32,000 nucleotides of DNA, taken from assembly GCA_001430755.1 (NCBI GenBank), contig CP013062.1, positions 810,001 through 842,000 on the forward strand, read 5' to 3'. The notes under the pieces are model-generated. The model saw nothing but the letters and a program-made list of their open reading frames with translations, was not told where the DNA came from and did not search any database. How positions within the stretch are numbered: the first letter of the stretch is position 1; every line of letters starts with the position of its first letter. Position numbers and translations under genes: made by a program. This stretch comes from Candidatus Peribacter riflensis (GTDB taxonomy: Bacteria > Patescibacteriota > Gracilibacteria > Peribacterales > Peribacteraceae). This document shows, in pieces, positions 1 through 32,000 of the stretch.

Positions 1-39
1 AAGCGGGGTTCTTTTTATTTCTTCTTTCCCTCCCCTTCC

Positions 40-333
40 ATGAGCATTACAGAGCATCCAAGTCGTATTGCCGAACTCCCGAAAGAACATGGAGACGGCA
101 TCACAGTGGAACTCGAACCACAGGATGGTGGCACCACAGTCGCGACCATTCGAGACAGCGTGCGTTCCTGCTCGTTGTCCTTCGAGGTTCCGACAAGATT
201 AGCACAGGAAAGACCAGACTTCCTGCTCAGATATCTGAATCATAGACTCGTACAAACTCTCAATGGAAAACCCATGCAAGTGGGGAGTTTTCCCAATGGC
301 CATAAGAATGGTTCTGGTACGATGCCTCAGTGA
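40..333 (+). CDS. hypothetical small protein (97 aa)
   Basis: Intact ORF with ordinary protein-like composition. Its TGA stop (331-333) overlaps the GTG start of the helicase gene (GTGA at 330-333), suggesting translational coupling. No motif recognised. Confidence 0.4.
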   Translation: MSITEHPSRIAELPKEHGDGITVELEPQDGGTTVATIRDSVRSCSLSFEVPTRLAQERPDFLLRYLNHRLVQTLNGKPMQVGSFPNGHKNGSGTMPQ

Positions 334-2618
334 AGGCAGCCGACACCCCATCGCACGCCGAAAAAAAATCCGGGCTGATCCTGGGTTCCCTCAATGAGCC
401 GCAGCGCAAAGCCGTGGAACACACCAAGGGGCCGCTCCTCATTCTGGCGGGGGCAGGCAGCGGCAAAACCAAAGCCCTCACACACCGCATCGCATACTTG
501 ATCGCACAGGGTGTTCCTCCGTGGCAGATTTTGGCTGTGACGTTTACAAACAAGGCGGCGAAAGAAATGAGATCGCGCATCGAGAATCTGCTGCACCTGA
601 CGGAAGGCGAGGACCCCGCCGCATGGGGATCGAAGAGCGCCCGTCTGCCCGTGATGGGCACGTTTCATTCTATCTGCGCGCGGATCCTGAGAAAGGATAT
701 CGAAAAGCTGGGACGCGACCGTTCATTCGTGATCTACGACAAAGACGATCAGGAGAAACTGGTGAAGCAGGTCCTCAGAGAAATGAAGGTGGAAGAGGCG
801 GAGCTCAAGCCACGTGCGGCGCTCTCGTACATCGGCCGCTTCAAGTGTGAGGCCCTCTCACCTGCAGAGGCGATAAAAGATGCCACCACCCCGCGCATGG
901 AAACGGTGTGCCGCGCATTCGCGGCCTACGAAAAAGCCCTGCGCACGGCCAATGCGCTGGATTTCGACGACCTCATGCTGGAGGTGGTACGCCTGTTCCA
1001 CGAAGTCCCGGAAGTCCTCGACCGCTATCAGGAGACCTGGCGGTACCTCAACGTGGATGAGTACCAGGATACGAACCACGCACAGTACCTCTTCACGACC
1101 CTGCTCGCACAGAAGTACAGAAACCTCTGCGTGATCGGCGATCCGGACCAGTCCATCTACGCGTTCCGCGGCGCGGATATCCGCAATATCCTGGAGTTTC
1201 AGCGGGAGTACAAAGACGCCACCGAGATCAAACTGGAGCAGAACTACCGCTCGACGCAGTTGATTCTCTCGGCTGCGGATGCCGTGATCGCGGCAAACCC
1301 CAACCGCCCGAAGAAGAAGATGTGGTCCGAGCGGAAGGAAGGGCCGCAGATCCTGGTCCATGAGGTGGAAAATGAACGCAAGGAGGCGGAGGAGGCACTC
1401 AAGCGCATCACGATGCTCAAGAAAGAAGGCGTACCGTTCAATGATCAGGTCATCCTCTACCGTACCAATGCACAATCGCGCCTGTTCGAAGAATCATGCA
1501 TGCGCCAGGGCATCCCCTACCGCATCGTGGGCGGCGTGAAATTCTACGCACGCAGAGAGGTGAAAGACGTCCTCGCCTACCTGCACGTGATTCTCAATCC
1601 CGCAGATGTCATTTCGCTGCTGCGCATCATCAATGTGCCGACACGCAAGATCGGTGAGACGACCCTGGAGCGCATCCACGCCTGGAGCAGCATCAACAGC
1701 ACATCACTCTGGTCAGCACTGGGCCGGGTGGACGAAATTCTGGACTTGAACGAAGGAACGAAGAACCGCATCCGCGAATTCGTGAAGATCATCACAGATC
1801 TGCAGGGCGACATGCGCCGCCTCGCCGTAGCGGATCTCACGGTGCGCCTCTTGCAGCGCATCGGTCTGGAAAAATGGCTCAAAGATGACACAGAGGAAGG
1901 CGAGGAACGCTGGCAGAACGTGGAGGAATTGCTCTCGGTCATGCGCAAGTATGATCAACTCGATCCGCAACTCTCCCTCACGAGTTTTCTGGAAGAAGTG
2001 GCCCTGGTCTCGGAGGTCGACCGCCTCGCGGAGCTCAAAGACGACGCCATCACCCTCATGACCGTGCACCTGTGCAAGGGGCTGGAATTCGAACACGTGA
2101 CGATCGCGGGCTGCGAGGAGGGCATTTTTCCGCACGCTTCGAGCCTCTACGACCGCGAGCAGCTGGAGGAGGAACGCAGACTGATGTACGTGGGCATGAC
2201 CCGGGCCAAAACGCACCTGACCATGCTCTTCACCCGCGCGCGCATGCTGTGGGGAGAGACCAAAGCGAATGCCGCGAGCCGGTTTTTGGATGACTTGCCC
2301 GATAAGGTGATTGAGCGGCGCAGCGATTCGCTCTTGAGCACCTTCGCCTGGGCGGCGGAGCGCGGGCAGCAGGAAGCGCTCACTGGAGGGCATATCGAAC
2401 CCTACCGTCAGGAAAAACACCTGCACGTGGAGTTCAATCAGGATACGGCACTCGACGGAGTGAATCAGGAACCCATGACGGAAGGCACGCGCGTGGAGCA
2501 TCCCAAGTTCGGCCAGGGAACCGTGACCGCCGTGCGCGGCGGGGTGGTGGATATCGCCTTCGATGCAGGCCAGAAGAAGAGCTTCGCTCTCTCTATCGCG
2601 CCGCTGAAGATTCTCTGA
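330..2618 (+). CDS. pcrA: ATP-dependent DNA helicase, UvrD/PcrA family
   Basis: Superfamily-1 helicase motifs read in the translation: GAGSGKT (Walker A), DEYQDTN, QNYRS, TVHLCKGLEFEHV, LMYVGMTRAK. Length is typical for the family. Start is GTG at 330; the next in-frame Met lies inside the conserved core. Confidence 0.93.
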   Translation: MKAADTPSHAEKKSGLILGSLNEPQRKAVEHTKGPLLILAGAGSGKTKALTHRIAYLIAQGVPPWQILAVTFTNKAAKEMRSRIENLLHLTEGEDPAAWGSKSARLPVMGTFHSICARILRKDIEKLGRDRSFVIYDKDDQEKLVKQVLREMKVEEAELKPRAALSYIGRFKCEALSPAEAIKDATTPRMETVCRAFAAYEKALRTANALDFDDLMLEVVRLFHEVPEVLDRYQETWRYLNVDEYQDTNHAQYLFTTLLAQKYRNLCVIGDPDQSIYAFRGADIRNILEFQREYKDATEIKLEQNYRSTQLILSAADAVIAANPNRPKKKMWSERKEGPQILVHEVENERKEAEEALKRITMLKKEGVPFNDQVILYRTNAQSRLFEESCMRQGIPYRIVGGVKFYARREVKDVLAYLHVILNPADVISLLRIINVPTRKIGETTLERIHAWSSINSTSLWSALGRVDEILDLNEGTKNRIREFVKIITDLQGDMRRLAVADLTVRLLQRIGLEKWLKDDTEEGEERWQNVEELLSVMRKYDQLDPQLSLTSFLEEVALVSEVDRLAELKDDAITLMTVHLCKGLEFEHVTIAGCEEGIFPHASSLYDREQLEEERRLMYVGMTRAKTHLTMLFTRARMLWGETKANAASRFLDDLPDKVIERRSDSLLSTFAWAAERGQQEALTGGHIEPYRQEKHLHVEFNQDTALDGVNQEPMTEGTRVEHPKFGQGTVTAVRGGVVDIAFDAGQKKSFALSIAPLKIL

Positions 2619-2624
2619 GCAGAG

Positions 2625-4292
2625 CTACTGCCAGTAGTACGTTCCCTGCAGCTGTGATTCGGTGAACGGCACCCACGAGAAGCTCGTCGTGCCATCGGTC
2701 CACGTAAGAGCTCCGGCGGAGGAAACGGATCCTGCCGGCGTGATCGAGATCTGCAGTCCCGCACTCTGCGAGGCCGAAGGAATGGTGATATCGCCCCGGA
2801 GGGTGATGACGCGCGTTCCGCTCGTCACGGTTCCGACTCCTTCGGGAATCGCCGCACAGACAATGGAGGTTCCGACAACGGAACAATTCGTGCGATCGGT
2901 CGATCCGTCGGCGCCCAACGTTACATTGGCAAGCGTCACTCCGCCGCTGGTTCCCAGCGCAAAGGTGATATCGGTCACGAGCAGATCCGCGCTGCCATCG
3001 CCGCGGCCGCCCTGCAGCCTCCACTGGCCGATCGTGCGGCCGACCCCGCCCACGAGCGCGTCCTCTCCCGGACCGGCATTCGCAATGGACGTGAAGGTGG
3101 AACGCGCGGTCTCGAAGGCCTGATAGGTCTCGGTGGAGGAATCGCTGTACGAGCTGTGACTCCAATCACCGCGGCCCTCAATCGTGAACGTATCAATCTC
3201 AATATCTTCTCCGCTCTCGCCGCCCTGATCGAAACTGCGGGTGATGGCCCGCGCATAGACCGATACCTCCTCTCGGCGGGCTGCTGCAATGAGCCCGCTC
3301 GCCGAGTGGAGTGTGAAAGAAGCAGGATCGTCCGTATCGCGGGAGGCACCTCCCAGGTACCGGCCGTCAGCCGATGCGTACAGACGCACCTGATCAACGG
3401 ATGGCACGGCGGCGGTGAACGTCACCGTGATATCCTCCACGGTGAAGGGTTCCGAGTTATTGAAGATCTTGGCGGCTCCAAGAATGGGTGAAACCGTTCC
3501 AAGACGCAGAAAAGAGGGCGTCTGCGAGAAATCCGGCCCGGGATCGGTGGCGAACGAGGATGCCGAGGAGGCAGAAGAAACGGAGGAAATCGATGAGACC
3601 GATGAAGCCGACGAAGAGCGACCAGCCGAAGAGCGGGACGAGGAAGAAATGGAGGAAGAAGATGCTTCCCCGCTCTGCACCGCGCGGAGTGCCATGAGCT
3701 CCCCGCGGCTCCAGGCGAGGAACGAAACGGTGATCTGCGCTACCTCACCGCGCGTGAGCGCATGGGCAGCATCGACCCCCGGGAGCGCGATGTCCTCGGC
3801 CACTGCGGCTGCAAGGAACGGCTCATACCACTCATCGGATTGGATGTGCATCTGCGGCACATCGAATGCGAGAACGAGAATCTTCACAGCTTCGGCATAG
3901 TTCACCGTGCGCTCGGGCACGAACAGCCACTGCTCGCGCGGAACGGTGGAATCGCCATTGCCCTGCACGAAACCGAGCTCTCTGGCCAGACAAACCGGCG
4001 CTGCATACCACTGATCCGGCTGGACATCGGGGAAGCACATCTCGGCTGGGAGCGGCGATGTATAGCCAAGAACCATCATCAGCACCTTGGTGAACTCGGC
4101 ACGGTTGACGTGTTGCTCCGGGCGGAATGTGCCGTCCGGGTACCCCTGCAGTATCCCCTCTTCCGTGAGTGCGCTCACTGCCACCGCCGTCACACGATCA
4201 CGCGGGGCATCGGTGTACGGAAGATGCAACGTGTCGTAGGCAAAAGCGGTAAACGGGAACAGGCCGATGAGAAGAATGAAAATCTTGCGCAT
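2625..4292 (-). CDS. secreted cell-surface protein with three N-terminal SLH repeats, a Ser-rich linker and a beta-rich C-terminal region
   Basis: Signal peptide MRKIFILLIGLFPFTAFA. SLH-like repeats are present (for example EEGILQGYPDGTFRPEQHVNRAEFTKVL, plus two further W-Y...A repeats). A long poly-Ser linker (SSSSISSSSRSSAGRSSSASSVSSISSVSSASSASS) follows. The C-terminal half has no recognised domain. Confidence 0.8.
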   Translation of the reverse strand: MRKIFILLIGLFPFTAFAYDTLHLPYTDAPRDRVTAVAVSALTEEGILQGYPDGTFRPEQHVNRAEFTKVLMMVLGYTSPLPAEMCFPDVQPDQWYAAPVCLARELGFVQGNGDSTVPREQWLFVPERTVNYAEAVKILVLAFDVPQMHIQSDEWYEPFLAAAVAEDIALPGVDAAHALTRGEVAQITVSFLAWSRGELMALRAVQSGEASSSSISSSSRSSAGRSSSASSVSSISSVSSASSASSFATDPGPDFSQTPSFLRLGTVSPILGAAKIFNNSEPFTVEDITVTFTAAVPSVDQVRLYASADGRYLGGASRDTDDPASFTLHSASGLIAAARREEVSVYARAITRSFDQGGESGEDIEIDTFTIEGRGDWSHSSYSDSSTETYQAFETARSTFTSIANAGPGEDALVGGVGRTIGQWRLQGGRGDGSADLLVTDITFALGTSGGVTLANVTLGADGSTDRTNCSVVGTSIVCAAIPEGVGTVTSGTRVITLRGDITIPSASQSAGLQISITPAGSVSSAGALTWTDGTTSFSWVPFTESQLQGTYYWQ

Positions 4293-4336
4293 AGGGCACT
4301 ATTGTACAGAAAATGCCGCATCATGAAATAAGCGAT

Positions 4337-5131
4337 CTACTCATGGGCAGCCAGGTAACGGGTCCCGATTGGCTCGTCATCAATGAGCACGCGAGGAATG
4401 ACGTCGGCCTCATGCGCATAGGCGATGACGGATTCGATGCCGTGCCGGGCAAGCATCGTGGCAACGCGGTCTTTGCTCTTCATGCCGCCTCGCCCGTTTT
4501 TCGAGGAAGAACCATTCAAGAACCTCCGATGTTCAGTCGAGCCATAAGGAATCTCGTGAATGAGACTGTTCTCATCCTGAAGATCTCTGAGAATGCCGGG
4601 AACGCTGGTAAGAAAGAGCACCCGTCGTGCGCCGATCAGCTGTGCGACATCCCCGGCCAGCTGGTCGTTGTCGAAACGAAATTCACGCACAGCTACCGTA
4701 TCGTTCTCATTGAAAATGGGAATGCTTGGAATCTGCGAACTGAAAATCTTCTGGAGGGTATGGCTCAAATTTCTGCGCCTCAGGCGGCTATCCATATCCG
4801 AATGCGTCACGAGAATCTGGTTCGCGATGCAGCCGTGTGCCTGCAGCTCTTTCAGGTATTCCGCAAAGAGCATGGGCTGCCCGGCGGATGCATACATTTG
4901 CAGAGTGGCGAGATCTTCGTCGTCACATTTTTCAACGCCATAAATATCGCGGCCGGTGGTAGCCGCTCCTGAAGAAATAAGACCGAGACGGGCAATCTGT
5001 TTCCGAACAATGGCAAGCTGCTGAGCCACGGAAGAGACAGCCATCTTATCCAAATGATTCTCAGAGGTGGTGAGGCCATCTGAACCGATTTTCACGGCTG
5101 CAGTATCGATGGCATTTCGGTGATGATGCAT
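4337..5131 (-). CDS. proB: glutamate 5-kinase (short form without PUA domain)
   Basis: Matches ProB blocks: AVKIGSDGLT, ISSGAATTGR, IPIFNENDTVAVREFRFDNDQLAGDVAQLIGA, GRGGMKSK. Start is placed at the ATG at 5131 (MHHHRNAID...). The longer track ORF reaching 5245 would run through an intrinsic terminator. Confidence 0.85.
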   Translation of the reverse strand: MHHHRNAIDTAAVKIGSDGLTTSENHLDKMAVSSVAQQLAIVRKQIARLGLISSGAATTGRDIYGVEKCDDEDLATLQMYASAGQPMLFAEYLKELQAHGCIANQILVTHSDMDSRLRRRNLSHTLQKIFSSQIPSIPIFNENDTVAVREFRFDNDQLAGDVAQLIGARRVLFLTSVPGILRDLQDENSLIHEIPYGSTEHRRFLNGSSSKNGRGGMKSKDRVATMLARHGIESVIAYAHEADVIPRVLIDDEPIGTRYLAAHE

Positions 5132-5153
5132 GGGATGAATGAGAATGAAATAC

Positions 5154-5175
5154 AAAAAATCCGGGGGAACCCGGA
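5154..5175 (-). terminator. intrinsic terminator / candidate attenuator upstream of proB
   Basis: Minus strand reads TCCGGG-TTCC-CCCGGA followed by TTTTTT. The structure ends about 22 nt upstream of the proB ATG. Confidence 0.6.
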
Positions 5176-5219
5176 TAGCGACTTGGGGGCAGGTGCCCCG
5201 CTTCGACTCAAAAAGAGTT

Positions 5220-5291
5220 TTAAGCAGGCAGCACCTCCCCCGCACGCGGCGGAGTGAAGGAACTGCCCGGCAGAGTCACGACATGCGTCAT
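5220..5291 (-). CDS. candidate leader peptide, 23 codons: MTHVVTLPGSSFTPPRAGEVLPA
   Basis: ATG lies 9 nt downstream of a TACAGT -10 hexamer. Four Pro codons are present, including a CCG CCG pair. The ORF contains CGGGGGA, the complement of TCCCCCG in the downstream terminator. It lies between the promoter and the terminator in front of proB. Confidence 0.4.
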   Translation of the reverse strand: MTHVVTLPGSSFTPPRAGEVLPA

Positions 5292-5300
5292 GCTGGGAAC

Positions 5301-5329
5301 ACTGTACTGGAGCCAAAATCGCACGTCAA
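5301..5329 (-). promoter_or_regulatory. sigma70-like promoter TTGACG-17 nt-TACAGT
   Basis: Read on the minus strand immediately after the DAHP synthase stop codon: -35 at 5329..5324 and -10 at 5306..5301. Confidence 0.55.
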
Positions 5330-5330
5330 G

Positions 5331-6401
5331 CTAACGCGTGGCTGGCTGGCCGAAGATACGGTCGGCGGCATCTGCTGCCTGCAGAAGAAGCACTTCCGTA
5401 TCCTCCCACGAGAGACAGGGATCGGTGATGGATTGGCCATCACGGCGCATCGTCGCAGCAATATCCTGTCTCCCGCTGATGATGAAACTCTCCACCATGC
5501 AGCCCCGCACCATAGCGTAGCCGTCCAGCCCATCCTCGCGTGCCCGCAGCACCGTCTGCACCACATGCTTCTGGAGCGTGGGATCCTTGCCGCTCCCGTT
5601 ACCGCAGTTGCCGTGGCTTGCATCCACGATGATGGCGGGATCCGCAATATCGCGCTTGGGCTCCTTCATCAGCTTTGCGGCACGTGCCATGCTCTGAGGA
5701 TCGTAGTTGGGTCCCGCAGGGCTGCCACGGAGAATCAGGTGTGCGGAACGGTTCCCCCCGGTACGAACATGCCACCCGCCATGGGGAAGGTGCTGCGGGT
5801 GCTGTGTGCGCTGCACGCCGTCCACGCCGACCTCGATAGATCCCTCTACCGGATGCTTCACACCAACCGGGCAATCGTCATCCATAGAGAGCAACCCCGA
5901 TGCCACGTCGCGGTGCTGCTGGTCCGCAGAGCTGCGTGCGCCCAGCGCAACGTAGGTGAGGAGGTCGGCGAAGTACGGATCATCGCCGATGTAGAGCATT
6001 TCATCAGCCAACGGCAATTGGGTGCCCACGCGGTGCATCATCTCGCGACAGGACCAGATGCCCTTCACGATATCCTGCTCTGCGAGCGGATCGGGCTGGA
6101 TGAGGGGGCCCGGCCATCCCTCCGAGGTACGCGGCTTTTGGAGGTAACAGCGCATCACCACCTCGATACGCTCATGAATCCGTTCGCGGAATCGCGCCAG
6201 ACGGTCGGCATATTCCTGTACCGCCTCAGAGGACCAGGCAGAGCAGGGCCCGACGATCATGAGCAGGCGCGGATCGGTGCCATTGAGCACATTCCGGACA
6301 CGGGCACGGTGGTCCTTCACGCGGTGCGTGCCCGGTGAAGATGGAAATCGGTCGAGGACTTCTTCGGCACTGGGGAGTGGATTGATTCTCTGATACGTCA
6401 T
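5331..6401 (-). CDS. aroG: 3-deoxy-7-phosphoheptulonate (DAHP) synthase, class I alpha (AroF/G/H type)
   Basis: Collinear with E. coli AroG blocks: RLLMIVGPCS, KPRTSEGWPG, ALGARSSADQQHRDVASGL, CPVGVKH, HLILRG, IVDASHGN, VRGCMVESF, GQSITDPCLSWEDTE. Start is placed at the ATG at 6401 (MTYQRINPLP...). The feedback specificity implied by the symbol is not determined. Confidence 0.92.
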   Translation of the reverse strand: MTYQRINPLPSAEEVLDRFPSSPGTHRVKDHRARVRNVLNGTDPRLLMIVGPCSAWSSEAVQEYADRLARFRERIHERIEVVMRCYLQKPRTSEGWPGPLIQPDPLAEQDIVKGIWSCREMMHRVGTQLPLADEMLYIGDDPYFADLLTYVALGARSSADQQHRDVASGLLSMDDDCPVGVKHPVEGSIEVGVDGVQRTQHPQHLPHGGWHVRTGGNRSAHLILRGSPAGPNYDPQSMARAAKLMKEPKRDIADPAIIVDASHGNCGNGSGKDPTLQKHVVQTVLRAREDGLDGYAMVRGCMVESFIISGRQDIAATMRRDGQSITDPCLSWEDTEVLLLQAADAADRIFGQPATR

Positions 6402-6432
6402 GGTGAGGGTGGGAAATGAGGAAAAACAGTCA

Positions 6433-6744
6433 CTACAGACGGATGATTGCGTGGACCATCTGGCAAATAATCGCCCGGCGATCCTGAAGATCGGGCATCG
6501 CGAGGAGCGCCTCCTCCATGCCCATCGCATGCTGATTCTGCTCATGCAGACAAAGAGCGGTAGAAATCTCAGAGGGGATCTCGATGCCGCGCAGCAGGCA
6601 CCGCTGCATCAGATCCATTGCAGCGCGCCGGATGAGCTTGCGATCGGTGACGAGGTACGGACCGATACGGATATCCTGTTCCGCCTGCGCATCGGTCTGG
6701 GAGCCATCTGAGATGTGAGGCCGTTCGAGAATGGCGGTACTCAT
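6433..6744 (-). CDS. hypothetical protein (103 aa), first gene of the DAHP synthase transcription unit
   Basis: Intact ORF ending 31 nt upstream of the DAHP synthase start, and located directly downstream of the Phe/Tyr leader plus terminator. I could not recognise chorismate mutase (AroQ or AroH) signatures. Confidence 0.5.
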   Translation of the reverse strand: MSTAILERPHISDGSQTDAQAEQDIRIGPYLVTDRKLIRRAAMDLMQRCLLRGIEIPSEISTALCLHEQNQHAMGMEEALLAMPDLQDRRAIICQMVHAIIRL

Positions 6745-6766
6745 GACAGAGAATGGGAATCAAAGT

Positions 6767-6794
6767 AAAAAAACGCCTTCCGCTGGGGGAAGGC
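6767..6794 (-). terminator. intrinsic terminator of the aromatic attenuator (unit 1)
   Basis: Minus strand reads GCCTTCC-CCCAGC-GGAAGGC, then G, then TTTTTTT. It ends 22 nt upstream of the ATG at 6744 and starts 27 nt after the leader ORF stop. Confidence 0.75.
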
Positions 6795-6821
6795 TCGAAT
6801 GCATCTGAATGGCTGAGAAAA

Positions 6822-6902
6822 TTACTTCAGATCATACGGCTCCTTCCCCGCAAGATAGGGGGTAAAGAAGAAGCCGTAAAAGTAAGATTGGCGCTGAGCC
6901 AT
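6822..6902 (-). CDS. Phe/Tyr-rich leader peptide, 26 codons: MAQRQSYFYGFFFTPYLAGKEPYDLK
   Basis: Hand-translated codon by codon. It has 4 Phe and 4 Tyr, six of them in the seven codons YFYGFFF. It is preceded by TTGACT-16-TACACT with 11 nt to the ATG and followed by an intrinsic terminator. The internal GGGGAAGG is complementary to the terminator 5' arm CCTTCCCC. Confidence 0.6.
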   Translation of the reverse strand: MAQRQSYFYGFFFTPYLAGKEPYDLK

Positions 6903-6913
6903 GAGATGCGCGA

Positions 6914-6941
6914 AGTGTAGAGCAGAAGCGGCTAAAGTCAA
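6914..6941 (-). promoter_or_regulatory. sigma70-like promoter TTGACT-16 nt-TACACT
   Basis: Minus strand: -35 at 6941..6936 (overlapping the stop of the 100-aa ORF) and -10 at 6919..6914. The ATG of the leader ORF lies 11 nt downstream of the -10. Confidence 0.6.
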
Positions 6942-7240
6942 TGAGCGTGCCCGTTACTGCCACGACCATTGGCCGGGCGCATCCATTCCCACAGCTTGCG
7001 ATCCACCTCAGTGGAAACGCGATAGACACCTCCCAGCTCTCGGGAGATGCGGGCAGCAATTGCCTTCCGGGCAGAAGGACTGCGATCGAGCACGGCAATC
7101 ATCGCCGAGCGGAAATCCGGATAGGACCGACCGCCAATCGTCAGTACCCGACCATTGTGATACAACTGTGAGAGCGCTCCATCGAGCGTTTCAGAGCAAC
7201 GTACATCGCGAGTGGATACATCGGGTGGTGAAGAGATCAT
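6938..7240 (-). CDS. hypothetical protein (about 100 aa) downstream of the Phe-rich leader
   Basis: ORF MISSPPDVSTRDVRCSETLDGALSQLYHNGRVLTIGGRSYPDF... with no recognised domain. Start is uncertain: the track ORF begins at a GTG at 7348 but would then encode the perfect hairpin and overlap the leader ORF. Confidence 0.45.
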   Translation of the reverse strand: MISSPPDVSTRDVRCSETLDGALSQLYHNGRVLTIGGRSYPDFRSAMIAVLDRSPSARKAIAARISRELGGVYRVSTEVDRKLWEWMRPANGRGSNGHAH

Positions 7241-7275
7241 GAGAAATAAGGGAAATGAGAAATACACCCCTCCTT

Positions 7276-7301
7276 GCCACGCCTTTCGCGAAAGGCGTGG
7301 C
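7276..7301 (-). promoter_or_regulatory. perfect 11-bp stem-loop (candidate attenuator or terminator of unit 2)
   Basis: GCCACGCCTTT-CGCG-AAAGGCGTGGC. It is flanked 5' by GAGCCTTCCCC and 3' by AAGGAGGGG plus a U-rich tract (TGTATTTCTCATTTCCCTTATTTCTC) running up to the ATG at 7240. Confidence 0.5.
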
Positions 7302-7335
7302 ACTGCTTGGGGAAGGCTCCGTGGTCTGAAGTAAG

Positions 7336-7413
7336 TTAGCTCAGACACATCGGCTCCTGCCCCGCACTAAACGGGAAAGCGAAGAAGCCGAACGTAAACG
7401 TCTGAACGGACAT
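7336..7413 (-). CDS. Phe-rich leader peptide, 25 codons: MSVQTFTFGFFAFPFSAGQEPMCLS
   Basis: Hand-translated. Six Phe fall within ten consecutive codons. It is a paralogue of the 6822-6902 mini-ORF at both nucleotide and peptide level (GFF, P-x-x-AG-x-EP). It is preceded by TTGACA-16-TAAAGT with 10 nt to the ATG. Confidence 0.55.
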   Translation of the reverse strand: MSVQTFTFGFFAFPFSAGQEPMCLS

Positions 7414-7423
7414 GTACAGGCAC

Positions 7424-7451
7424 ACTTTACTTCGAATCGTGATGCTGTCAA
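7424..7451 (-). promoter_or_regulatory. sigma70-like promoter TTGACA-16 nt-TAAAGT
   Basis: Minus strand: consensus -35 at 7451..7446 and -10 at 7429..7424. It lies in the divergent region opposite rsmA. Confidence 0.6.
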
Positions 7452-7463
7452 TGTCAGCCCCGC

Positions 7464-8279
7464 ATGATTTCGCTCCCCGATGAGATTCGGCAATTCTGCA
7501 GGAATCATGGACTCAGGCTCAATACAGATCTGGGCCAGCACTTCCTGCTGGATGGCTCTATTTTGGATCGCATCATCGAAACGGCGCAATTGAGACCGGT
7601 CGATACGGTGGTGGAAATCGGCCCGGGCGTCGGCGTGCTGACCCGGGAGCTCCTCAAGTTTGCCGGATCCGTGATCGCCATCGAACTGGATGCACGAATG
7701 ATTCCCCTCCTCAGGGAATTCACAGGAAGAGATCCCAAACTGAACGTGGTCCAGGGCAATGCTCTGCAGATCGCCATGCCGGAGTCGCCGTACAAGGTTG
7801 TCGCGAATATTCCCTACCACATCACATCCCCGCTCCTGCGGCACCTCTTCCTCGAATCTAAAAAACCACCGACCAGTCTCACCCTGCTCATTCAGCGGGA
7901 GGTGGCCGAACGCATCTGTGATACGAAAGACGCCGGCATGCTCACGATCCTCGTGGGGCTGTTCGGCACGCCGAAGATTGTCGCCCGCGTACCGCCCGAT
8001 GCCTTTCTCCCACCGCCCAAAGTGGACTCGGCCGTCCTGCACATCGCGTGCTTTGCAGAGCCGCTGGCCGACGGCAAAACCATCGAACGGCTCTTCAAAC
8101 TCACGAAAATCGGCTTCGGCCAGAAACGGAAGATGCTCCGGAACACCCTCGGGACGTTCCAGGGAGTGGCAGAACGCCTTGCAGGGCTTGGCATTGAGCA
8201 AAGCCGACGCCCGCAGACACTTTCGGTGCAGGAATGGATCGCGCTTGCGCGCGCGTGGCCGGATGATCGGGATGGATGA
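7464..8279 (+). CDS. rsmA: 16S rRNA (adenine1518/1519-N6)-dimethyltransferase
   Basis: KsgA/RsmA family blocks LGQHFLLD and VVEIGPGVGVLT (SAM motif I), NIPYHITSP, and typical length. Confidence 0.93.
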   Translation: MISLPDEIRQFCRNHGLRLNTDLGQHFLLDGSILDRIIETAQLRPVDTVVEIGPGVGVLTRELLKFAGSVIAIELDARMIPLLREFTGRDPKLNVVQGNALQIAMPESPYKVVANIPYHITSPLLRHLFLESKKPPTSLTLLIQREVAERICDTKDAGMLTILVGLFGTPKIVARVPPDAFLPPPKVDSAVLHIACFAEPLADGKTIERLFKLTKIGFGQKRKMLRNTLGTFQGVAERLAGLGIEQSRRPQTLSVQEWIALARAWPDDRDG

Positions 8280-9871
8280 CGCCCTCCCGCTTCTCACTCA
8301 CGTTTCTCGGCTCATTCCTCCTTACAACATTTCTGCTGCAGTGGTGGCAGCGCCCCTTCTACCCTTTCGGGCTCTGGATCATCCTCACGCTCTGCCTGTG
8401 TCTGGCTGTGGTCGGTATGACCGAAGACGCCGCACGCACGGCATGCACGTTCCTCTGTGCGGTGTTTCTCGGCATCATGTGCGCCCTGTTCACCGTGTCA
8501 CGGACAATGCACGTTCCATCACCGGGCAGCGTGGAGTGGCATGCGCGGGGGCAGACGGTCAGCCTGCGGGGCATCGTCGCCGACGAGCCGGACCGTCGCC
8601 CGCTCCTCACGAAATACACTCTCGCTGCCGAAACGCTCACCGAGAGCGGCAGCCAACGTCTGATCCCGGTGGACGGCCGCGTGCTCGTAACGGACAAAGT
8701 CGGGTGGCCAGCCATGGAGTACGGCGACGAGATCATCGCGCAGGGCAGGCTCACGCTGCCGGGCACGATTAATGGTTTTCATTACGACCGCTACCTCAGC
8801 ATTGCAGGCATCACCGCAGTGATGACGCAGGCCGACGTGGAGCGAACAGGCATAAGTGGAGGGAATCCTCTCTTCAGGACACTCTTTGCCATCAAAGAAC
8901 GCTTTGAGGCCCGCCTGAACCGCCTGCTCTTCGAGCCGCACGCCTCGCTCGCCGCAGGATTGCTGACGGGCTCACGGCGCGGCATTCCAGAGCATCTGTC
9001 TGAGAGCTTCATGAGGAGCGGGCTCACGCACATCGTGGCGATTTCGGGATTCAACATTACCATCGTCATCACGCTCATCCTCGGCATGCTTTTCTGGCTG
9101 CCCCTTCGGTGGCGCCTGCTGCCGGCTGCACTCTCCATCTGCGCCTTCACGGTCTTCGTGGGGGCGAGTGCATCGGTCGTGCGCGCCGCGATTATGGGAG
9201 TCCTCGGTCTCTTCGCACTCACCGCCGGAAGGCGGTCGGATGTGCGGCTCGCCATTCTATGGACAGCCTTCGTCATGCTCATCATCAATCCGCGACACCT
9301 GTGGTACGACGCCAGTTTTCAGCTCTCGTTTGCCGCAGTCATCGGCCTGAGCGAACTCTCACCCCTGCTCAAGCCCTTCCTGATCCGTGTACCGAACATG
9401 CTGGGCATGCGCGAGGCGCTGGAAGCCACGCTCGCCGCGCAGCTCTCGGCCATGCCGCTCGGCATCCTGCTCTTTGGCAACCTCTCCCTCATCTCTCCGA
9501 TCGCCAACATCCTCGTGGCCCCTGCCATTCCGCTCGCCATGCTCATCACGACACTCGCCGCCGTTGCGAGCTTCGTCTCTTTCCCCCTCGGGCAGCTGCT
9601 GGCTTACGGCAGCTGGGCTGTTTTGCAGTGGATCATCCTCGTGGCAACCGGTCTCGCACATCTTCCCTTCGCATCCCTGCACTTCGAACAGGCGAGTATT
9701 CCGGTCATCGTGGCGTACTACATCGCGCTGGCTTGTGTGACGATCTGGTATCAAAAAAATAATCGTCGCGAAGCTGCGGGTGGCTTCGCCGGGCCCCGCA
9801 GCTGCCCGCCCGAACGTACCGTTCGGTACGGGCGGGGAGCGACACCACTCAAGGGAAAAGAGAGCTCATGA
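8276..9871 (+). CDS. comEC: ComEC/Rec2 family DNA internalisation channel protein (no metallo-beta-lactamase domain)
   Basis: Polytopic membrane protein with the competence-domain block LAAGLLTGSRRGIPEHLSESFMRSGLTHIVAISGFNITIV. An ATGA overlap joins it to the rsmA stop. The last 35 or so codons run through GC-rich hairpins and end at a TGA inside a dispersed repeat. Confidence 0.85.
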   Translation: MTPSRFSLTFLGSFLLTTFLLQWWQRPFYPFGLWIILTLCLCLAVVGMTEDAARTACTFLCAVFLGIMCALFTVSRTMHVPSPGSVEWHARGQTVSLRGIVADEPDRRPLLTKYTLAAETLTESGSQRLIPVDGRVLVTDKVGWPAMEYGDEIIAQGRLTLPGTINGFHYDRYLSIAGITAVMTQADVERTGISGGNPLFRTLFAIKERFEARLNRLLFEPHASLAAGLLTGSRRGIPEHLSESFMRSGLTHIVAISGFNITIVITLILGMLFWLPLRWRLLPAALSICAFTVFVGASASVVRAAIMGVLGLFALTAGRRSDVRLAILWTAFVMLIINPRHLWYDASFQLSFAAVIGLSELSPLLKPFLIRVPNMLGMREALEATLAAQLSAMPLGILLFGNLSLISPIANILVAPAIPLAMLITTLAAVASFVSFPLGQLLAYGSWAVLQWIILVATGLAHLPFASLHFEQASIPVIVAYYIALACVTIWYQKNNRREAAGGFAGPRSCPPERTVRYGRGATPLKGKESS

Positions 9872-9968
9872 GAGAAAAACCGGCTTGTCGGCCGTAGCCC
9901 GACTCGTCCACCATAGCTTTAGCGACGGTGGATGGGTGAAGGCTGAAGGTTTGTCTCTCATGAATTCA
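9867..9968. repeat. dispersed palindromic repeat, copy 1 (long form)
   Basis: Termini CATGAGAGAAAAACC ... GGTTTGTCTCTCATG are inverted repeats with one mismatch. It shares GAGAGAAAAACCGGCTTGTCGGCCGTAGCC and GAAGGCTGAAGGTNTGTCTCTCATGAAT(T)CA with the copy at 26620-26687. It fills the whole gap between convergent comEC and the purD-like gene. Confidence 0.8.
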
Positions 9969-11252
9969 CAGATACTCCCACGACCGGAGCTTATCCGAGT
10001 CATCCACCCACCGGTCACCGATATCTGTGCGGTAGTACATATTCGAGATCAAGATGTTCTGAATGCGCGTGTACATCTGCTTCTGCGCGTCGCGCATGGT
10101 CGTGCCTGATCCCGAGACGATGAGTGCCACTCCCTCCTGCCCGGTAATCAGCCACTCCTCGTTCTCCTGCTTCAAGTCGCCGATGTGAATGCCTTCCGTC
10201 ATCTTCTTCTTAAAGACCACGACGGCGTCTTCGGAGAACGATTCGAACGTCTTGGGATCATTGAACGGGAAGGGCGGGACCACGATGAGCGCACACACCT
10301 GGTAGCCGCGCTTCACCTTGATGCCGTTCCCTTCGCCGGCCGCCATACGCAGCAGAAGTTCCCCCATCGGCTCGGTGATGCCCTCTTCCTGCAGACAGAT
10401 GAAGGGGAACCCGAAGCGGCAGGTGAACTCGAGCGGATAGATGCCGTTACTGTTCACAATGCAGTTCACGTCGATGTACCCCACGTACCCCTCCTCCGCC
10501 AGATGCTGCTCGAAGGGACGCAGCACGGATTCAAAGATGGGGCTTCGGGCCGTCCAGAACATGCTGGTACCCATCTCACCGGTCGAGACGCCCAGCTCGC
10601 CGGGAAAGAGCTTCTTGTGCTCGAAGTTCACACACACCGGTTCCATGAATTTTTTGCCGTTGAAGAACGCCCCGGCGGCGACTTCCACTCCCGTCACCCG
10701 CCGCTGCAGCTGGAAGACCGAAATGGTATCGCTCCACGTTTCGCGGTAGGCGCCGAGCACGCGGACAACATCGCTGCCGTCGTCTTCGTTGCCGACGAAG
10801 AGCAGTTGCTTCAAATTCTGCGCATCGCCCGAAGGCTTGATCACGTAGCGGCCCGGATTCTCCTGCACGTACTTGATGCCCTCATTGAAGGAGCGGAACT
10901 CCTGATACGGAATGATGCGCACTTTGTTGCGCTTCAGCTCCTCCTGACCGAACGTGCGGTCATTTTCCAGTTTGTCCGTATAGGGCGTGCCGCCGATGCA
11001 GAGCTTGCCTTTCTTGCGCAGGGCCTGCGCTTCCTCCCCTTTCCCGATGTGGTCGAAGACGACGATATCCGCCCAGTCTACGTGCTTGTGCCAGTCCGTC
11101 ACGACATCTACAAATCCCTTGCCGACATCCTGGTAGCCCGGAGCCTCCAGGCAGAGACGAACATGATGACCTTCACGCGACACCGTCCAGGCGAGATCGG
11201 TGATTGTGCCGTCGTACGAGACGAAGAGAAATTTTTTCGACGCATCACTCAT
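9966..11252 (-). CDS. PurD-like ATP-grasp enzyme (phosphoribosylamine--glycine ligase family, divergent)
   Basis: Collinear similarity to PurD blocks: GGTPYTDKLENDRTFGQEEL, YVIKPSGD, FEHKKLFPGELGVSTGEMG, PLEFTCRFGFP, and a C-terminal RDAQKQMY...DIGDRW. No other pur genes are nearby, so the substrate is not assured. Confidence 0.75.
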   Translation of the reverse strand: MSDASKKFLFVSYDGTITDLAWTVSREGHHVRLCLEAPGYQDVGKGFVDVVTDWHKHVDWADIVVFDHIGKGEEAQALRKKGKLCIGGTPYTDKLENDRTFGQEELKRNKVRIIPYQEFRSFNEGIKYVQENPGRYVIKPSGDAQNLKQLLFVGNEDDGSDVVRVLGAYRETWSDTISVFQLQRRVTGVEVAAGAFFNGKKFMEPVCVNFEHKKLFPGELGVSTGEMGTSMFWTARSPIFESVLRPFEQHLAEEGYVGYIDVNCIVNSNGIYPLEFTCRFGFPFICLQEEGITEPMGELLLRMAAGEGNGIKVKRGYQVCALIVVPPFPFNDPKTFESFSEDAVVVFKKKMTEGIHIGDLKQENEEWLITGQEGVALIVSGSGTTMRDAQKQMYTRIQNILISNMYYRTDIGDRWVDDSDKLRSWEYL

Positions 11253-11333
11253 TACGCGCGAAGACTATGACAGTCACCCGCTCAGTGCAAGTAAACAATT
11301 GCGGGGAAAAAATCCGGCCATGAACAAGTCACC

Positions 11334-11363
11334 TTGCTGTCGAAAAGCACTCGCTTCTACAAT
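11334..11363 (+). promoter_or_regulatory. candidate promoter TTGCTG-18 nt-TACAAT
   Basis: Hexamers read directly from the sequence. The -10 lies 24 nt upstream of the ATG at 11388. Confidence 0.4.
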
Positions 11364-11387
11364 GAGAGAAATTTCCCTCACCACTCC

Positions 11388-12512
11388 ATGAGAAAATCAT
11401 TTCTGCTCACTGCCTGTGCGGTTGTGTTTGCCGTGCCGCTCATCGCTCTCGCGGCCTTCAGCCGACCGAGTGACGTGCTCTTCGGTCTCGAGAATGCGGG
11501 CGGACCGCGATCCTTCGAAATAAAGCTCTACTCCACAGTGGGTGAAGAGGAGGACCTCGTGCAGTTCTTCGTCACCGGCAATGGCATGACGGAGGGAACC
11601 ACCCCTCAGGACCTCAAGATCTCCCTTCACCTGAACGTGTCTGCAGTGACGACGGAAGGAACGATCTCGGGCGTAGGTGATGTGATCGGTTACCACGAGA
11701 AGGTCTTCTTCAGACTGAGCAACGTGAAGGTCTCTGGACCCATAATCACTGCAGGCGACCTCGCCGATATCGAGACCATGAGCCGGGAGATGCGGGGACG
11801 GTGGTTCGTGGCGGAAGCCCCGCAGACAACCGATTCCCCCTCGTGGGACGAAATGGCACGGGAACTCGACCTGCCGTTCTCAGCCGCACAGATGCGCGAA
11901 GGAATCGCCCGTGTGATCGATGCTGTATTCGCGATGGAGCACTCCCGCTTCCTCGCCGGTACTACGTACACCCTCACACTCAAGCCCAACTTCATCGTGG
12001 AAGGAATCCGGGCGGCGGAGGGGTGGCTCACGGAAGTGAACCAGGACAGTGCGGCAAACATGCCGGAGACCGGCGATGCCGATTTGCAGGAGTTCGAAGA
12101 CCTCTTTCGCCAGAACCTGACCGTCCGCCTGAAGGTGGATATGTCCGGTGACGGGGCATTCCGCTTCGCACGCTCCTACGTGACGCTATCACTCCCCGAC
12201 GAAGCGGTCGCTTTGTCGCTCGAAGCCTCCATGCAACAGCGTCCGGCACCGGTCTACGTGCAGATTCCCGCGAACGCCACGCCCGTGGAGGAACTGCTGG
12301 GCTTCTCGCTGATTCCCGAAGGTCTCTTCGACGGAGGATCGGACATGCCAGAGACCATCGACGACGGAGCTTGGCCGGACCTGTGGCCGGAGAACGAGTG
12401 GAACCCCTGCGACATGATCACGGACGAGGTGGACCTGCGCGACGCGCGCCTGGGGGATTGCCCGGTCACGCGGGAATCGCGCCGCAGTCTGCGCGAGCGC
12501 CTACAGGACTAG
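11388..12512 (+). CDS. secreted hypothetical protein (374 aa)
   Basis: Start is placed at MRKSFLLTACAVVFAVPLIALAAF, a signal peptide. No recognised domain in the mature part. Confidence 0.55.
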   Translation: MRKSFLLTACAVVFAVPLIALAAFSRPSDVLFGLENAGGPRSFEIKLYSTVGEEEDLVQFFVTGNGMTEGTTPQDLKISLHLNVSAVTTEGTISGVGDVIGYHEKVFFRLSNVKVSGPIITAGDLADIETMSREMRGRWFVAEAPQTTDSPSWDEMARELDLPFSAAQMREGIARVIDAVFAMEHSRFLAGTTYTLTLKPNFIVEGIRAAEGWLTEVNQDSAANMPETGDADLQEFEDLFRQNLTVRLKVDMSGDGAFRFARSYVTLSLPDEAVALSLEASMQQRPAPVYVQIPANATPVEELLGFSLIPEGLFDGGSDMPETIDDGAWPDLWPENEWNPCDMITDEVDLRDARLGDCPVTRESRRSLRERLQD

Positions 12513-12634
12513 TCTCCTCAGCCGAGCTTCACCGCAAGAGTCGAAGAAGAGTGAGTGTGCATGACCGCTCAATGCAGAAGCGTGTGACGCGGGAAGCGGA
12601 AGTGTGACAGGCGTTTTGCAGATATACTGGCACC

Positions 12635-14425
12635 ATGTTCGCAATCAATCGTCCCGCCTGGTGGCAGAGAGGAGCCATCACCCTGCTGTTCATCCTCCCC
12701 TTTCTCGCTTTCGGTGCATCGGTTCTGCAGGGGTACGCCCCCATCGATGATCTCTTCCTCGTTGTGCGGAATCTCGCGACGCGCGGACCGACACTGGATC
12801 ATCTGAAGGCCGCCTTCACGACATTCGATCCCGAGCTCTACATCCCGGCAACGCTCGTCAGCTTTCAATTGAACTATCTGGTCTCGGGGCTCCATCCATG
12901 GAGTTATCACCTCGTGAATGTGCTCCTGCACGGAATCAATGCCGTCCTCCTGTTTCTGATCCTCAAAAAAATCACCGCCGCGCCTCGCGCCTCCCTCTTT
13001 GCGGCAGCTCTCTTCGCCGTGCATCCGCTCACTACCGAAGCGGTCGTCTGGATCACCGCACGCAAAGACCTGCTCTCCACCTTCTTTGCGCTCGCCTCCA
13101 CCCTCGCATTCCTGCGGCAATCGCGCCGAGGGATGATCTTCGGCCTCTTCCTGTTCCTCTGCGCGCTCCTCGCCAAGGTCTCCGTCGCCCCGCTCCCTCT
13201 TGTCTTCCCGCTCCTCCTCACGGTGCAGGGTAAAAAATGGACCCGAAACACCGTCCTTTCCGTCATCCCCTTCCTCCTGCTCTCTGCCATGTTCGTCGCT
13301 GTCGCCCTCCTCGGCAAAGAGCGCATCGTCGAGACAGCAGGCCTGACAGAAACCCTTCTCCTCGCCCCATGGAGTATCTTCTTCCTGCTCGGCAAATTCC
13401 TCTACCCGAAGAGCTTAAGCCCCCTCTACGAAGTGAGTGACCCGATCACCCTCACACATCCCTGGATCGTCGCATCCCTCGTCGGATTCATCGGCCTCAT
13501 CGGCATCTTCCTTGTCCTCCATAGCTTTCGCGGAGGAGGAGGTTTCTTCCGGAAAAAATCCCTACGCCCCCTGCCCGGCGAAGCTCCGCACACCGGAGCG
13601 AAGTCGGGTACACCCTACACCCTTTCCCTCGTCACCTTCCTCATCCTGTTCTCCCCTGCGCTCCTCACCTTCCGCAAGGCAGGAACGGTCTTCCTCGCCT
13701 CCGACCGCTACCTCTACCTGCCGAGTGTGGGCCTGCTGCTCTTGATTGCGCTGCTCCTGAGAGGAATCGGCTCCCACTGGCCGCTCCCGAAACAGGTGAT
13801 TGCGGGAGTGAGCGGCTTTGTCATCGCCTTCCTCTGCCTGCTCTCTGTCAAGCAGACGAAGCTGTGGGATTCTGCGGACGCGCTCTTCACCCACGCACTC
13901 GCCGTGACACCGCGCTCCGTCGCCGCGCGCACGGCCCTCGCACAGACCAAGCTCGATGCCGAGAATCCGCAGGAAGCTTTTGCAATCCTGAAAGAAGGCC
14001 TCAGGCAGGGTGATGACGTGCGTCTGCACCTGATGGCGGGGCAGATCTACGCCCGCGTGGGACAGGTGACCGATGCCCTCGGAGAATTCAGGAAAGTGCA
14101 GGAGATGGAACCGGGCAATGCCGATGCGTGGTTCTCGATCGGATCGATTGAGGAACAGACAGGGCAGAGCGATGCGGCGCTGCAGAACTACCGCACCGCG
14201 GTACGCTTAGACCCCTCGGATGTTCCGGCACACGTGGGCATCGGACGGATTCTCGCTGCCAGAGATGACCTTGCCGGAGCGGAGCAGGCCTTCCGCACCG
14301 CGCTCTCGTGGAACCCCAATGCGATGGATGCCCACCGCGGCCTCGCCCCCGTGCTGGCGAAGACCGGCAGAGTGGATGAAGCCCAGAAACACCTTGAACT
14401 CGGCTTGGAACTTTCGAAGCCGTAA
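12635..14425 (+). CDS. TMTC-like polytopic membrane protein with C-terminal TPR repeats (GT-C/PMT-like glycosyltransferase fold suspected)
   Basis: The N-terminal region has about 10 hydrophobic segments, including YHLVNVLLHGINAVLLFLIL, typical of the TMTC/DUF1736 type. The C-terminus carries several TPR units (AWFSIGSIEEQTGQSDAALQNYRTAVRLDP, AHVGIGRILAARDDLAGAEQAFRTALSWNP). Confidence 0.8.
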   Translation: MFAINRPAWWQRGAITLLFILPFLAFGASVLQGYAPIDDLFLVVRNLATRGPTLDHLKAAFTTFDPELYIPATLVSFQLNYLVSGLHPWSYHLVNVLLHGINAVLLFLILKKITAAPRASLFAAALFAVHPLTTEAVVWITARKDLLSTFFALASTLAFLRQSRRGMIFGLFLFLCALLAKVSVAPLPLVFPLLLTVQGKKWTRNTVLSVIPFLLLSAMFVAVALLGKERIVETAGLTETLLLAPWSIFFLLGKFLYPKSLSPLYEVSDPITLTHPWIVASLVGFIGLIGIFLVLHSFRGGGGFFRKKSLRPLPGEAPHTGAKSGTPYTLSLVTFLILFSPALLTFRKAGTVFLASDRYLYLPSVGLLLLIALLLRGIGSHWPLPKQVIAGVSGFVIAFLCLLSVKQTKLWDSADALFTHALAVTPRSVAARTALAQTKLDAENPQEAFAILKEGLRQGDDVRLHLMAGQIYARVGQVTDALGEFRKVQEMEPGNADAWFSIGSIEEQTGQSDAALQNYRTAVRLDPSDVPAHVGIGRILAARDDLAGAEQAFRTALSWNPNAMDAHRGLAPVLAKTGRVDEAQKHLELGLELSKP

Positions 14426-14620
14426 AACACAAACAAAACAGAGCAACCAACAACACACAGACACAAAAAATGGAGGTCCGCCGCCACGGGGGGTGAAGGG
14501 GAAGGCCCCGCATTGCAGAAGAGTAATACGCGCCGACGAGGCGGATCCGAAACCCTGGAGGATCCGACGAGGAGGCACGGGGCCGGGCTGAGGGGAGTTG
14601 GCGGCGGAGAGCTTTCTTTG

Positions 14621-14653
14621 CTTCTTTCTTTGTCTGGCTGACAAAGAAAGAAG
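14621..14653. other. perfect 14-bp stem-loop upstream of the rlmI-like gene
   Basis: CTTCTTTCTTTGTC-TGGCT-GACAAAGAAAGAAG. No U-run follows on either strand. It lies 45 nt upstream of the ATG at 14699. Confidence 0.6.
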
Positions 14654-14698
14654 AGAACTATTCAAGGAAAAACAAACAAATGAAGTACAATCCCACCG

Positions 14699-15877
14699 AT
14701 GAAGTACCCCATCCTCACGCTCAAACCCGACTCCGAAGTCCACCTGAGAAATCGCCACCACGCGATCTTCCGGAGTGCCATAGACCGCCTGCCACAGGCG
14801 GAGGATGGCGACATCGTGGAGGTGAGGAACAGCAGGGGGGATTTTCTCTGCTTCGCCCACTGGAATGCCAAGGCCTACATCTGCGGCCGCGCCATCGCGT
14901 TCGAGAAAGGCGATCCCCTCACACACATCCGCTCGCTCATGGAACAGGCAGTGCGATTGCGCACAGCTCTCTTCGAAAAAGAAGAAACGACCTGCTTCCG
15001 TCTCATCAATGCCGAAGGGGACGCACTGCCAGGGCTCATCGTCGATCAGTACGGCGACGTACTGGTGATCCAGCTCACGACACTGGGATTCGACCGCTCA
15101 CGTGACTGGGTTATGGATCAGCTGAAGACGCTCGTGCAGCCGAAGGCGATCTTCGAAAAGTCCACGGGACCCGCGCGCAAGAAAGAGGGATTGGAGGAGC
15201 GGGAAGGCTGGGTGCACGGCAAGGTGGATGGCACCATCGAGGTGAAGGAGCGTGGACTCACCTACCTGATCACCCTCGAGGGCAGCCAGAAGACCGGCCT
15301 CTTCTTGGACCAACGTGAAATGCGCTCCCTCGTGCGGCAGACGGCCCATGGACGCACGGTCTTAGACTGCTGCAGTTACGTGGGAGGCTTCTCGGTCAAT
15401 GCGCTCGCCGGCGGCGCGCTCACTTCAGATGCAGTGGATTACGACAGCGCGGCCCTCGCACGCGCCCGCGAGCATGCCACGCTCAATGGCATTCCGGCAG
15501 ATCGCCTGCAGATCTTCAGTGAAGATGTGTTCAATTTCCTGCGGCGAAAGTCTTTGCCGCATCCGTATGACTTCATCATTTTGGATCCTCCCGCCTTCGC
15601 CAAGCGGAGTGCTGATTTGGAACCGGCGAAGAAGGCCTACACCGATTTGAACCGCATGGCGCTGCAGGCGCTCCCCCCGGGCGGTATCCTCCTCACCTGC
15701 TCCTGCAGCTACCAGGTGAACCCGGAGCTCTTTCAGACGCTCGTCTTCCACGCCGCACGTCAGGCCAAGCGCAACGTGAAAATCCTGAGCCGGCATCGCC
15801 AGGCCATGGATCACCCCGTGAACCTCTACCATCCTGAAGGCGACTACCTCAAGTCTCTTCTCCTGTGGGTGGAGTGA
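14699..15877 (+). CDS. rlmI: class I SAM-dependent rRNA methyltransferase, RlmI family (PUA plus MTase)
   Basis: Blocks VDQYGDVLVIQ, TGLFLDQREMR, VLDCCSYVGGFSVNA and ILDPPAFAK, with length typical for 23S rRNA m5C1962 methyltransferase-like proteins. Confidence 0.85.
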   Translation: MKYPILTLKPDSEVHLRNRHHAIFRSAIDRLPQAEDGDIVEVRNSRGDFLCFAHWNAKAYICGRAIAFEKGDPLTHIRSLMEQAVRLRTALFEKEETTCFRLINAEGDALPGLIVDQYGDVLVIQLTTLGFDRSRDWVMDQLKTLVQPKAIFEKSTGPARKKEGLEEREGWVHGKVDGTIEVKERGLTYLITLEGSQKTGLFLDQREMRSLVRQTAHGRTVLDCCSYVGGFSVNALAGGALTSDAVDYDSAALARAREHATLNGIPADRLQIFSEDVFNFLRRKSLPHPYDFIILDPPAFAKRSADLEPAKKAYTDLNRMALQALPPGGILLTCSCSYQVNPELFQTLVFHAARQAKRNVKILSRHRQAMDHPVNLYHPEGDYLKSLLLWVE

Positions 15878-16122
15878 GAACGGCCGTGGACCAGCTTTTC
15901 CTTCTCCGCCTTCGTCCACGTCTTCACCTGCGCCTCACGCCGGCGGGCTCCGCTCAGTGTTGAAAACCGCTCATGGTACACAAACCGGATGGGGCGGCGT
16001 GAGCGCGTGTACTTGGCCCCTTTACCTTCATTGTGCAGCTGTTCACGTTCCTTCAGGTCGATGCAGGAACCCGCATAGAGCGATCCGTCGGAGCAACGGG
16101 CCAGATAGAAGTAGTGGGGCAT
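15844..16122 (-). CDS. GIY-YIG nuclease family protein (YhbQ/UPF0213-like)
   Basis: YFYLARCSDGSLYAGSCIDLKEREQLHNEGKGAKYTRSRRP matches the GIY-(x)-YAG ... R ... E architecture. Its 3' end overlaps the rlmI 3' end by 34 nt (convergent). Confidence 0.85.
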   Translation of the reverse strand: MPHYFYLARCSDGSLYAGSCIDLKEREQLHNEGKGAKYTRSRRPIRFVYHERFSTLSGARRREAQVKTWTKAEKEKLVHGRSHSTHRRRDLR

Positions 16123-16170
16123 TGGCGAAAGTATATCCGATCAACGAAAATCGTCGCTGGGCGCAGCTTT

Positions 16171-16198
16171 AAAAAAAAGGCGCATCTTTCGACGCGCC
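16171..16198 (-). terminator. intrinsic terminator after the 117-aa secreted protein gene
   Basis: Minus strand reads GGCGC-GTCGAAAGAT-GCGCC followed by TTTTTTTT. Confidence 0.65.
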
Positions 16199-16230
16199 TC
16201 TCTCTCTCCGTGAAATGCGTATTTCAAAGC

Positions 16231-16584
16231 TCACCAACTGGCGCTGATCGTGCAGCGTATCGTCAGCGGGGGGTACGAAACCCTACAATCGATCTTGATC
16301 GCCAGGCTCTCGCCACCCATGGTGCCGGTTCCTGTGAGCCTCATGCGACGACCCGATGACTGGCCGGTTGCCTTATCCCACTTGATGGTGGCGCCTGTCT
16401 TCCTTTCGATCATCTGCTGGATTTCTTGTACGGAAGGCATGGGTTCCGTAGTTGCTTGTCTGGCAATGGTGCCGGACCGCTCAAGAACGTGCGGGACGAC
16501 AAAGGTCTTACCGAAAGCGACAGCCGGGACAACGACGAGAGCGCCGATGAGAAATAAATGAGCCGCAGAACGCATAGATCGCAT
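16231..16584 (-). CDS. small secreted hypothetical protein
   Basis: Signal peptide (MRS)MRSAAHLFLIGALVVVPAVAFG. An alternative start is the ATG at 16574, which sits 10 nt downstream of an AAATAT hexamer. Confidence 0.5.
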   Translation of the reverse strand: MRSMRSAAHLFLIGALVVVPAVAFGKTFVVPHVLERSGTIARQATTEPMPSVQEIQQMIERKTGATIKWDKATGQSSGRRMRLTGTGTMGGESLAIKIDCRVSYPPLTIRCTISASW

Positions 16585-16637
16585 ATATTTGTGGGAAGGA
16601 GTTAGGAGTCTTTTATGCTCCTTCTTCTACTTATCTT

Positions 16638-16654
16638 TGTAAAGTGAGTTTACA
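16638..16654. promoter_or_regulatory. perfect inverted repeat TGTAAA-N5-TTTACA (candidate HxlR operator)
   Basis: It abuts the -35 of the hxlR-type gene promoter in the divergent intergenic region. Confidence 0.45.
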
Positions 16655-16683
16655 TTGATAACAATATGAAGTTGTTGTACACT
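16655..16683 (+). promoter_or_regulatory. sigma70-like promoter TTGATA-17 nt-TACACT
   Basis: Hexamers read directly from the sequence. The -10 ends 23 nt upstream of the ATG at 16707. Confidence 0.5.
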
Positions 16684-16706
16684 GCGCAGAGCGTTCCCAA
16701 TCTGCC

Positions 16707-17081
16707 ATGAAACCGCCCAGGAACCCCCGGTCGTCCTGCCCGATCTCCTGCGTCATCGAAAAGCTCTCAAAGAAGTGGAATTTGCTGATCCTGGAGTCTT
16801 TCCGGAAAGGAAAGAAACTCCGCTTCTCGGAGATCATTGAAGAGCTCCCCACGATCAATTCCCGCATTCTCTCGCAACGACTCACTGAACTGGAGCGGGA
16901 AGGATTGATCGTCCGTACAGTGGCACAGGCAAAGCCGATCACGATCTCTTACGTCATCACTGAGAAAGGCATGGCTCTGCAGGATATTTTCGAACACTAC
17001 GCCGTCTGGGTGAGAACGTGGGGCATCGCGTCTGTTTGCCAGAACTGCTATGTCCTGAACAGGCCACAAAAACGCTCCTGA
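16707..17081 (+). CDS. HxlR family winged-helix transcriptional regulator
   Basis: CPISCVIEKLSKKWNLLILESFRKGKKLRFSEIIEELPTINSRILSQRLTELEREGLIVR is the canonical HxlR-type HTH. Size is typical at about 120 aa. Confidence 0.88.
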   Translation: MKPPRNPRSSCPISCVIEKLSKKWNLLILESFRKGKKLRFSEIIEELPTINSRILSQRLTELEREGLIVRTVAQAKPITISYVITEKGMALQDIFEHYAVWVRTWGIASVCQNCYVLNRPQKRS

Positions 17082-17252
17082 ATACCGATACGCAGCATCA
17101 AAGCCAATCTCAGCGTAGTTGCGAAGCAACGTAGAGAGATGGCATCCCGAAGAACTCGAATGGCAAACTCCGCACTTGATCCTATCTCAACAAATCATCG
17201 CGAAGACAAGCTACGCTTGTCTGGAGCGATACCACTGAGGGAAAAGGATGTC

Positions 17253-17285
17253 CGTGAAGGAAAAACCGTAGGTTTGTCCTTCACG
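17253..17285 (-). terminator. 15-bp stem-loop (one mismatch) downstream of the tRNA region
   Basis: Plus strand reads CGTGAAGGAAAAACC-GTA-GGTTTGTCCTTCACG. On the minus strand it is followed only by a short T4 run. The arm GAAAAACC/GGTTTGTC resembles the ends of the dispersed repeat. Confidence 0.35.
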
Positions 17286-17289
17286 AGAA

Positions 17290-17375
17290 TGGCAGCCTCA
17301 CGGGGAACCCGACTCCGTTCCTGCGGAAACTTCGCCGTGGCTTCGTCGAACCCCGATACATCACACATGAAAGCC
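17290..17375 (-). pseudogene. decayed copy of the tRNA-Glu 3' half with a 38-nt insertion in the T-loop
   Basis: An exact 18-nt repeat of the tRNA 3' end (TTCCCCGTGAGGCTGCCA, 17290-17307 versus 17424-17441). Next come 38 nt of GC-rich insert (17308-17345), then TCGAACCCCGAT (plus strand) matching the rest of the T-arm. A TTTCAT anticodon-loop remnant follows. No matching 5' acceptor or D-arm. Confidence 0.6.
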
Positions 17376-17423
17376 AATCGCGGCGTAGTCTCGGCGAAGC
17401 GTAGTGAGCCGGACGAAGCCGGA

Positions 17424-17498
17424 TGGCAGCCTCACGGGGAATCGAACCCCGATTACAGGAATGAAAATCCTGTGTCCTAACCGTTAGACGATGAGGCC
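17424..17498 (-). tRNA. tRNA-Glu (anticodon UUC), CCA encoded
   Basis: Folded by hand on the minus strand. Acceptor GGCCTCA/TGAGGCT, D-arm GTCTAACGGTTAGGAC, anticodon stem-loop CAGGA-TTTTCAT-TCCTG, variable loop TAATC, T-arm GGGG-TTCGATT-CCCC, then G-CCA. Collinear with E. coli tRNA-Glu. Confidence 0.9.
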
Positions 17499-17579
17499 GT
17501 AAGAGAATGAAAGAGCGAGGAAAGGGTATGGCAGAGCGTGAAAGAGCGCCAGTGGGCAGTGGCAGAAACAGGTAGAAAA

Positions 17580-17588
17580 TGCTATAAT
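17580..17588 (+). promoter_or_regulatory. extended -10 promoter element TGCTATAAT
   Basis: Consensus TATAAT with an upstream TGn. The -35 is weak. It lies 25 nt upstream of the ATG at 17614. Confidence 0.45.
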
Positions 17589-17613
17589 AGTGAGAAATAC
17601 CAATCACCTCCCT

Positions 17614-18000
17614 ATGGTCCTGCGCACCGCCCGAACGGCCTTCATCCTCGCCGGATTCGCCCTGCTCATCTCCACAGCCGGAGACGTGCACACACTCCTG
17701 GTGCGTGCCGATCTCACCGGACAGGGTTCAACCGTTCTCAAGCAGGAGGAACTCACGTCTCTGTCCACACTGGAACTGCGGCAGCACTTGAGCGCCCCCG
17801 AACTCAATAAGCGCAGCGTCTCGGCCGCTATCGCCCTCGGGAGCATCTTCCTCTTCCTCGGATTTGGACTGCACGCCTTCCTGGTGCGCAGAAAGAAGAC
17901 AGGTGAACAGGCTGTGCAGGTACACGCAGCGCCCGCACGCAGAGGACGCGATACCCGCAAGATGGACCGGTGGTTTTTATGGATGACAGTAAGAATGTAA
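17614..18000 (+). CDS. small membrane protein, hypothetical (128 aa)
   Basis: Two hydrophobic segments (AFILAGFALLISTAG and AAIALGSIFLFLGFGLHAFLV). The track start (GTG at 17590) sits 1 nt after the TATAAT hexamer, so the first ATG at 17614 is preferred. Confidence 0.45.
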   Translation: MVLRTARTAFILAGFALLISTAGDVHTLLVRADLTGQGSTVLKQEELTSLSTLELRQHLSAPELNKRSVSAAIALGSIFLFLGFGLHAFLVRRKKTGEQAVQVHAAPARRGRDTRKMDRWFLWMTVRM

Positions 18001-18112
18001 TAACACCTACCCGGATCACTCCTCCGGCAACAAGGGAATCATAGAGACTTTTTCCGAATCTCCTCTCCCCTTGGGAGAGGGTAGGGTGAGGGATTCCACA
18101 GGAACGCCATGT

Positions 18113-18143
18113 AAAAAAGGCGGATCCAAAGAGGAGAGCCGCC
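18113..18143 (-). terminator. intrinsic terminator after the Gly/Cys mini-ORF
   Basis: Minus strand reads GGCGG-CTCTCCTCTTTGGAT-CCGCC followed by TTTTTT. Additional inner pairs are possible. It starts 25 nt after the mini-ORF stop. Confidence 0.6.
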
Positions 18144-18168
18144 CTCTGATGGGGAGTGGTTCCGCGAC

Positions 18169-18225
18169 TTAGCAGCATCCGCAGCAGCCGCCACAACCAC
18201 CACCGCCTTTACCACCACCGAACAT
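18169..18225 (-). CDS. 18-codon Gly/Cys-rich mini-ORF: MFGGGKGGGGCGGCCGCC
   Basis: Hand-translated. It is the only ORF fully enclosed between the CIRCE-overlapping promoter and the terminator. No Shine-Dalgarno is present, and in GC-rich DNA this composition could arise by chance. The transcript may instead be a non-coding RNA. Confidence 0.3.
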   Translation of the reverse strand: MFGGGKGGGGCGGCCGCC

Positions 18226-18256
18226 AAGTGAGGGGGGAAGAAATGAGAACAGGCAC

Positions 18257-18285
18257 AGTCTACCAAAGAAGATTGGCACTCTCAA
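18257..18285 (-). promoter_or_regulatory. sigma70-like promoter TTGAGA-17 nt-TAGACT overlapping CIRCE
   Basis: Minus strand: -35 at 18285..18280 lies inside the CIRCE element, and -10 is at 18262..18257. Confidence 0.5.
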
Positions 18286-18299
18286 GTAGTGAGTGCTAA
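18273..18299. promoter_or_regulatory. CIRCE element (HrcA operator)
   Basis: TTGGCACTC-N9-GAGTGCTAA versus the consensus TTAGCACTC-N9-GAGTGCTAA: 17 of 18 positions match and the 9-nt spacer is exact. Confidence 0.8.
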
Positions 18300-18336
18300 A
18301 TTGTCTTGATTTCTCTGTAGAAGATGGGCAACGCGT

Positions 18337-19188
18337 TTAGAGCGGATGCTTCTTGCCCAAGCCATCTCTGTGGTACTTTCCGAACTCCGTGACCTGCCGG
18401 GCCAGATCGTTACTCACCACCGGACCATCGACGCACAGGCGGATGCCCAGTGCATCCACCGCGCAGTTGCCACAGAGACCGAACCCGCACTTCATGTACC
18501 GCTCCAGCGACAGCAGGCAGGGCACACCGGCTTTTGCAGTCATATCGGATACAGCGAGGAGCATGCGCTCCGGCCCGCAGGCGAATACCTGGTCAAACGC
18601 ACGAGCGGTTGACCCTGAGCGAAGTCGAAGGGTCTTTCCCTTGAGTAATTCTCTTAGAAGATCAACGTTGTATCCCTTGTGCCCCTGCGACCCATCGTCC
18701 GTCGCCACGTGGAGCGTGGTCCCCGGCAGAGAGCCAAACGCATCCAGATAGAGCAGATGCTCTTTGGATCTGGCGCCGATGATGACATCCAGAGTGCAAC
18801 CGTCTTGCACGGCCTTCGTGGCGGCGAAGAACATGGGCGCCGCGCCGTAGCCGCCCGCCACGAGGGCAAGGTGCTGCTTGGGCTTCCAGGTGTACTGCGT
18901 GCCGAAAGGACCGCGCAGCCCCACCAGATCCCCTTTCTTAAGCGCAGCCAGCTTCTTGGTGGTATCGCCGACGGCGAAGAACGTGATCTGGATTTTTTTA
19001 CCGTCATCGTTGGCCACGCTCATGGGCACTTCATCCACCCCCGGCACCCACACCATGATGAATTGGCCGGGCTGCGCCCCAAGTGACACGGCGAAGGTGA
19101 AGGTCTGCACGTGTTCCGTCTCTTTCTTCACGCTCGCAATGCGGTAGGTCACAGGCAGCCGGTGATTCCCGCAACAGCCGCAGCTCAT
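18337..19188 (-). CDS. pyrK: dihydroorotate dehydrogenase B electron-transfer subunit (FAD/2Fe-2S)
   Basis: Ferredoxin-reductase-like fold blocks (GQFIMVWVPG, LVAGGYGAAPMFF) and a C-terminal 2Fe-2S motif CGFGLCGNCAV...C. Start is the ATG at 19188, overlapping the pyrD stop (ATGA). Confidence 0.9.
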   Translation of the reverse strand: MSCGCCGNHRLPVTYRIASVKKETEHVQTFTFAVSLGAQPGQFIMVWVPGVDEVPMSVANDDGKKIQITFFAVGDTTKKLAALKKGDLVGLRGPFGTQYTWKPKQHLALVAGGYGAAPMFFAATKAVQDGCTLDVIIGARSKEHLLYLDAFGSLPGTTLHVATDDGSQGHKGYNVDLLRELLKGKTLRLRSGSTARAFDQVFACGPERMLLAVSDMTAKAGVPCLLSLERYMKCGFGLCGNCAVDALGIRLCVDGPVVSNDLARQVTEFGKYHRDGLGKKHPL

Positions 19189-20129
19189 GCGCAGGAGGAG
19201 GAAAGAGCCCGGTGCATGCCGCCGGTGAGCTCGGCGATGTCTTTGATTCCTTCCGCCTCGCACCAGGCAGTCATCTCTTCGCACACCAATCGGAACACCT
19301 CCGCCCCCCGGTAGGCAATGGCCGTACCGATGCCGATGAGTGAAGCTCCTGCGAGCAGGAACTCGATGGCGTCTTCTCCGGTCATGATGCCGCCCGTTCC
19401 GATGATCGGCTTTGTGCCACCCGTCGCCCGGTACACATCGGCGATGCAGCGCACCGCGATGGGCTTGATGGCGGGACCCGACAAGCCGCCGACTTTGTTG
19501 GCGAGGATCGGGAGGCGGCTGCGTAAATCGATCGCCATGCCCGGCCCTACGGTGTTGATGACTGTGAAACCGTCGGCGCCCGCCTTGGCGCACGCCGCAG
19601 CGATGGAACCGATGTCGTCGACATTGGGCGAGAGCTTGATGAAGACCGGCGTCTTGCCACTCACCGCCTTCACGGCCGTCGTGACCGCAGAGGCATCGCC
19701 CACAGAACAGGCAAAGGGCTTGCCGAACTCATCTTCCACGTTGGGGCAACTGATATTCACCTCAAGAAGATCGGGGGTGAGTTTTATAATTTCTGCAGCG
19801 GTCTTTCCGTAGTTTTCCACGGTATTCGCGATGATGTTTGCGATGAGGGGAACGGGCTTTTTCTTGTGATAGTCGCCGATCTCCTCGCGCGCCTTCTCGA
19901 TCCCCGCATCGGGCACGCCCACGGCATTCAATGTCCAGTGTTCCGTCGAAATGATCGTGGGGTTGGGATGCCCCTTGTGTTCCGTAAGCCAGAGGGACTT
20001 GGTCGTGATCCCCCCCGCCCCGTTTTCCGCGACCCGACGCCAGCTCGCTGCAGTGATGCCCCAGATGCCCGACGCGAGAACAGTGGGGTTTTGGAAGGTG
20101 ACCCCGCAGACTGTCTGGGAAAGATTCAT
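19185..20129 (-). CDS. pyrD: dihydroorotate dehydrogenase, class 1B catalytic subunit
   Basis: Blocks NPTVLASGIWG, GGITTKS, EVNISCPN (catalytic Cys), GLSGPAIKPIA and IIGTGGI, plus adjacency to pyrK. Confidence 0.93.
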   Translation of the reverse strand: MNLSQTVCGVTFQNPTVLASGIWGITAASWRRVAENGAGGITTKSLWLTEHKGHPNPTIISTEHWTLNAVGVPDAGIEKAREEIGDYHKKKPVPLIANIIANTVENYGKTAAEIIKLTPDLLEVNISCPNVEDEFGKPFACSVGDASAVTTAVKAVSGKTPVFIKLSPNVDDIGSIAAACAKAGADGFTVINTVGPGMAIDLRSRLPILANKVGGLSGPAIKPIAVRCIADVYRATGGTKPIIGTGGIMTGEDAIEFLLAGASLIGIGTAIAYRGAEVFRLVCEEMTAWCEAEGIKDIAELTGGMHRALSSSCA

Positions 20130-20191
20130 CGGCGCTCAGTATGCAGGAAACCGCTCTCGCGATCCAGCAGAACAGCCACTTCCCACTCCGT

Positions 20192-23684
<3,493 letters not shown>

Positions 23685-23685
<1 letters not shown>

Positions 23686-23717
23686 AAAAACACCGCCCGT
23701 CGGGGCGGTGTTCTCTT
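23685..23717. terminator. bidirectional intrinsic terminator
   Basis: A7 - CACCGCCC-GTCG-GGGCGGTG - TTCTCTT. It has a T7 run when read on the minus strand and a T-rich tail on the plus strand. It sits between convergent genes. Confidence 0.75.
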
Positions 23718-23736
23718 AAGACAATCTCGATGCTTC

Positions 23737-24189
23737 TCAGCGGAGCCGATTGGCGTCTTTGGTCATCTCGACGAGCGTGCGGCGGGTCACCTTCTGCACG
23801 CTGACAGCTTCCTCCCCGGTCTGGACGAGCGTGGGGGGCAGCACGAGCATGGACTCAGCATCCTCCCGGACGGACCGGCGCGTGGGGCGCTGATTCATCG
23901 GCAGCGGGTACTGCAGGCGTGCACCACGCAGGGAACGCAAGCGCGTGGTGATGCGGGAACGCGACAGGTTCGTGCGGCCAGTAACATCCTTCATGGTTTC
24001 CTTTCGCTCACGCAAGAGAATCTCTGTCTGCACCGTACCGAGAGGGATGCGCTGGTCGGCGCGGGTCTTATCCTCAAGCAGACGGCGGGACATGCGGCTC
24101 TCTACCCCCGGATCGCGCATGGCGAACACCGGCATTGCAAACGAGAGCAGCAACACAGCAGAAGTCGAAAGAGTGATCAGGCGCTTCAT
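23737..24189 (-). CDS. secreted Arg-rich hypothetical protein (150 aa)
   Basis: Start is placed at MKRLITLSTSAVLLLSFAMPVFA, a signal peptide. The longer track ORF would overlap the upstream YtxH gene. Confidence 0.45.
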   Translation of the reverse strand: MKRLITLSTSAVLLLSFAMPVFAMRDPGVESRMSRRLLEDKTRADQRIPLGTVQTEILLRERKETMKDVTGRTNLSRSRITTRLRSLRGARLQYPLPMNQRPTRRSVREDAESMLVLPPTLVQTGEEAVSVQKVTRRTLVEMTKDANRLR

Positions 24190-24298
24190 ACGTAAGATGG
24201 AAAGAGATGAAAGTGTCTCCAGCGTACTGTGGAGGGATGGCAAGTCAACCAGAAAGACGCCTGTCTGACAATAGACGATGGACACTACAAGTACCGGA

Positions 24299-24709
24299 CT
24301 ACAGAATCTTCCGGACCCGTGTCTGCAAGCGCCGTGCAGCACTCTGGGCACGCTTGGCCGCATGTTTGGTGACCTTACGCGCTCTCGATCCGGCACCCTT
24401 GGCGGCATCGCCTGCAACCTCTTCGGCACGGTCCACCATCTTCGTGAGTTCCTTGCGAGCCGTCTGGAAAGTTTCTTGGGCGTAGGTTTTCGCTTTCTTC
24501 CAATTGCGCTGCACATCCTCACTCTCGATCAGATCCTGTGCCTGGGCTGCCAGCTTCTTGCCGTCGTGCTGCAAATGCTTGCCGAGCAGGCGCGCTGCAG
24601 TCTCCGCATCTTTGGCGGAAGTGAGTTCCTCGCGCAGCTTCTTATTCGAGAAGAGATACCCCGCCATCGCCCCGCCGAGTGCGCCGATAAGAAGAGAAAG
24701 TTTTTTCAT
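24299..24709 (-). CDS. YtxH-like protein (N-terminal membrane anchor plus helical Lys/Ala-rich domain)
   Basis: MKKLSLLIGALGGAMAGYLFSNKK followed by a long amphipathic helical region, the typical YtxH architecture. Start is placed at the ATG at 24709. Confidence 0.65.
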   Translation of the reverse strand: MKKLSLLIGALGGAMAGYLFSNKKLREELTSAKDAETAARLLGKHLQHDGKKLAAQAQDLIESEDVQRNWKKAKTYAQETFQTARKELTKMVDRAEEVAGDAAKGAGSRARKVTKHAAKRAQSAARRLQTRVRKIL

Positions 24710-24809
24710 AAGTGAGAGAGGGAATGGGACGAAGTACGCAGTATACAGCATGGAGTATACAGGAAGAATGAAATCGCATCCCTGCATACGGTAGACAGCA
24801 TGCTGAATG

Positions 24810-26072
24810 CTATGCGAGCACTTTCCCAGCCGGTAGAACCTCTACCTTCCCCGTCCTCCGGTCCTTCACTTCCACTCCCCCCGCCTTCAGGCTCTTTAAG
24901 GAAACGACGACGCGGGTGGGAACGCCCAGAAGATCCGCATCGTTGAGCCGGGATCCCACCGAATCCCCCAGCCGGTCATCGAGCAGGCAGCTCACCCCCT
25001 TCTTCGAAAGCGAACGGTAGAGATCCTGCGCCACGGTGAAGGGCTCCTCCTGCTCATCTTTCGCCAACGGAACGATGAGCACCTGCGCTGGGGCGACGGA
25101 TGCGGGCCACACGAGTCCCGCTTTATCCGCGAAGGCCTCGGCGATGATGCCCATGAGCCGCGAAATGCCGATGCCGTAACACCCCATGAGAATCGGATGC
25201 ACGGCACCCTTCTCATCGTTGAACGTGAGCTTGAACGGTTCTGAGAACTTCGTGCCGAGCTTGAAGATATTGGCCGCCTCGCTGGCGCGCTCCTCGCGGA
25301 ATTCCTTGCCACCCGTGACGGGACAGACCGTCTTCTGCGCGTCGAAGATCTCGCGGTTCACCGCAATGCGCTTGCCCTGCTTCTCAGCCTCGATGCTGAC
25401 GAAGATGGCATCCTCCCCCTGAGGCAGGAGCACCTGGTACTCGTGGGAGTACGGCGAAAAGGAGCCACCCGAAGCGTAAGTGAGATAGGTGCGATCGGTG
25501 AGCTCCAGCCGCTGAAAAATCTTGTCGTACGCCCCCTGAACCTTCTCGTAGTACCGATCCAGGCACGCAGCGTCCGGGTGGAACGAATAGAGATCCTTCA
25601 TGAGAAATTCGCGTCCACGGAGGATGCCCGACTTGGCCCGGAGCTCATTGCGAAACTTCGTCTGGATCTGGTAGCAGCCGAAGGGCAGATCACGGTACGA
25701 ATGGACGAATTGGGCCACGAGCGGGACGACGATCTCTTCATGAGTGGGATTGAGGGCGTACTCCTGCTCCCCTGCAGCCGGCACATGGAAGAGTGGTTCG
25801 AAGACCTTCTTGTCCCACCGCCCCGTCTTCTCCCAATACTCGCGCGGAGCCAGTGCCGACATCAGCACCTCCTGCCCGCCGATGGCATCCATCTCTTCGC
25901 GGACGATTTGCTCGATCTTGCGCAGCACCGTGAGCCCCAGGGGCAGAAAGGAATACACGCCAGCCATCGTTTTGTTGATGAAACCGCCACGCGTGAGGAG
26001 CTCGGCATTGATACTCTTGGCATCGGCCGCGGCATCTTTGGAAGTGCGGGTGAAGAGGTGGGAGAGGAGCAT
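24810..26072 (-). CDS. proS: proline--tRNA ligase, short form lacking the INS editing domain
   Basis: Class II motifs RGREFLMKDLYSFH (motif 2) and GCYGIGISRL (motif 3), plus a C-terminal anticodon-binding domain. Only a short segment lies between motifs 2 and 3. Confidence 0.93.
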   Translation of the reverse strand: MLLSHLFTRTSKDAAADAKSINAELLTRGGFINKTMAGVYSFLPLGLTVLRKIEQIVREEMDAIGGQEVLMSALAPREYWEKTGRWDKKVFEPLFHVPAAGEQEYALNPTHEEIVVPLVAQFVHSYRDLPFGCYQIQTKFRNELRAKSGILRGREFLMKDLYSFHPDAACLDRYYEKVQGAYDKIFQRLELTDRTYLTYASGGSFSPYSHEYQVLLPQGEDAIFVSIEAEKQGKRIAVNREIFDAQKTVCPVTGGKEFREERASEAANIFKLGTKFSEPFKLTFNDEKGAVHPILMGCYGIGISRLMGIIAEAFADKAGLVWPASVAPAQVLIVPLAKDEQEEPFTVAQDLYRSLSKKGVSCLLDDRLGDSVGSRLNDADLLGVPTRVVVSLKSLKAGGVEVKDRRTGKVEVLPAGKVLA

Positions 26073-26148
26073 GAAAGAAGGGAACGACAGTATCTTACAC
26101 TACAAAACTGCCCGTCTTGGATCAAAGAAAACAAATCGCAAATCGTCC

Positions 26149-26571
26149 TTAACTGATCGCTATTCCCGCCATCGTTACCACGGCGCCAAACGCGATCCCC
26201 GCGAAGACTTCGGCGAACGAATGGCCGAGCGTCTCGCGGAGGCGATGGAAGCGCTGGAGCACATTCAGCACCCGCGCCTGCTCCCCCAGAACCGCCCGGA
26301 CCCCGATGGCGTCGTACCAGACGATGCAGGCAAGCACGACCGTGATAGCGAATTCAACGGAATCCGTTCCCATCTTGTGCCCCACCACGATGAGGAGCGA
26401 CATGACGAATGCGGAGTGTGTGCTGGGCATGCCCCCCTGCTGAAAGAGATGCCGGTGCCCGGCGCCGGACCGGAATTCCTCCACGATGAACTTCACGATC
26501 TCGGTGAGCACGAGCACCACCAGCGGGATGAGAAAGAGGTAGGTGCGGAGGAGGTCGCTAAAGGAAATCAT
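26149..26571 (-). CDS. divergent PAP2 / DUF212 family membrane protein
   Basis: GGMPSTHSAFV signature and a four-TM layout. Start is placed at the ATG at 26571. The upstream extension in the track ORF is the translated dispersed repeat. Confidence 0.8.
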   Translation of the reverse strand: MISFSDLLRTYLFLIPLVVLVLTEIVKFIVEEFRSGAGHRHLFQQGGMPSTHSAFVMSLLIVVGHKMGTDSVEFAITVVLACIVWYDAIGVRAVLGEQARVLNVLQRFHRLRETLGHSFAEVFAGIAFGAVVTMAGIAIS

Positions 26572-26619
26572 ATGCCAGGAGTATAAAGGAAATGGATCCG
26601 ATAGTGCATCCTGACAACT

Positions 26620-26687
26620 ATGGAGAGAAAAACCGGCTTGTCGGCCGTAGCCTTGGCGAAGGCTGAAGGTGTGTCTCTCATGAATCA
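26620..26687. repeat. dispersed palindromic repeat, copy 2 (short form)
   Basis: Reads ATGGAGAGAAAAACCGGCTTGTCGGCCGTAGCC-TTGGC-GAAGGCTGAAGGTGTGTCTCTCATGAATCA. It has the same ends as the copy at 9867-9968 but lacks the central 33 or so nt. It starts immediately after the nuclease gene stop. Confidence 0.8.
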
Positions 26688-27530
26688 AACCGCCGCCACA
26701 TCACAAATCCCCCTGTACGGACACCGCTTGCAGACTAGCGCACTCGGGGTGGGCCGAAAGTCCTTCGCCTCCATGCGCTCGCGGATGAGCTTGATCTGCG
26801 TGCGCGCGTCTTTGAGCTGCGAGGGGGACCGCGCGGTCGTCCGCTCCGTCACGCCCTCCTCCGAAAGGAAGAGGAGAACGAGCTCGGAACAGGGCTTGTC
26901 GAAAAGGTGCCCAGCGGCGAGTGCGTACAGCGAAAGCTGCAGATCGGCGTCGGCCTCGGCCTGTGTGCAGGGCGCGGTGGTCTTGAAATCCACGATGGAA
27001 ACTCCCTGCTCCGTCTGCTCGATGCGGTCGAGCCTCCCCGTCACGTGCATGCCGTCAATCTCGACTGCAAACCCCTTCTCCACTGCAACGACCTTGCGCG
27101 GAACCTGGGACCACCATCCATGGAATTGCCGCATAATTTCCTCGCCCCGCTTGCGGGCGAAATCCGCCTCGAGGCGCGTCTTGTACGTATCGAAGACGAA
27201 ACATTCGTGCCAGATCTCCAGCAGTTTCTGCTCCGTTACATCCGCGTGCACGGACGCTTTCTCTTCGCGAAAGAGAATGAGCTGATCCTCCCGCACCCCT
27301 TGTCCTTGTCCTTTTCCCTTAGTCCTTAGTCCTTTGTCCTTCGTCTCCAGTCCTCCACCGAACAACTTCATCTCCTCTTCGCCCCATTGCTTCAACGCAT
27401 TATGCACGCTGCCGCCGAAACTCTCTCCTTCCGAAACGCCCCACGGAATTTTTTTGACGTGCGAAAATTCAAACTGACGGGGGCAGGTACGATAGCGTCG
27501 AAGCTGGGAGTAAGAGAGGGACACGGACAA
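26685..27530 (-). CDS. PD-(D/E)XK nuclease, Cas4/RecB-like with 4-Cys cluster
   Basis: N-terminal CPRQF plus C-terminal CKRCPYRGIC gives the C...CxxCxxxxxC pattern of Cas4/AddB 4Fe-4S nucleases. The catalytic core is GRLDRIE...SIVDFKT, followed by QLSLYALA (QxxxY). Confidence 0.8.
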   Translation of the reverse strand: MSVSLSYSQLRRYRTCPRQFEFSHVKKIPWGVSEGESFGGSVHNALKQWGEEEMKLFGGGLETKDKGLRTKGKGQGQGVREDQLILFREEKASVHADVTEQKLLEIWHECFVFDTYKTRLEADFARKRGEEIMRQFHGWWSQVPRKVVAVEKGFAVEIDGMHVTGRLDRIEQTEQGVSIVDFKTTAPCTQAEADADLQLSLYALAAGHLFDKPCSELVLLFLSEEGVTERTTARSPSQLKDARTQIKLIRERMEAKDFRPTPSALVCKRCPYRGICDVAAV

Positions 27531-27566
27531 AGTGTACCCCGCCTACGGCTGCGGAGACGATGTGTC

Positions 27567-30500
27567 TCACCACTGATGCTTCATGTTCGCGAGAATGCGC
27601 CGGTAGGGGCTGGAGAATACCCCGCCCGTGACGACACCTTCTGTCATTAAATTATTGAGGAGTGTGTTGAGGAATATTGATTTATTCTCCGCATCGCGAT
27701 AGGAAGGCCATAGTTCCTGATGAAGATGGCTCAGATACTCTCTTCCAGTCCATCCGTTGCCTCCGCGGTACTGCGCCATGCGTAGAATTCGACCAAGCTC
27801 TTCGTGACGGACACTCTCGACAAATGCGGGATCCCGGGCGCGCGGGTGGCCGGCAAGATTCATAGGCGTCACAAGAACGTCACGGGTGAGTTGCTGGTCC
27901 TCACGGGTGAAATCGGAAGAAGGTTCCGCCCGCAACGTATCCAGGGTGACGGTAAAATTTTGGCTCTTGCCACCCTGCAGCACCTGGAAACGGAAAGGTG
28001 TCGGTTCAATTTCCGGCGCAGATGAAGACATTGCACTGGCTGTCTGGATATCGCTGATTTCAACGTCGGCATCGCCGAAGCGGCCGCGGAACAAGCCGGG
28101 GGCACGTCTCATCTGATGATGCTGGTCATCGACCTGATACTCGCCGGGAACGTATCCGACCATGCCAGTGTGAATCTGAGCGAGCGCGGCTGTGCGCAAC
28201 TGCGTCTGCGCGGCAATGGTCTCTGCACGCTTGGGGGCTTCTTTCTGCCACGTATCGCTGGCAGTCTGCTGCGCCTGCTCCGCCTGTTGCGCACGCTGTC
28301 GCTTCTCCTCCTCTGCCTTTTGCCTCCGTTCCATCAGAGCTTTTTTGGCCTCCTGCAGCAGTGTTTCCGCTCCCGGACGGGCGAGGAATTCCTGCAGTGT
28401 AAGCGGCCGGTCCAAGCCATCGATCAGCCCGACATCGGGCATGCTCGACAGACGGAATGTGCCCGCACCGCGCTGCAGCACGCTCACCTTGCCGGAATCG
28501 AGATCGCCGAAGATGTAGGTGGCGAGGACACCGGTATGATTGCCCCCGAGGTCCTGTCTCTCCAGAAGCACTGCCTGCAGACGATTGGTCTCGAAGCCCG
28601 ATGCCCCGGCCTTCGGATACTTGATGAGCCGGGCAAGCCGACGATCCGGGTGGCCAGCGCCGCGGGTAAACACAACCGGTCCATTCGCGCCGTAGAGTTC
28701 GTCGTACGAAGGAGAGCGACGCAGAGCCGCTCCTGAAGCGGTCTTGGCGGAAAGCCGATCGAGCCCTTCGGTGATGGAGGTGCGTGCCGCGTCATAGCTG
28801 GCGGCATCGCGCGAGCGGCCCACCAGATCGAGGATGCTCGTGTTCTGATGCACCGGCGGCTCGCCGAGCTTTTCGGCGATCATGTTGGCCGCATGGAAGG
28901 GGGCGGCATAGAAGAGAGCATCCAGCTGATCGACAGCCGATGCCTGGTGTGTGAGGCGCGAGAGCGACCAGTCGTTCCAGCGCCTGCGCTTATCCGCCTC
29001 TTCTTCGCCAAGTGTCTGTGCGGTGAGTTGCTTCAGTTTGAGCTGCATTGCAGGATCATCCACAAGACCAAACAGCTGGTCCCGGTTACCGAAATCAATG
29101 GCAGCCGAAAGCCCGGAAACCGAGGATGGTGAAACGACGAACAGCCGCTCGTTCTGACGCACTTTCTCTGCACGCGTACCGCCACTTGTTTGATTGAGCT
29201 GTCCAAGCAGCGCCTGCAAGGAAAGCTCAGCGCGTGTTTTGCCGTTATTCTGCGCGAGGAGCTCCGGCGGAATCTCATTCAGCCGCCGCCCGAAGACCTG
29301 TACGCCACCCATTGCGTTCACCAGCCGTACCAAGCCCGCATGACGTTCGTCTGTTTCGGCAATCGTCCCGAGGAAGGAGCGATATTCCAGATACCGTTTC
29401 TCGCGGACATGCTGGAGATAGCATACGGATGCACGCCGCATCGCTTCGCGGATATCCATGAGTGTTACATTCGTCGCCGTAAGTCCCAACGCGTTGACGC
29501 CGATATCACCGCTCTGTGCAGCCTGCAGTGGAATATCCTCCGCACGTGCCGCAGCGAAAAGTTGCGCAGAGAACATCGGCAGAACGAACTGCGCGAAATC
29601 TTCGCGATAGAACCGATCGAGAACATCGGGCGACCACATGCCGCCGACAGATTCGGCGAACACCTCGGGGGCATTCTGCATGAGTTCGCGGACAAAAATG
29701 CTGTAGAGCATCCGCTTGCGGATTTCGGGCTTGTCCTTTGATCCATCTGCTGCAGAGTCCTTCGAAGACGGGAAAAAATCCGAGAGCATCCAGCTCGAAC
29801 CACGTTCGAGCCAGTCATACTCCCCCTCCCCCGTCGCAGCCTGAGATCCGAGAATGCAGAGAAGCCAGGGAGGGGCATCTGCAAGGAACTCACGCATCTT
29901 TGACTGTTCCCACGCGTTGATGCCCGTGCGAATGGCAACCTCCACGCCGACGACCACAAGGCCTGCCGGACCCGTGAACGCTTTCGCACCCATGAGGATG
30001 GTGGCTGCAAGCCCGGCTGCCGTATTGGCTGTGCGGAGCTTCTGCGCCATCTCCCGATCGTCAAAAACACGTCCGACATTGGAATCGATCACTTTATTCA
30101 CGCCCTGCAGGCTGACCTCCACTCCGGTAACTTTGTGCTGGTACCTGCCATAAGCCAATCGCGTGAAGTGCGGGTTACGGTCCAGATCCTGGTGTAACTG
30201 GTCGATCACTCCGCGCACATGCTTGTCCGCTGCATCGCGCTGCTTCTCGATCTCACCGATCTCCTGATAGTCAGCATAGAGTGCCAGGCCCTGCAGGCCG
30301 ACTCCCCCCACGTACGCCGCACGGGCGAACGGCGATGCTGATCGCCAGCTATTCATCCAGTGCGCATGCAACCGCCGGGCAGGATAGGTGGCTCCGGTGA
30401 GGAGCGTATTGCCGGCTGCCGCCGTCCGATCGACGAGCCCGACGTTCATCAGCGGCCGTGCACCGAGGCGGACGGCTTTCCGCAACGACGATTCTGTCGC

Positions 30501-32000
30501 CACCCGGCTCGCCCTGCTGATGAGTTCATCGAGCTGCACAATCGCCGGGTCCCCGACGGGAAGCTTCGCCTTTTCGGCCTGTAGGAAATCGACGAGCTGC
30601 TCCCATGCCCTCCTGGAATCAAGCGGGCGCATGGTCCGCACGAACTGGTCGCAGAGACGGTTCCCCATTTCAGCCGTCGCAGGCTGTTCCACGAGACCGT
30701 TAATGATTTCGTCCATCTTCTTGATGACTGCATTGGCATCGCGCACGGCAGATGGGCTTGCGCGCCAGGGATGCAGAATCGTGTTATCGAGTGTCCGCAT
30801 GAAAATATTCCTCGCCTGTGTTCTCCCCGAGGCATCTCCAAGACGGCGGAGCACACGATATGGACGTGTGGAGAGGTGGGAGTACATCTTGGCGGCATAG
30901 GCAGCGACCCCGGTGAGGGGATAGGCGATCCAGGGATGTTCCCCGTAGATCGTATGCAGAACACCGGCAGTTTCGCGCGCTGTGGCAGCGGCGGCTCCGA
31001 GAGCGGCCTTCGCACCTGCAACAGTGAGGAAACTGATGGCCCGCTTGGCCTTGTCGAACACCTCCGGCGGCACGTCGACGAAACTCTTCTGCCACTCATC
31101 GGCACCCTCGGCAAGGGCCAATCTGCCGATGCGGTCGAGCATCGTCGTATCGCGGTAGCCATCCACGCTCGTGTCGTTCTTTCCGACATAGCGGAAAATT
31201 TCCACCTGAATCAGCAAAAGCCCGGTGGGATTCCCCTTTTGCACCATGCGCTGGTAGAGGAACAGGCGAACAGCCTGCGCCAGCGACATGCGATCGAGCA
31301 GTATTTCGGATACATGCTGGCGGTTTTCCGCCTCGCTGCCGCTCCAATCCCGATCGGGGAATAGCTTATGGAAGAACGGGAGGATGAAGGAAGGTGTTTC
31401 GCCCTCAATGGTATTGCAGACATCCGCCAGAAGCTCGCGCACGGGATCGCCTTCCTGGCCGGCCTGAGTGGACTTCTCCTGCGCCATCTTCTCCAAAAAT
31501 CCGTGCACCGACGTTTCACCCTCGCGCACAGCCACTTCGACCACGTGCATCGGATCAATATCCTTGAATCGCTCAGTGAGGACACCGGGCTTCTTGCGGT
31601 AGGCATCGATTTGCGAAGTGAGCTCGTGGCGGACGGCACCGCTGCGAATGAAGAGCGCTTCCGGCTTGAGCGCGTCTTTCAGATTTTCCACTCCAGTGAC
31701 CGCCACGGTCTCCACCACCATCGCCAGAGATTCCGCGCCGCGCGCAAAGGCATCGACGTACTCATCCACGGTCAGCTCGCCGATTTGCTCTTCAGTGAGG
31801 TCGGGGCGCAACCGGTGCAATTCTTCCCGCGCTTTCCAGCACACTTCGATCACATAGAACGCGGCCGCCTCGCGCCGGTCGAAATCTTCATTGAGAACCC
31901 GAACGCGATTGCGATCAATGGCAATGTCCCGCACGCCCTGCGTGCTCTCGTCGACGTGTACGCATTCGAAGAAATCTTTCACTTTGCGCTGCTTGTTGTG
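27567..32000 (-). CDS. giant hypothetical protein, at least 1471 aa, N-terminus beyond the window
   Basis: A single uninterrupted minus-strand ORF. The frame stays open from the GTG at 31982 to the window edge. No catalytic motif recognised. Hydrophobic segments cluster around aa 315-716, and a charged coiled-coil-like stretch spans about aa 1205-1265. Confidence 0.7.
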   Translation of the reverse strand, partial: HNKQRKVKDFFECVHVDESTQGVRDIAIDRNRVRVLNEDFDRREAAAFYVIEVCWKAREELHRLRPDLTEEQIGELTVDEYVDAFARGAESLAMVVETVAVTGVENLKDALKPEALFIRSGAVRHELTSQIDAYRKKPGVLTERFKDIDPMHVVEVAVREGETSVHGFLEKMAQEKSTQAGQEGDPVRELLADVCNTIEGETPSFILPFFHKLFPDRDWSGSEAENRQHVSEILLDRMSLAQAVRLFLYQRMVQKGNPTGLLLIQVEIFRYVGKNDTSVDGYRDTTMLDRIGRLALAEGADEWQKSFVDVPPEVFDKAKRAISFLTVAGAKAALGAAAATARETAGVLHTIYGEHPWIAYPLTGVAAYAAKMYSHLSTRPYRVLRRLGDASGRTQARNIFMRTLDNTILHPWRASPSAVRDANAVIKKMDEIINGLVEQPATAEMGNRLCDQFVRTMRPLDSRRAWEQLVDFLQAEKAKLPVGDPAIVQLDELISRASRVATESSLRKAVRLGARPLMNVGLVDRTAAAGNTLLTGATYPARRLHAHWMNSWRSASPFARAAYVGGVGLQGLALYADYQEIGEIEKQRDAADKHVRGVIDQLHQDLDRNPHFTRLAYGRYQHKVTGVEVSLQGVNKVIDSNVGRVFDDREMAQKLRTANTAAGLAATILMGAKAFTGPAGLVVVGVEVAIRTGINAWEQSKMREFLADAPPWLLCILGSQAATGEGEYDWLERGSSWMLSDFFPSSKDSAADGSKDKPEIRKRMLYSIFVRELMQNAPEVFAESVGGMWSPDVLDRFYREDFAQFVLPMFSAQLFAAARAEDIPLQAAQSGDIGVNALGLTATNVTLMDIREAMRRASVCYLQHVREKRYLEYRSFLGTIAETDERHAGLVRLVNAMGGVQVFGRRLNEIPPELLAQNNGKTRAELSLQALLGQLNQTSGGTRAEKVRQNERLFVVSPSSVSGLSAAIDFGNRDQLFGLVDDPAMQLKLKQLTAQTLGEEEADKRRRWNDWSLSRLTHQASAVDQLDALFYAAPFHAANMIAEKLGEPPVHQNTSILDLVGRSRDAASYDAARTSITEGLDRLSAKTASGAALRRSPSYDELYGANGPVVFTRGAGHPDRRLARLIKYPKAGASGFETNRLQAVLLERQDLGGNHTGVLATYIFGDLDSGKVSVLQRGAGTFRLSSMPDVGLIDGLDRPLTLQEFLARPGAETLLQEAKKALMERRQKAEEEKRQRAQQAEQAQQTASDTWQKEAPKRAETIAAQTQLRTAALAQIHTGMVGYVPGEYQVDDQHHQMRRAPGLFRGRFGDADVEISDIQTASAMSSSAPEIEPTPFRFQVLQGGKSQNFTVTLDTLRAEPSSDFTREDQQLTRDVLVTPMNLAGHPRARDPAFVESVRHEELGRILRMAQYRGGNGWTGREYLSHLHQELWPSYRDAENKSIFLNTLLNNLMTEGVVTGGVFSSPYRRILANMKHQW

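Follow-up and report, generated by a model that had tools for sequence, protein, structure and literature searches.

How are three short leader units in tandem ahead of aromatic amino acid and proline genes related, and do they share one regulatory mechanism? The units lie on the minus strand of a 32,000-nucleotide stretch of the Candidatus Peribacter riflensis genome (Peregrinibacteria, CPR), here called the window. An initial annotation proposed a single attenuator chassis in which a swapped codon run changes the target amino acid, and every string that it quoted was recovered in place on the minus strand. The idea of one retargeted chassis is only partly supported. Units 1 and 2 are likely to be paralogous attenuators, with unit 3 in a separate Pro-type family.

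Organization of the three leader units

All three units follow the same order of parts: a sigma-70-like promoter, an ATG, a mini-ORF of 23-26 codons, hairpins, and a gene. The annotation's reading of these units as leader-peptide attenuators is supported. Unit 2 precedes orf4 (6938..7240), which encodes a 100-aa conserved hypothetical protein and whose slot is occupied by prephenate dehydratase in the relative L007. Unit 1 precedes orf3 (6433..6744; the 103-aa conserved hypothetical protein PeribacterA2_0769) and a class I DAHP synthase (DAHPS) gene of the aroFGH type (5331..6401). Unit 3 precedes proB (4337..5131), a glutamate 5-kinase gene with the amino-acid kinase domain only. The folds of the three units are more stable than those of shuffled sequences (z = -3.4 to -3.8).

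One promoter-like site lies directly upstream of each mini-ORF on the minus strand, and the -10 hexamers end 9-11 nt ahead of the leader ATG. The unit 2 site consists of TTGACA, a 16-nt spacer, and TAAAGT (7424..7451), ending 10 nt from the ATG, an arrangement kept in orthologs. The unit 1 site (TTGACT, 16 nt, TACACT; 6914..6941) ends 11 nt from the ATG and its -35 element abuts the stop codon of orf4. Likewise, the -35 element of the unit 3 site (TTGACG, 17 nt, TACAGT; 5301..5329; 9 nt to the ATG) begins 1 nt past the DAHPS stop codon. In 26 of 30 homologous units, the pattern TTGACN-16/17-TANNNT ends 6-12 nt upstream of the start codon. The leader ATGs of units 1 and 2 lack a Shine-Dalgarno sequence. 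The promoter spacing suggests that transcription of these two units starts a few nucleotides upstream of the leader ATG, and the transcript would therefore be leaderless or nearly so.

Pairing and predicted switching in units 1 and 2

By sequence, units 1 and 2 are significant paralogs: their alignment scores 48 against 16.1 +/- 2.2 for shuffled sequences, and none of 1000 shuffles reached that score. The leader ORF of unit 1, MAQRQSYFYGFFFTPYLAGKEPYDLK (6822..6902), contains 4 Phe and 3 Tyr. Its Tyr/Phe codon run UACGGCUUCUUCUUUACCCCC (6858..6878) is region 1, the 5' strand of helix P1, and the G-rich core GCGGGGAAGGAG (6851-6840) is region 2. A predicted stop-codon hairpin, AUCUGAA...UUCAGAU (6800..6834), is followed by the intrinsic terminator GCCUUCC-CCCAGC-GGAAGGC and GUUUUUUU (6767..6794; stem-loop 6794-6775), which is canonical, as is the terminator of unit 3. 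Region 3 of unit 1, CCTTCCCC (6793-6786), lies within the 5' arm and loop of the terminator.

The unit 2 leader ORF MSVQTFTFGFFAFPFSAGQEPMCLS (7336..7413) has 6 Phe and no Tyr or Trp. Orthologs keep its frame, and it is matched by HMM and covariance model at E 1e-17 to 1e-21, the ORF itself being part of the training alignment. Its Phe codon run CGGCUUCUUCGCUUUCCCGU (7371..7390) is region 1, placed in P1 by MFE folds and the homolog count given below, and its core GCGGGGCAGGAG (7365-7354) is region 2. The stems of its predicted stop-codon hairpin (GUCUGAG...UUCAGAC; 7324..7348) vary among homologs (GUCUGA/UCAGAC, AUCUGAA/UUCAGAU, CGUCU/AGACG). Region 3, CCTTCCCC (7309..7316), is complementary to the core at 7 of 8 positions, forms the 5' arm of a composite terminator, and lies 6 nt 5' of a 28-nt perfect palindrome (7275..7302). 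The annotation had taken this perfect hairpin as the downstream structure of unit 2. It is instead an insertion in the terminator loop, absent from the orthologs L001, L007, and L004, and the true terminator stem pairs CCUUCCCC with GGAGGGG. Region 4, AGGAGGGG, is followed by a U-rich tail TGTATTTCTCATTT (7253..7274). The U-tract is degenerate in the window (UGUAUUUCUCAUUU); the L003 and L001 orthologs carry GGGAGGGG/GGAGGGG and then TTTTATT....

How would these units respond to amino acids? The purine-rich core GCGGGGNAGGAGCC (region 2) would pair with region 1, the Phe/Tyr codon run. A shortage of charged tRNA-Phe or tRNA-Tyr would stall a ribosome on the run and so free region 2, which would then pair with CCUUCCCC (region 3), in other words with the 5' arm of the terminator. 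This 2:3 helix, with strands GGGGAAGG and CCUUCCCC, would block the terminator and let RNA polymerase continue into orf3-DAHPS after unit 1 or, after unit 2, into orf4, whose place is taken by prephenate dehydratase in a relative. With full translation, or none, helices 1:2 and 3:4 would form and transcription would end.

Evidence for the first helix comes from 23 homologs, in which 77.9% of P1 cells are paired versus 47-56% when the strands are slid. Pairs in P1 covary between AU and UA (8/7) and between UA and GC (11/3), and the observed score was reached by 1 of 500 shuffles. Evidence for the second helix comes from 24 related units. Cognate duplexes of core and terminator arm average -18.8 kcal/mol versus -16.1 +/- 0.6 kcal/mol for permuted ones (0 of 20000 permutations, with kinship of the sequences ignored). 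For example, GGGGCAGGAGCC with GGCUUCUGCCCC in L004_u2 reaches -29 kcal/mol. The proposed complementarity between a G-rich core and a downstream C-rich partner is thus borne out by co-variation across homologous loci for units 1 and 2, but not for the proB unit. Furthermore, the core is not the independent module that had been suggested: its additional pairing with the upstream sensor codons (UUC/CCG) accounts for its purine richness and makes it a classical region 2. Leader indels of 3, 30, and 33 nt are all in frame.

A ribosome-position scan of unit 1 puts the terminator probability at ~0 when the A site occupies Y-G-F-F-F; at other positions, and with no ribosome bound, it is ~0.9-1.0. This outcome is stable across footprints of +9, +12, and +15 nt, and most homologs repeat it. 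In the unit 2 model, core:region 3 pairing is ~0.8 with a stall on codons 4-12 and region 3:region 4 pairing is ~0.5 otherwise; the terminator stem probability peaks at only ~0.5. For L001_u2 and L004_u2 the equilibrium model prefers the antiterminator even without a ribosome. From sequence, conservation, covariation, and thermodynamic switching we infer that units 1 and 2 behave as classical ribosome-mediated transcription attenuators, with ribosome stalling and a response to amino acids.

The codon run fits the next gene among these homologs. A Phe-only run precedes prephenate dehydratase or orf4, orf3-DAHPS follows a run of Phe plus Tyr, and more distant lineages have Phe, Tyr, and Trp in the run ahead of DAHPS. 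The claim that the run is swapped to suit the gene holds among clear homologs but is only suggestive for the step from Phe to Pro, across which there is no significant cross-match.

The unit before proB and the Pro-type leaders

Unit 3 has a leader ORF, MTHVVTLPGSSFTPPRAGEVLPA (5220..5291), with 4 Pro including a PP pair, and a core, GCGGGGGAGGTG (5243-5232). In several lineages, a profile HMM of the Pro-type leaders finds members (E 1e-7 to 1e-19) that adjoin the aro unit, and unit 3 would be a member of this separate family. The leader lies immediately upstream of proB in L172; in L009 and L016 it is followed not by proB but by a small unknown ORF and an SLH-like protein.

Do the three units share one ancestry? 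A tentative alternative, somewhat less probable than its opposite, restricts the family to units 1 and 2 and has the core of the proB unit arise by convergence or chance; there would then be no common chassis, and no Phe leader would have been retargeted to Pro. Pyrimidine-rich leader codons (UUC, CCG) need a purine-rich complement, and G-rich/C-rich stems are normal for terminators. HMMs of Phe-type and Pro-type leaders gave zero cross-matches at E<=10 in 1.37 Mb. With a cutoff of E<=10 in 95 kb, the Phe covariance model did not recover unit 3, on which it scored just 3.5 bits locally. Unit 3 matches units 1 and 2 over only 14-15 nt, a score reached by 77-180 of 1000 dinucleotide shuffles and so within chance, and the families of small ORFs that follow the leaders show no mutual relationship. 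Against this stands the shared architecture. The core starts at nt 46-50 from the ATG in all three units in one reading frame (GCG GGG), and units 1 and 3 align gap-free and colinearly as G-x-x-F-T-P-x-x-A-G. The alignment of the Phe model to the Pro-type leader of L009 runs the whole length of the ORF, start codon through stop codon (12.7 bits; E 0.0023 in 401 nt, 0.54 in 95 kb). In the simpler Pro-type units of L009, L016, and L172, as in unit 2, GGAGGGG pairs with a 5' arm of the CCUUCCC type (CCUUCAC in L172). Finally, the units are always neighbors and share their promoter-to-ATG spacing. Since cross-matches between the Phe-type and Pro-type profiles are non-significant, common ancestry of all three units is only suggestive on sequence grounds.

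Does unit 3 switch? Its predicted fold has a long P1 hairpin (5226..5268), in which GGGCAGUUCCUUCACUCCGC pairs with GCGGGGGAGGUGCUGCCU (holding the core), and a middle hairpin GGGGCACCUGCCCC(C) (5185..5199). Its intrinsic terminator is AUCCGGG-UUCC-CCCGGAU followed by UUUUUU (5153..5176; stem-loop 5176-5159). The core partner that had been proposed, TCCCCCG (5168-5162, spanning the terminator loop and 3' arm), is present solely in the window and L001; the terminator loops of other orthologs read CTTTCT, TTTCAG, ATGA, and CCGAAGGT. In the scan, the terminator stays at 0.9-1.0 at every ribosome position and with all footprints, in the window and in 5 of the 6 closest orthologs. Of the Pro codons, only PP and P22 (K-P-A or L-P-A ahead of the stop codon) are conserved, and just 3 nt separate PP from the core. 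In the window lineage the conserved partner of the core may instead be the 3' strand CACCUGCCCCC of the middle hairpin, which is conserved as an alternative. In L056 this hairpin shows a compensatory change (GGUG/CACC to GAUG/CAUC). The core/middle-hairpin pairing has this one compensatory change in 7 sequences and is matched by 64 of 500 shuffles. Unit 3 has the layout of units 1 and 2, but in the model the mechanism first proposed for it does not hold.

These results raise the alternative, which appears unlikely, that unit 3 is a plain terminator of the aro transcript (orf3-DAHPS), possibly also ending a short leader transcript. proB would then depend on constitutive leak-through or be controlled in another way, and the mini-ORF with its hairpins would be a decayed or repurposed remnant. 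The terminator is predicted to be intact throughout the scan, neither of its arms has a conserved complement, and its loops vary freely. There is no other terminator between DAHPS and proB, and the unit 3 terminator probably does end the aro transcript as well. Some orthologs have no Pro besides PP and a single additional one. However, a 40-nt block that covers the 3' part (half) of the ORF is near-invariant, as is the middle hairpin, in lineages whose proB proteins share no more than 79% identity, which indicates strong selection. Promoter, ATG, frame, and stop codon are kept, and the insertions in L003 and L172 (+30 nt each) are in frame. Furthermore, the proB ATG follows the U-run after only 26 nt, which leaves no space for a second promoter, so read-through must somehow be allowed. 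In L009, L016, and L172, one of them upstream of proB, the core CGGGAAGG would pair with the CCUUCCC(G) terminator arm and the Pro codons would fall within the sensing window; these simple-chassis members are predicted to switch.

The leader peptides end in FFFTPYLAGKEPYDLK, FAFPFSAGQEPMCLS, and FTPPRAGEVLPA, each followed by a stop codon, and the annotation took their common P-x-x-A-G-x-E as a shared module. The three cores are the sole matches to GCGGGGNAGGNG in 32 kb, versus 0.12 in shuffles with 0 of 100 reaching 3, but this test is circular because the pattern was derived from the same sites. In ~150 kb of related Peribacteria loci, 18 of 18 motif matches fall within leader ORFs, versus 13 matches in 1.18 Mb of unrelated DNA. 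The Ala and Gly codons are GCG GGG in all 18, with zero synonymous variation, which indicates that selection acts on the RNA. Distant homologs have lost the peptide motif (SYFTEGKE, FSFTAEGV, FSFSEEKV, FSAETVL; PLYRAGKA with altered spacing) and keep the purine-rich RNA and its complementarity. As judged from sequence, the motif is a by-product of RNA pairing: a CCC/CCG codon would pair with GGG, and UUCUUC with GAAGGA. The SecM arrest motif contains ...RAGP, and it is highly improbable that P-x-x-A-G-x-E (P-P-R-A-G-E) acts as an exit-tunnel arrest or sensor module of the SecM or TnaC class: the motif is common to the three units and close orthologs, its R-A-G resembles SecM, and a simple RNA switch does not explain the unit 3 terminator, but its loss in clear homologs, the invariant codons, and the pairing of Pro with Gly codons in P1 argue for RNA.

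Comparison with known attenuators

The Peribacter attenuators are lineage-specific and their principle is already known; no earlier description of such attenuators in CPR bacteria was found in the literature. A close parallel is aroR-aroF of Corynebacterium glutamicum, which, by the summary of Neshat et al. 2014 in PMC11802643, combines a Phe-Tyr-Phe leader and ribosome stalling with a DAHP synthase operon. As far as that summary goes, both have an aromatic-codon leader before such an operon, whereas the Peribacter F/Y(/W) runs are longer and in tandem arrays; the phyla are unrelated and no sequence relationship is expected. Mycobacterial leaderless polycysteine short ORFs are described as responding to Cys, for the most part without reliance on a canonical intrinsic terminator (bioRxiv 10.1101/834739). 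They likewise place a short ORF that senses an amino acid by its codon run at the 5' end of the transcript of an operon (for Peribacter, as judged from promoter spacing), but Peribacter has canonical terminators and a 2:3 antiterminator. In the Salmonella mgtCBR and mgtA leaders, the Pro codons of mgtP and mgtL tie proline availability to alternative RNA structures (PMC3641672). Pro codons in a short leader ORF are shared, but mgtP and mgtL serve Mg2+ transport and virulence genes. The Peribacter unit precedes proB, has PP and two single Pro codons in the window, and its terminator is unaffected in the model.

T-box riboswitches resemble the Peribacter leaders in concept, as one RNA chassis whose amino acid is switched via a codon, but they bind uncharged tRNA and have no leader ORF; no Rfam T-box match was found in the Peribacter leaders. 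Nor do the latter show sequence or covariance-model similarity to Rfam leader families. Like the classical attenuators of E. coli (trpL, pheL-pheA, pheST, hisL, leuL, thrL, and ilvL), they combine a short leader ORF rich in cognate codons, four segments that form either 1:2 and 3:4 (terminator) or 2:3 (antiterminator), and an intrinsic terminator immediately ahead of a biosynthetic gene. The pheL peptide contains the run FFFAFFFTFP, and Peribacter has a similar Phe-run leader peptide. Unlike classical attenuators, the Peribacter units are found in a CPR host, start their leader ORF 9-11 nt past the -10 hexamer with no Shine-Dalgarno sequence on a transcript that is probably leaderless or nearly so, nest a separate stop-codon hairpin within the antiterminator, and have small proteins of unknown function as their first controlled genes.

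Layout of the leader units and their relatives

The minus strand of positions 4300-8300 carries just three promoter-like sites, each immediately upstream of one mini-ORF. In unit 2, a promoter-like site (7451-7424) is followed by a leader ORF of 25 codons (MSVQTFTFGFFAFPFSAGQEPMCLS and a stop codon; 7413-7336), a structured spacer, and orf4 (7240-6938). Unit 1 has its promoter-like site at 6941-6914, a leader ORF of 26 codons (MAQRQSYFYGFFFTPYLAGKEPYDLK and a stop codon; 6902-6822), and a terminator at 6794-6767, after which come orf3 (6744-6433; annotated PeribacterA2_0769) and the DAHP synthase (DAHPS) gene (6401-5331; Pfam/NCBIfam). Unit 3 consists of a promoter-like site (5329-5301), a leader ORF of 23 codons (MTHVVTLPGSSFTPPRAGEVLPA and a stop codon; 5291-5220), and a terminator (5176-5153), and precedes proB (5131-4337; Pfam/NCBIfam). 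All of these features are on the minus strand. The terminators of units 1 and 3 are canonical intrinsic ones, with a 7-bp GC-rich stem and a run of U6-7.

The initial annotation had read the three units as one attenuator retargeted to different amino acids, with a shared G-rich core near the end of the leader ORF and a C-rich partner in or beside the downstream hairpin. The observation behind this reading is real: the quoted strings are present on the minus strand, as are the C-rich partners at 6793-6786, 7316-7309, and 5168-5162. The call of an attenuator was also right in kind: units 1 and 2 have the ORF, the sensor codons, the terminator, and a predicted antiterminator. The window has exactly three copies of the motif GCGGGGNAGGNG, all at these sites, against 0.12 in shuffles, a test that is circular because the pattern was derived from the same three sites. 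An independent count came from ~150 kb of non-redundant related loci, in which 18 of 18 occurrences lay within leader ORFs, versus 13 in 1.18 Mb of unrelated DNA.

Syntenic loci were fetched via relatives of the DAHPS, with L001-L009 taken from contigs encoding them (L001 is the closest metagenomic relative of the window). A metagenome scan added 80 loci and a genome scan a few. A scan of the genome collection with the DAHPS protein turned up no close relative. The recurrent order in these loci is ksgA / leader(s) / (small ORF) / DAHPS / Pro-type leader / (proB), where Pro-type refers to unit 3 and its homologs. More than 25 distinct aromatic leaders, homologous to those of units 1 and 2, were gathered (for example MTHSGIFFGAYWYPFSAGKVLLRLS, MSRQTFCFGAFWFSYFTEGKELTRLSN, MVYSTLNYGAYTFSFTAEGVCVRD, MIHQQTFFYGFWNFAFSAGSVL, and MTHQTFVFGTYTFAFSAETVL). 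The homologous leaders keep their frame and stop codon, and their indels are in frame (among the aromatic leaders 3 nt, and 33 nt in L172), which argues for translation. How would they be translated? In 26 of 30 units, a TTGACN-16/17-TANNNT element ends 6-12 nt 5' of the start codon, and a Shine-Dalgarno sequence is absent from all 30. This spacing suggests that the leader transcripts are probably leaderless or nearly so, and that the leader ORFs are probably translated from them in that form. C/U-rich tracts lacking a Shine-Dalgarno sequence likewise precede genes here (5129-5160, 6742-6770, 6399-6432, and 7238-7266), and the spacing of the leader ORFs suggests leaderless or near-leaderless initiation in the window lineage.

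In L005, what is left of a second aromatic leader, now degenerate (TTCGCTTCGGTTTCTTTTTCCCGTTCAGTACGGGGTAGCGG; 3700-3765), lies upstream of the intact one, suggesting that a tandem unit was lost. In L094, a second unit on the minus strand (~3303-3400) has an Ala/Phe-rich leader, MSLSRAFAGAFASFFTKGAASYA with a stop codon. It matches the covariance model of the Phe-type leaders weakly (19.4 bits, E 0.0064) and is a diverged variant in the unit 2 slot.

The first genes downstream of the Phe attenuators, orf3 and orf4, are conserved and encode ~100 aa. In the close clade, orf3 invariably lies between the leader and the DAHP synthase gene, and in L007 the orf4 slot is occupied by prephenate dehydratase. 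Neither protein has a sequence match in Pfam, NCBIfam, or PDB. A homolog search with orf3 returned orf3 alone, and its single-sequence AlphaFold model was unusable (pLDDT 47). The three small-ORF families found downstream of leaders have no homology to one another. Their position behind Phe attenuators makes orf3 and orf4 probable players in aromatic amino-acid metabolism, and they could be parts or regulators of it that have so far escaped recognition.

Pairing partners of the core in the aromatic units

In minimum-energy folds, the G-rich core pairs upstream with the sensor codons. This helix, P1, joins GGCUUCUUC with GAAGGAGCC and CCC with GGG in units 1 and 2, and CCUUC.C.CCGC with GCGGGGGAGG in unit 3. 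Across 23 aromatic leaders, the 15 pairs of P1 were 77.9% paired compared to 47-56% in slid controls, and only one of 500 shuffles equalled this. The covarying pairs included AU/UA (8/7) and UA/GC/GU (11/3/2), and both sides changed in five pairs. P1 of unit 3 was 91.7-100% paired in seven sequences. Because the core pairs with the sensor codons in P1, it corresponds to region 2 of a classical four-segment attenuator, and to call it a separate peptide or RNA module was an overreach. The second partner of the core is region 3, which forms the 5' arm of the terminator, and the 2:3 pairing would serve as the antiterminator.

Evidence for this second pairing comes from duplex energies, constrained folds, and base-pair probabilities. 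In units 1 and 2, the core segment GGGGAAGG faces the terminator-arm partner CCUUCCCC. When the core of each unit was set against the terminator arm of every unit, cognate duplexes averaged -18.8 kcal/mol versus -16.1 +/- 0.6 for permuted ones, and none of 20000 permutations was as good, phylogeny being ignored in this test. The gain came from diverged lineages, such as the second unit of L004, where GGGGCAGGAGCC pairs with GGCUUCUGCCCC at -29, and also L015, L016, and L020. The duplex test was used in place of RNAalifold, which recovered only the base of P1 from a MAFFT whole-unit alignment because the 3' halves misalign. In a ribosome-position scan, the stretch from -15 to +12 nt relative to the A site was masked and base-pair probabilities were computed. 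With the A site on Y-G-F-F-F, the probability of the unit 1 terminator was ~0. It was 0.9-1.0 with the ribosome earlier, later, at the stop codon, or absent, and the result was the same at footprints of +9, +12, and +15 nt. Most homologs behaved like unit 1. By these analyses, the 2:3 antiterminator is predicted to exclude the terminator and to be favoured by a ribosome over region 1, both in units 1 and 2 and in the majority of 24 homologs. A hairpin that includes the stop codon, between regions 2 and 3, is nested in the antiterminator, and its stem sequence varies across homologs. The complementarity that the initial annotation noticed between the core and the C-rich terminator arm is therefore functional-looking, conserved, and covarying in these two units.

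The true terminator stem of unit 2 is composite, formed by CCUUCCCC with GGAGGGG, and is followed by a U-tract that is weak in the window and normal in L001 and L003. In the window, pairing of the core with region 3 reached ~0.8 for stalls on codons 4-12, and the 3:4 terminator stem stood at ~0.5 otherwise. The 28-nt perfect palindrome of this unit is a lineage-specific insertion within the terminator loop and is absent in L001, L007, and L004. The sequence AGGAGGGG that follows it was considered as a sequestered Shine-Dalgarno sequence and rejected: its distance is 1 nt to a GTG and 26 nt to the ATG, local genes have C/U-rich pre-start regions with no Shine-Dalgarno sequence, and orthologs show a terminator 3' arm and then a U-run.

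Hairpins formed by perfect or nearly perfect palindromes with TTCGCGAA at their centre lie inside terminator loops at 7275-7302 of the window (minus strand), at ~2988-3014 of L003, and at ~1646-1672 of L004. They belong to unit 2 in the window and L003 and to unit 1 in L004, and are missing from the orthologous units elsewhere. A small palindrome seems to have been inserted independently into each of these loops. The copy at 7275-7302 is the longest perfect inverted repeat of the window; a second TTCGCGAA site at 27264 has no comparable palindrome.

Is the core conserved as a peptide or as RNA? The peptide P-x-x-A-G-x-E is restricted to a close clade. Deeper homologs instead encode S-Y-F-T-E-G-K-E, F-S-F-T-A-E-G-V, F-S-F-S-E-E-K-V, or F-S-A-E-T-V-L, and unit 1 of L001 has P-L-Y-R-A-G-K-A with altered spacing. 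The purine run complementary to the terminator arm persists in these deeper homologs. Moreover, the Ala-Gly codons are GCG GGG in 18 of 18 cases in the close clade, with zero synonymous variation. The proposed shared peptide module thus gives way to complementary purine RNA that outlasts it, and these alignments identify the peptide core as a by-product of RNA pairing.

What varies in a regular way is the codon run. In unit 1, seven of the 26 codons are Phe or Tyr (YFYGFFF), and in unit 2 six of the 25 are Phe. Leaders of the unit 2 type are essentially Phe-only and precede prephenate dehydratase in L007 and orf4 elsewhere. Leaders of the unit 1 type carry Phe and Tyr and precede orf3-DAHPS, and in more distant lineages Trp joins Phe and Tyr in the leaders that immediately precede DAHPS. 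Since the run tracks the controlled gene among demonstrable homologs, retargeting by swapping codons finds support inside the aromatic family. A DNA pattern of the terminator chassis (GCCTTCCC..GAAGGYGTTTTT) returned, among the matches listed, mostly generic terminators of unrelated bacteria, at least four Peribacteria/Patescibacteria loci of the same kind, and no new family member ahead of genes for other amino acids. A detector that ignored the motif and looked for a promoter, a short ORF, and a terminator was run on ~0.5 Mb of related loci. Its hits were confined to leaders of the aromatic and Pro types and one or two others likely due to chance, such as that at the end of the rmuC gene in L202.

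The proB unit and the question of one family

The leader of unit 3 has four Pro in 23 codons, of which only PP and P22 are conserved. A profile of Pro-type leaders matched nine related loci (L001, L003, L004, L007, L056, L135, L009, L016, and L172) at E 1e-7 to 1e-19, and two architectures were seen. In the simple one (L009, L016, and L172), the core CGGGAAGG pairs with the terminator CCUUCCC(G)...GGAGGGG and its U-run, as in the Phe units, and stalls on codons 3-12, including Pro 8 and Pro 10, trigger switching in the model. The leader of L172, MFLQATLPVPFTTPTIPSLSSDVPCAGRCLAA, immediately precedes proB; those of L009 and L016 precede a ~100-aa ORF and then an SLH-like protein.

In the window architecture, by contrast, the terminator is AUCCGGG...CCCGGAU, and its loop varies freely among orthologs. 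For this reason the TCCCCCG in the loop, which the initial annotation had taken as the partner of the core, is limited to the window and L001. In addition, ribosome position does not move this terminator in the model, where its probability was 0.9-1.0 at every position and footprint in the window, L001, L004, L007, and L056. The core has a conserved alternative partner in CACCUGCCCCC, which forms the 3' strand of an intermediate hairpin. This pairing is present in 7/7 sequences. One position is variously G:C, G:U, or A:U, and L056 shows a compensatory change from GGUG/CACC to GAUG/CAUC. In a shuffle control, 64 of 500 matched the core:CACCUGCCCCC pairing, seven sequences being too few for significance. 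No conserved route was found from this pairing to the unit 3 terminator. Hand checks covered a his-type staggered relay, a pseudoknot in which the 5' arm of the middle hairpin pairs with the loop and 3' arm of the terminator, a leader CCGGG acting as a mimic of the terminator arm, and a frameshift into an overlapping open frame; each was rejected as neither conserved nor energetically competitive. Unit 3 of the window thus combines a conserved leader ORF, a switch-like RNA, and a terminator.

The -35 box of unit 3 starts 1 nt after the DAHPS stop codon (5324-5333), with no terminator between, so the unit 3 terminator (5176-5153) probably also ends the aro transcript and thereby probably insulates proB from Phe-controlled read-through.

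Several other features accompany unit 3 and its relatives. A 74-codon open frame (5092-5316, minus strand) spans the leader, the terminator, and the proB start in another frame. It has no ATG or GTG inside the predicted transcript and was judged incidental. An unannotated ORF of ~105-118 aa lies 3' of the Pro-type leader in L004 (3317-3637), L056 (921-1235), L009 (4196-4504), and L016 (3205-3558); it stands before proB in the first two and in place of proB in the last two, and is absent from the window. The window proB product has 264 aa and an amino-acid kinase domain alone, without a PUA domain, and scores 161 bits, below the NCBIfam proB cut-off of 186 bits. Just 3' of proB, L001 has an IS200/IS605-type Y1 transposase gene (PF01797; 6497-6823) that the window lacks.

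Do the three units form one family? For units 1 and 2 the answer is clear: they are paralogous, with a local alignment score of 48 against 16.1 +/- 2.2 that none of 1000 shuffles reached. For unit 3 the claim was an overreach: its similarity to either Phe unit, a 14-15-nt match alone, lies within chance (77-180 of 1000 shuffles reach it). The Phe and Pro HMMs gave no cross-hits either way, and the Phe covariance model scored window unit 3 at 3.5 bits, locally over P1 only. Several observations nevertheless suggest a link. In each of the three units, the first nucleotide of the core falls at nt 46-50 counted from the ATG and the frame is shared, units 1 and 3 can be aligned gap-free as G-x-x-F-T-P-x-x-A-G, simple Pro-type terminators resemble those of unit 2, and Phe-type and Pro-type units are always neighbours. 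Furthermore, the Phe covariance model aligned with the Pro-type leader of L009 colinearly from start to stop at 12.7 bits (E 0.0023 in 401 nt, 0.54 in 95 kb). That the Pro-type descends from an aromatic unit is therefore plausible but unproven, the balance being roughly even.

One more ambitious reading is that Peribacteria carry a lineage-specific, locally duplicating leaderless attenuator cassette whose sensor run was rewritten several times (Phe-only, Phe/Tyr, Phe/Tyr/Trp, and, after duplication, Pro), together with a proB copy in the window lineage that has evolved a relay via its almost unvarying intermediate hairpin or else works through a trans factor or the nascent PPRAGE peptide. Taken as a whole, this reading is unlikely. 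If it is true, ribosome-mediated attenuation and its evolution would be described here for the first time in the candidate phyla radiation (CPR), and the proB relay would fall outside standard attenuator models.

Relation to known attenuators

The sole gathering-level Rfam match in the whole window was tRNA. A permissive scan of 5100-7470 (E<=10) gave only spurious hits of <=17 bits and neither Phe_leader nor T-box; the sole cis-regulatory leader family among them was a serC leader fragment (13.5 bits, E 9.9). Full-text literature searches returned no paper linking CPR/Peregrinibacteria with attenuation. CPR bacteria have small genomes and limited biosynthesis, and to our knowledge their regulatory RNAs are almost undescribed. 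The leader units indicate that a CPR member, a Peregrinibacteria bacterium, controls aromatic, and probably also proline, biosynthesis genes by classical ribosome-coupled attenuation. The tandem paralogs also form a natural series: as the controlled gene differs, so does the codon run, which makes them useful for studying how attenuator specificity evolves.

Units 1 and 2 are mechanistically ordinary and would work like pheL-pheA and kindred classical attenuators. They also correspond in mechanism to aroR-aroF of C. glutamicum, a Phe-Tyr-Phe leader ahead of DAHP synthase (PMC11802643). The predicted 5'-terminal position of their ORF resembles that of the leaderless Cys attenuators known in mycobacteria (bioRxiv 10.1101/834739), and leader ORFs with Pro codons are known from mgtCBR (PMC3641672). 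The classical model does not account for one component, the window proB leader. The units are a lineage-specific addition, in an unusual host, to a well-known regulatory class.

Follow-up and report, generated by a model that had tools for sequence, protein, structure and literature searches.

Candidatus Peribacter riflensis, an uncultured groundwater bacterium that belongs to the CPR (Candidate Phyla Radiation) and Peregrinibacteria, carries two promoter/mini-ORF/terminator units on the minus strand near a DAHP synthase gene: a Phe unit at 7451..7253 (unit 2) and a Phe+Tyr unit at 6941..6767 (unit 1). Positions are those of the window, the whole stretch of 32,000 nucleotides that was analysed. 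Are these units leader-peptide attenuators, as an earlier sequence-only reading had proposed, and if so, what would they control? We put the probability at about 0.85 that both are classical ribosome-mediated (leader-peptide) transcription attenuators, sensing Phe and Phe+Tyr codons, respectively, as judged from sequence comparison and folding models. The parts of unit 2, and the gene beside it, are as follows.

7464..8279, plus strand: rsmA, on the opposite strand to the units
7424..7451, minus strand: unit 2 promoter, -35 TTGACA (7451..7446), 16-nt spacer, -10 TAAAGT (7429..7424); 10 of 12 consensus matches
7336..7413, minus strand: leader ORF 2 (Phe class), 25 codons, MSVQTFTFGFFAFPFSAGQEPMCLS followed by TAA
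7371..7395, minus strand: region 1, the Phe-codon stretch ACGUUCGGCUUCUUCGCUUUCCCGU, 5' arm of predicted helix 1:2 (RNAfold, pair counts)
7347..7365, minus strand: region 2, G-rich GCGGGGCAGGAGCCGAUGU, predicted to pair with region 1 or, as antiterminator, with region 3
7324..7346, minus strand: predicted stop-codon hairpin, GUCUGA (7346..7341) with UCAGAC (7329..7324), TAA in the loop (RNAalifold)
7309..7316, minus strand: region 3, CCUUCCCC (DNA CCTTCCCC), target of region 2 and also the 5' arm of the stem at the base of the terminator
7275..7302, minus strand: palindromic hairpin, 12 bp by RNAfold, inserted in the terminator loop
7253..7273, minus strand: region 4, GGAGGGG (7273..7267), and a weak U-rich tract, UGUAUUUCUCAUUU (7266..7253)

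The unit 2 promoter lies within a 50-nt divergent intergenic region beside rsmA; in orthologs its hexamers are kept, while the spacer is variable. Since the ATG (7413) stands only 10 nt past the -10 hexamer, the mini-ORF would be leaderless or nearly so. Its six Phe codons fall within codons 6–15 and are interspersed (F.F.FF.F.F). The predicted antiterminator is formed by GGGGCAGG and CCUUCCCC, with 7 of 8 positions paired; the sequence-only reading gave no antiterminator for this unit. Promoter, ATG, 25-codon ORF, CCTTCCCC at 7316..7309 and a perfect 11-bp hairpin at 7301..7276 are all where that reading had placed them. It had also described the 11-bp hairpin as followed by a U-rich tract. 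The hairpin is real, but it is an insertion in the terminator loop rather than the core of the terminator, and the U tract follows a larger stem that encloses it, CCUUCC(CC) (7316..7309) with GGAGGG(G) (7273..7267). The palindromic insert is missing from the orthologous terminators of relatives L003, L007, L011, L022, L035, L052 and L063 and present in those of L006 and L036, and a similar insert occurs in the unit 1 terminators of L007 and L036. The U tract is weak in this window (UGUAUUUCUC), with a simulated terminator probability of ≈0.5 when the ribosome is at the stop codon; in most orthologs it is clearer (UUUUAUUUUUUU, UUUUUUUG).

Unit 1 is built in the same way:

6914..6941, minus strand: unit 1 promoter, -35 TTGACT, 16-nt spacer, -10 TACACT; kept in most orthologs, and here sharing its -35 with the stop codon of ORF100 by overlap
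6822..6902, minus strand: leader ORF 1 (Phe+Tyr class), 26 codons, MAQRQSYFYGFFFTPYLAGKEPYDLK followed by TAA; 4 Phe and 4 Tyr
6858..6878, minus strand: region 1, UACGGCUUCUUCUUUACCCCC, codons Y G F F F T P
6835..6851, minus strand: region 2, GCGGGGAAGGAGCCGUA
6803..6832, minus strand: predicted stop-codon hairpin, AUCUGA (6832..6827) with UCAGAU (6808..6803)
6767..6794, minus strand: terminator, GCCUUCC (region 3), loop CCCAGC, GGAAGGC (region 4, 6781..6775), G, and U7 (6773..6767)

Here the ATG (6902) is 11 nt past the -10 hexamer, and 22 nt separate the end of the terminator from the ORF103 ATG (6744). The antiterminator target in region 3 is CCUUCCCC (DNA CCTTCCCC) at 6793..6786, and at 6849..6842 the leader has its exact complement, GGGGAAGG. 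This complementarity between a leader-internal segment and the terminator 5' arm had been pointed out before and is confirmed, and the promoter, ATG, 26-codon ORF, terminator (GCCTTCC-CCCAGC-GGAAGGC-G-T7) and 22-nt gap were likewise placed correctly. Between the two classes, the stop-codon hairpin shows covariation in its pair counts (G-C in 7, A-U in 4), with 96.7% of cells paired.

Unit 2 precedes ORF100, and DAHP synthase follows unit 1 via ORF103. A third, paralogous unit, absent from the sequence-only reading, lies before a proB-like gene:

6938..7240, minus strand: ORF100, a 100-aa protein without a family match, first gene after unit 2
6433..6744, minus strand: ORF103, a 103-aa protein of a Peribacteria-restricted family, first gene after unit 1
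5331..6401, minus strand: DAHP synthase, class I-alpha (aroFGH); PF00793 at 4e-40, TIGR00034 at 247.7 bits (cut-off 173.2)
5154..5329, minus strand: unit 3, with promoter TTGACG-17-TACAGT (5329..5301), mini-ORF MTHVVTLPGSSFTPPRAGEVLPA (5291..5220), hairpins and a terminator (5176..5154)
5131..4337, minus strand: proB-like gene, downstream of unit 3

Considered from the window alone, the case for the two units is only moderate. The aromatic enrichment has a binomial P of 9e-3 in unit 2 and 4.5e-4 in unit 1, and 14 of the 310 ATG mini-ORFs in the window contain at least six aromatic residues. Between 4000 and 9000 there are four promoter-like sites, of which three stand 9–11 nt upstream of leader mini-ORFs, and the two best sites with a hairpin and T run in that interval are those of units 1 and 3; nothing comparable was found in 9001..29000. 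A strong GC stem directly followed by at least five T was found in 4000..29000 only at the unit 1 and unit 3 terminators. The motif TCATTTCCC, considered as a translation signal, showed no enrichment across the window.

We collected 30 distinct aromatic leaders from ≈17 Peribacteria/Peregrinibacteria genomes and metagenome contigs, reached via homologues and contig look-ups and via a DNA pattern scan. The latter gave 50 matches, of which about three quarters fell in GC-rich genomes outside Peregrinibacteria/Peribacteria and were taken as chance, uninspected; one match in Patescibacteria (L040) was rejected as chance, lying antisense within a 196-aa ORF. A protein-pattern scan of GTDB genomes with DAHP synthase gave no match, and nhmmer, run over the window and the relatives' loci collected by then, returned the known units and no further family members. 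The syntenic loci of the relatives share the order rsmA, leaders and, further on, an SLH gene.

Start codon, stop codon and aromatic codon run are kept in all 30 leaders, and the promoters are also conserved, with the ATG 9–12 nt past the -10 hexamer. A hairpin and U tract are present in 28 (stem of 4–10 bp, within 0–2 nt of the U tract); the F/Y leaders of L037 and L054 yielded no convincing terminator stem. No other DNA in the locus is as conserved as the leaders: their nucleotide identity is 70–93%, in most cases 80–93%, in relatives whose housekeeping proteins are only 61–87% identical. Amino-acid identity is 36–48% for ORF103, 57–85% for DAHP synthase and 29–79% for proB, the last two evolving much faster than the neighbouring housekeeping genes. 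The checked indels are multiples of three and preserve the reading frame (+3 nt in the F/Y class and in L013; longer inserts in unit 3 of L006 and in L042). This conservation across genomes argues decisively that the units exceed chance.

The codon content differs by class. Among 14 orthologs of the Phe class, there are 4–6 Phe, 0–2 Tyr and no Trp codons in a length of 25 codons, and among 14 of the F/Y class 2–4 Phe, 1–4 Tyr and 0–1 Trp codons in a length of 23–26 codons; these classes bear out the proposal of duplicated units with separate Phe and Phe+Tyr content. In L008 and L013, where one leader stands before an entire aromatic operon, that leader combines Phe, Tyr and Trp codons. A Phe-only leader stands before prephenate dehydratase (PDT, pheA) in L011 and L037, where pheA occupies the place of ORF100, and in L052 an F/Y leader is located directly ahead of DAHP synthase. 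In these relatives, codon content goes with the genes downstream. Unit 2 is ancestrally a pheA leader and unit 1 the leader of the common-pathway enzyme.

The predicted helices were evaluated over the same leaders. Helix 1:2 was paired in 91.8% of cases, compared to 41–67% in slid controls, and helix 2:3 in 96.7%, compared to 49–81%; the shuffle control is not to be read as a probability. Helix 2:3 was found by RNAalifold unaided, and region 2 aims precisely at the terminator 5' arm in 30 of 30 sequences. Compensatory changes occur in columns 26/70 (AU 14, UA 13), 64/121 (GC 26, AU 2) and 61/124 (AU 21, CG 1, GC 1), and two pairs of helix 2:3 have a compensatory change. Owing to such high conservation of the elements, covariation is modest. 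The alignment of orthologs that the sequence-only reading had suggested yielded aromatic runs in 30 of 30 leaders, conserved hairpin arms and some compensatory changes.

We masked a ribosome footprint at successive positions and refolded the RNA at equilibrium, a simulation that is not a kinetic model. In all 30 aromatic leaders, the terminator pairing probability fell to 0.00 only when the A site was in the aromatic cluster (codons ≈5–14). It was 0.28–1.0 for a ribosome placed on the stop codon, with values of at least 0.8 in 23 of the 30. For the untranslated leader, the equilibrium fold preferred the antiterminator in units 1 and 2 of L007, unit 2 of L003, the Phe leaders of L063 and L064 and the F/Y leaders of L037 and L054. 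The elements, their conservation, the pairing statistics and this switch in silico are direct observations, and the mutually exclusive antiterminator claimed earlier is supported by the helix 2:3 pairing, by RNAalifold and by the simulation. The unit 3 terminator (AUCCGGG-UUCC-CCCGGAU and a U run) was unaffected by any ribosome position. Region 2 of unit 3 finds a strong partner in the 3' arm of an adjacent GGGGC-ACCU-GCCCC hairpin, and an antiterminator for unit 3 was rejected: nothing conserved competes with the terminator, and candidate pairings with the terminator 3' arm occur in only about half of the orthologs.

From these elements we infer where transcription starts, that the mini-ORFs are translated, that transcription terminates and that the outcome depends on amino-acid supply, in the following scheme. 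A sigma-70-type promoter would start transcription only a few nucleotides ahead of the ATG of the 25- or 26-codon mini-ORF. The Phe run (unit 2) or Phe+Tyr run (unit 1) would double as region 1, pairing with the G-rich region 2 (GCGGGG-N-AGGAGCC), whose sequence complements the C/U-rich 5' arm of the putative terminator (region 3, CCUUCCCC) as well. A shortage of Phe-tRNA or Tyr-tRNA would stall the ribosome in the aromatic run, where it would cover region 1 and leave region 2 free to pair with region 3; this pairing would block the terminator (helix 3:4 and the U tract) and RNA polymerase would continue, into ORF100 from unit 2 and into ORF103 and DAHP synthase from unit 1. When charged tRNA is plentiful, the ribosome would reach the stop codon and hide region 2, so that helix 3:4 forms and transcription stops. 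If the leader is untranslated, helix 1:2 would form, allowing helix 3:4 to form with the same outcome. Transcripts from the unit 2 promoter would need to clear both attenuators before reaching DAHP synthase. Most likely, the genes ahead of DAHP synthase are expressed only when charged aromatic tRNAs are low.

What this control would serve in P. riflensis is less obvious. The PeerJ genome paper (PMC4736985) reports that genes for amino-acid biosynthesis are very few in this organism, and none of the 120 best DHQ-synthase homologues came from its 1.25-Mb genome as an aroB, which puts the purpose of DAHP synthase control in doubt. The units might then be ancestral attenuators that, with the aromatic pathway largely gone, are now decaying relics, or have been repurposed to couple aromatic tRNA charging to ORF100 and ORF103. 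We regard this as unlikely on the whole. It would agree with the presence of ORF100 in place of pheA, with the rapid divergence of DAHP synthase and proB relative to housekeeping neighbours, and with L022, L036 and L046, in which the leaders are intact though DAHP synthase and/or proB have been lost and small proteins follow instead; DAHP synthase is gone from all three, and no enzyme comes after the leaders there. Decay, however, is hard to reconcile with leaders that have changed less than any other DNA in the locus; the DAHP synthase passes the aroFGH equivalog cut-off and retains the KPRT, GPCS, SHxN, VES and ITD motifs (by eye); and the F/Y leader of L052 immediately precedes the enzyme. 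The repurposed version invokes the same mechanism and so does not truly compete with attenuation. A different proposal is that the hairpins act post-transcriptionally, on translation or RNA stability, or as constitutive terminators, with no control of read-through. The weak U tract of unit 2 and the undisturbed unit 3 terminator in the simulation would fit, and unusual translational control is conceivable given that P. riflensis lacks a canonical anti-SD (PMC10783764). This is nevertheless very improbable in view of the textbook unit 1 terminator (a 7-bp stem with 5 G-C pairs, then U7) and the exact match of region 2 to the terminator 5' arm in 30 of 30 leaders, and the ORF100 and ORF103 start codons are 13–22 nt past the U tract, outside the conserved helices.

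The mini-ORFs could also encode micropeptides or arrest peptides, in which a G-F-F...P..A-G-x-E-P motif works as protein rather than as RNA. The peptide motif G..F.P..AG.E is indeed common to all three unit types, but the pattern of change is that of an RNA. L013 encodes T-E-G-K-E-L and L008 A-G-K-V-L at this site, yet both retain GGGGAAGG, so that the G run is kept together with its pairing partners while the peptide is altered; Ala-Gly is always GCG GGG, without synonymous variation; and the variable aromatic positions interchange Phe, Tyr and Trp while remaining aromatic. We give this explanation almost no credence.

The genes that attenuation would govern are poorly characterized. Neither ORF100 nor ORF103 has a match in Pfam, NCBIfam or PDB sequences. 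ORF100 has orthologs in seven genomes (divergence of 0.36/0.31/0.56 at the three codon positions); it was rejected as a prephenate dehydratase remnant, having no similarity to PDT, and as a paralogue of ORF103 arising by tandem duplication of the whole module (hhalign probability 0.5%). For ORF103, a word-indexed search found only itself and an exhaustive search 17 cluster representatives, in one of which (P0253) the ORF103 domain is fused to the C-terminus of PDT-ACT-ACT. An assignment as AroQ chorismate mutase was dismissed (hhalign probability 0.3% against four AroQ sequences). Since the leaders survive loss of the enzymes, ORF100 and ORF103 are candidates for a role in the aromatic amino-acid physiology of symbiotic bacteria. 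We tentatively consider it possible, though doubtful, that the attenuators of the genome-reduced Peribacteria outlived their pathways and now sense the charging of aromatic tRNAs (or, in unit 3, perhaps of proline tRNA), turning on small proteins specific to the lineage; the targets may be ORF100, ORF103, the 101-105-aa families and perhaps the downstream SLH surface-protein gene. If so, the units would provide a starvation signal for a host-dependent, probably auxotrophic cell rather than biosynthetic feedback, and the PDT-ACT-ACT fusion would mark ORF103 as a part of aromatic amino-acid metabolism or sensing that had gone unrecognised.

The sequence-only reading had looked to Rfam for known leader families, and the search was carried out. 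At gathering score, the whole window contained one tRNA and no leader family; at E up to 10, 5000..7600 gave four chance-level matches to unrelated eukaryotic and archaeal RNAs. The units matched none of the Phe_leader, Trp_leader, His_leader, Leu_leader and Thr_leader models or the other Rfam leader covariance models. The Rfam T-box model was also unmatched, and the units carry a conserved predicted ORF instead. By this comparison, the Peribacter leaders are a new family of predicted attenuators, missing from Rfam. In the literature on leader peptides and attenuation in CPR or Patescibacteria, we found no title or abstract on attenuation. If confirmed, these would be the first leader-peptide attenuators that we have found reported for the CPR, and would indicate that these ultra-small uncultured bacteria couple transcription to translation, employ intrinsic terminators and translate (near-)leaderless mini-ORFs despite lacking a canonical Shine-Dalgarno system. 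The family is also a natural experiment, in which one RNA scaffold has been duplicated and re-coded (Phe; Phe+Tyr; Phe+Tyr+Trp; a Pro-containing variant) and is better conserved than the enzymes under its control, which it outlives. Attenuation of this type is textbook knowledge, and what the analysis chiefly yields is a sound annotation together with an evolutionary curiosity rather than a new principle.

Like E. coli pheL-pheA (Rfam Phe_leader), the Peribacter units have a short leader ORF with a Phe run, alternative 1:2, 2:3 and 3:4 helices and an intrinsic terminator, and in L011 and L037 the Phe-class leader likewise precedes prephenate dehydratase. They differ in that the Phe codons are interspersed (F.F.FF.F.F) rather than in one unbroken run, that the mini-ORF is (near-)leaderless in a host without canonical SD/anti-SD pairing, and that the stop codon lies in the loop of an additional, conserved hairpin. 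Furthermore, the cargo of the P. riflensis Phe leader is a 100-aa protein instead of pheA, and there is no Rfam match.

The sequence-only reading had presented the pheL-pheA logic as attached here to DAHP synthase. DAHP synthase does follow unit 1, via ORF103, but the arrangement is not novel: in C. glutamicum aroR-aroF, as described in PMC11802643 citing Neshat 2014, ribosome stalling on an F-Y-F leader peptide controls the DAHP synthase operon. In both systems, a mixed Phe/Tyr leader peptide stands ahead of DAHP synthase, with control by ribosome stalling predicted for Peribacter. The likeness is one of arrangement as described, and the Peribacter phylum is unrelated. Compared to aroR-aroF as described there, Peribacter has four Phe and four Tyr codons, the small gene ORF103 between leader and DAHP synthase and a second, Phe-only attenuator upstream in tandem. 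With E. coli trpL and the enterobacterial his, leu, thr and ilv leaders, the Peribacter units share the general logic, predicted here, of a stop both without translation and after complete translation of the leader, and of antitermination upon a stall in region 1. The amino acids sensed and the sequences differ from those of the enterobacterial leaders, and the three Peribacteria paralogues are built on one scaffold (the GCGGGG-N-AGG core), with their regulatory codons exchanged, and have outlasted the enzymes.

Minus-strand positions 7451..7253 (unit 2) and 6941..6767 (unit 1) hold paralogous sets of a promoter, a mini-ORF and a terminator. The hexamers, ORFs, codon counts, hairpins and distances of the sequence-only reading were all correct on re-reading of the window. 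The locus is laid out as follows:

7464..8279, plus strand: rsmA, divergent from the leader and DAHP synthase genes
7451..7424, minus strand: unit 2 promoter, –35 and –10 hexamers
7413..7336, minus strand: unit 2 mini-ORF, Phe codons
7240..6938, minus strand: ORF100, small protein after unit 2
6941..6914, minus strand: unit 1 promoter, –35 and –10 hexamers
6902..6822, minus strand: unit 1 mini-ORF, Phe and Tyr codons
6794..6767, minus strand: unit 1 terminator, hairpin and T run
6744..6433, minus strand: ORF103, small protein after unit 1
6401..5331, minus strand: DAHP synthase, TIGR00034 (aroFGH equivalog), 247.7 bits, cut-off 173.2
5329..5154, minus strand: unit 3, a paralogous promoter, mini-ORF and terminator preceding the proB-like gene
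5131..4337, minus strand: glutamate-5-kinase-like (proB-like) gene, TIGR01027, 161 bits, below the cut-off of 186
Last in minus-strand order, after the proB-like gene: SLH-domain protein gene

A consensus scan of 4000..9000 returned four promoter-like sites (2.0 ± 1.4 expected), three of which lie 9–11 nt 5' of the three mini-ORF start codons, and of the hairpin plus T-run sites in this interval the best two belong to units 1 and 3, as their terminators. Nothing comparable was found in 9001..29000, where none of the 24 weak hairpin/T-run sites (17 ± 5 expected) has a clean T run. This scarcity outside the leader units suggests that intrinsic terminators are rare at ordinary gene ends in this DNA. 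Aromatic residues are enriched in the mini-ORFs of unit 2 (binomial P = 9e-3) and unit 1 (P = 4.5e-4) over a background of 7.5% F+Y+W, and 14 of the 310 ATG mini-ORFs in the window contain at least six of them. Within the window alone, such richness is moderately unusual, and the case therefore rests on cross-genome comparison. A Trp-repressor family gene (PF01371, 104 aa) adjoins rpsO at 18660..18974 of locus L001, ≈2.3 kb beyond window position 1, and lies within a few kb of the aromatic locus.

Related loci and contigs (L numbers) were reached through DAHP synthase homologues of 53–85% identity, which led to syntenic contigs. A DNA pattern drawn from the conserved core added 11 Peribacteria/Peregrinibacteria MAG loci from the GTDB species set, one of which (L045) is the L012 contig again; about three-quarters of the pattern matches, in other GC-rich genomes, were taken as chance uninspected and left out. 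The collection comprises 30 distinct aromatic leaders and 11 unit-3-type leaders, so the aromatic runs are present in related genomes, with conserved pairing arms. Nucleotide identity to the window leaders is 70–93% (mostly 80–93%), while amino-acid identity in the same genomes is 61–82% for rsmA, 53–85% for DAHP synthase, 36–48% for ORF103 and 29–79% for the proB-like protein; no part of the locus is better conserved than the leaders. Between P. riflensis and L011 (Peregrinibacteria CG1_02_54_53), the proB-like protein (29% identity) and DAHP synthase (57%) are far more diverged than the neighboring rsmA (77%), uvrD (84%) and SLH (67%) products, which suggests relaxed constraint on the two enzymes or their replacement.

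In the extracted leaders the ATG (GTG in L064), the reading frame and the stop codon are kept. Their promoters vary in the spacer but not appreciably in the hexamers, and the –10 to ATG distance is 9–12 nt in all leaders, so that leaderless or near-leaderless mini-ORFs would be expected. This prediction fits the classification of P. riflensis as “SD-scarce”, with a 16S rRNA lacking CCUCC (PMC10783764), and also the near-consensus promoter TTGACA-18-AATAAT at 22667..22696 (+), where an ATG follows the –10 by 5 nt (feature to 22704) and the gene, judging by this arrangement, looks like a leaderless protein-coding gene. The exact motif TCATTTCCC occurs at 7250..7258 and 6411..6419 (–), 10–18 nt 5' of the ORF100 and DAHP synthase ATGs, in pyrimidine-rich regions without a Shine-Dalgarno sequence; with 8 occurrences in the window against 8.1 expected, it shows no enrichment.

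The folding energies of the three leaders were well under those of shuffled controls, with z = –3.7, –4.3 and –3.5. In unit 1, the codons Y-G-F-F-F-T-P (6878..6858; region 1) pair with GCGGGGAAGGAGCCGUA (6851..6835; region 2), and this G-rich segment is also complementary to the terminator 5' arm CCUUCCCC (6793..6786; region 3), which supports the mutually exclusive antiterminator proposed earlier. The unit 2 counterparts are region 1 at 7395..7371, region 2 at 7365..7347 and region 3 at 7316..7309, with the terminator 3' arm (region 4) GGAGGGG at 7273..7267. The perfect unit 2 hairpin at 7301..7276, noted earlier, is indeed present, but sits within the loop of an outer terminator stem. It recurs in L006 and L036, and is absent from the L003, L007, L011, L022, L035, L052 and L063 orthologs. 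Since these retain the outer stem and U tract, the inner hairpin is an insertion, not the terminator core. The unit-1 terminators of L007 and L036 carry a similar palindromic insert with TTCGCGAA at its center. Short perfect palindromes with this center occupy terminator loops of differing units per genome: 7275..7302 (–) in the window, 4989-5010 in L006, both the Phe and Phe+Tyr leaders of L036, and unit 1 of L007. Leader ORFs, too, contain in-frame inserts: L006 unit 3 has a hairpin of 30 nt, and the Phe leader of L042 has an insert as well. Such inserts may have arisen by local duplication or may represent small mobile palindromes.

The loop of another conserved hairpin contains the stop codon. 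Its arms are GUCUGA...UCAGAC in Phe-class leaders and AUCUGA...UCAGAU in Phe+Tyr-class leaders, so that a G-C pair of one class covaries with an A-U pair of the other. At 6842..6832 and 7356..7348 (–), AAGGAG or CAGGAG within region 2 is followed 4 nt later by an AUG. In Phe-class leaders this AUG is Met22, in frame, whereas in the Phe+Tyr class it belongs to an out-of-frame AUG-AUC-UGA; the Shine-Dalgarno-like sequence probably just follows from the pairing constraints.

Pairs were counted in a 30-sequence alignment from which the inner hairpin inserts had been removed, using partner columns slid by 1–3 as controls. Helix 1:2 was paired in 91.8% of cells, compared to 41–67% when slid, and three pairs had changes on both sides, including U-A vs. 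A-U between classes. For helix 2:3, the antiterminator, the corresponding values were 96.7% and 49–81%, with compensatory changes from G-C to A-U (L037, L054) and from A-U to C-G or G-C. A 12-sequence set gave the same picture, and the RNAalifold consensus included 2:3 unprompted. The ortholog alignment thus showed conserved hairpin arms with some compensatory changes in both helices; covariation is limited, given how little the elements vary, and the shuffle control does not amount to a probability.

For the switch simulation, the mRNA was masked from the 5' end to 12 nt past the first A-site codon base. The probability that the terminator stem is paired was then taken from a fold of the unmasked part, which ended at the U tract. 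With the A site in the aromatic cluster (≈codons 5–14), this probability was 0.00 in 30 of 30 aromatic leaders. With the ribosome at the stop codon it ranged from 0.28 to 1.0 (at least 0.8 in 23 of 30), and without a ribosome it was at least 0.75 in 14 of 30. Simulated disruption covered exactly Y-G-F-F-F-T in unit 1, and T, F, F, A and F between codons 5 and 13 in unit 2. In silico, both units have alternative terminator and antiterminator states that depend on ribosome position. There are weak points: the simulated unit 2 terminator reached only ≈0.5 at the stop codon, the untranslated L007, L003 unit 2, L063 Phe and L064 Phe leaders favor the antiterminator at equilibrium, and the L037 and L054 Phe+Tyr leaders have no convincing terminator stem.

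Paralogous units of differing aromatic codon content, first noted in the window, recur as two classes of 14 leaders each, Phe (4–6 Phe, 0–2 Tyr, 0 Trp) and Phe+Tyr (2–4 Phe, 1–4 Tyr, 0–1 Trp). At two loci, a single leader (MTHSGIFFGAYWYPFSAGKVLLRLS and MSRQTFCFGAFWFSYFTEGKELTRLSN) that combines Phe, Tyr and Trp codons precedes a larger aromatic operon, consisting of DAHP synthase and an aminotransferase in L008, and of DAHP synthase, a PDH/PDT fusion and DHQ synthase in L013. A Phe-class leader lies immediately 5' of prephenate dehydratase (PDT) in L011/L012 and L037 (PF00800, 1.7e-36 in L037), and a Phe+Tyr leader immediately 5' of DAHP synthase in L052. Leader codon content thus follows the cargo genes. 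The peptide varies in the G-rich part (T-E-G-K-E-L in L013, A-G-K-V-L in L008), while the RNA GGGGAAGG is kept and Ala-Gly is always encoded GCG GGG; the constraint there is therefore on the RNA, not the peptide.

Conservation, pairing and folding simulation support, with the above corrections, the reading of units 2 and 1 as probable ribosome-mediated transcription attenuators, the defining features that sequence can show being present, with downstream genes of the cognate pathway at some loci and not at others. Unit 2, ancestrally a pheA leader, would read Phe codons, and unit 1 would read Phe and Tyr codons and control ORF103 and DAHP synthase. Any transcript begun at the unit 2 promoter, the more upstream of the two, would have to pass both attenuators.

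The unit 3 mini-ORF, MTHVVTLPGSSFTPPRAGEVLPA, has a conserved T-P-P and, in common with units 1 and 2, the G....P..AG.E scaffold and a GCGGGG-N-AGG core. The unit is strongly conserved in 11 genomes. Its terminator, AUCCGGG-UUCC-CCCGGAU with a U run, was undisturbed at every simulated ribosome position in the window and in nine of ten orthologous leaders, and only the L064 variant has the canonical 2:3 / 3:4 arrangement. The 3' arm for which region 2 of unit 3 competes belongs instead to an additional hairpin, GGGGC-ACCU-GCCCC, and no conserved antiterminator could be derived from the window and orthologs.

The biosynthetic context of the leaders in P. riflensis appears to have eroded. Few amino-acid biosynthesis genes were described in the genome paper (PMC4736985), and the 1.25-Mb P. 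riflensis genome is absent among the best 120 homologues of a Peregrinibacteria DHQ synthase, which is suggestive of pathway erosion but not proof of it. The pheA position after unit 2 is taken by ORF100, which has no similarity to PDT. DAHP synthase is missing at the L022 locus, and both DAHP synthase and proB at L036 and L046; leaders, terminators and small ORFs are intact at all three despite the enzyme loss. These related Peribacteraceae also keep two further small-ORF families, of 82–83 aa and of 101–105 aa, the latter beginning METIQSS or MDSIDF.

Divergence at codon positions 3/1/2 is 0.58/0.41/0.30 in the ORF103 family and 0.56/0.36/0.31 in the ORF100 family, highest at position 3 and lowest at position 2, which argues that both are real genes. 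Neither matched Pfam, NCBIfam or PDB sequences, no relationship was detectable between the two or to AroQ chorismate mutase, and single-sequence structure models were too poor for use. An exhaustive search for the ORF103 family yielded only 17 cluster representatives, one of which, P0253, is a predicted 491 aa protein with a PDT-ACT-ACT arrangement and a C-terminal ORF103-like domain. The predicted fusion ties the family to aromatic amino-acid metabolism and may connect ORF103 with Phe biosynthesis in the Rosetta-stone manner.

An Rfam search covering the leaders gave no family match even at E up to 10, which points to a new sequence family of a known, presumably classical, mechanism. In full-text literature searches on CPR/Patescibacteria for leader peptides or attenuation, none of the retrieved titles or abstracts concerned attenuation. 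The earlier emphasis on attenuation at the first shikimate enzyme as something special was overstated, because there are precedents in C. glutamicum aroR-aroF (PMC11802643) and in enterobacterial aroF, for which a Tyr-tRNA-sensing attenuator has been discussed (PMC2659441). The phylogenetic setting and the persistence of leaders after enzyme loss make the probable attenuators noteworthy. The two closest functional parallels to the Peribacter leaders are E. coli pheL-pheA and C. glutamicum aroR-aroF, the latter with a Phe-Tyr-Phe leader that controls a DAHP synthase operon (PMC11802643).

Follow-up and report, generated by a model that had tools for sequence, protein, structure and literature searches.

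The closest described system to the locus considered here is the HrcA-CIRCE class I heat-shock regulon, in which the CIRCE palindrome, with a 9-N9-9 geometry, controls the chaperone operons groESL and hrcA-grpE-dnaK-dnaJ and, in some bacteria, hsp20. A second point of comparison is provided by very small metal-binding proteins, such as the Gly/Ser/Cys-rich copper metallothioneins of the Neurospora crassa type, which appear to be only 25-26 aa long, and the bacterial metallothioneins SmtA and MymT. A third is the group of Cys-X-Cys peptides that mimic protein disulfide isomerase, which are laboratory designs, and a fourth is the microcin B17 precursor McbA and other linear azole-containing peptides. 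In our analysis a CIRCE operator in Candidatus Peribacter riflensis was found not in front of a chaperone operon but in front of a conserved, unannotated mini-gene for a glycine/cysteine peptide. The product of this monocistronic unit is neither a chaperone nor a protease, and in our literature searches for CIRCE or HrcA with small or cysteine-rich proteins, and for Peribacteria with HrcA, we found no precedent for it. The regulatory mechanism is of a known kind, while the peptide family is undescribed and lies below the size limit of gene callers. It comes from the Candidate Phyla Radiation, where almost nothing is known about regulation.

Anatomy of the locus downstream of pyrK

The window analysed is a stretch of 32 kb of the Ca. 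Peribacter riflensis genome, and the first-pass annotation of it had proposed an orphan CIRCE operator controlling a self-contained mini-gene for an 18-aa Gly/Cys-rich peptide. Every element was found where that annotation placed it, and the features of the locus and its neighbours are as follows.

18337..19188, minus strand: pyrK (dihydroorotate dehydrogenase electron-transfer subunit), the upstream neighbour on the same strand and the syntenic anchor, not part of the cassette
18273..18299, minus strand: CIRCE operator (HrcA binding site), reading TTAGCACTC-actacttga-GAGTGCCAA on this strand
18280..18285, minus strand: -35 hexamer TTGAGA, straddling the CIRCE spacer and right arm
18257..18265, minus strand: extended -10 element, TGgTAGACT
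18226..18250, minus strand: predicted 5' leader of 25 nt, CU-rich and without a Shine-Dalgarno sequence, the transcription start near 18250 being inferred from the -10 position
18169..18225, minus strand: micro-ORF for MFGGGKGGGGCGGCCGCC (18 aa, 5 Cys), from ATG at 18225 to TAA at 18171..18169
18113..18147, minus strand: intrinsic terminator, AGAGGGCGG-loop-CCGCC followed by U6
17590..18000, plus strand: convergent gene for a 136-aa protein with no Pfam match and hydrophobic stretches, probably a membrane protein as judged by eye from the translation

The CIRCE site, TTGGCACTC-N9-GAGTGCTAA at 18273..18299, matches the consensus TTAGCACTC-N9-GAGTGCTAA at 17 of 18 positions and is the only match with up to 3 mismatches in the 32 kb, whereas shuffled sequences are expected to give 0.02 matches and only 2 of 100 shuffles gave any. 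It lies 37 nt downstream of the end of pyrK. The minus-strand promoter, TTGAGA (18285..18280), 17 nt and TAGACT (18262..18257) with an upstream TG, was recovered by a consensus scan, which also picked up a plus-strand promoter-like site inside CIRCE (TTGGCA-18-TAAATT) that is part of the palindrome and points antisense into pyrK. The terminator hairpin is present in the predicted fold, although a simple terminator scan missed it because its loop is longer than 8 nt, and it probably also ends read-through from the pyr operon. The position of CIRCE over the -35 differs from the commoner position downstream of the -10, between the -10 and the start codon, but it is one in which a bound repressor would occlude the -35. 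No chaperone or hrcA gene lies in the window. The convergent gene is a conserved neighbour with no evidence of a functional link. As this gene follows the terminator, there is nothing to attenuate, and the superficial resemblance of a run of Cys and Gly codons followed by a terminator to a leader-peptide attenuator is very unlikely to reflect such a function.

The window corresponds exactly, with an offset of window coordinate + 810086 checked on pyrK, pyrD, pyrG and the HxlR gene, to the complete genome RIFOXYC2_FULL_PER-ii_58_32, whose published annotation (PMC4736985, supplementary file 2) lists nothing between pyrK and the next gene. According to that table, on which we rely here rather than on a search of the genome itself, hrcA (gene 682, 756335..757045, K03705, E 5.4e-59), groES/groEL, dnaK and grpE are all present at separate loci. 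The presence of hrcA, together with the comparative data below, supports the interpretation offered in the first-pass annotation, that is, that the mini-gene is a new member of the HrcA regulon. We therefore suggest, with moderate confidence and in the absence of expression, binding or proteomic data, that under non-stress conditions HrcA sits on the CIRCE palindrome and blocks RNA polymerase, and that when misfolded proteins accumulate HrcA lets go, so that a transcript of about 138 nt (about 18250 to 18113) is made and the 18-codon ORF is translated into MFGGGKGGGGCGGCCGCC.

Conservation of the cassette in Peribacteria

Syntenic loci were reached through PyrK homologues of 82% down to 65% identity, and six of seven carry CIRCE, a -10 box, a CU-rich leader, a Gly/Cys micro-ORF and a terminator directly after pyrK. 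Relatives thus keep CIRCE together with the same kind of micro-ORF, and not next to some other gene that has been lost from this genome. A pattern scan of one genome per species (185,579 species) for a CIRCE core, CGC and a Cys-stop gave 33 loci, of which the 11 from Peribacteria/Peregrinibacteria are true cassettes, while the 22 from other phyla are ordinary CIRCE sites with no comparable ORF. As far as these scans show, the family is therefore restricted to Peribacteria. In a PyrK-anchored sample of 80 metagenome loci, which was not selected for either CIRCE or the peptide, 29 of 52 loci with at least 58% PyrK identity have the mini-gene within 2.5 kb, and none of the 28 more distant loci has it. 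CIRCE precedes the ATG in 24 of those 29, by 45-60 nt in all but one (81 nt at locus L048, where the scan picked an inner ATG); here and below, L followed by a number denotes an individual locus. The other five loci have the mini-gene without CIRCE, which indicates that HrcA control is usual but not obligatory.

In all we collected 37 distinct cassettes, 33 of which carry CIRCE 45-60 nt before the ATG, and a canonical terminator follows every homologous ORF. Across these 33 the arms of CIRCE carry 1.73 bits per position and the spacer 0.56, and the site always overlaps the -35. Two layouts are seen, one in the clade of the window, with TTGAGA or TTGCGA inside CIRCE, and one in other clades, with TAGACA across the right end of CIRCE, and a TAnAcT-type hexamer lies at a conserved distance in the homologues. 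As a positive control, CIRCE was also found in the promoter of an hsp20 gene in four of four Peribacteria lineages examined (L018, L125/L126, L127 and L128, of which L127 is from the same MAG as cassette L003). There the -10 sits inside the CIRCE spacer and a CU-rich leader follows. This is consistent with CIRCE being used at a classical heat-shock gene in the lineage. The alternative that the ORF is a chance one in a G-rich spacer next to a relic CIRCE might be suggested by its shortness and low complexity, and by the rarity of stops in A-poor sequence. It is, however, contradicted by the comparative data, as the 37 cassettes keep operator, promoter, ATG, Cys block, stop and terminator at PyrK identities down to 58%, while the same scan gave only two spurious Gly/Cys ORFs in about 0.8 Mb of sequence, counting both strands.

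The cassette also behaves as an autonomous unit. The MAG STB_179 has two copies on one contig, each with its own CIRCE, promoter and terminator, one of which follows a pyrK-like gene while the other follows pyrB and a HAD-like gene and lies upstream of a trehalose-phosphate synthase. The single exception among the seven syntenic loci, the pyrK copy at L011, lies on this same contig and has no cassette after it. In L082 and L086 the whole cassette is inverted between the same neighbours, and an ORF of 147 aa similar to the convergent gene of the window lies beside it. In L054 and L063 the peptide gene is kept but CIRCE is replaced by another palindrome, TAGTTTA-N4-TAAACTA, inside the 18-nt spacer of a TTGACa/TAtAcT promoter, with a cold-shock protein gene lying divergently upstream, and L075 shows no operator. 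The conserved entity is therefore the peptide gene.

Coding signature and RNA structure

A promoter followed by about 138 nt and a terminator is also what would be expected of a small RNA, the alternative product offered in the first-pass annotation. The CU-rich 5' segment, which is conserved in composition, might for example pair with purine-rich targets, and GG runs, which are retained whatever the third base, might form G-run structures. The absence of a Shine-Dalgarno sequence does not argue against translation, as none of 18 ordinary genes around the cassette has a convincing one. Their starts are preceded by CU-rich leaders or by a TATACT box a few bases upstream, which implies leaderless mRNAs, and the leader of the cassette is therefore the ordinary start context in this genome rather than an anti-Shine-Dalgarno-like seed. 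In seven codon-aligned close pairs, 33 of 49 nucleotide differences fall on third positions, with 26 synonymous and 11 nonsynonymous codon changes (P about 1e-6 under uniformity). As the sequence is low-complexity (GGN/TGY) and the pairs are not fully independent, this P value is only indicative, and an RNA-level constraint on GG runs could mimic part of the signal. However, L055 and L056 encode the identical 9-aa peptide with two synonymous changes, while their leaders and 3' regions are only 78% and 73% identical. Furthermore, TGY occurs 135 times and TGG once in 559 codons, which a purely RNA-level preference for G runs would not produce, and the ATG, the reading frame and a stop right after the Cys block are kept across lengths of 9-29 codons.

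No consistent structure beyond the terminator was found among the 37 homologues, and the transcript of the window folds no better than shuffled sequences (z = -1.1). In a search of Rfam, at gathering thresholds and in permissive mode, only a tRNA-Glu was found elsewhere in the window and only noise in the region itself. Folding of the 37 homologues at 10, 25, 37 and 45 C shows the AUG region to be about 50% unpaired at every temperature, with no consistent occlusion, which argues against an RNA thermometer in which the C-rich leader would pair with the G-rich ORF. A pure small RNA is therefore disfavoured and we regard it as unlikely, although a dual-function RNA is not excluded.

Possible chemistry of the Gly/Cys peptides

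The 37 peptides are 9-29 aa long, for example MIGGGKCGC, MFGGGKGGCCG, MTGPGCGCGFGPGCGSC and MFSFGGGGCCGHHGGGCGCGN, and consist of 47% Gly and 24% Cys, with 2-6 Cys per peptide. A Cys-Gly-Cys core is present in 29 of 37, the remaining eight having CC, CxC or CxxC-type pairs, while 26 of 37 end in Cys and 34 of 37 have a TAA stop. Six peptides of at least 20 aa gave no Pfam hit at E up to 10, and their only NCBIfam hit was a negligible PID-CTERM match (E 9.7, 6 bits against a cut-off of 26). The Gly/Cys/Ser composition may recall the microcin B17 core, which is turned into thiazoles and oxazoles, but a RiPP precursor of this type is very unlikely. There is no leader region, as the Gly/Cys block starts at residue 3 and some members are only 9 aa, no cyclodehydratase, dehydrogenase or radical-SAM neighbour was found in the window or in the syntenic loci, and 'YcaO' does not occur in the part of the published annotation that was examined.

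The function of the peptide can thus only be inferred from its closely spaced thiols, that is, CGC and CC motifs on flexible Gly spacers. The most likely role is that of a stress-induced chelator or buffer for thiophilic metal(loid)s and other thiol-reactive agents that damage proteins, in effect a minimal metallothionein-like or low-molecular-weight thiol peptide. This is favoured by the CC and CXC motifs, by His, Asp or Asn next to Cys in several members, by growth through module duplication (for example IDGGSCGC twice), and by a composition that resembles that of the 25-aa Neurospora copper metallothionein. It would also fit the induction of the chaperone response by thiophilic metals, and stress inducibility may have a parallel in yeast CUP1, which appears to respond to heat-shock factor. 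On the other hand, ten of the 37 peptides have only two Cys, too few for a metallothionein-type cluster, for which 7 or more are typical, there is no sequence match to a metallothionein family in Pfam or NCBIfam, control is apparently by a proteotoxic-stress repressor rather than a metal sensor, and no metal-sensing regulator or metal-handling gene is consistently linked to the cassette.

Alternatively, the gene and its HrcA control may be as described but the peptide may be a thiol-disulfide exchange catalyst or redox buffer, made alongside the chaperones. We rate this possibility somewhat below that of a chelator or thiol buffer, and it remains tentative. The synthetic CGC tripeptide has E0' = -0.167 V, close to protein disulfide isomerase, and catalyses disulfide exchange, and designed 24-residue CXC (CRC/CWC) alpha-helix peptides rescue yeast lacking PDI (bioRxiv 10.64898/2026.01.27.701630). 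Unlike those designs, which include CXC-linker-HDEL peptides targeted to the oxidising endoplasmic reticulum, the peptides described here are natural and lack a sorting or export signal, and the cytoplasm of these presumably anaerobic organisms should rarely need disulfide isomerisation. Eight of the 37 also lack CXC, and His, Asp and Asn next to Cys, like module duplication, look more like metal ligands. Membership of a chaperone regulon would nevertheless fit a folding helper, and no gshA was found in the part of the published annotation that was examined, although the absence of glutathione genes is not thereby established. We speculate that Peribacteria may make ribosomally encoded thiol reagents, catalytic or stoichiometric, as a gene-encoded substitute for glutathione-type thiols or as a peptide 'mini-foldase'. 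If so, this would be a stress effector class smaller than any known protein chaperone or metallothionein, and would bear on how genome-reduced bacteria lacking glutathione-type pathways buffer thiol stress and on whether very short peptides can act as catalysts in cells. The shortest members, MIGGGKCGC and MFGGGKGCGC, consist of little else than the Cys-Gly-Cys core.

Translation starts and promoter layouts

At the starts of the 18 genes that we read in the window, genes of this Peribacter genome have essentially no Shine-Dalgarno sequences. Their starts are preceded by C/U-rich leaders, or by a TATACT box only 6-8 nt upstream, which suggests leaderless mRNAs. The Peribacteria hsp20 genes have a TTGACT -35 followed by a CIRCE whose 9-nt spacer contains the -10 (TACACT, TATACT or TATAGT), a layout that differs from the one at the Gly/Cys mini-gene. 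This arrangement was found at four hsp20 loci, at the following positions:
L018, 6381..6407
L125, 2445..2471
L127, 2442..2468
L128, 2442..2468

In relatives, hsp20 (with CIRCE) lies upstream of the TPR-protein gene, with purD and/or a PRMT-like methyltransferase gene on its other side. In this genome the place between purD and the TPR gene (window 11334..12512, plus strand) is occupied by a gene for a 374-aa protein with no Pfam match.

Variation of the cassette among relatives

In two lineages, represented by loci L054 (3800..3840) and L063 (2560..2600), the Gly/Cys mini-gene has no CIRCE. Instead the palindrome TAGTTTA-N4-TAAACTA lies inside an 18-nt promoter spacer, and a cold-shock-domain protein gene is transcribed divergently just upstream. 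Two cassette copies were found in one genome, on the same contig (JAQTSD010000002.1), at the loci L016 (5311..5490) and L033 (1172..1360), encoding MTGGGKGGCGGCCGCC and MTGGDKGGGCGGGCCGCC. One follows pyrB and a HAD-like gene, and L033 also has inverted CCCTAA-like repeats between the pyrK stop and CIRCE. In two further loci, L082 (3381..3498) and L086 (about 1790..1876), the cassette is inverted relative to pyrK, so that the mini-ORF is convergent with pyrK, while it keeps the same flanking genes.

At locus L071 (4758..4980) CIRCE is retained, but the sequence after it is replaced by an insertion rich in GCTCGTT-type repeats, and no mini-ORF follows within 200 nt. This may be a disrupted cassette. 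In an AT-rich relative (L069, 3285..3545) a different Cys-rich ORF is found after pyrK (MSDGHCNCLGGGRCNCKKCNCS), which has no CIRCE and is flanked by long inverted repeats of the AATACTGGAGT type.

Other features of the window

The following features were also identified in the window:
2625..4292, minus strand, a gene encoding an SLH-domain protein
16707..17081, plus strand, a gene for an HxlR-family regulator, 1.1 kb from the cassette
18039..18100, a G/C-rich inverted repeat (CTCCTCTCCCCTTGGGAGAGGGTAGGG)
27567..31982, minus strand, an ORF of more than 1,471 aa

The inverted repeat lies between the stop of the convergent 136-aa gene and the cassette terminator. It has no T-run, and the Rfam hits there are weak and non-significant. 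The long ORF runs off the window end and has no Pfam match.

Follow-up and report, generated by a model that had tools for sequence, protein, structure and literature searches.

A gene of Candidatus Peribacter riflensis encodes a 1,865-aa protein that belongs to a family of giant proteins lacking any relative whose function or fold is known, and profile searches suggest that, among the genomes sampled, this family occurs only in the Peribacter lineage, a single GTDB family of CPR bacteria. The reading preferred here, given a probability of roughly 0.45, makes the protein a non-enzymatic membrane scaffold that is poor in Cys and lacks a signal; the nuclease encoded beside it is probably a neighbour and not a partner.

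CPR bacteria, with much of their proteome unannotated, make up a large share of bacterial diversity. Candidatus Peribacter, the host lineage of the giant gene, is an uncultured groundwater bacterium. Two genes of the family, named here for its hairpin core, occupy 3.4 kaa in a 1.25-Mb genome. Because the family is lineage-restricted in the sampled genomes, large (up to 4.5 kaa) and endowed with a confidently predicted fold that has no known relative, it offers a well-defined target for lineage-specific cell biology; its present value is limited since the function of the giant protein is still a guess. Throughout, "the window" is the whole 32,000-nt stretch of DNA analysed.

Extent, layout and kin of the giant gene

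The gene and the features of its product are as follows, in window coordinates unless otherwise indicated.

genome 837567-843164 (= L002:1568-7165), minus strand: giant gene, full, 1,865 aa
27567..32000, minus strand: window part of the giant gene (aa 389-1865 and stop codon); orthologs of 1,807-1,871 aa at 37-98% identity
30882..31040, minus strand: second, weakly hydrophobic Ala/Gly-rich helix pair (aa 709-727, 745-761) in the middle module; low model confidence
27570..30422, minus strand: C-module (aa 915-1865), common to a 1,575-aa paralog and at least 150 giant-protein clusters; AlphaFold model
30273..30320, minus strand: hydrophobic first part (aa 949-964) of a 52-residue helix predicted to pack on the hairpin; AlphaFold model and family profile
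29925..30035, minus strand: uncharged helical hairpin (aa 1044-1080), turning at a central Gly-Pro, then a PPWLL motif; family signature
28401..28676, minus strand: beta-rich domain 1 (aa 1497-1588); AlphaFold model
28176..28370, minus strand: 65-residue Lys/Glu/Gln-rich helix (aa 1599-1663); AlphaFold model and sequence
27948..28163, minus strand: beta-rich domain 2 (aa 1668-1739); AlphaFold model
27573..27905, minus strand: C-terminal helical domain (aa 1754-1864), strongly conserved in orthologs; orthologs and AlphaFold model

The initial annotation described a minus-strand ORF of at least 1,471 aa, still open at the window edge. That ORF is real, and extension into the whole genome, which also recovered the upstream genes, carries it to an ATG at genome position 843164, 1,164 nt beyond the edge; the earlier length traces to an internal GTG close to the edge, and the N-terminus of the full-length frame of 1,865 aa is conserved among orthologs. 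The gene is not decaying, a possibility raised at the outset, because homologous frames are open in related genomes. No internal repeats were found within the protein.

The label "ORFan", by contrast, does not survive: the same genome holds one paralog of 1,575 aa with the C-module, and, searched with a profile of the C-terminal half, the lineage yields at least 150 clusters of proteins 1.1-4.5 kaa long. Family membership was defined by a profile match to the C-core (aa ~935-1335), the PPWLL motif and the uncharged hairpin with its Gly-Pro turn, all of which the window's giant possesses. Members occur in 13 of 40 genomes of family f1 and in 0 of 260 from the remaining families of the class; a further ~390 genomes of the phylum gave no credible match. 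Matches to the profile A1 are limited to the paralog and a marginal ORF of 168 aa, and a motif search for an N-terminal tag common to other orphan giants of the genome came back empty.

Beyond its own family, the giant protein could be placed in no known family or fold. Searches of Pfam, NCBIfam, PADLOC and PHROGs returned nothing at or above a curated threshold, the sole sub-threshold profile match being DUF2939 (15.1 bits versus a cut-off of 24.8), and Pfam likewise gave no match for 14 distant relatives that are among the largest (2.7-4.5 kaa). A PDB sequence profile search produced 0 matches at E <= 1. A fold match was taken to be a PDB profile match or a Foldseek E of 0.001 or less. Foldseek found none: it came no closer than E 0.59 for the C-module and 0.28 for the N-half in PDB, and 0.083 for the C-module in BFVD. 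Defence, phage, tape-measure and toxin readings were rejected, there being no PADLOC, PHROG or PDB profile match, and the BFVD tape-measure rows are non-significant (E > 1). A motif scan bore out the impression that the protein carries no enzymatic motif, Walker A, HExxH, GxSxG and CxxC all being absent. Among polar residues, conservation across the family is confined to H1252, E1255, T1310 and R1311 (81-96%), which make no recognisable motif, and a catalytic site was set aside; a structural role fits better, most of the conserved residues being Pro, Gly, Phe or Leu.

The hydrophobic module noted initially is confirmed, and no other part of the protein is as conserved. Its four segments lie where they had been placed (aa 709-727, 745-761, 949-964 and 1049-1078; window nt 29931-31040), as does the Lys/Glu/Gln-rich helix (aa 1605-1633; window nt 28266-28352), and two more hydrophobic helices, at aa 190-208 and 232-250, lie beyond the window. 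What had been called a C-terminal coiled coil is modelled by AlphaFold as one 65-residue helix separating the two beta domains. The N-terminal module (aa 1-300) comprises a small helical domain, a Pro-rich linker, the two hydrophobic helices and a long helix, and a helical middle module connects it to the C-module. In the AlphaFold model of the C-module (951 aa; pLDDT 79.2, pTM 0.64), the core is predicted to be a three-helix bundle whose uncharged tip consists of the 34-residue Gly-Pro hairpin and the start of the 52-residue helix. The N-half was modelled poorly (pLDDT 60), with the N-terminal helix pair as its least confident part. Across ~125 family members, charged residues make up <=5% in most of the ~34 hairpin columns, and P1066, G1068 and P1098 are conserved at 82%, 80% and 92%, respectively.

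Upstream genes and the composition of the locus

Upstream of the giant gene lie three orphan genes, up399, up460 and up68 (about 384, 437 and 68 aa). A promoter-like site, TTGTGA-18-TATAAT, sits 24 nt before the ATG of up399, and the intergenic gaps through the co-directional block are 19, 8, 9, 36, -4 and 76 nt. Because of this site and the short gaps, the giant gene and the three upstream genes probably form one operon.

The giant and its upstream genes diverge much faster than their flanks. In a same-genus genome, identity falls from 87% for proS and 82% for the DUF212 gene to 73% for the nuclease and 59% for up399, and the match of its 1,701-aa giant to that of the window is limited to aa 45-296. 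Because this close species keeps the flanks but carries a different giant body, the protein is, by sequence comparison, a mosaic, with an N-terminal module bound to the locus and a C-module that appears elsewhere with two other small orphan proteins. The genes up399, up460 and up68 track the locus, and par132 and par204 track the C-core in paralog-type and distant loci; the single genome copies of par132 and par204 adjoin the paralog, the window's giant having the three upstream genes instead. This pattern predicts binding of the N-module to one set of partners and of the C-core to another. Sequence inspection gives par204 a hydrophobic stretch that may be a single transmembrane helix. Homology of up460, which has a W/G-rich motif, to the N-module of the giant was rejected (BLASTP E 0.46, hhalign probability 6%), and the paralogy signal between up399 and up460 is weak (E 0.023 across the C-terminal 130 aa).

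Downstream neighbours and possible roles

Downstream of the giant, as initially described, a co-directional nuclease gene follows after 36 nt, and then the DUF212 gene and proS:

26685..27530, minus strand: stand-alone PD-(D/E)XK nuclease with four Fe-S-type cysteines (Cas4/AddB-like); PF12705
26149..26688, minus strand: DUF212 (divergent PAP2) gene with a 4-nt overlap with the nuclease stop; profile match
24810..26072, minus strand: proS (proline-tRNA ligase), last gene of the co-directional block; profile match

The nuclease belongs to the PD-(D/E)XK superfamily, its PF12705 score (116.9 bits) being far over the cut-off of 22, and it resembles Cas4/AddB nucleases in its D...D-x-K core (D168...D181-F-K183) and four-cysteine pattern (Cys16 and C267-x2-C270-x5-C276). 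It differs from them in scoring 44.4 bits on TIGR00372, under the Cas4 equivalog cut-off of 65, and in its setting, as the closed genome has no Cas1 (PF01867) and no helicase adjoins the nuclease gene. The initial annotation considered the pairing of giant and nuclease worth testing, and a functional two-gene unit, for example in defence or DNA handling with the giant as sensor or anchor and the nuclease as effector, would account for the shared direction and the 36-nt gap. The survey that it called for upheld the recurrence of the adjacency, a giant gene with an N, M or C module adjoining the nuclease in ~11 of the 26 sampled genomes that have both, across ~10 genera; it did not uphold its generality. 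The gene after the paralog is lepA, the distant family members examined have no nuclease neighbour, and the positional relatives L044, L045 and L046 lie beside or near DUF212 with no nuclease between. The nuclease is encoded in 25 of the 60 sampled genomes that have no detectable giant-family member, 15 genomes have a family member and no nuclease, and 35 have neither. One relative, P0015, is followed by RmuC, and RmuC also carries a nuclease-type domain, a circumstance that speaks for pairing; the linkage of the nuclease to DUF212-proS is, against this, as tight as its linkage to the giant, the giant matches no PADLOC model that would make the pair a known defence system, and the absence of Cas1 also counts against a pair. 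A functional pair is thereby very improbable, and the adjacency reads as synteny, with the nuclease, DUF212 and proS probably conserved neighbours outside the giant's system. This probably removes a tempting but weak "defence pair" lead.

The preferred reading assigns the protein to the membrane. The N-terminal module stays at its chromosomal position together with the three orphan upstream genes; the hydrophobic hairpins would dip into the cytoplasmic membrane and hold there a largely cytoplasmic, non-enzymatic helical scaffold; and this scaffold, with small orphan partners, may organise or shape the envelope. Membrane association is plausible from the sequence, and the scaffold reading is consistent with the hairpin signature, the confident C-module model with its unmatched fold, a Cys content of 0.38% and the lack of a signal peptide, the N-terminus not being hydrophobic (maximum 12-residue KD -0.23). 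The hydrophobic segments are mostly paired, with arms of ~15-19 residues, and therefore the chain would be returned to the same side. Similar uncharged segments of ~30-35 residues, with a central turn and too short for a double bilayer crossing, occur in reticulons and REEP/Yop1, which also lack a signal peptide and whose two flanks are likewise expected on one side; this is analogy only, as there is no sequence or fold match, and these proteins are small and eukaryotic whereas the giant's 1,865 aa include large helical and beta domains. EzrA and Mycoplasma HMW scaffolds would share a membrane anchor with the giant, and they resemble it in their long helical or coiled regions, the absence of catalytic motifs and small co-encoded partners; they show no homology, the only signal being a sub-threshold EzrA/spectrin-like match (16.6 bits versus a cut-off of 39.6) from one of the upstream partners of a distant relative. 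Counterpoints to the scaffold reading are the modest hydropathy peaks (KD 1.3-1.8 in Kyte-Doolittle windows), the poor model of the N-half, the unpaired segment aa 949-963 and the loop joining the two N-terminal helices, which is the most basic stretch; positive-inside counts give no clear topology.

The same modest hydropathy, with many Ala and Gly in the segments, would suit a soluble cytoplasmic helical protein whose Ala/Gly-rich helices are buried bundle cores with no membrane role, and AlphaFold indeed sets the segments inside long continuous helices, with Lys1059 and Glu1075 falling within the hairpin. That alternative is judged unlikely, since ~34 consecutive columns kept nearly charge-free in such diverged relatives are unusual for a soluble bundle, the poorly modelled N-terminal helix pair is what lipid-embedded helices would be expected to give, and par204, partner of a related module, may itself span the membrane. 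Somewhat unlikely, too, is exposure or delivery to the outside of the whole giant or its C-terminal 790 aa as a host-contact or membrane-attacking protein, the uncharged hairpin entering the membrane of a partner cell, in a presumed symbiosis, as a pore, translocon or fusion-like device. The hairpin, Ala/Gly-rich and set among amphipathic helices without an export signal, resembles in principle the insertion hairpins of pore-forming colicins, diphtheria toxin T and Bcl-2-like proteins; these differ in size and architecture, have no Foldseek or profile match to the giant (best Foldseek E against PDB 0.59), and no immunity-like genes lie near it. The flanks of segment aa 949-963, basic on the N side and acidic on the C side, resemble those of an N-in/C-out anchor, and the segment, if membrane-crossing, would place the last 790 aa outside. 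Quick divergence and replacement of the body in a close species, moreover, are typical of host-contact or conflict proteins and less so of housekeeping scaffolds, and giant membrane proteins of related CPR bacteria have been proposed for host attachment (PMC8080830, PMC4736985). Hairpin arms of ~15-17 residues are short for a full crossing, and with no signal peptide on the giant and no secretion-system gene in any locus examined, export is further disfavoured. A broader proposal, that hairpin-core giants and their small orphan partners, par132 and par204 or, at this locus, up399, up460 and up68, form an undescribed Peribacter-lineage apparatus for membrane insertion or remodelling at host contact, is quite improbable; if true, it would add a novel type of pore, fusion or feeding device, and module swapping between species would track host range.

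Large exported cysteine-rich proteins have been described in Ca. Peribacter riflensis (Anantharaman et al. 2016, PMC4736985), and the giants of the same genome with an N-terminal signal mostly contain 5-11% Cys (cf. PMC4736985). The window's giant has neither their signal peptide nor their high cysteine, a contrast that counts against the host-contact reading and extends to the hairpin-core family, which has no signal peptides and 0-0.9% Cys. The two groups of proteins are alike in lineage, giant size, rapid evolution and variability between strains or species.

The giant gene and its downstream neighbours

The window occupies positions 810001-842000 of a closed genome that has 1,248,026 bp and 58.5% GC, and the names carried by homologues and related contigs are Candidatus Peribacter or Peregrinibacteria. 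The initial annotation described the minus-strand ORF at window 27567..32000, here termed the giant, as unfinished at the window edge; the frame indeed extends 1,164 nt more, to an ATG at genome position 843164, for a product of 1,865 aa, and this ATG is taken as the start because the N-terminus is conserved in orthologues. The hydrophobic segments and the Lys/Glu/Gln-rich helix first reported were all found in place, and two extra hydrophobic helices (aa 190-208 and 232-250) are encoded beyond the window. A motif search of the sequence likewise bore out the reported absence of Walker A, HExxH and GxSxG, and found no CxxC. The nuclease gene 36 nt 3' of the giant was correctly recognized as PD-(D/E)XK (PF12705, 116.9 bits; cysteine set C16 / C267-x2-C270-x5-C276), as was the order of the genes after it, i.e. 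DUF212, with a 4-nt overlap, and then proS.

Upstream of the giant are three orphan genes, up399, up460 and up68. From up399 to proS the intergenic gaps are 19, 8, 9, 36, -4 and 76 nt, the 19-nt gap presupposing that up460 starts at Met-24. An internal ATG of up399 (MAPPD...) is preceded, at 24 nt, by a promoter-like TTGTGA-18-TATAAT that carries a TG extension, and from that ATG up399 encodes ~384 aa, as its orthologues do. The genes from up399 to proS probably form one transcription unit.

ProRS (window 24810-26072) is just 420 aa long, and the bacterial-type model NF006625 matches it in two separate stretches, which would fit an enzyme lacking the INS editing domain. Outside the window, the two RNase H-like domains of the 804-aa UvrC (L002:13476-15890 (+), genome 849475-851889) are separated by an inserted GNAT acetyltransferase domain (PF00583, aa 541-622); the insertion also occurs in the UvrC orthologue at locus L023 of a relative and is absent from that at L029.

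Family distribution, mosaic architecture and the nuclease

Although initially called an ORFan, the giant is not a singleton, having relatives that include a paralogue in the same genome and at least 150 clusters in its lineage. A word-indexed search returned nine full-length relatives (1,807-1,871 aa, 37-98% identity), and a second search, with aa 915-1500 as query, yielded a further five that are more distant. Within the genome, BLAST against every ORF gave one paralogue (592176-596903, 1,575 aa), whose similarity to the giant is confined to aa 915-1862, at 30% identity. In an exhaustive search of 1.84 billion representatives, at least 150 clusters matched A4, the profile built on the C-terminal 951 aa, 135 of those listed doing so at E <= 1e-10; among the A4 matches listed, most full-length ones have 1.1-4.5 kaa, and the most widely common region is profile positions 20-420 (aa ~935-1335, the C-core). 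In whole genomes, A4 matched 13 of 40 from the window's GTDB family vs 0 of 260 from the class's other families, and a profile search of ~390 more genomes of the phylum gave a single 51-residue match at chance level; among the genomes sampled, the family is confined to this lineage. The full protein, used as query, had matches in 41 of 101 genomes of the GTDB family, most of them in long stop-free open frames, as expected of a gene that is not decaying.

No match in Pfam, NCBIfam, PADLOC or PHROGs was obtained for the giant, the paralogue or the upstream genes. In Pfam, 14 distant members that rank among the largest (2.7-4.5 kaa) gave no match either, nor, above threshold, did five positional relatives whose bodies differ; for the giant, a profile search against every PDB sequence found nothing at E <= 1. 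The giant is a real gene of an orphan family that is new and well delimited and whose predicted fold is unmatched. A 168-aa ORF beyond the window (genome 181481-181987 (+)) matches family profile positions 215-357 (E 1.2e-4), i.e. the second N-terminal hydrophobic helix and the next helix, and may be a stand-alone copy of this anchor piece or a chance match.

The giant is a mosaic of an N-module (aa 1-300), a middle module and a C-module (aa 915-1865). The same-genus genome G065 keeps the neighbouring genes (proS 87%, DUF212 82%, nuclease 73%, up399 59%, up460 36%), and its giant slot holds a 1,701-aa ORF that matches the giant at aa 45-296 only and nothing else in the window's genome. At an equal flank distance, L023 holds a full-length orthologue with 54% identity. 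Other genomes encode giants with N- and middle modules only (1,258-1,451 aa) or with the C-module only. The partner genes differ accordingly: up399, up460 and up68 track this locus and the N-module, G065 included, and par132 and par204, small genes beside the paralogue, lie upstream of C-core giants, both at paralogue-type loci and in distant members of 3.5-4.4 kaa. The window's genome has one copy of each partner gene. The giant (54%) and the upstream genes (30-55%) diverge faster than the flanking genes (72-87%).

Two further arrangements occur among relatives. At L043 (G046:C15:1-12000), a 1,342-aa giant with N- and middle modules has immediately after it par132-like and par204-like genes and one for an 891-aa protein resembling the paralogue's N-terminus, so that the two cassette types adjoin; such an arrangement could be the source of fusions like the window's giant. 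An extra orphan gene of ~280 aa lies between up460 and up68 in three relatives (L023:8824-9669, L025:2231-3046, L026:4057-4920) and is absent here, the up460-giant interval being only 225 nt and containing up68.

A pairing of the giant with the nuclease had been put forward as worth testing; neither gene order nor co-occurrence across relatives supports it. A giant gene adjoins the nuclease in ~11 of the 26 sampled genomes carrying both (~10 genera); 15 genomes have the giant only, 25 the nuclease only and 35 neither, and this co-occurrence does not exceed what relatedness would produce. The paralogue is followed by lepA, not the nuclease, no nuclease is near the distant members examined, and at L044, L045 and L046 DUF212 adjoins the giant or is close by, and no nuclease separates the two. 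The nuclease scores under the Cas4 equivalog cut-off, and Cas1 was not found in the genome. In our reading, the adjacency reflects a nuclease-DUF212-proS block whose gene order is conserved and which adjoins a variable 'giant slot'.

After the 1,532-aa relative P0015, RmuC (L030:11662-12741) takes the place of the PD-(D/E)XK nuclease; DUF212-proS lies 8 kb beyond, and proS there is of the long form (584 aa) with an editing domain. The nuclease is closely preceded, at L023:15506-15757 and L027:12902-13153, by a short ORF that copies the nuclease's first 40 residues (51% identity), and in many genomes the nuclease match is broken at a variable low-complexity insert (~aa 55-78).

Predicted structure, location and role

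The AlphaFold2 model of the C-module (mean pLDDT 79.2, pTM 0.64) predicts, in order:

a 52-residue helix, followed by a small beta meander and a helical hairpin of 42+31 residues
additional helices, then a beta domain
a 65-residue helix, the Lys/Glu/Gln-rich 'coiled coil' of the initial annotation
a second beta domain, then a C-terminal helical domain

For this model, Foldseek gave no significant match (best E 0.59 in PDB, 0.083 in BFVD). The N-terminal 930 aa were modelled as all-helical (mean pLDDT 60.1), with confidence at aa 45-130, 365-660 and 810-900 alone and no PDB fold match (best Foldseek E 0.28).

Across 158 family sequences aligned to the profile, charged residues make up <=5% of most columns at aa ~1044-1077, a stretch that contains a conserved Gly-Pro turn (P1066 82%, G1068 80%) and is followed by a PPWLL motif (P1098 92%); aa 949-963 form a second uncharged block. 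These three stretches are predicted to lie at one end of a single three-helix bundle in the C-module model. The remaining conserved residues are mainly Pro, Gly, Phe and Leu, and the conserved polar residues H1252, E1255, T1310 and R1311 form no recognised motif. The hydrophobic module is the signature of the family, and the conservation pattern is more like that of a structural protein than that of an enzyme.

Of the 42 ORFs of >=1,000 aa in the genome, about half contain 4.8-11% Cys, and a hydrophobic N-terminus is present in most of this half; among the large ORFs with such an N-terminus, most contain 5-11% Cys. Cys-rich giants of Candidatus Peribacter have been described as exported (2016 genome paper, PMC4736985). 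A set of orphans among the large ORFs has 0.06-0.6% Cys and lacks a hydrophobic N-terminus. The giant itself has 0.38% Cys and no signal peptide, and its hydrophobic stretches are mostly paired and short-armed, such that the chain would come back to the same side. Because of these three features, we favour, with a probability of roughly 0.45, a mainly cytoplasmic helical scaffold that hairpins would hold at the membrane; a membrane role as such is plausible. By charge counts, the most basic stretch is the loop between the N-terminal helices, and aa 949-963 have a basic N-flank and an acidic C-flank. In view of these counts, participation in host contact or membrane insertion is a less likely but reasonable alternative. 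It would fit the fast, modular evolution of the giant as well as roles proposed for giant proteins elsewhere among related CPR bacteria (PMC8080830).
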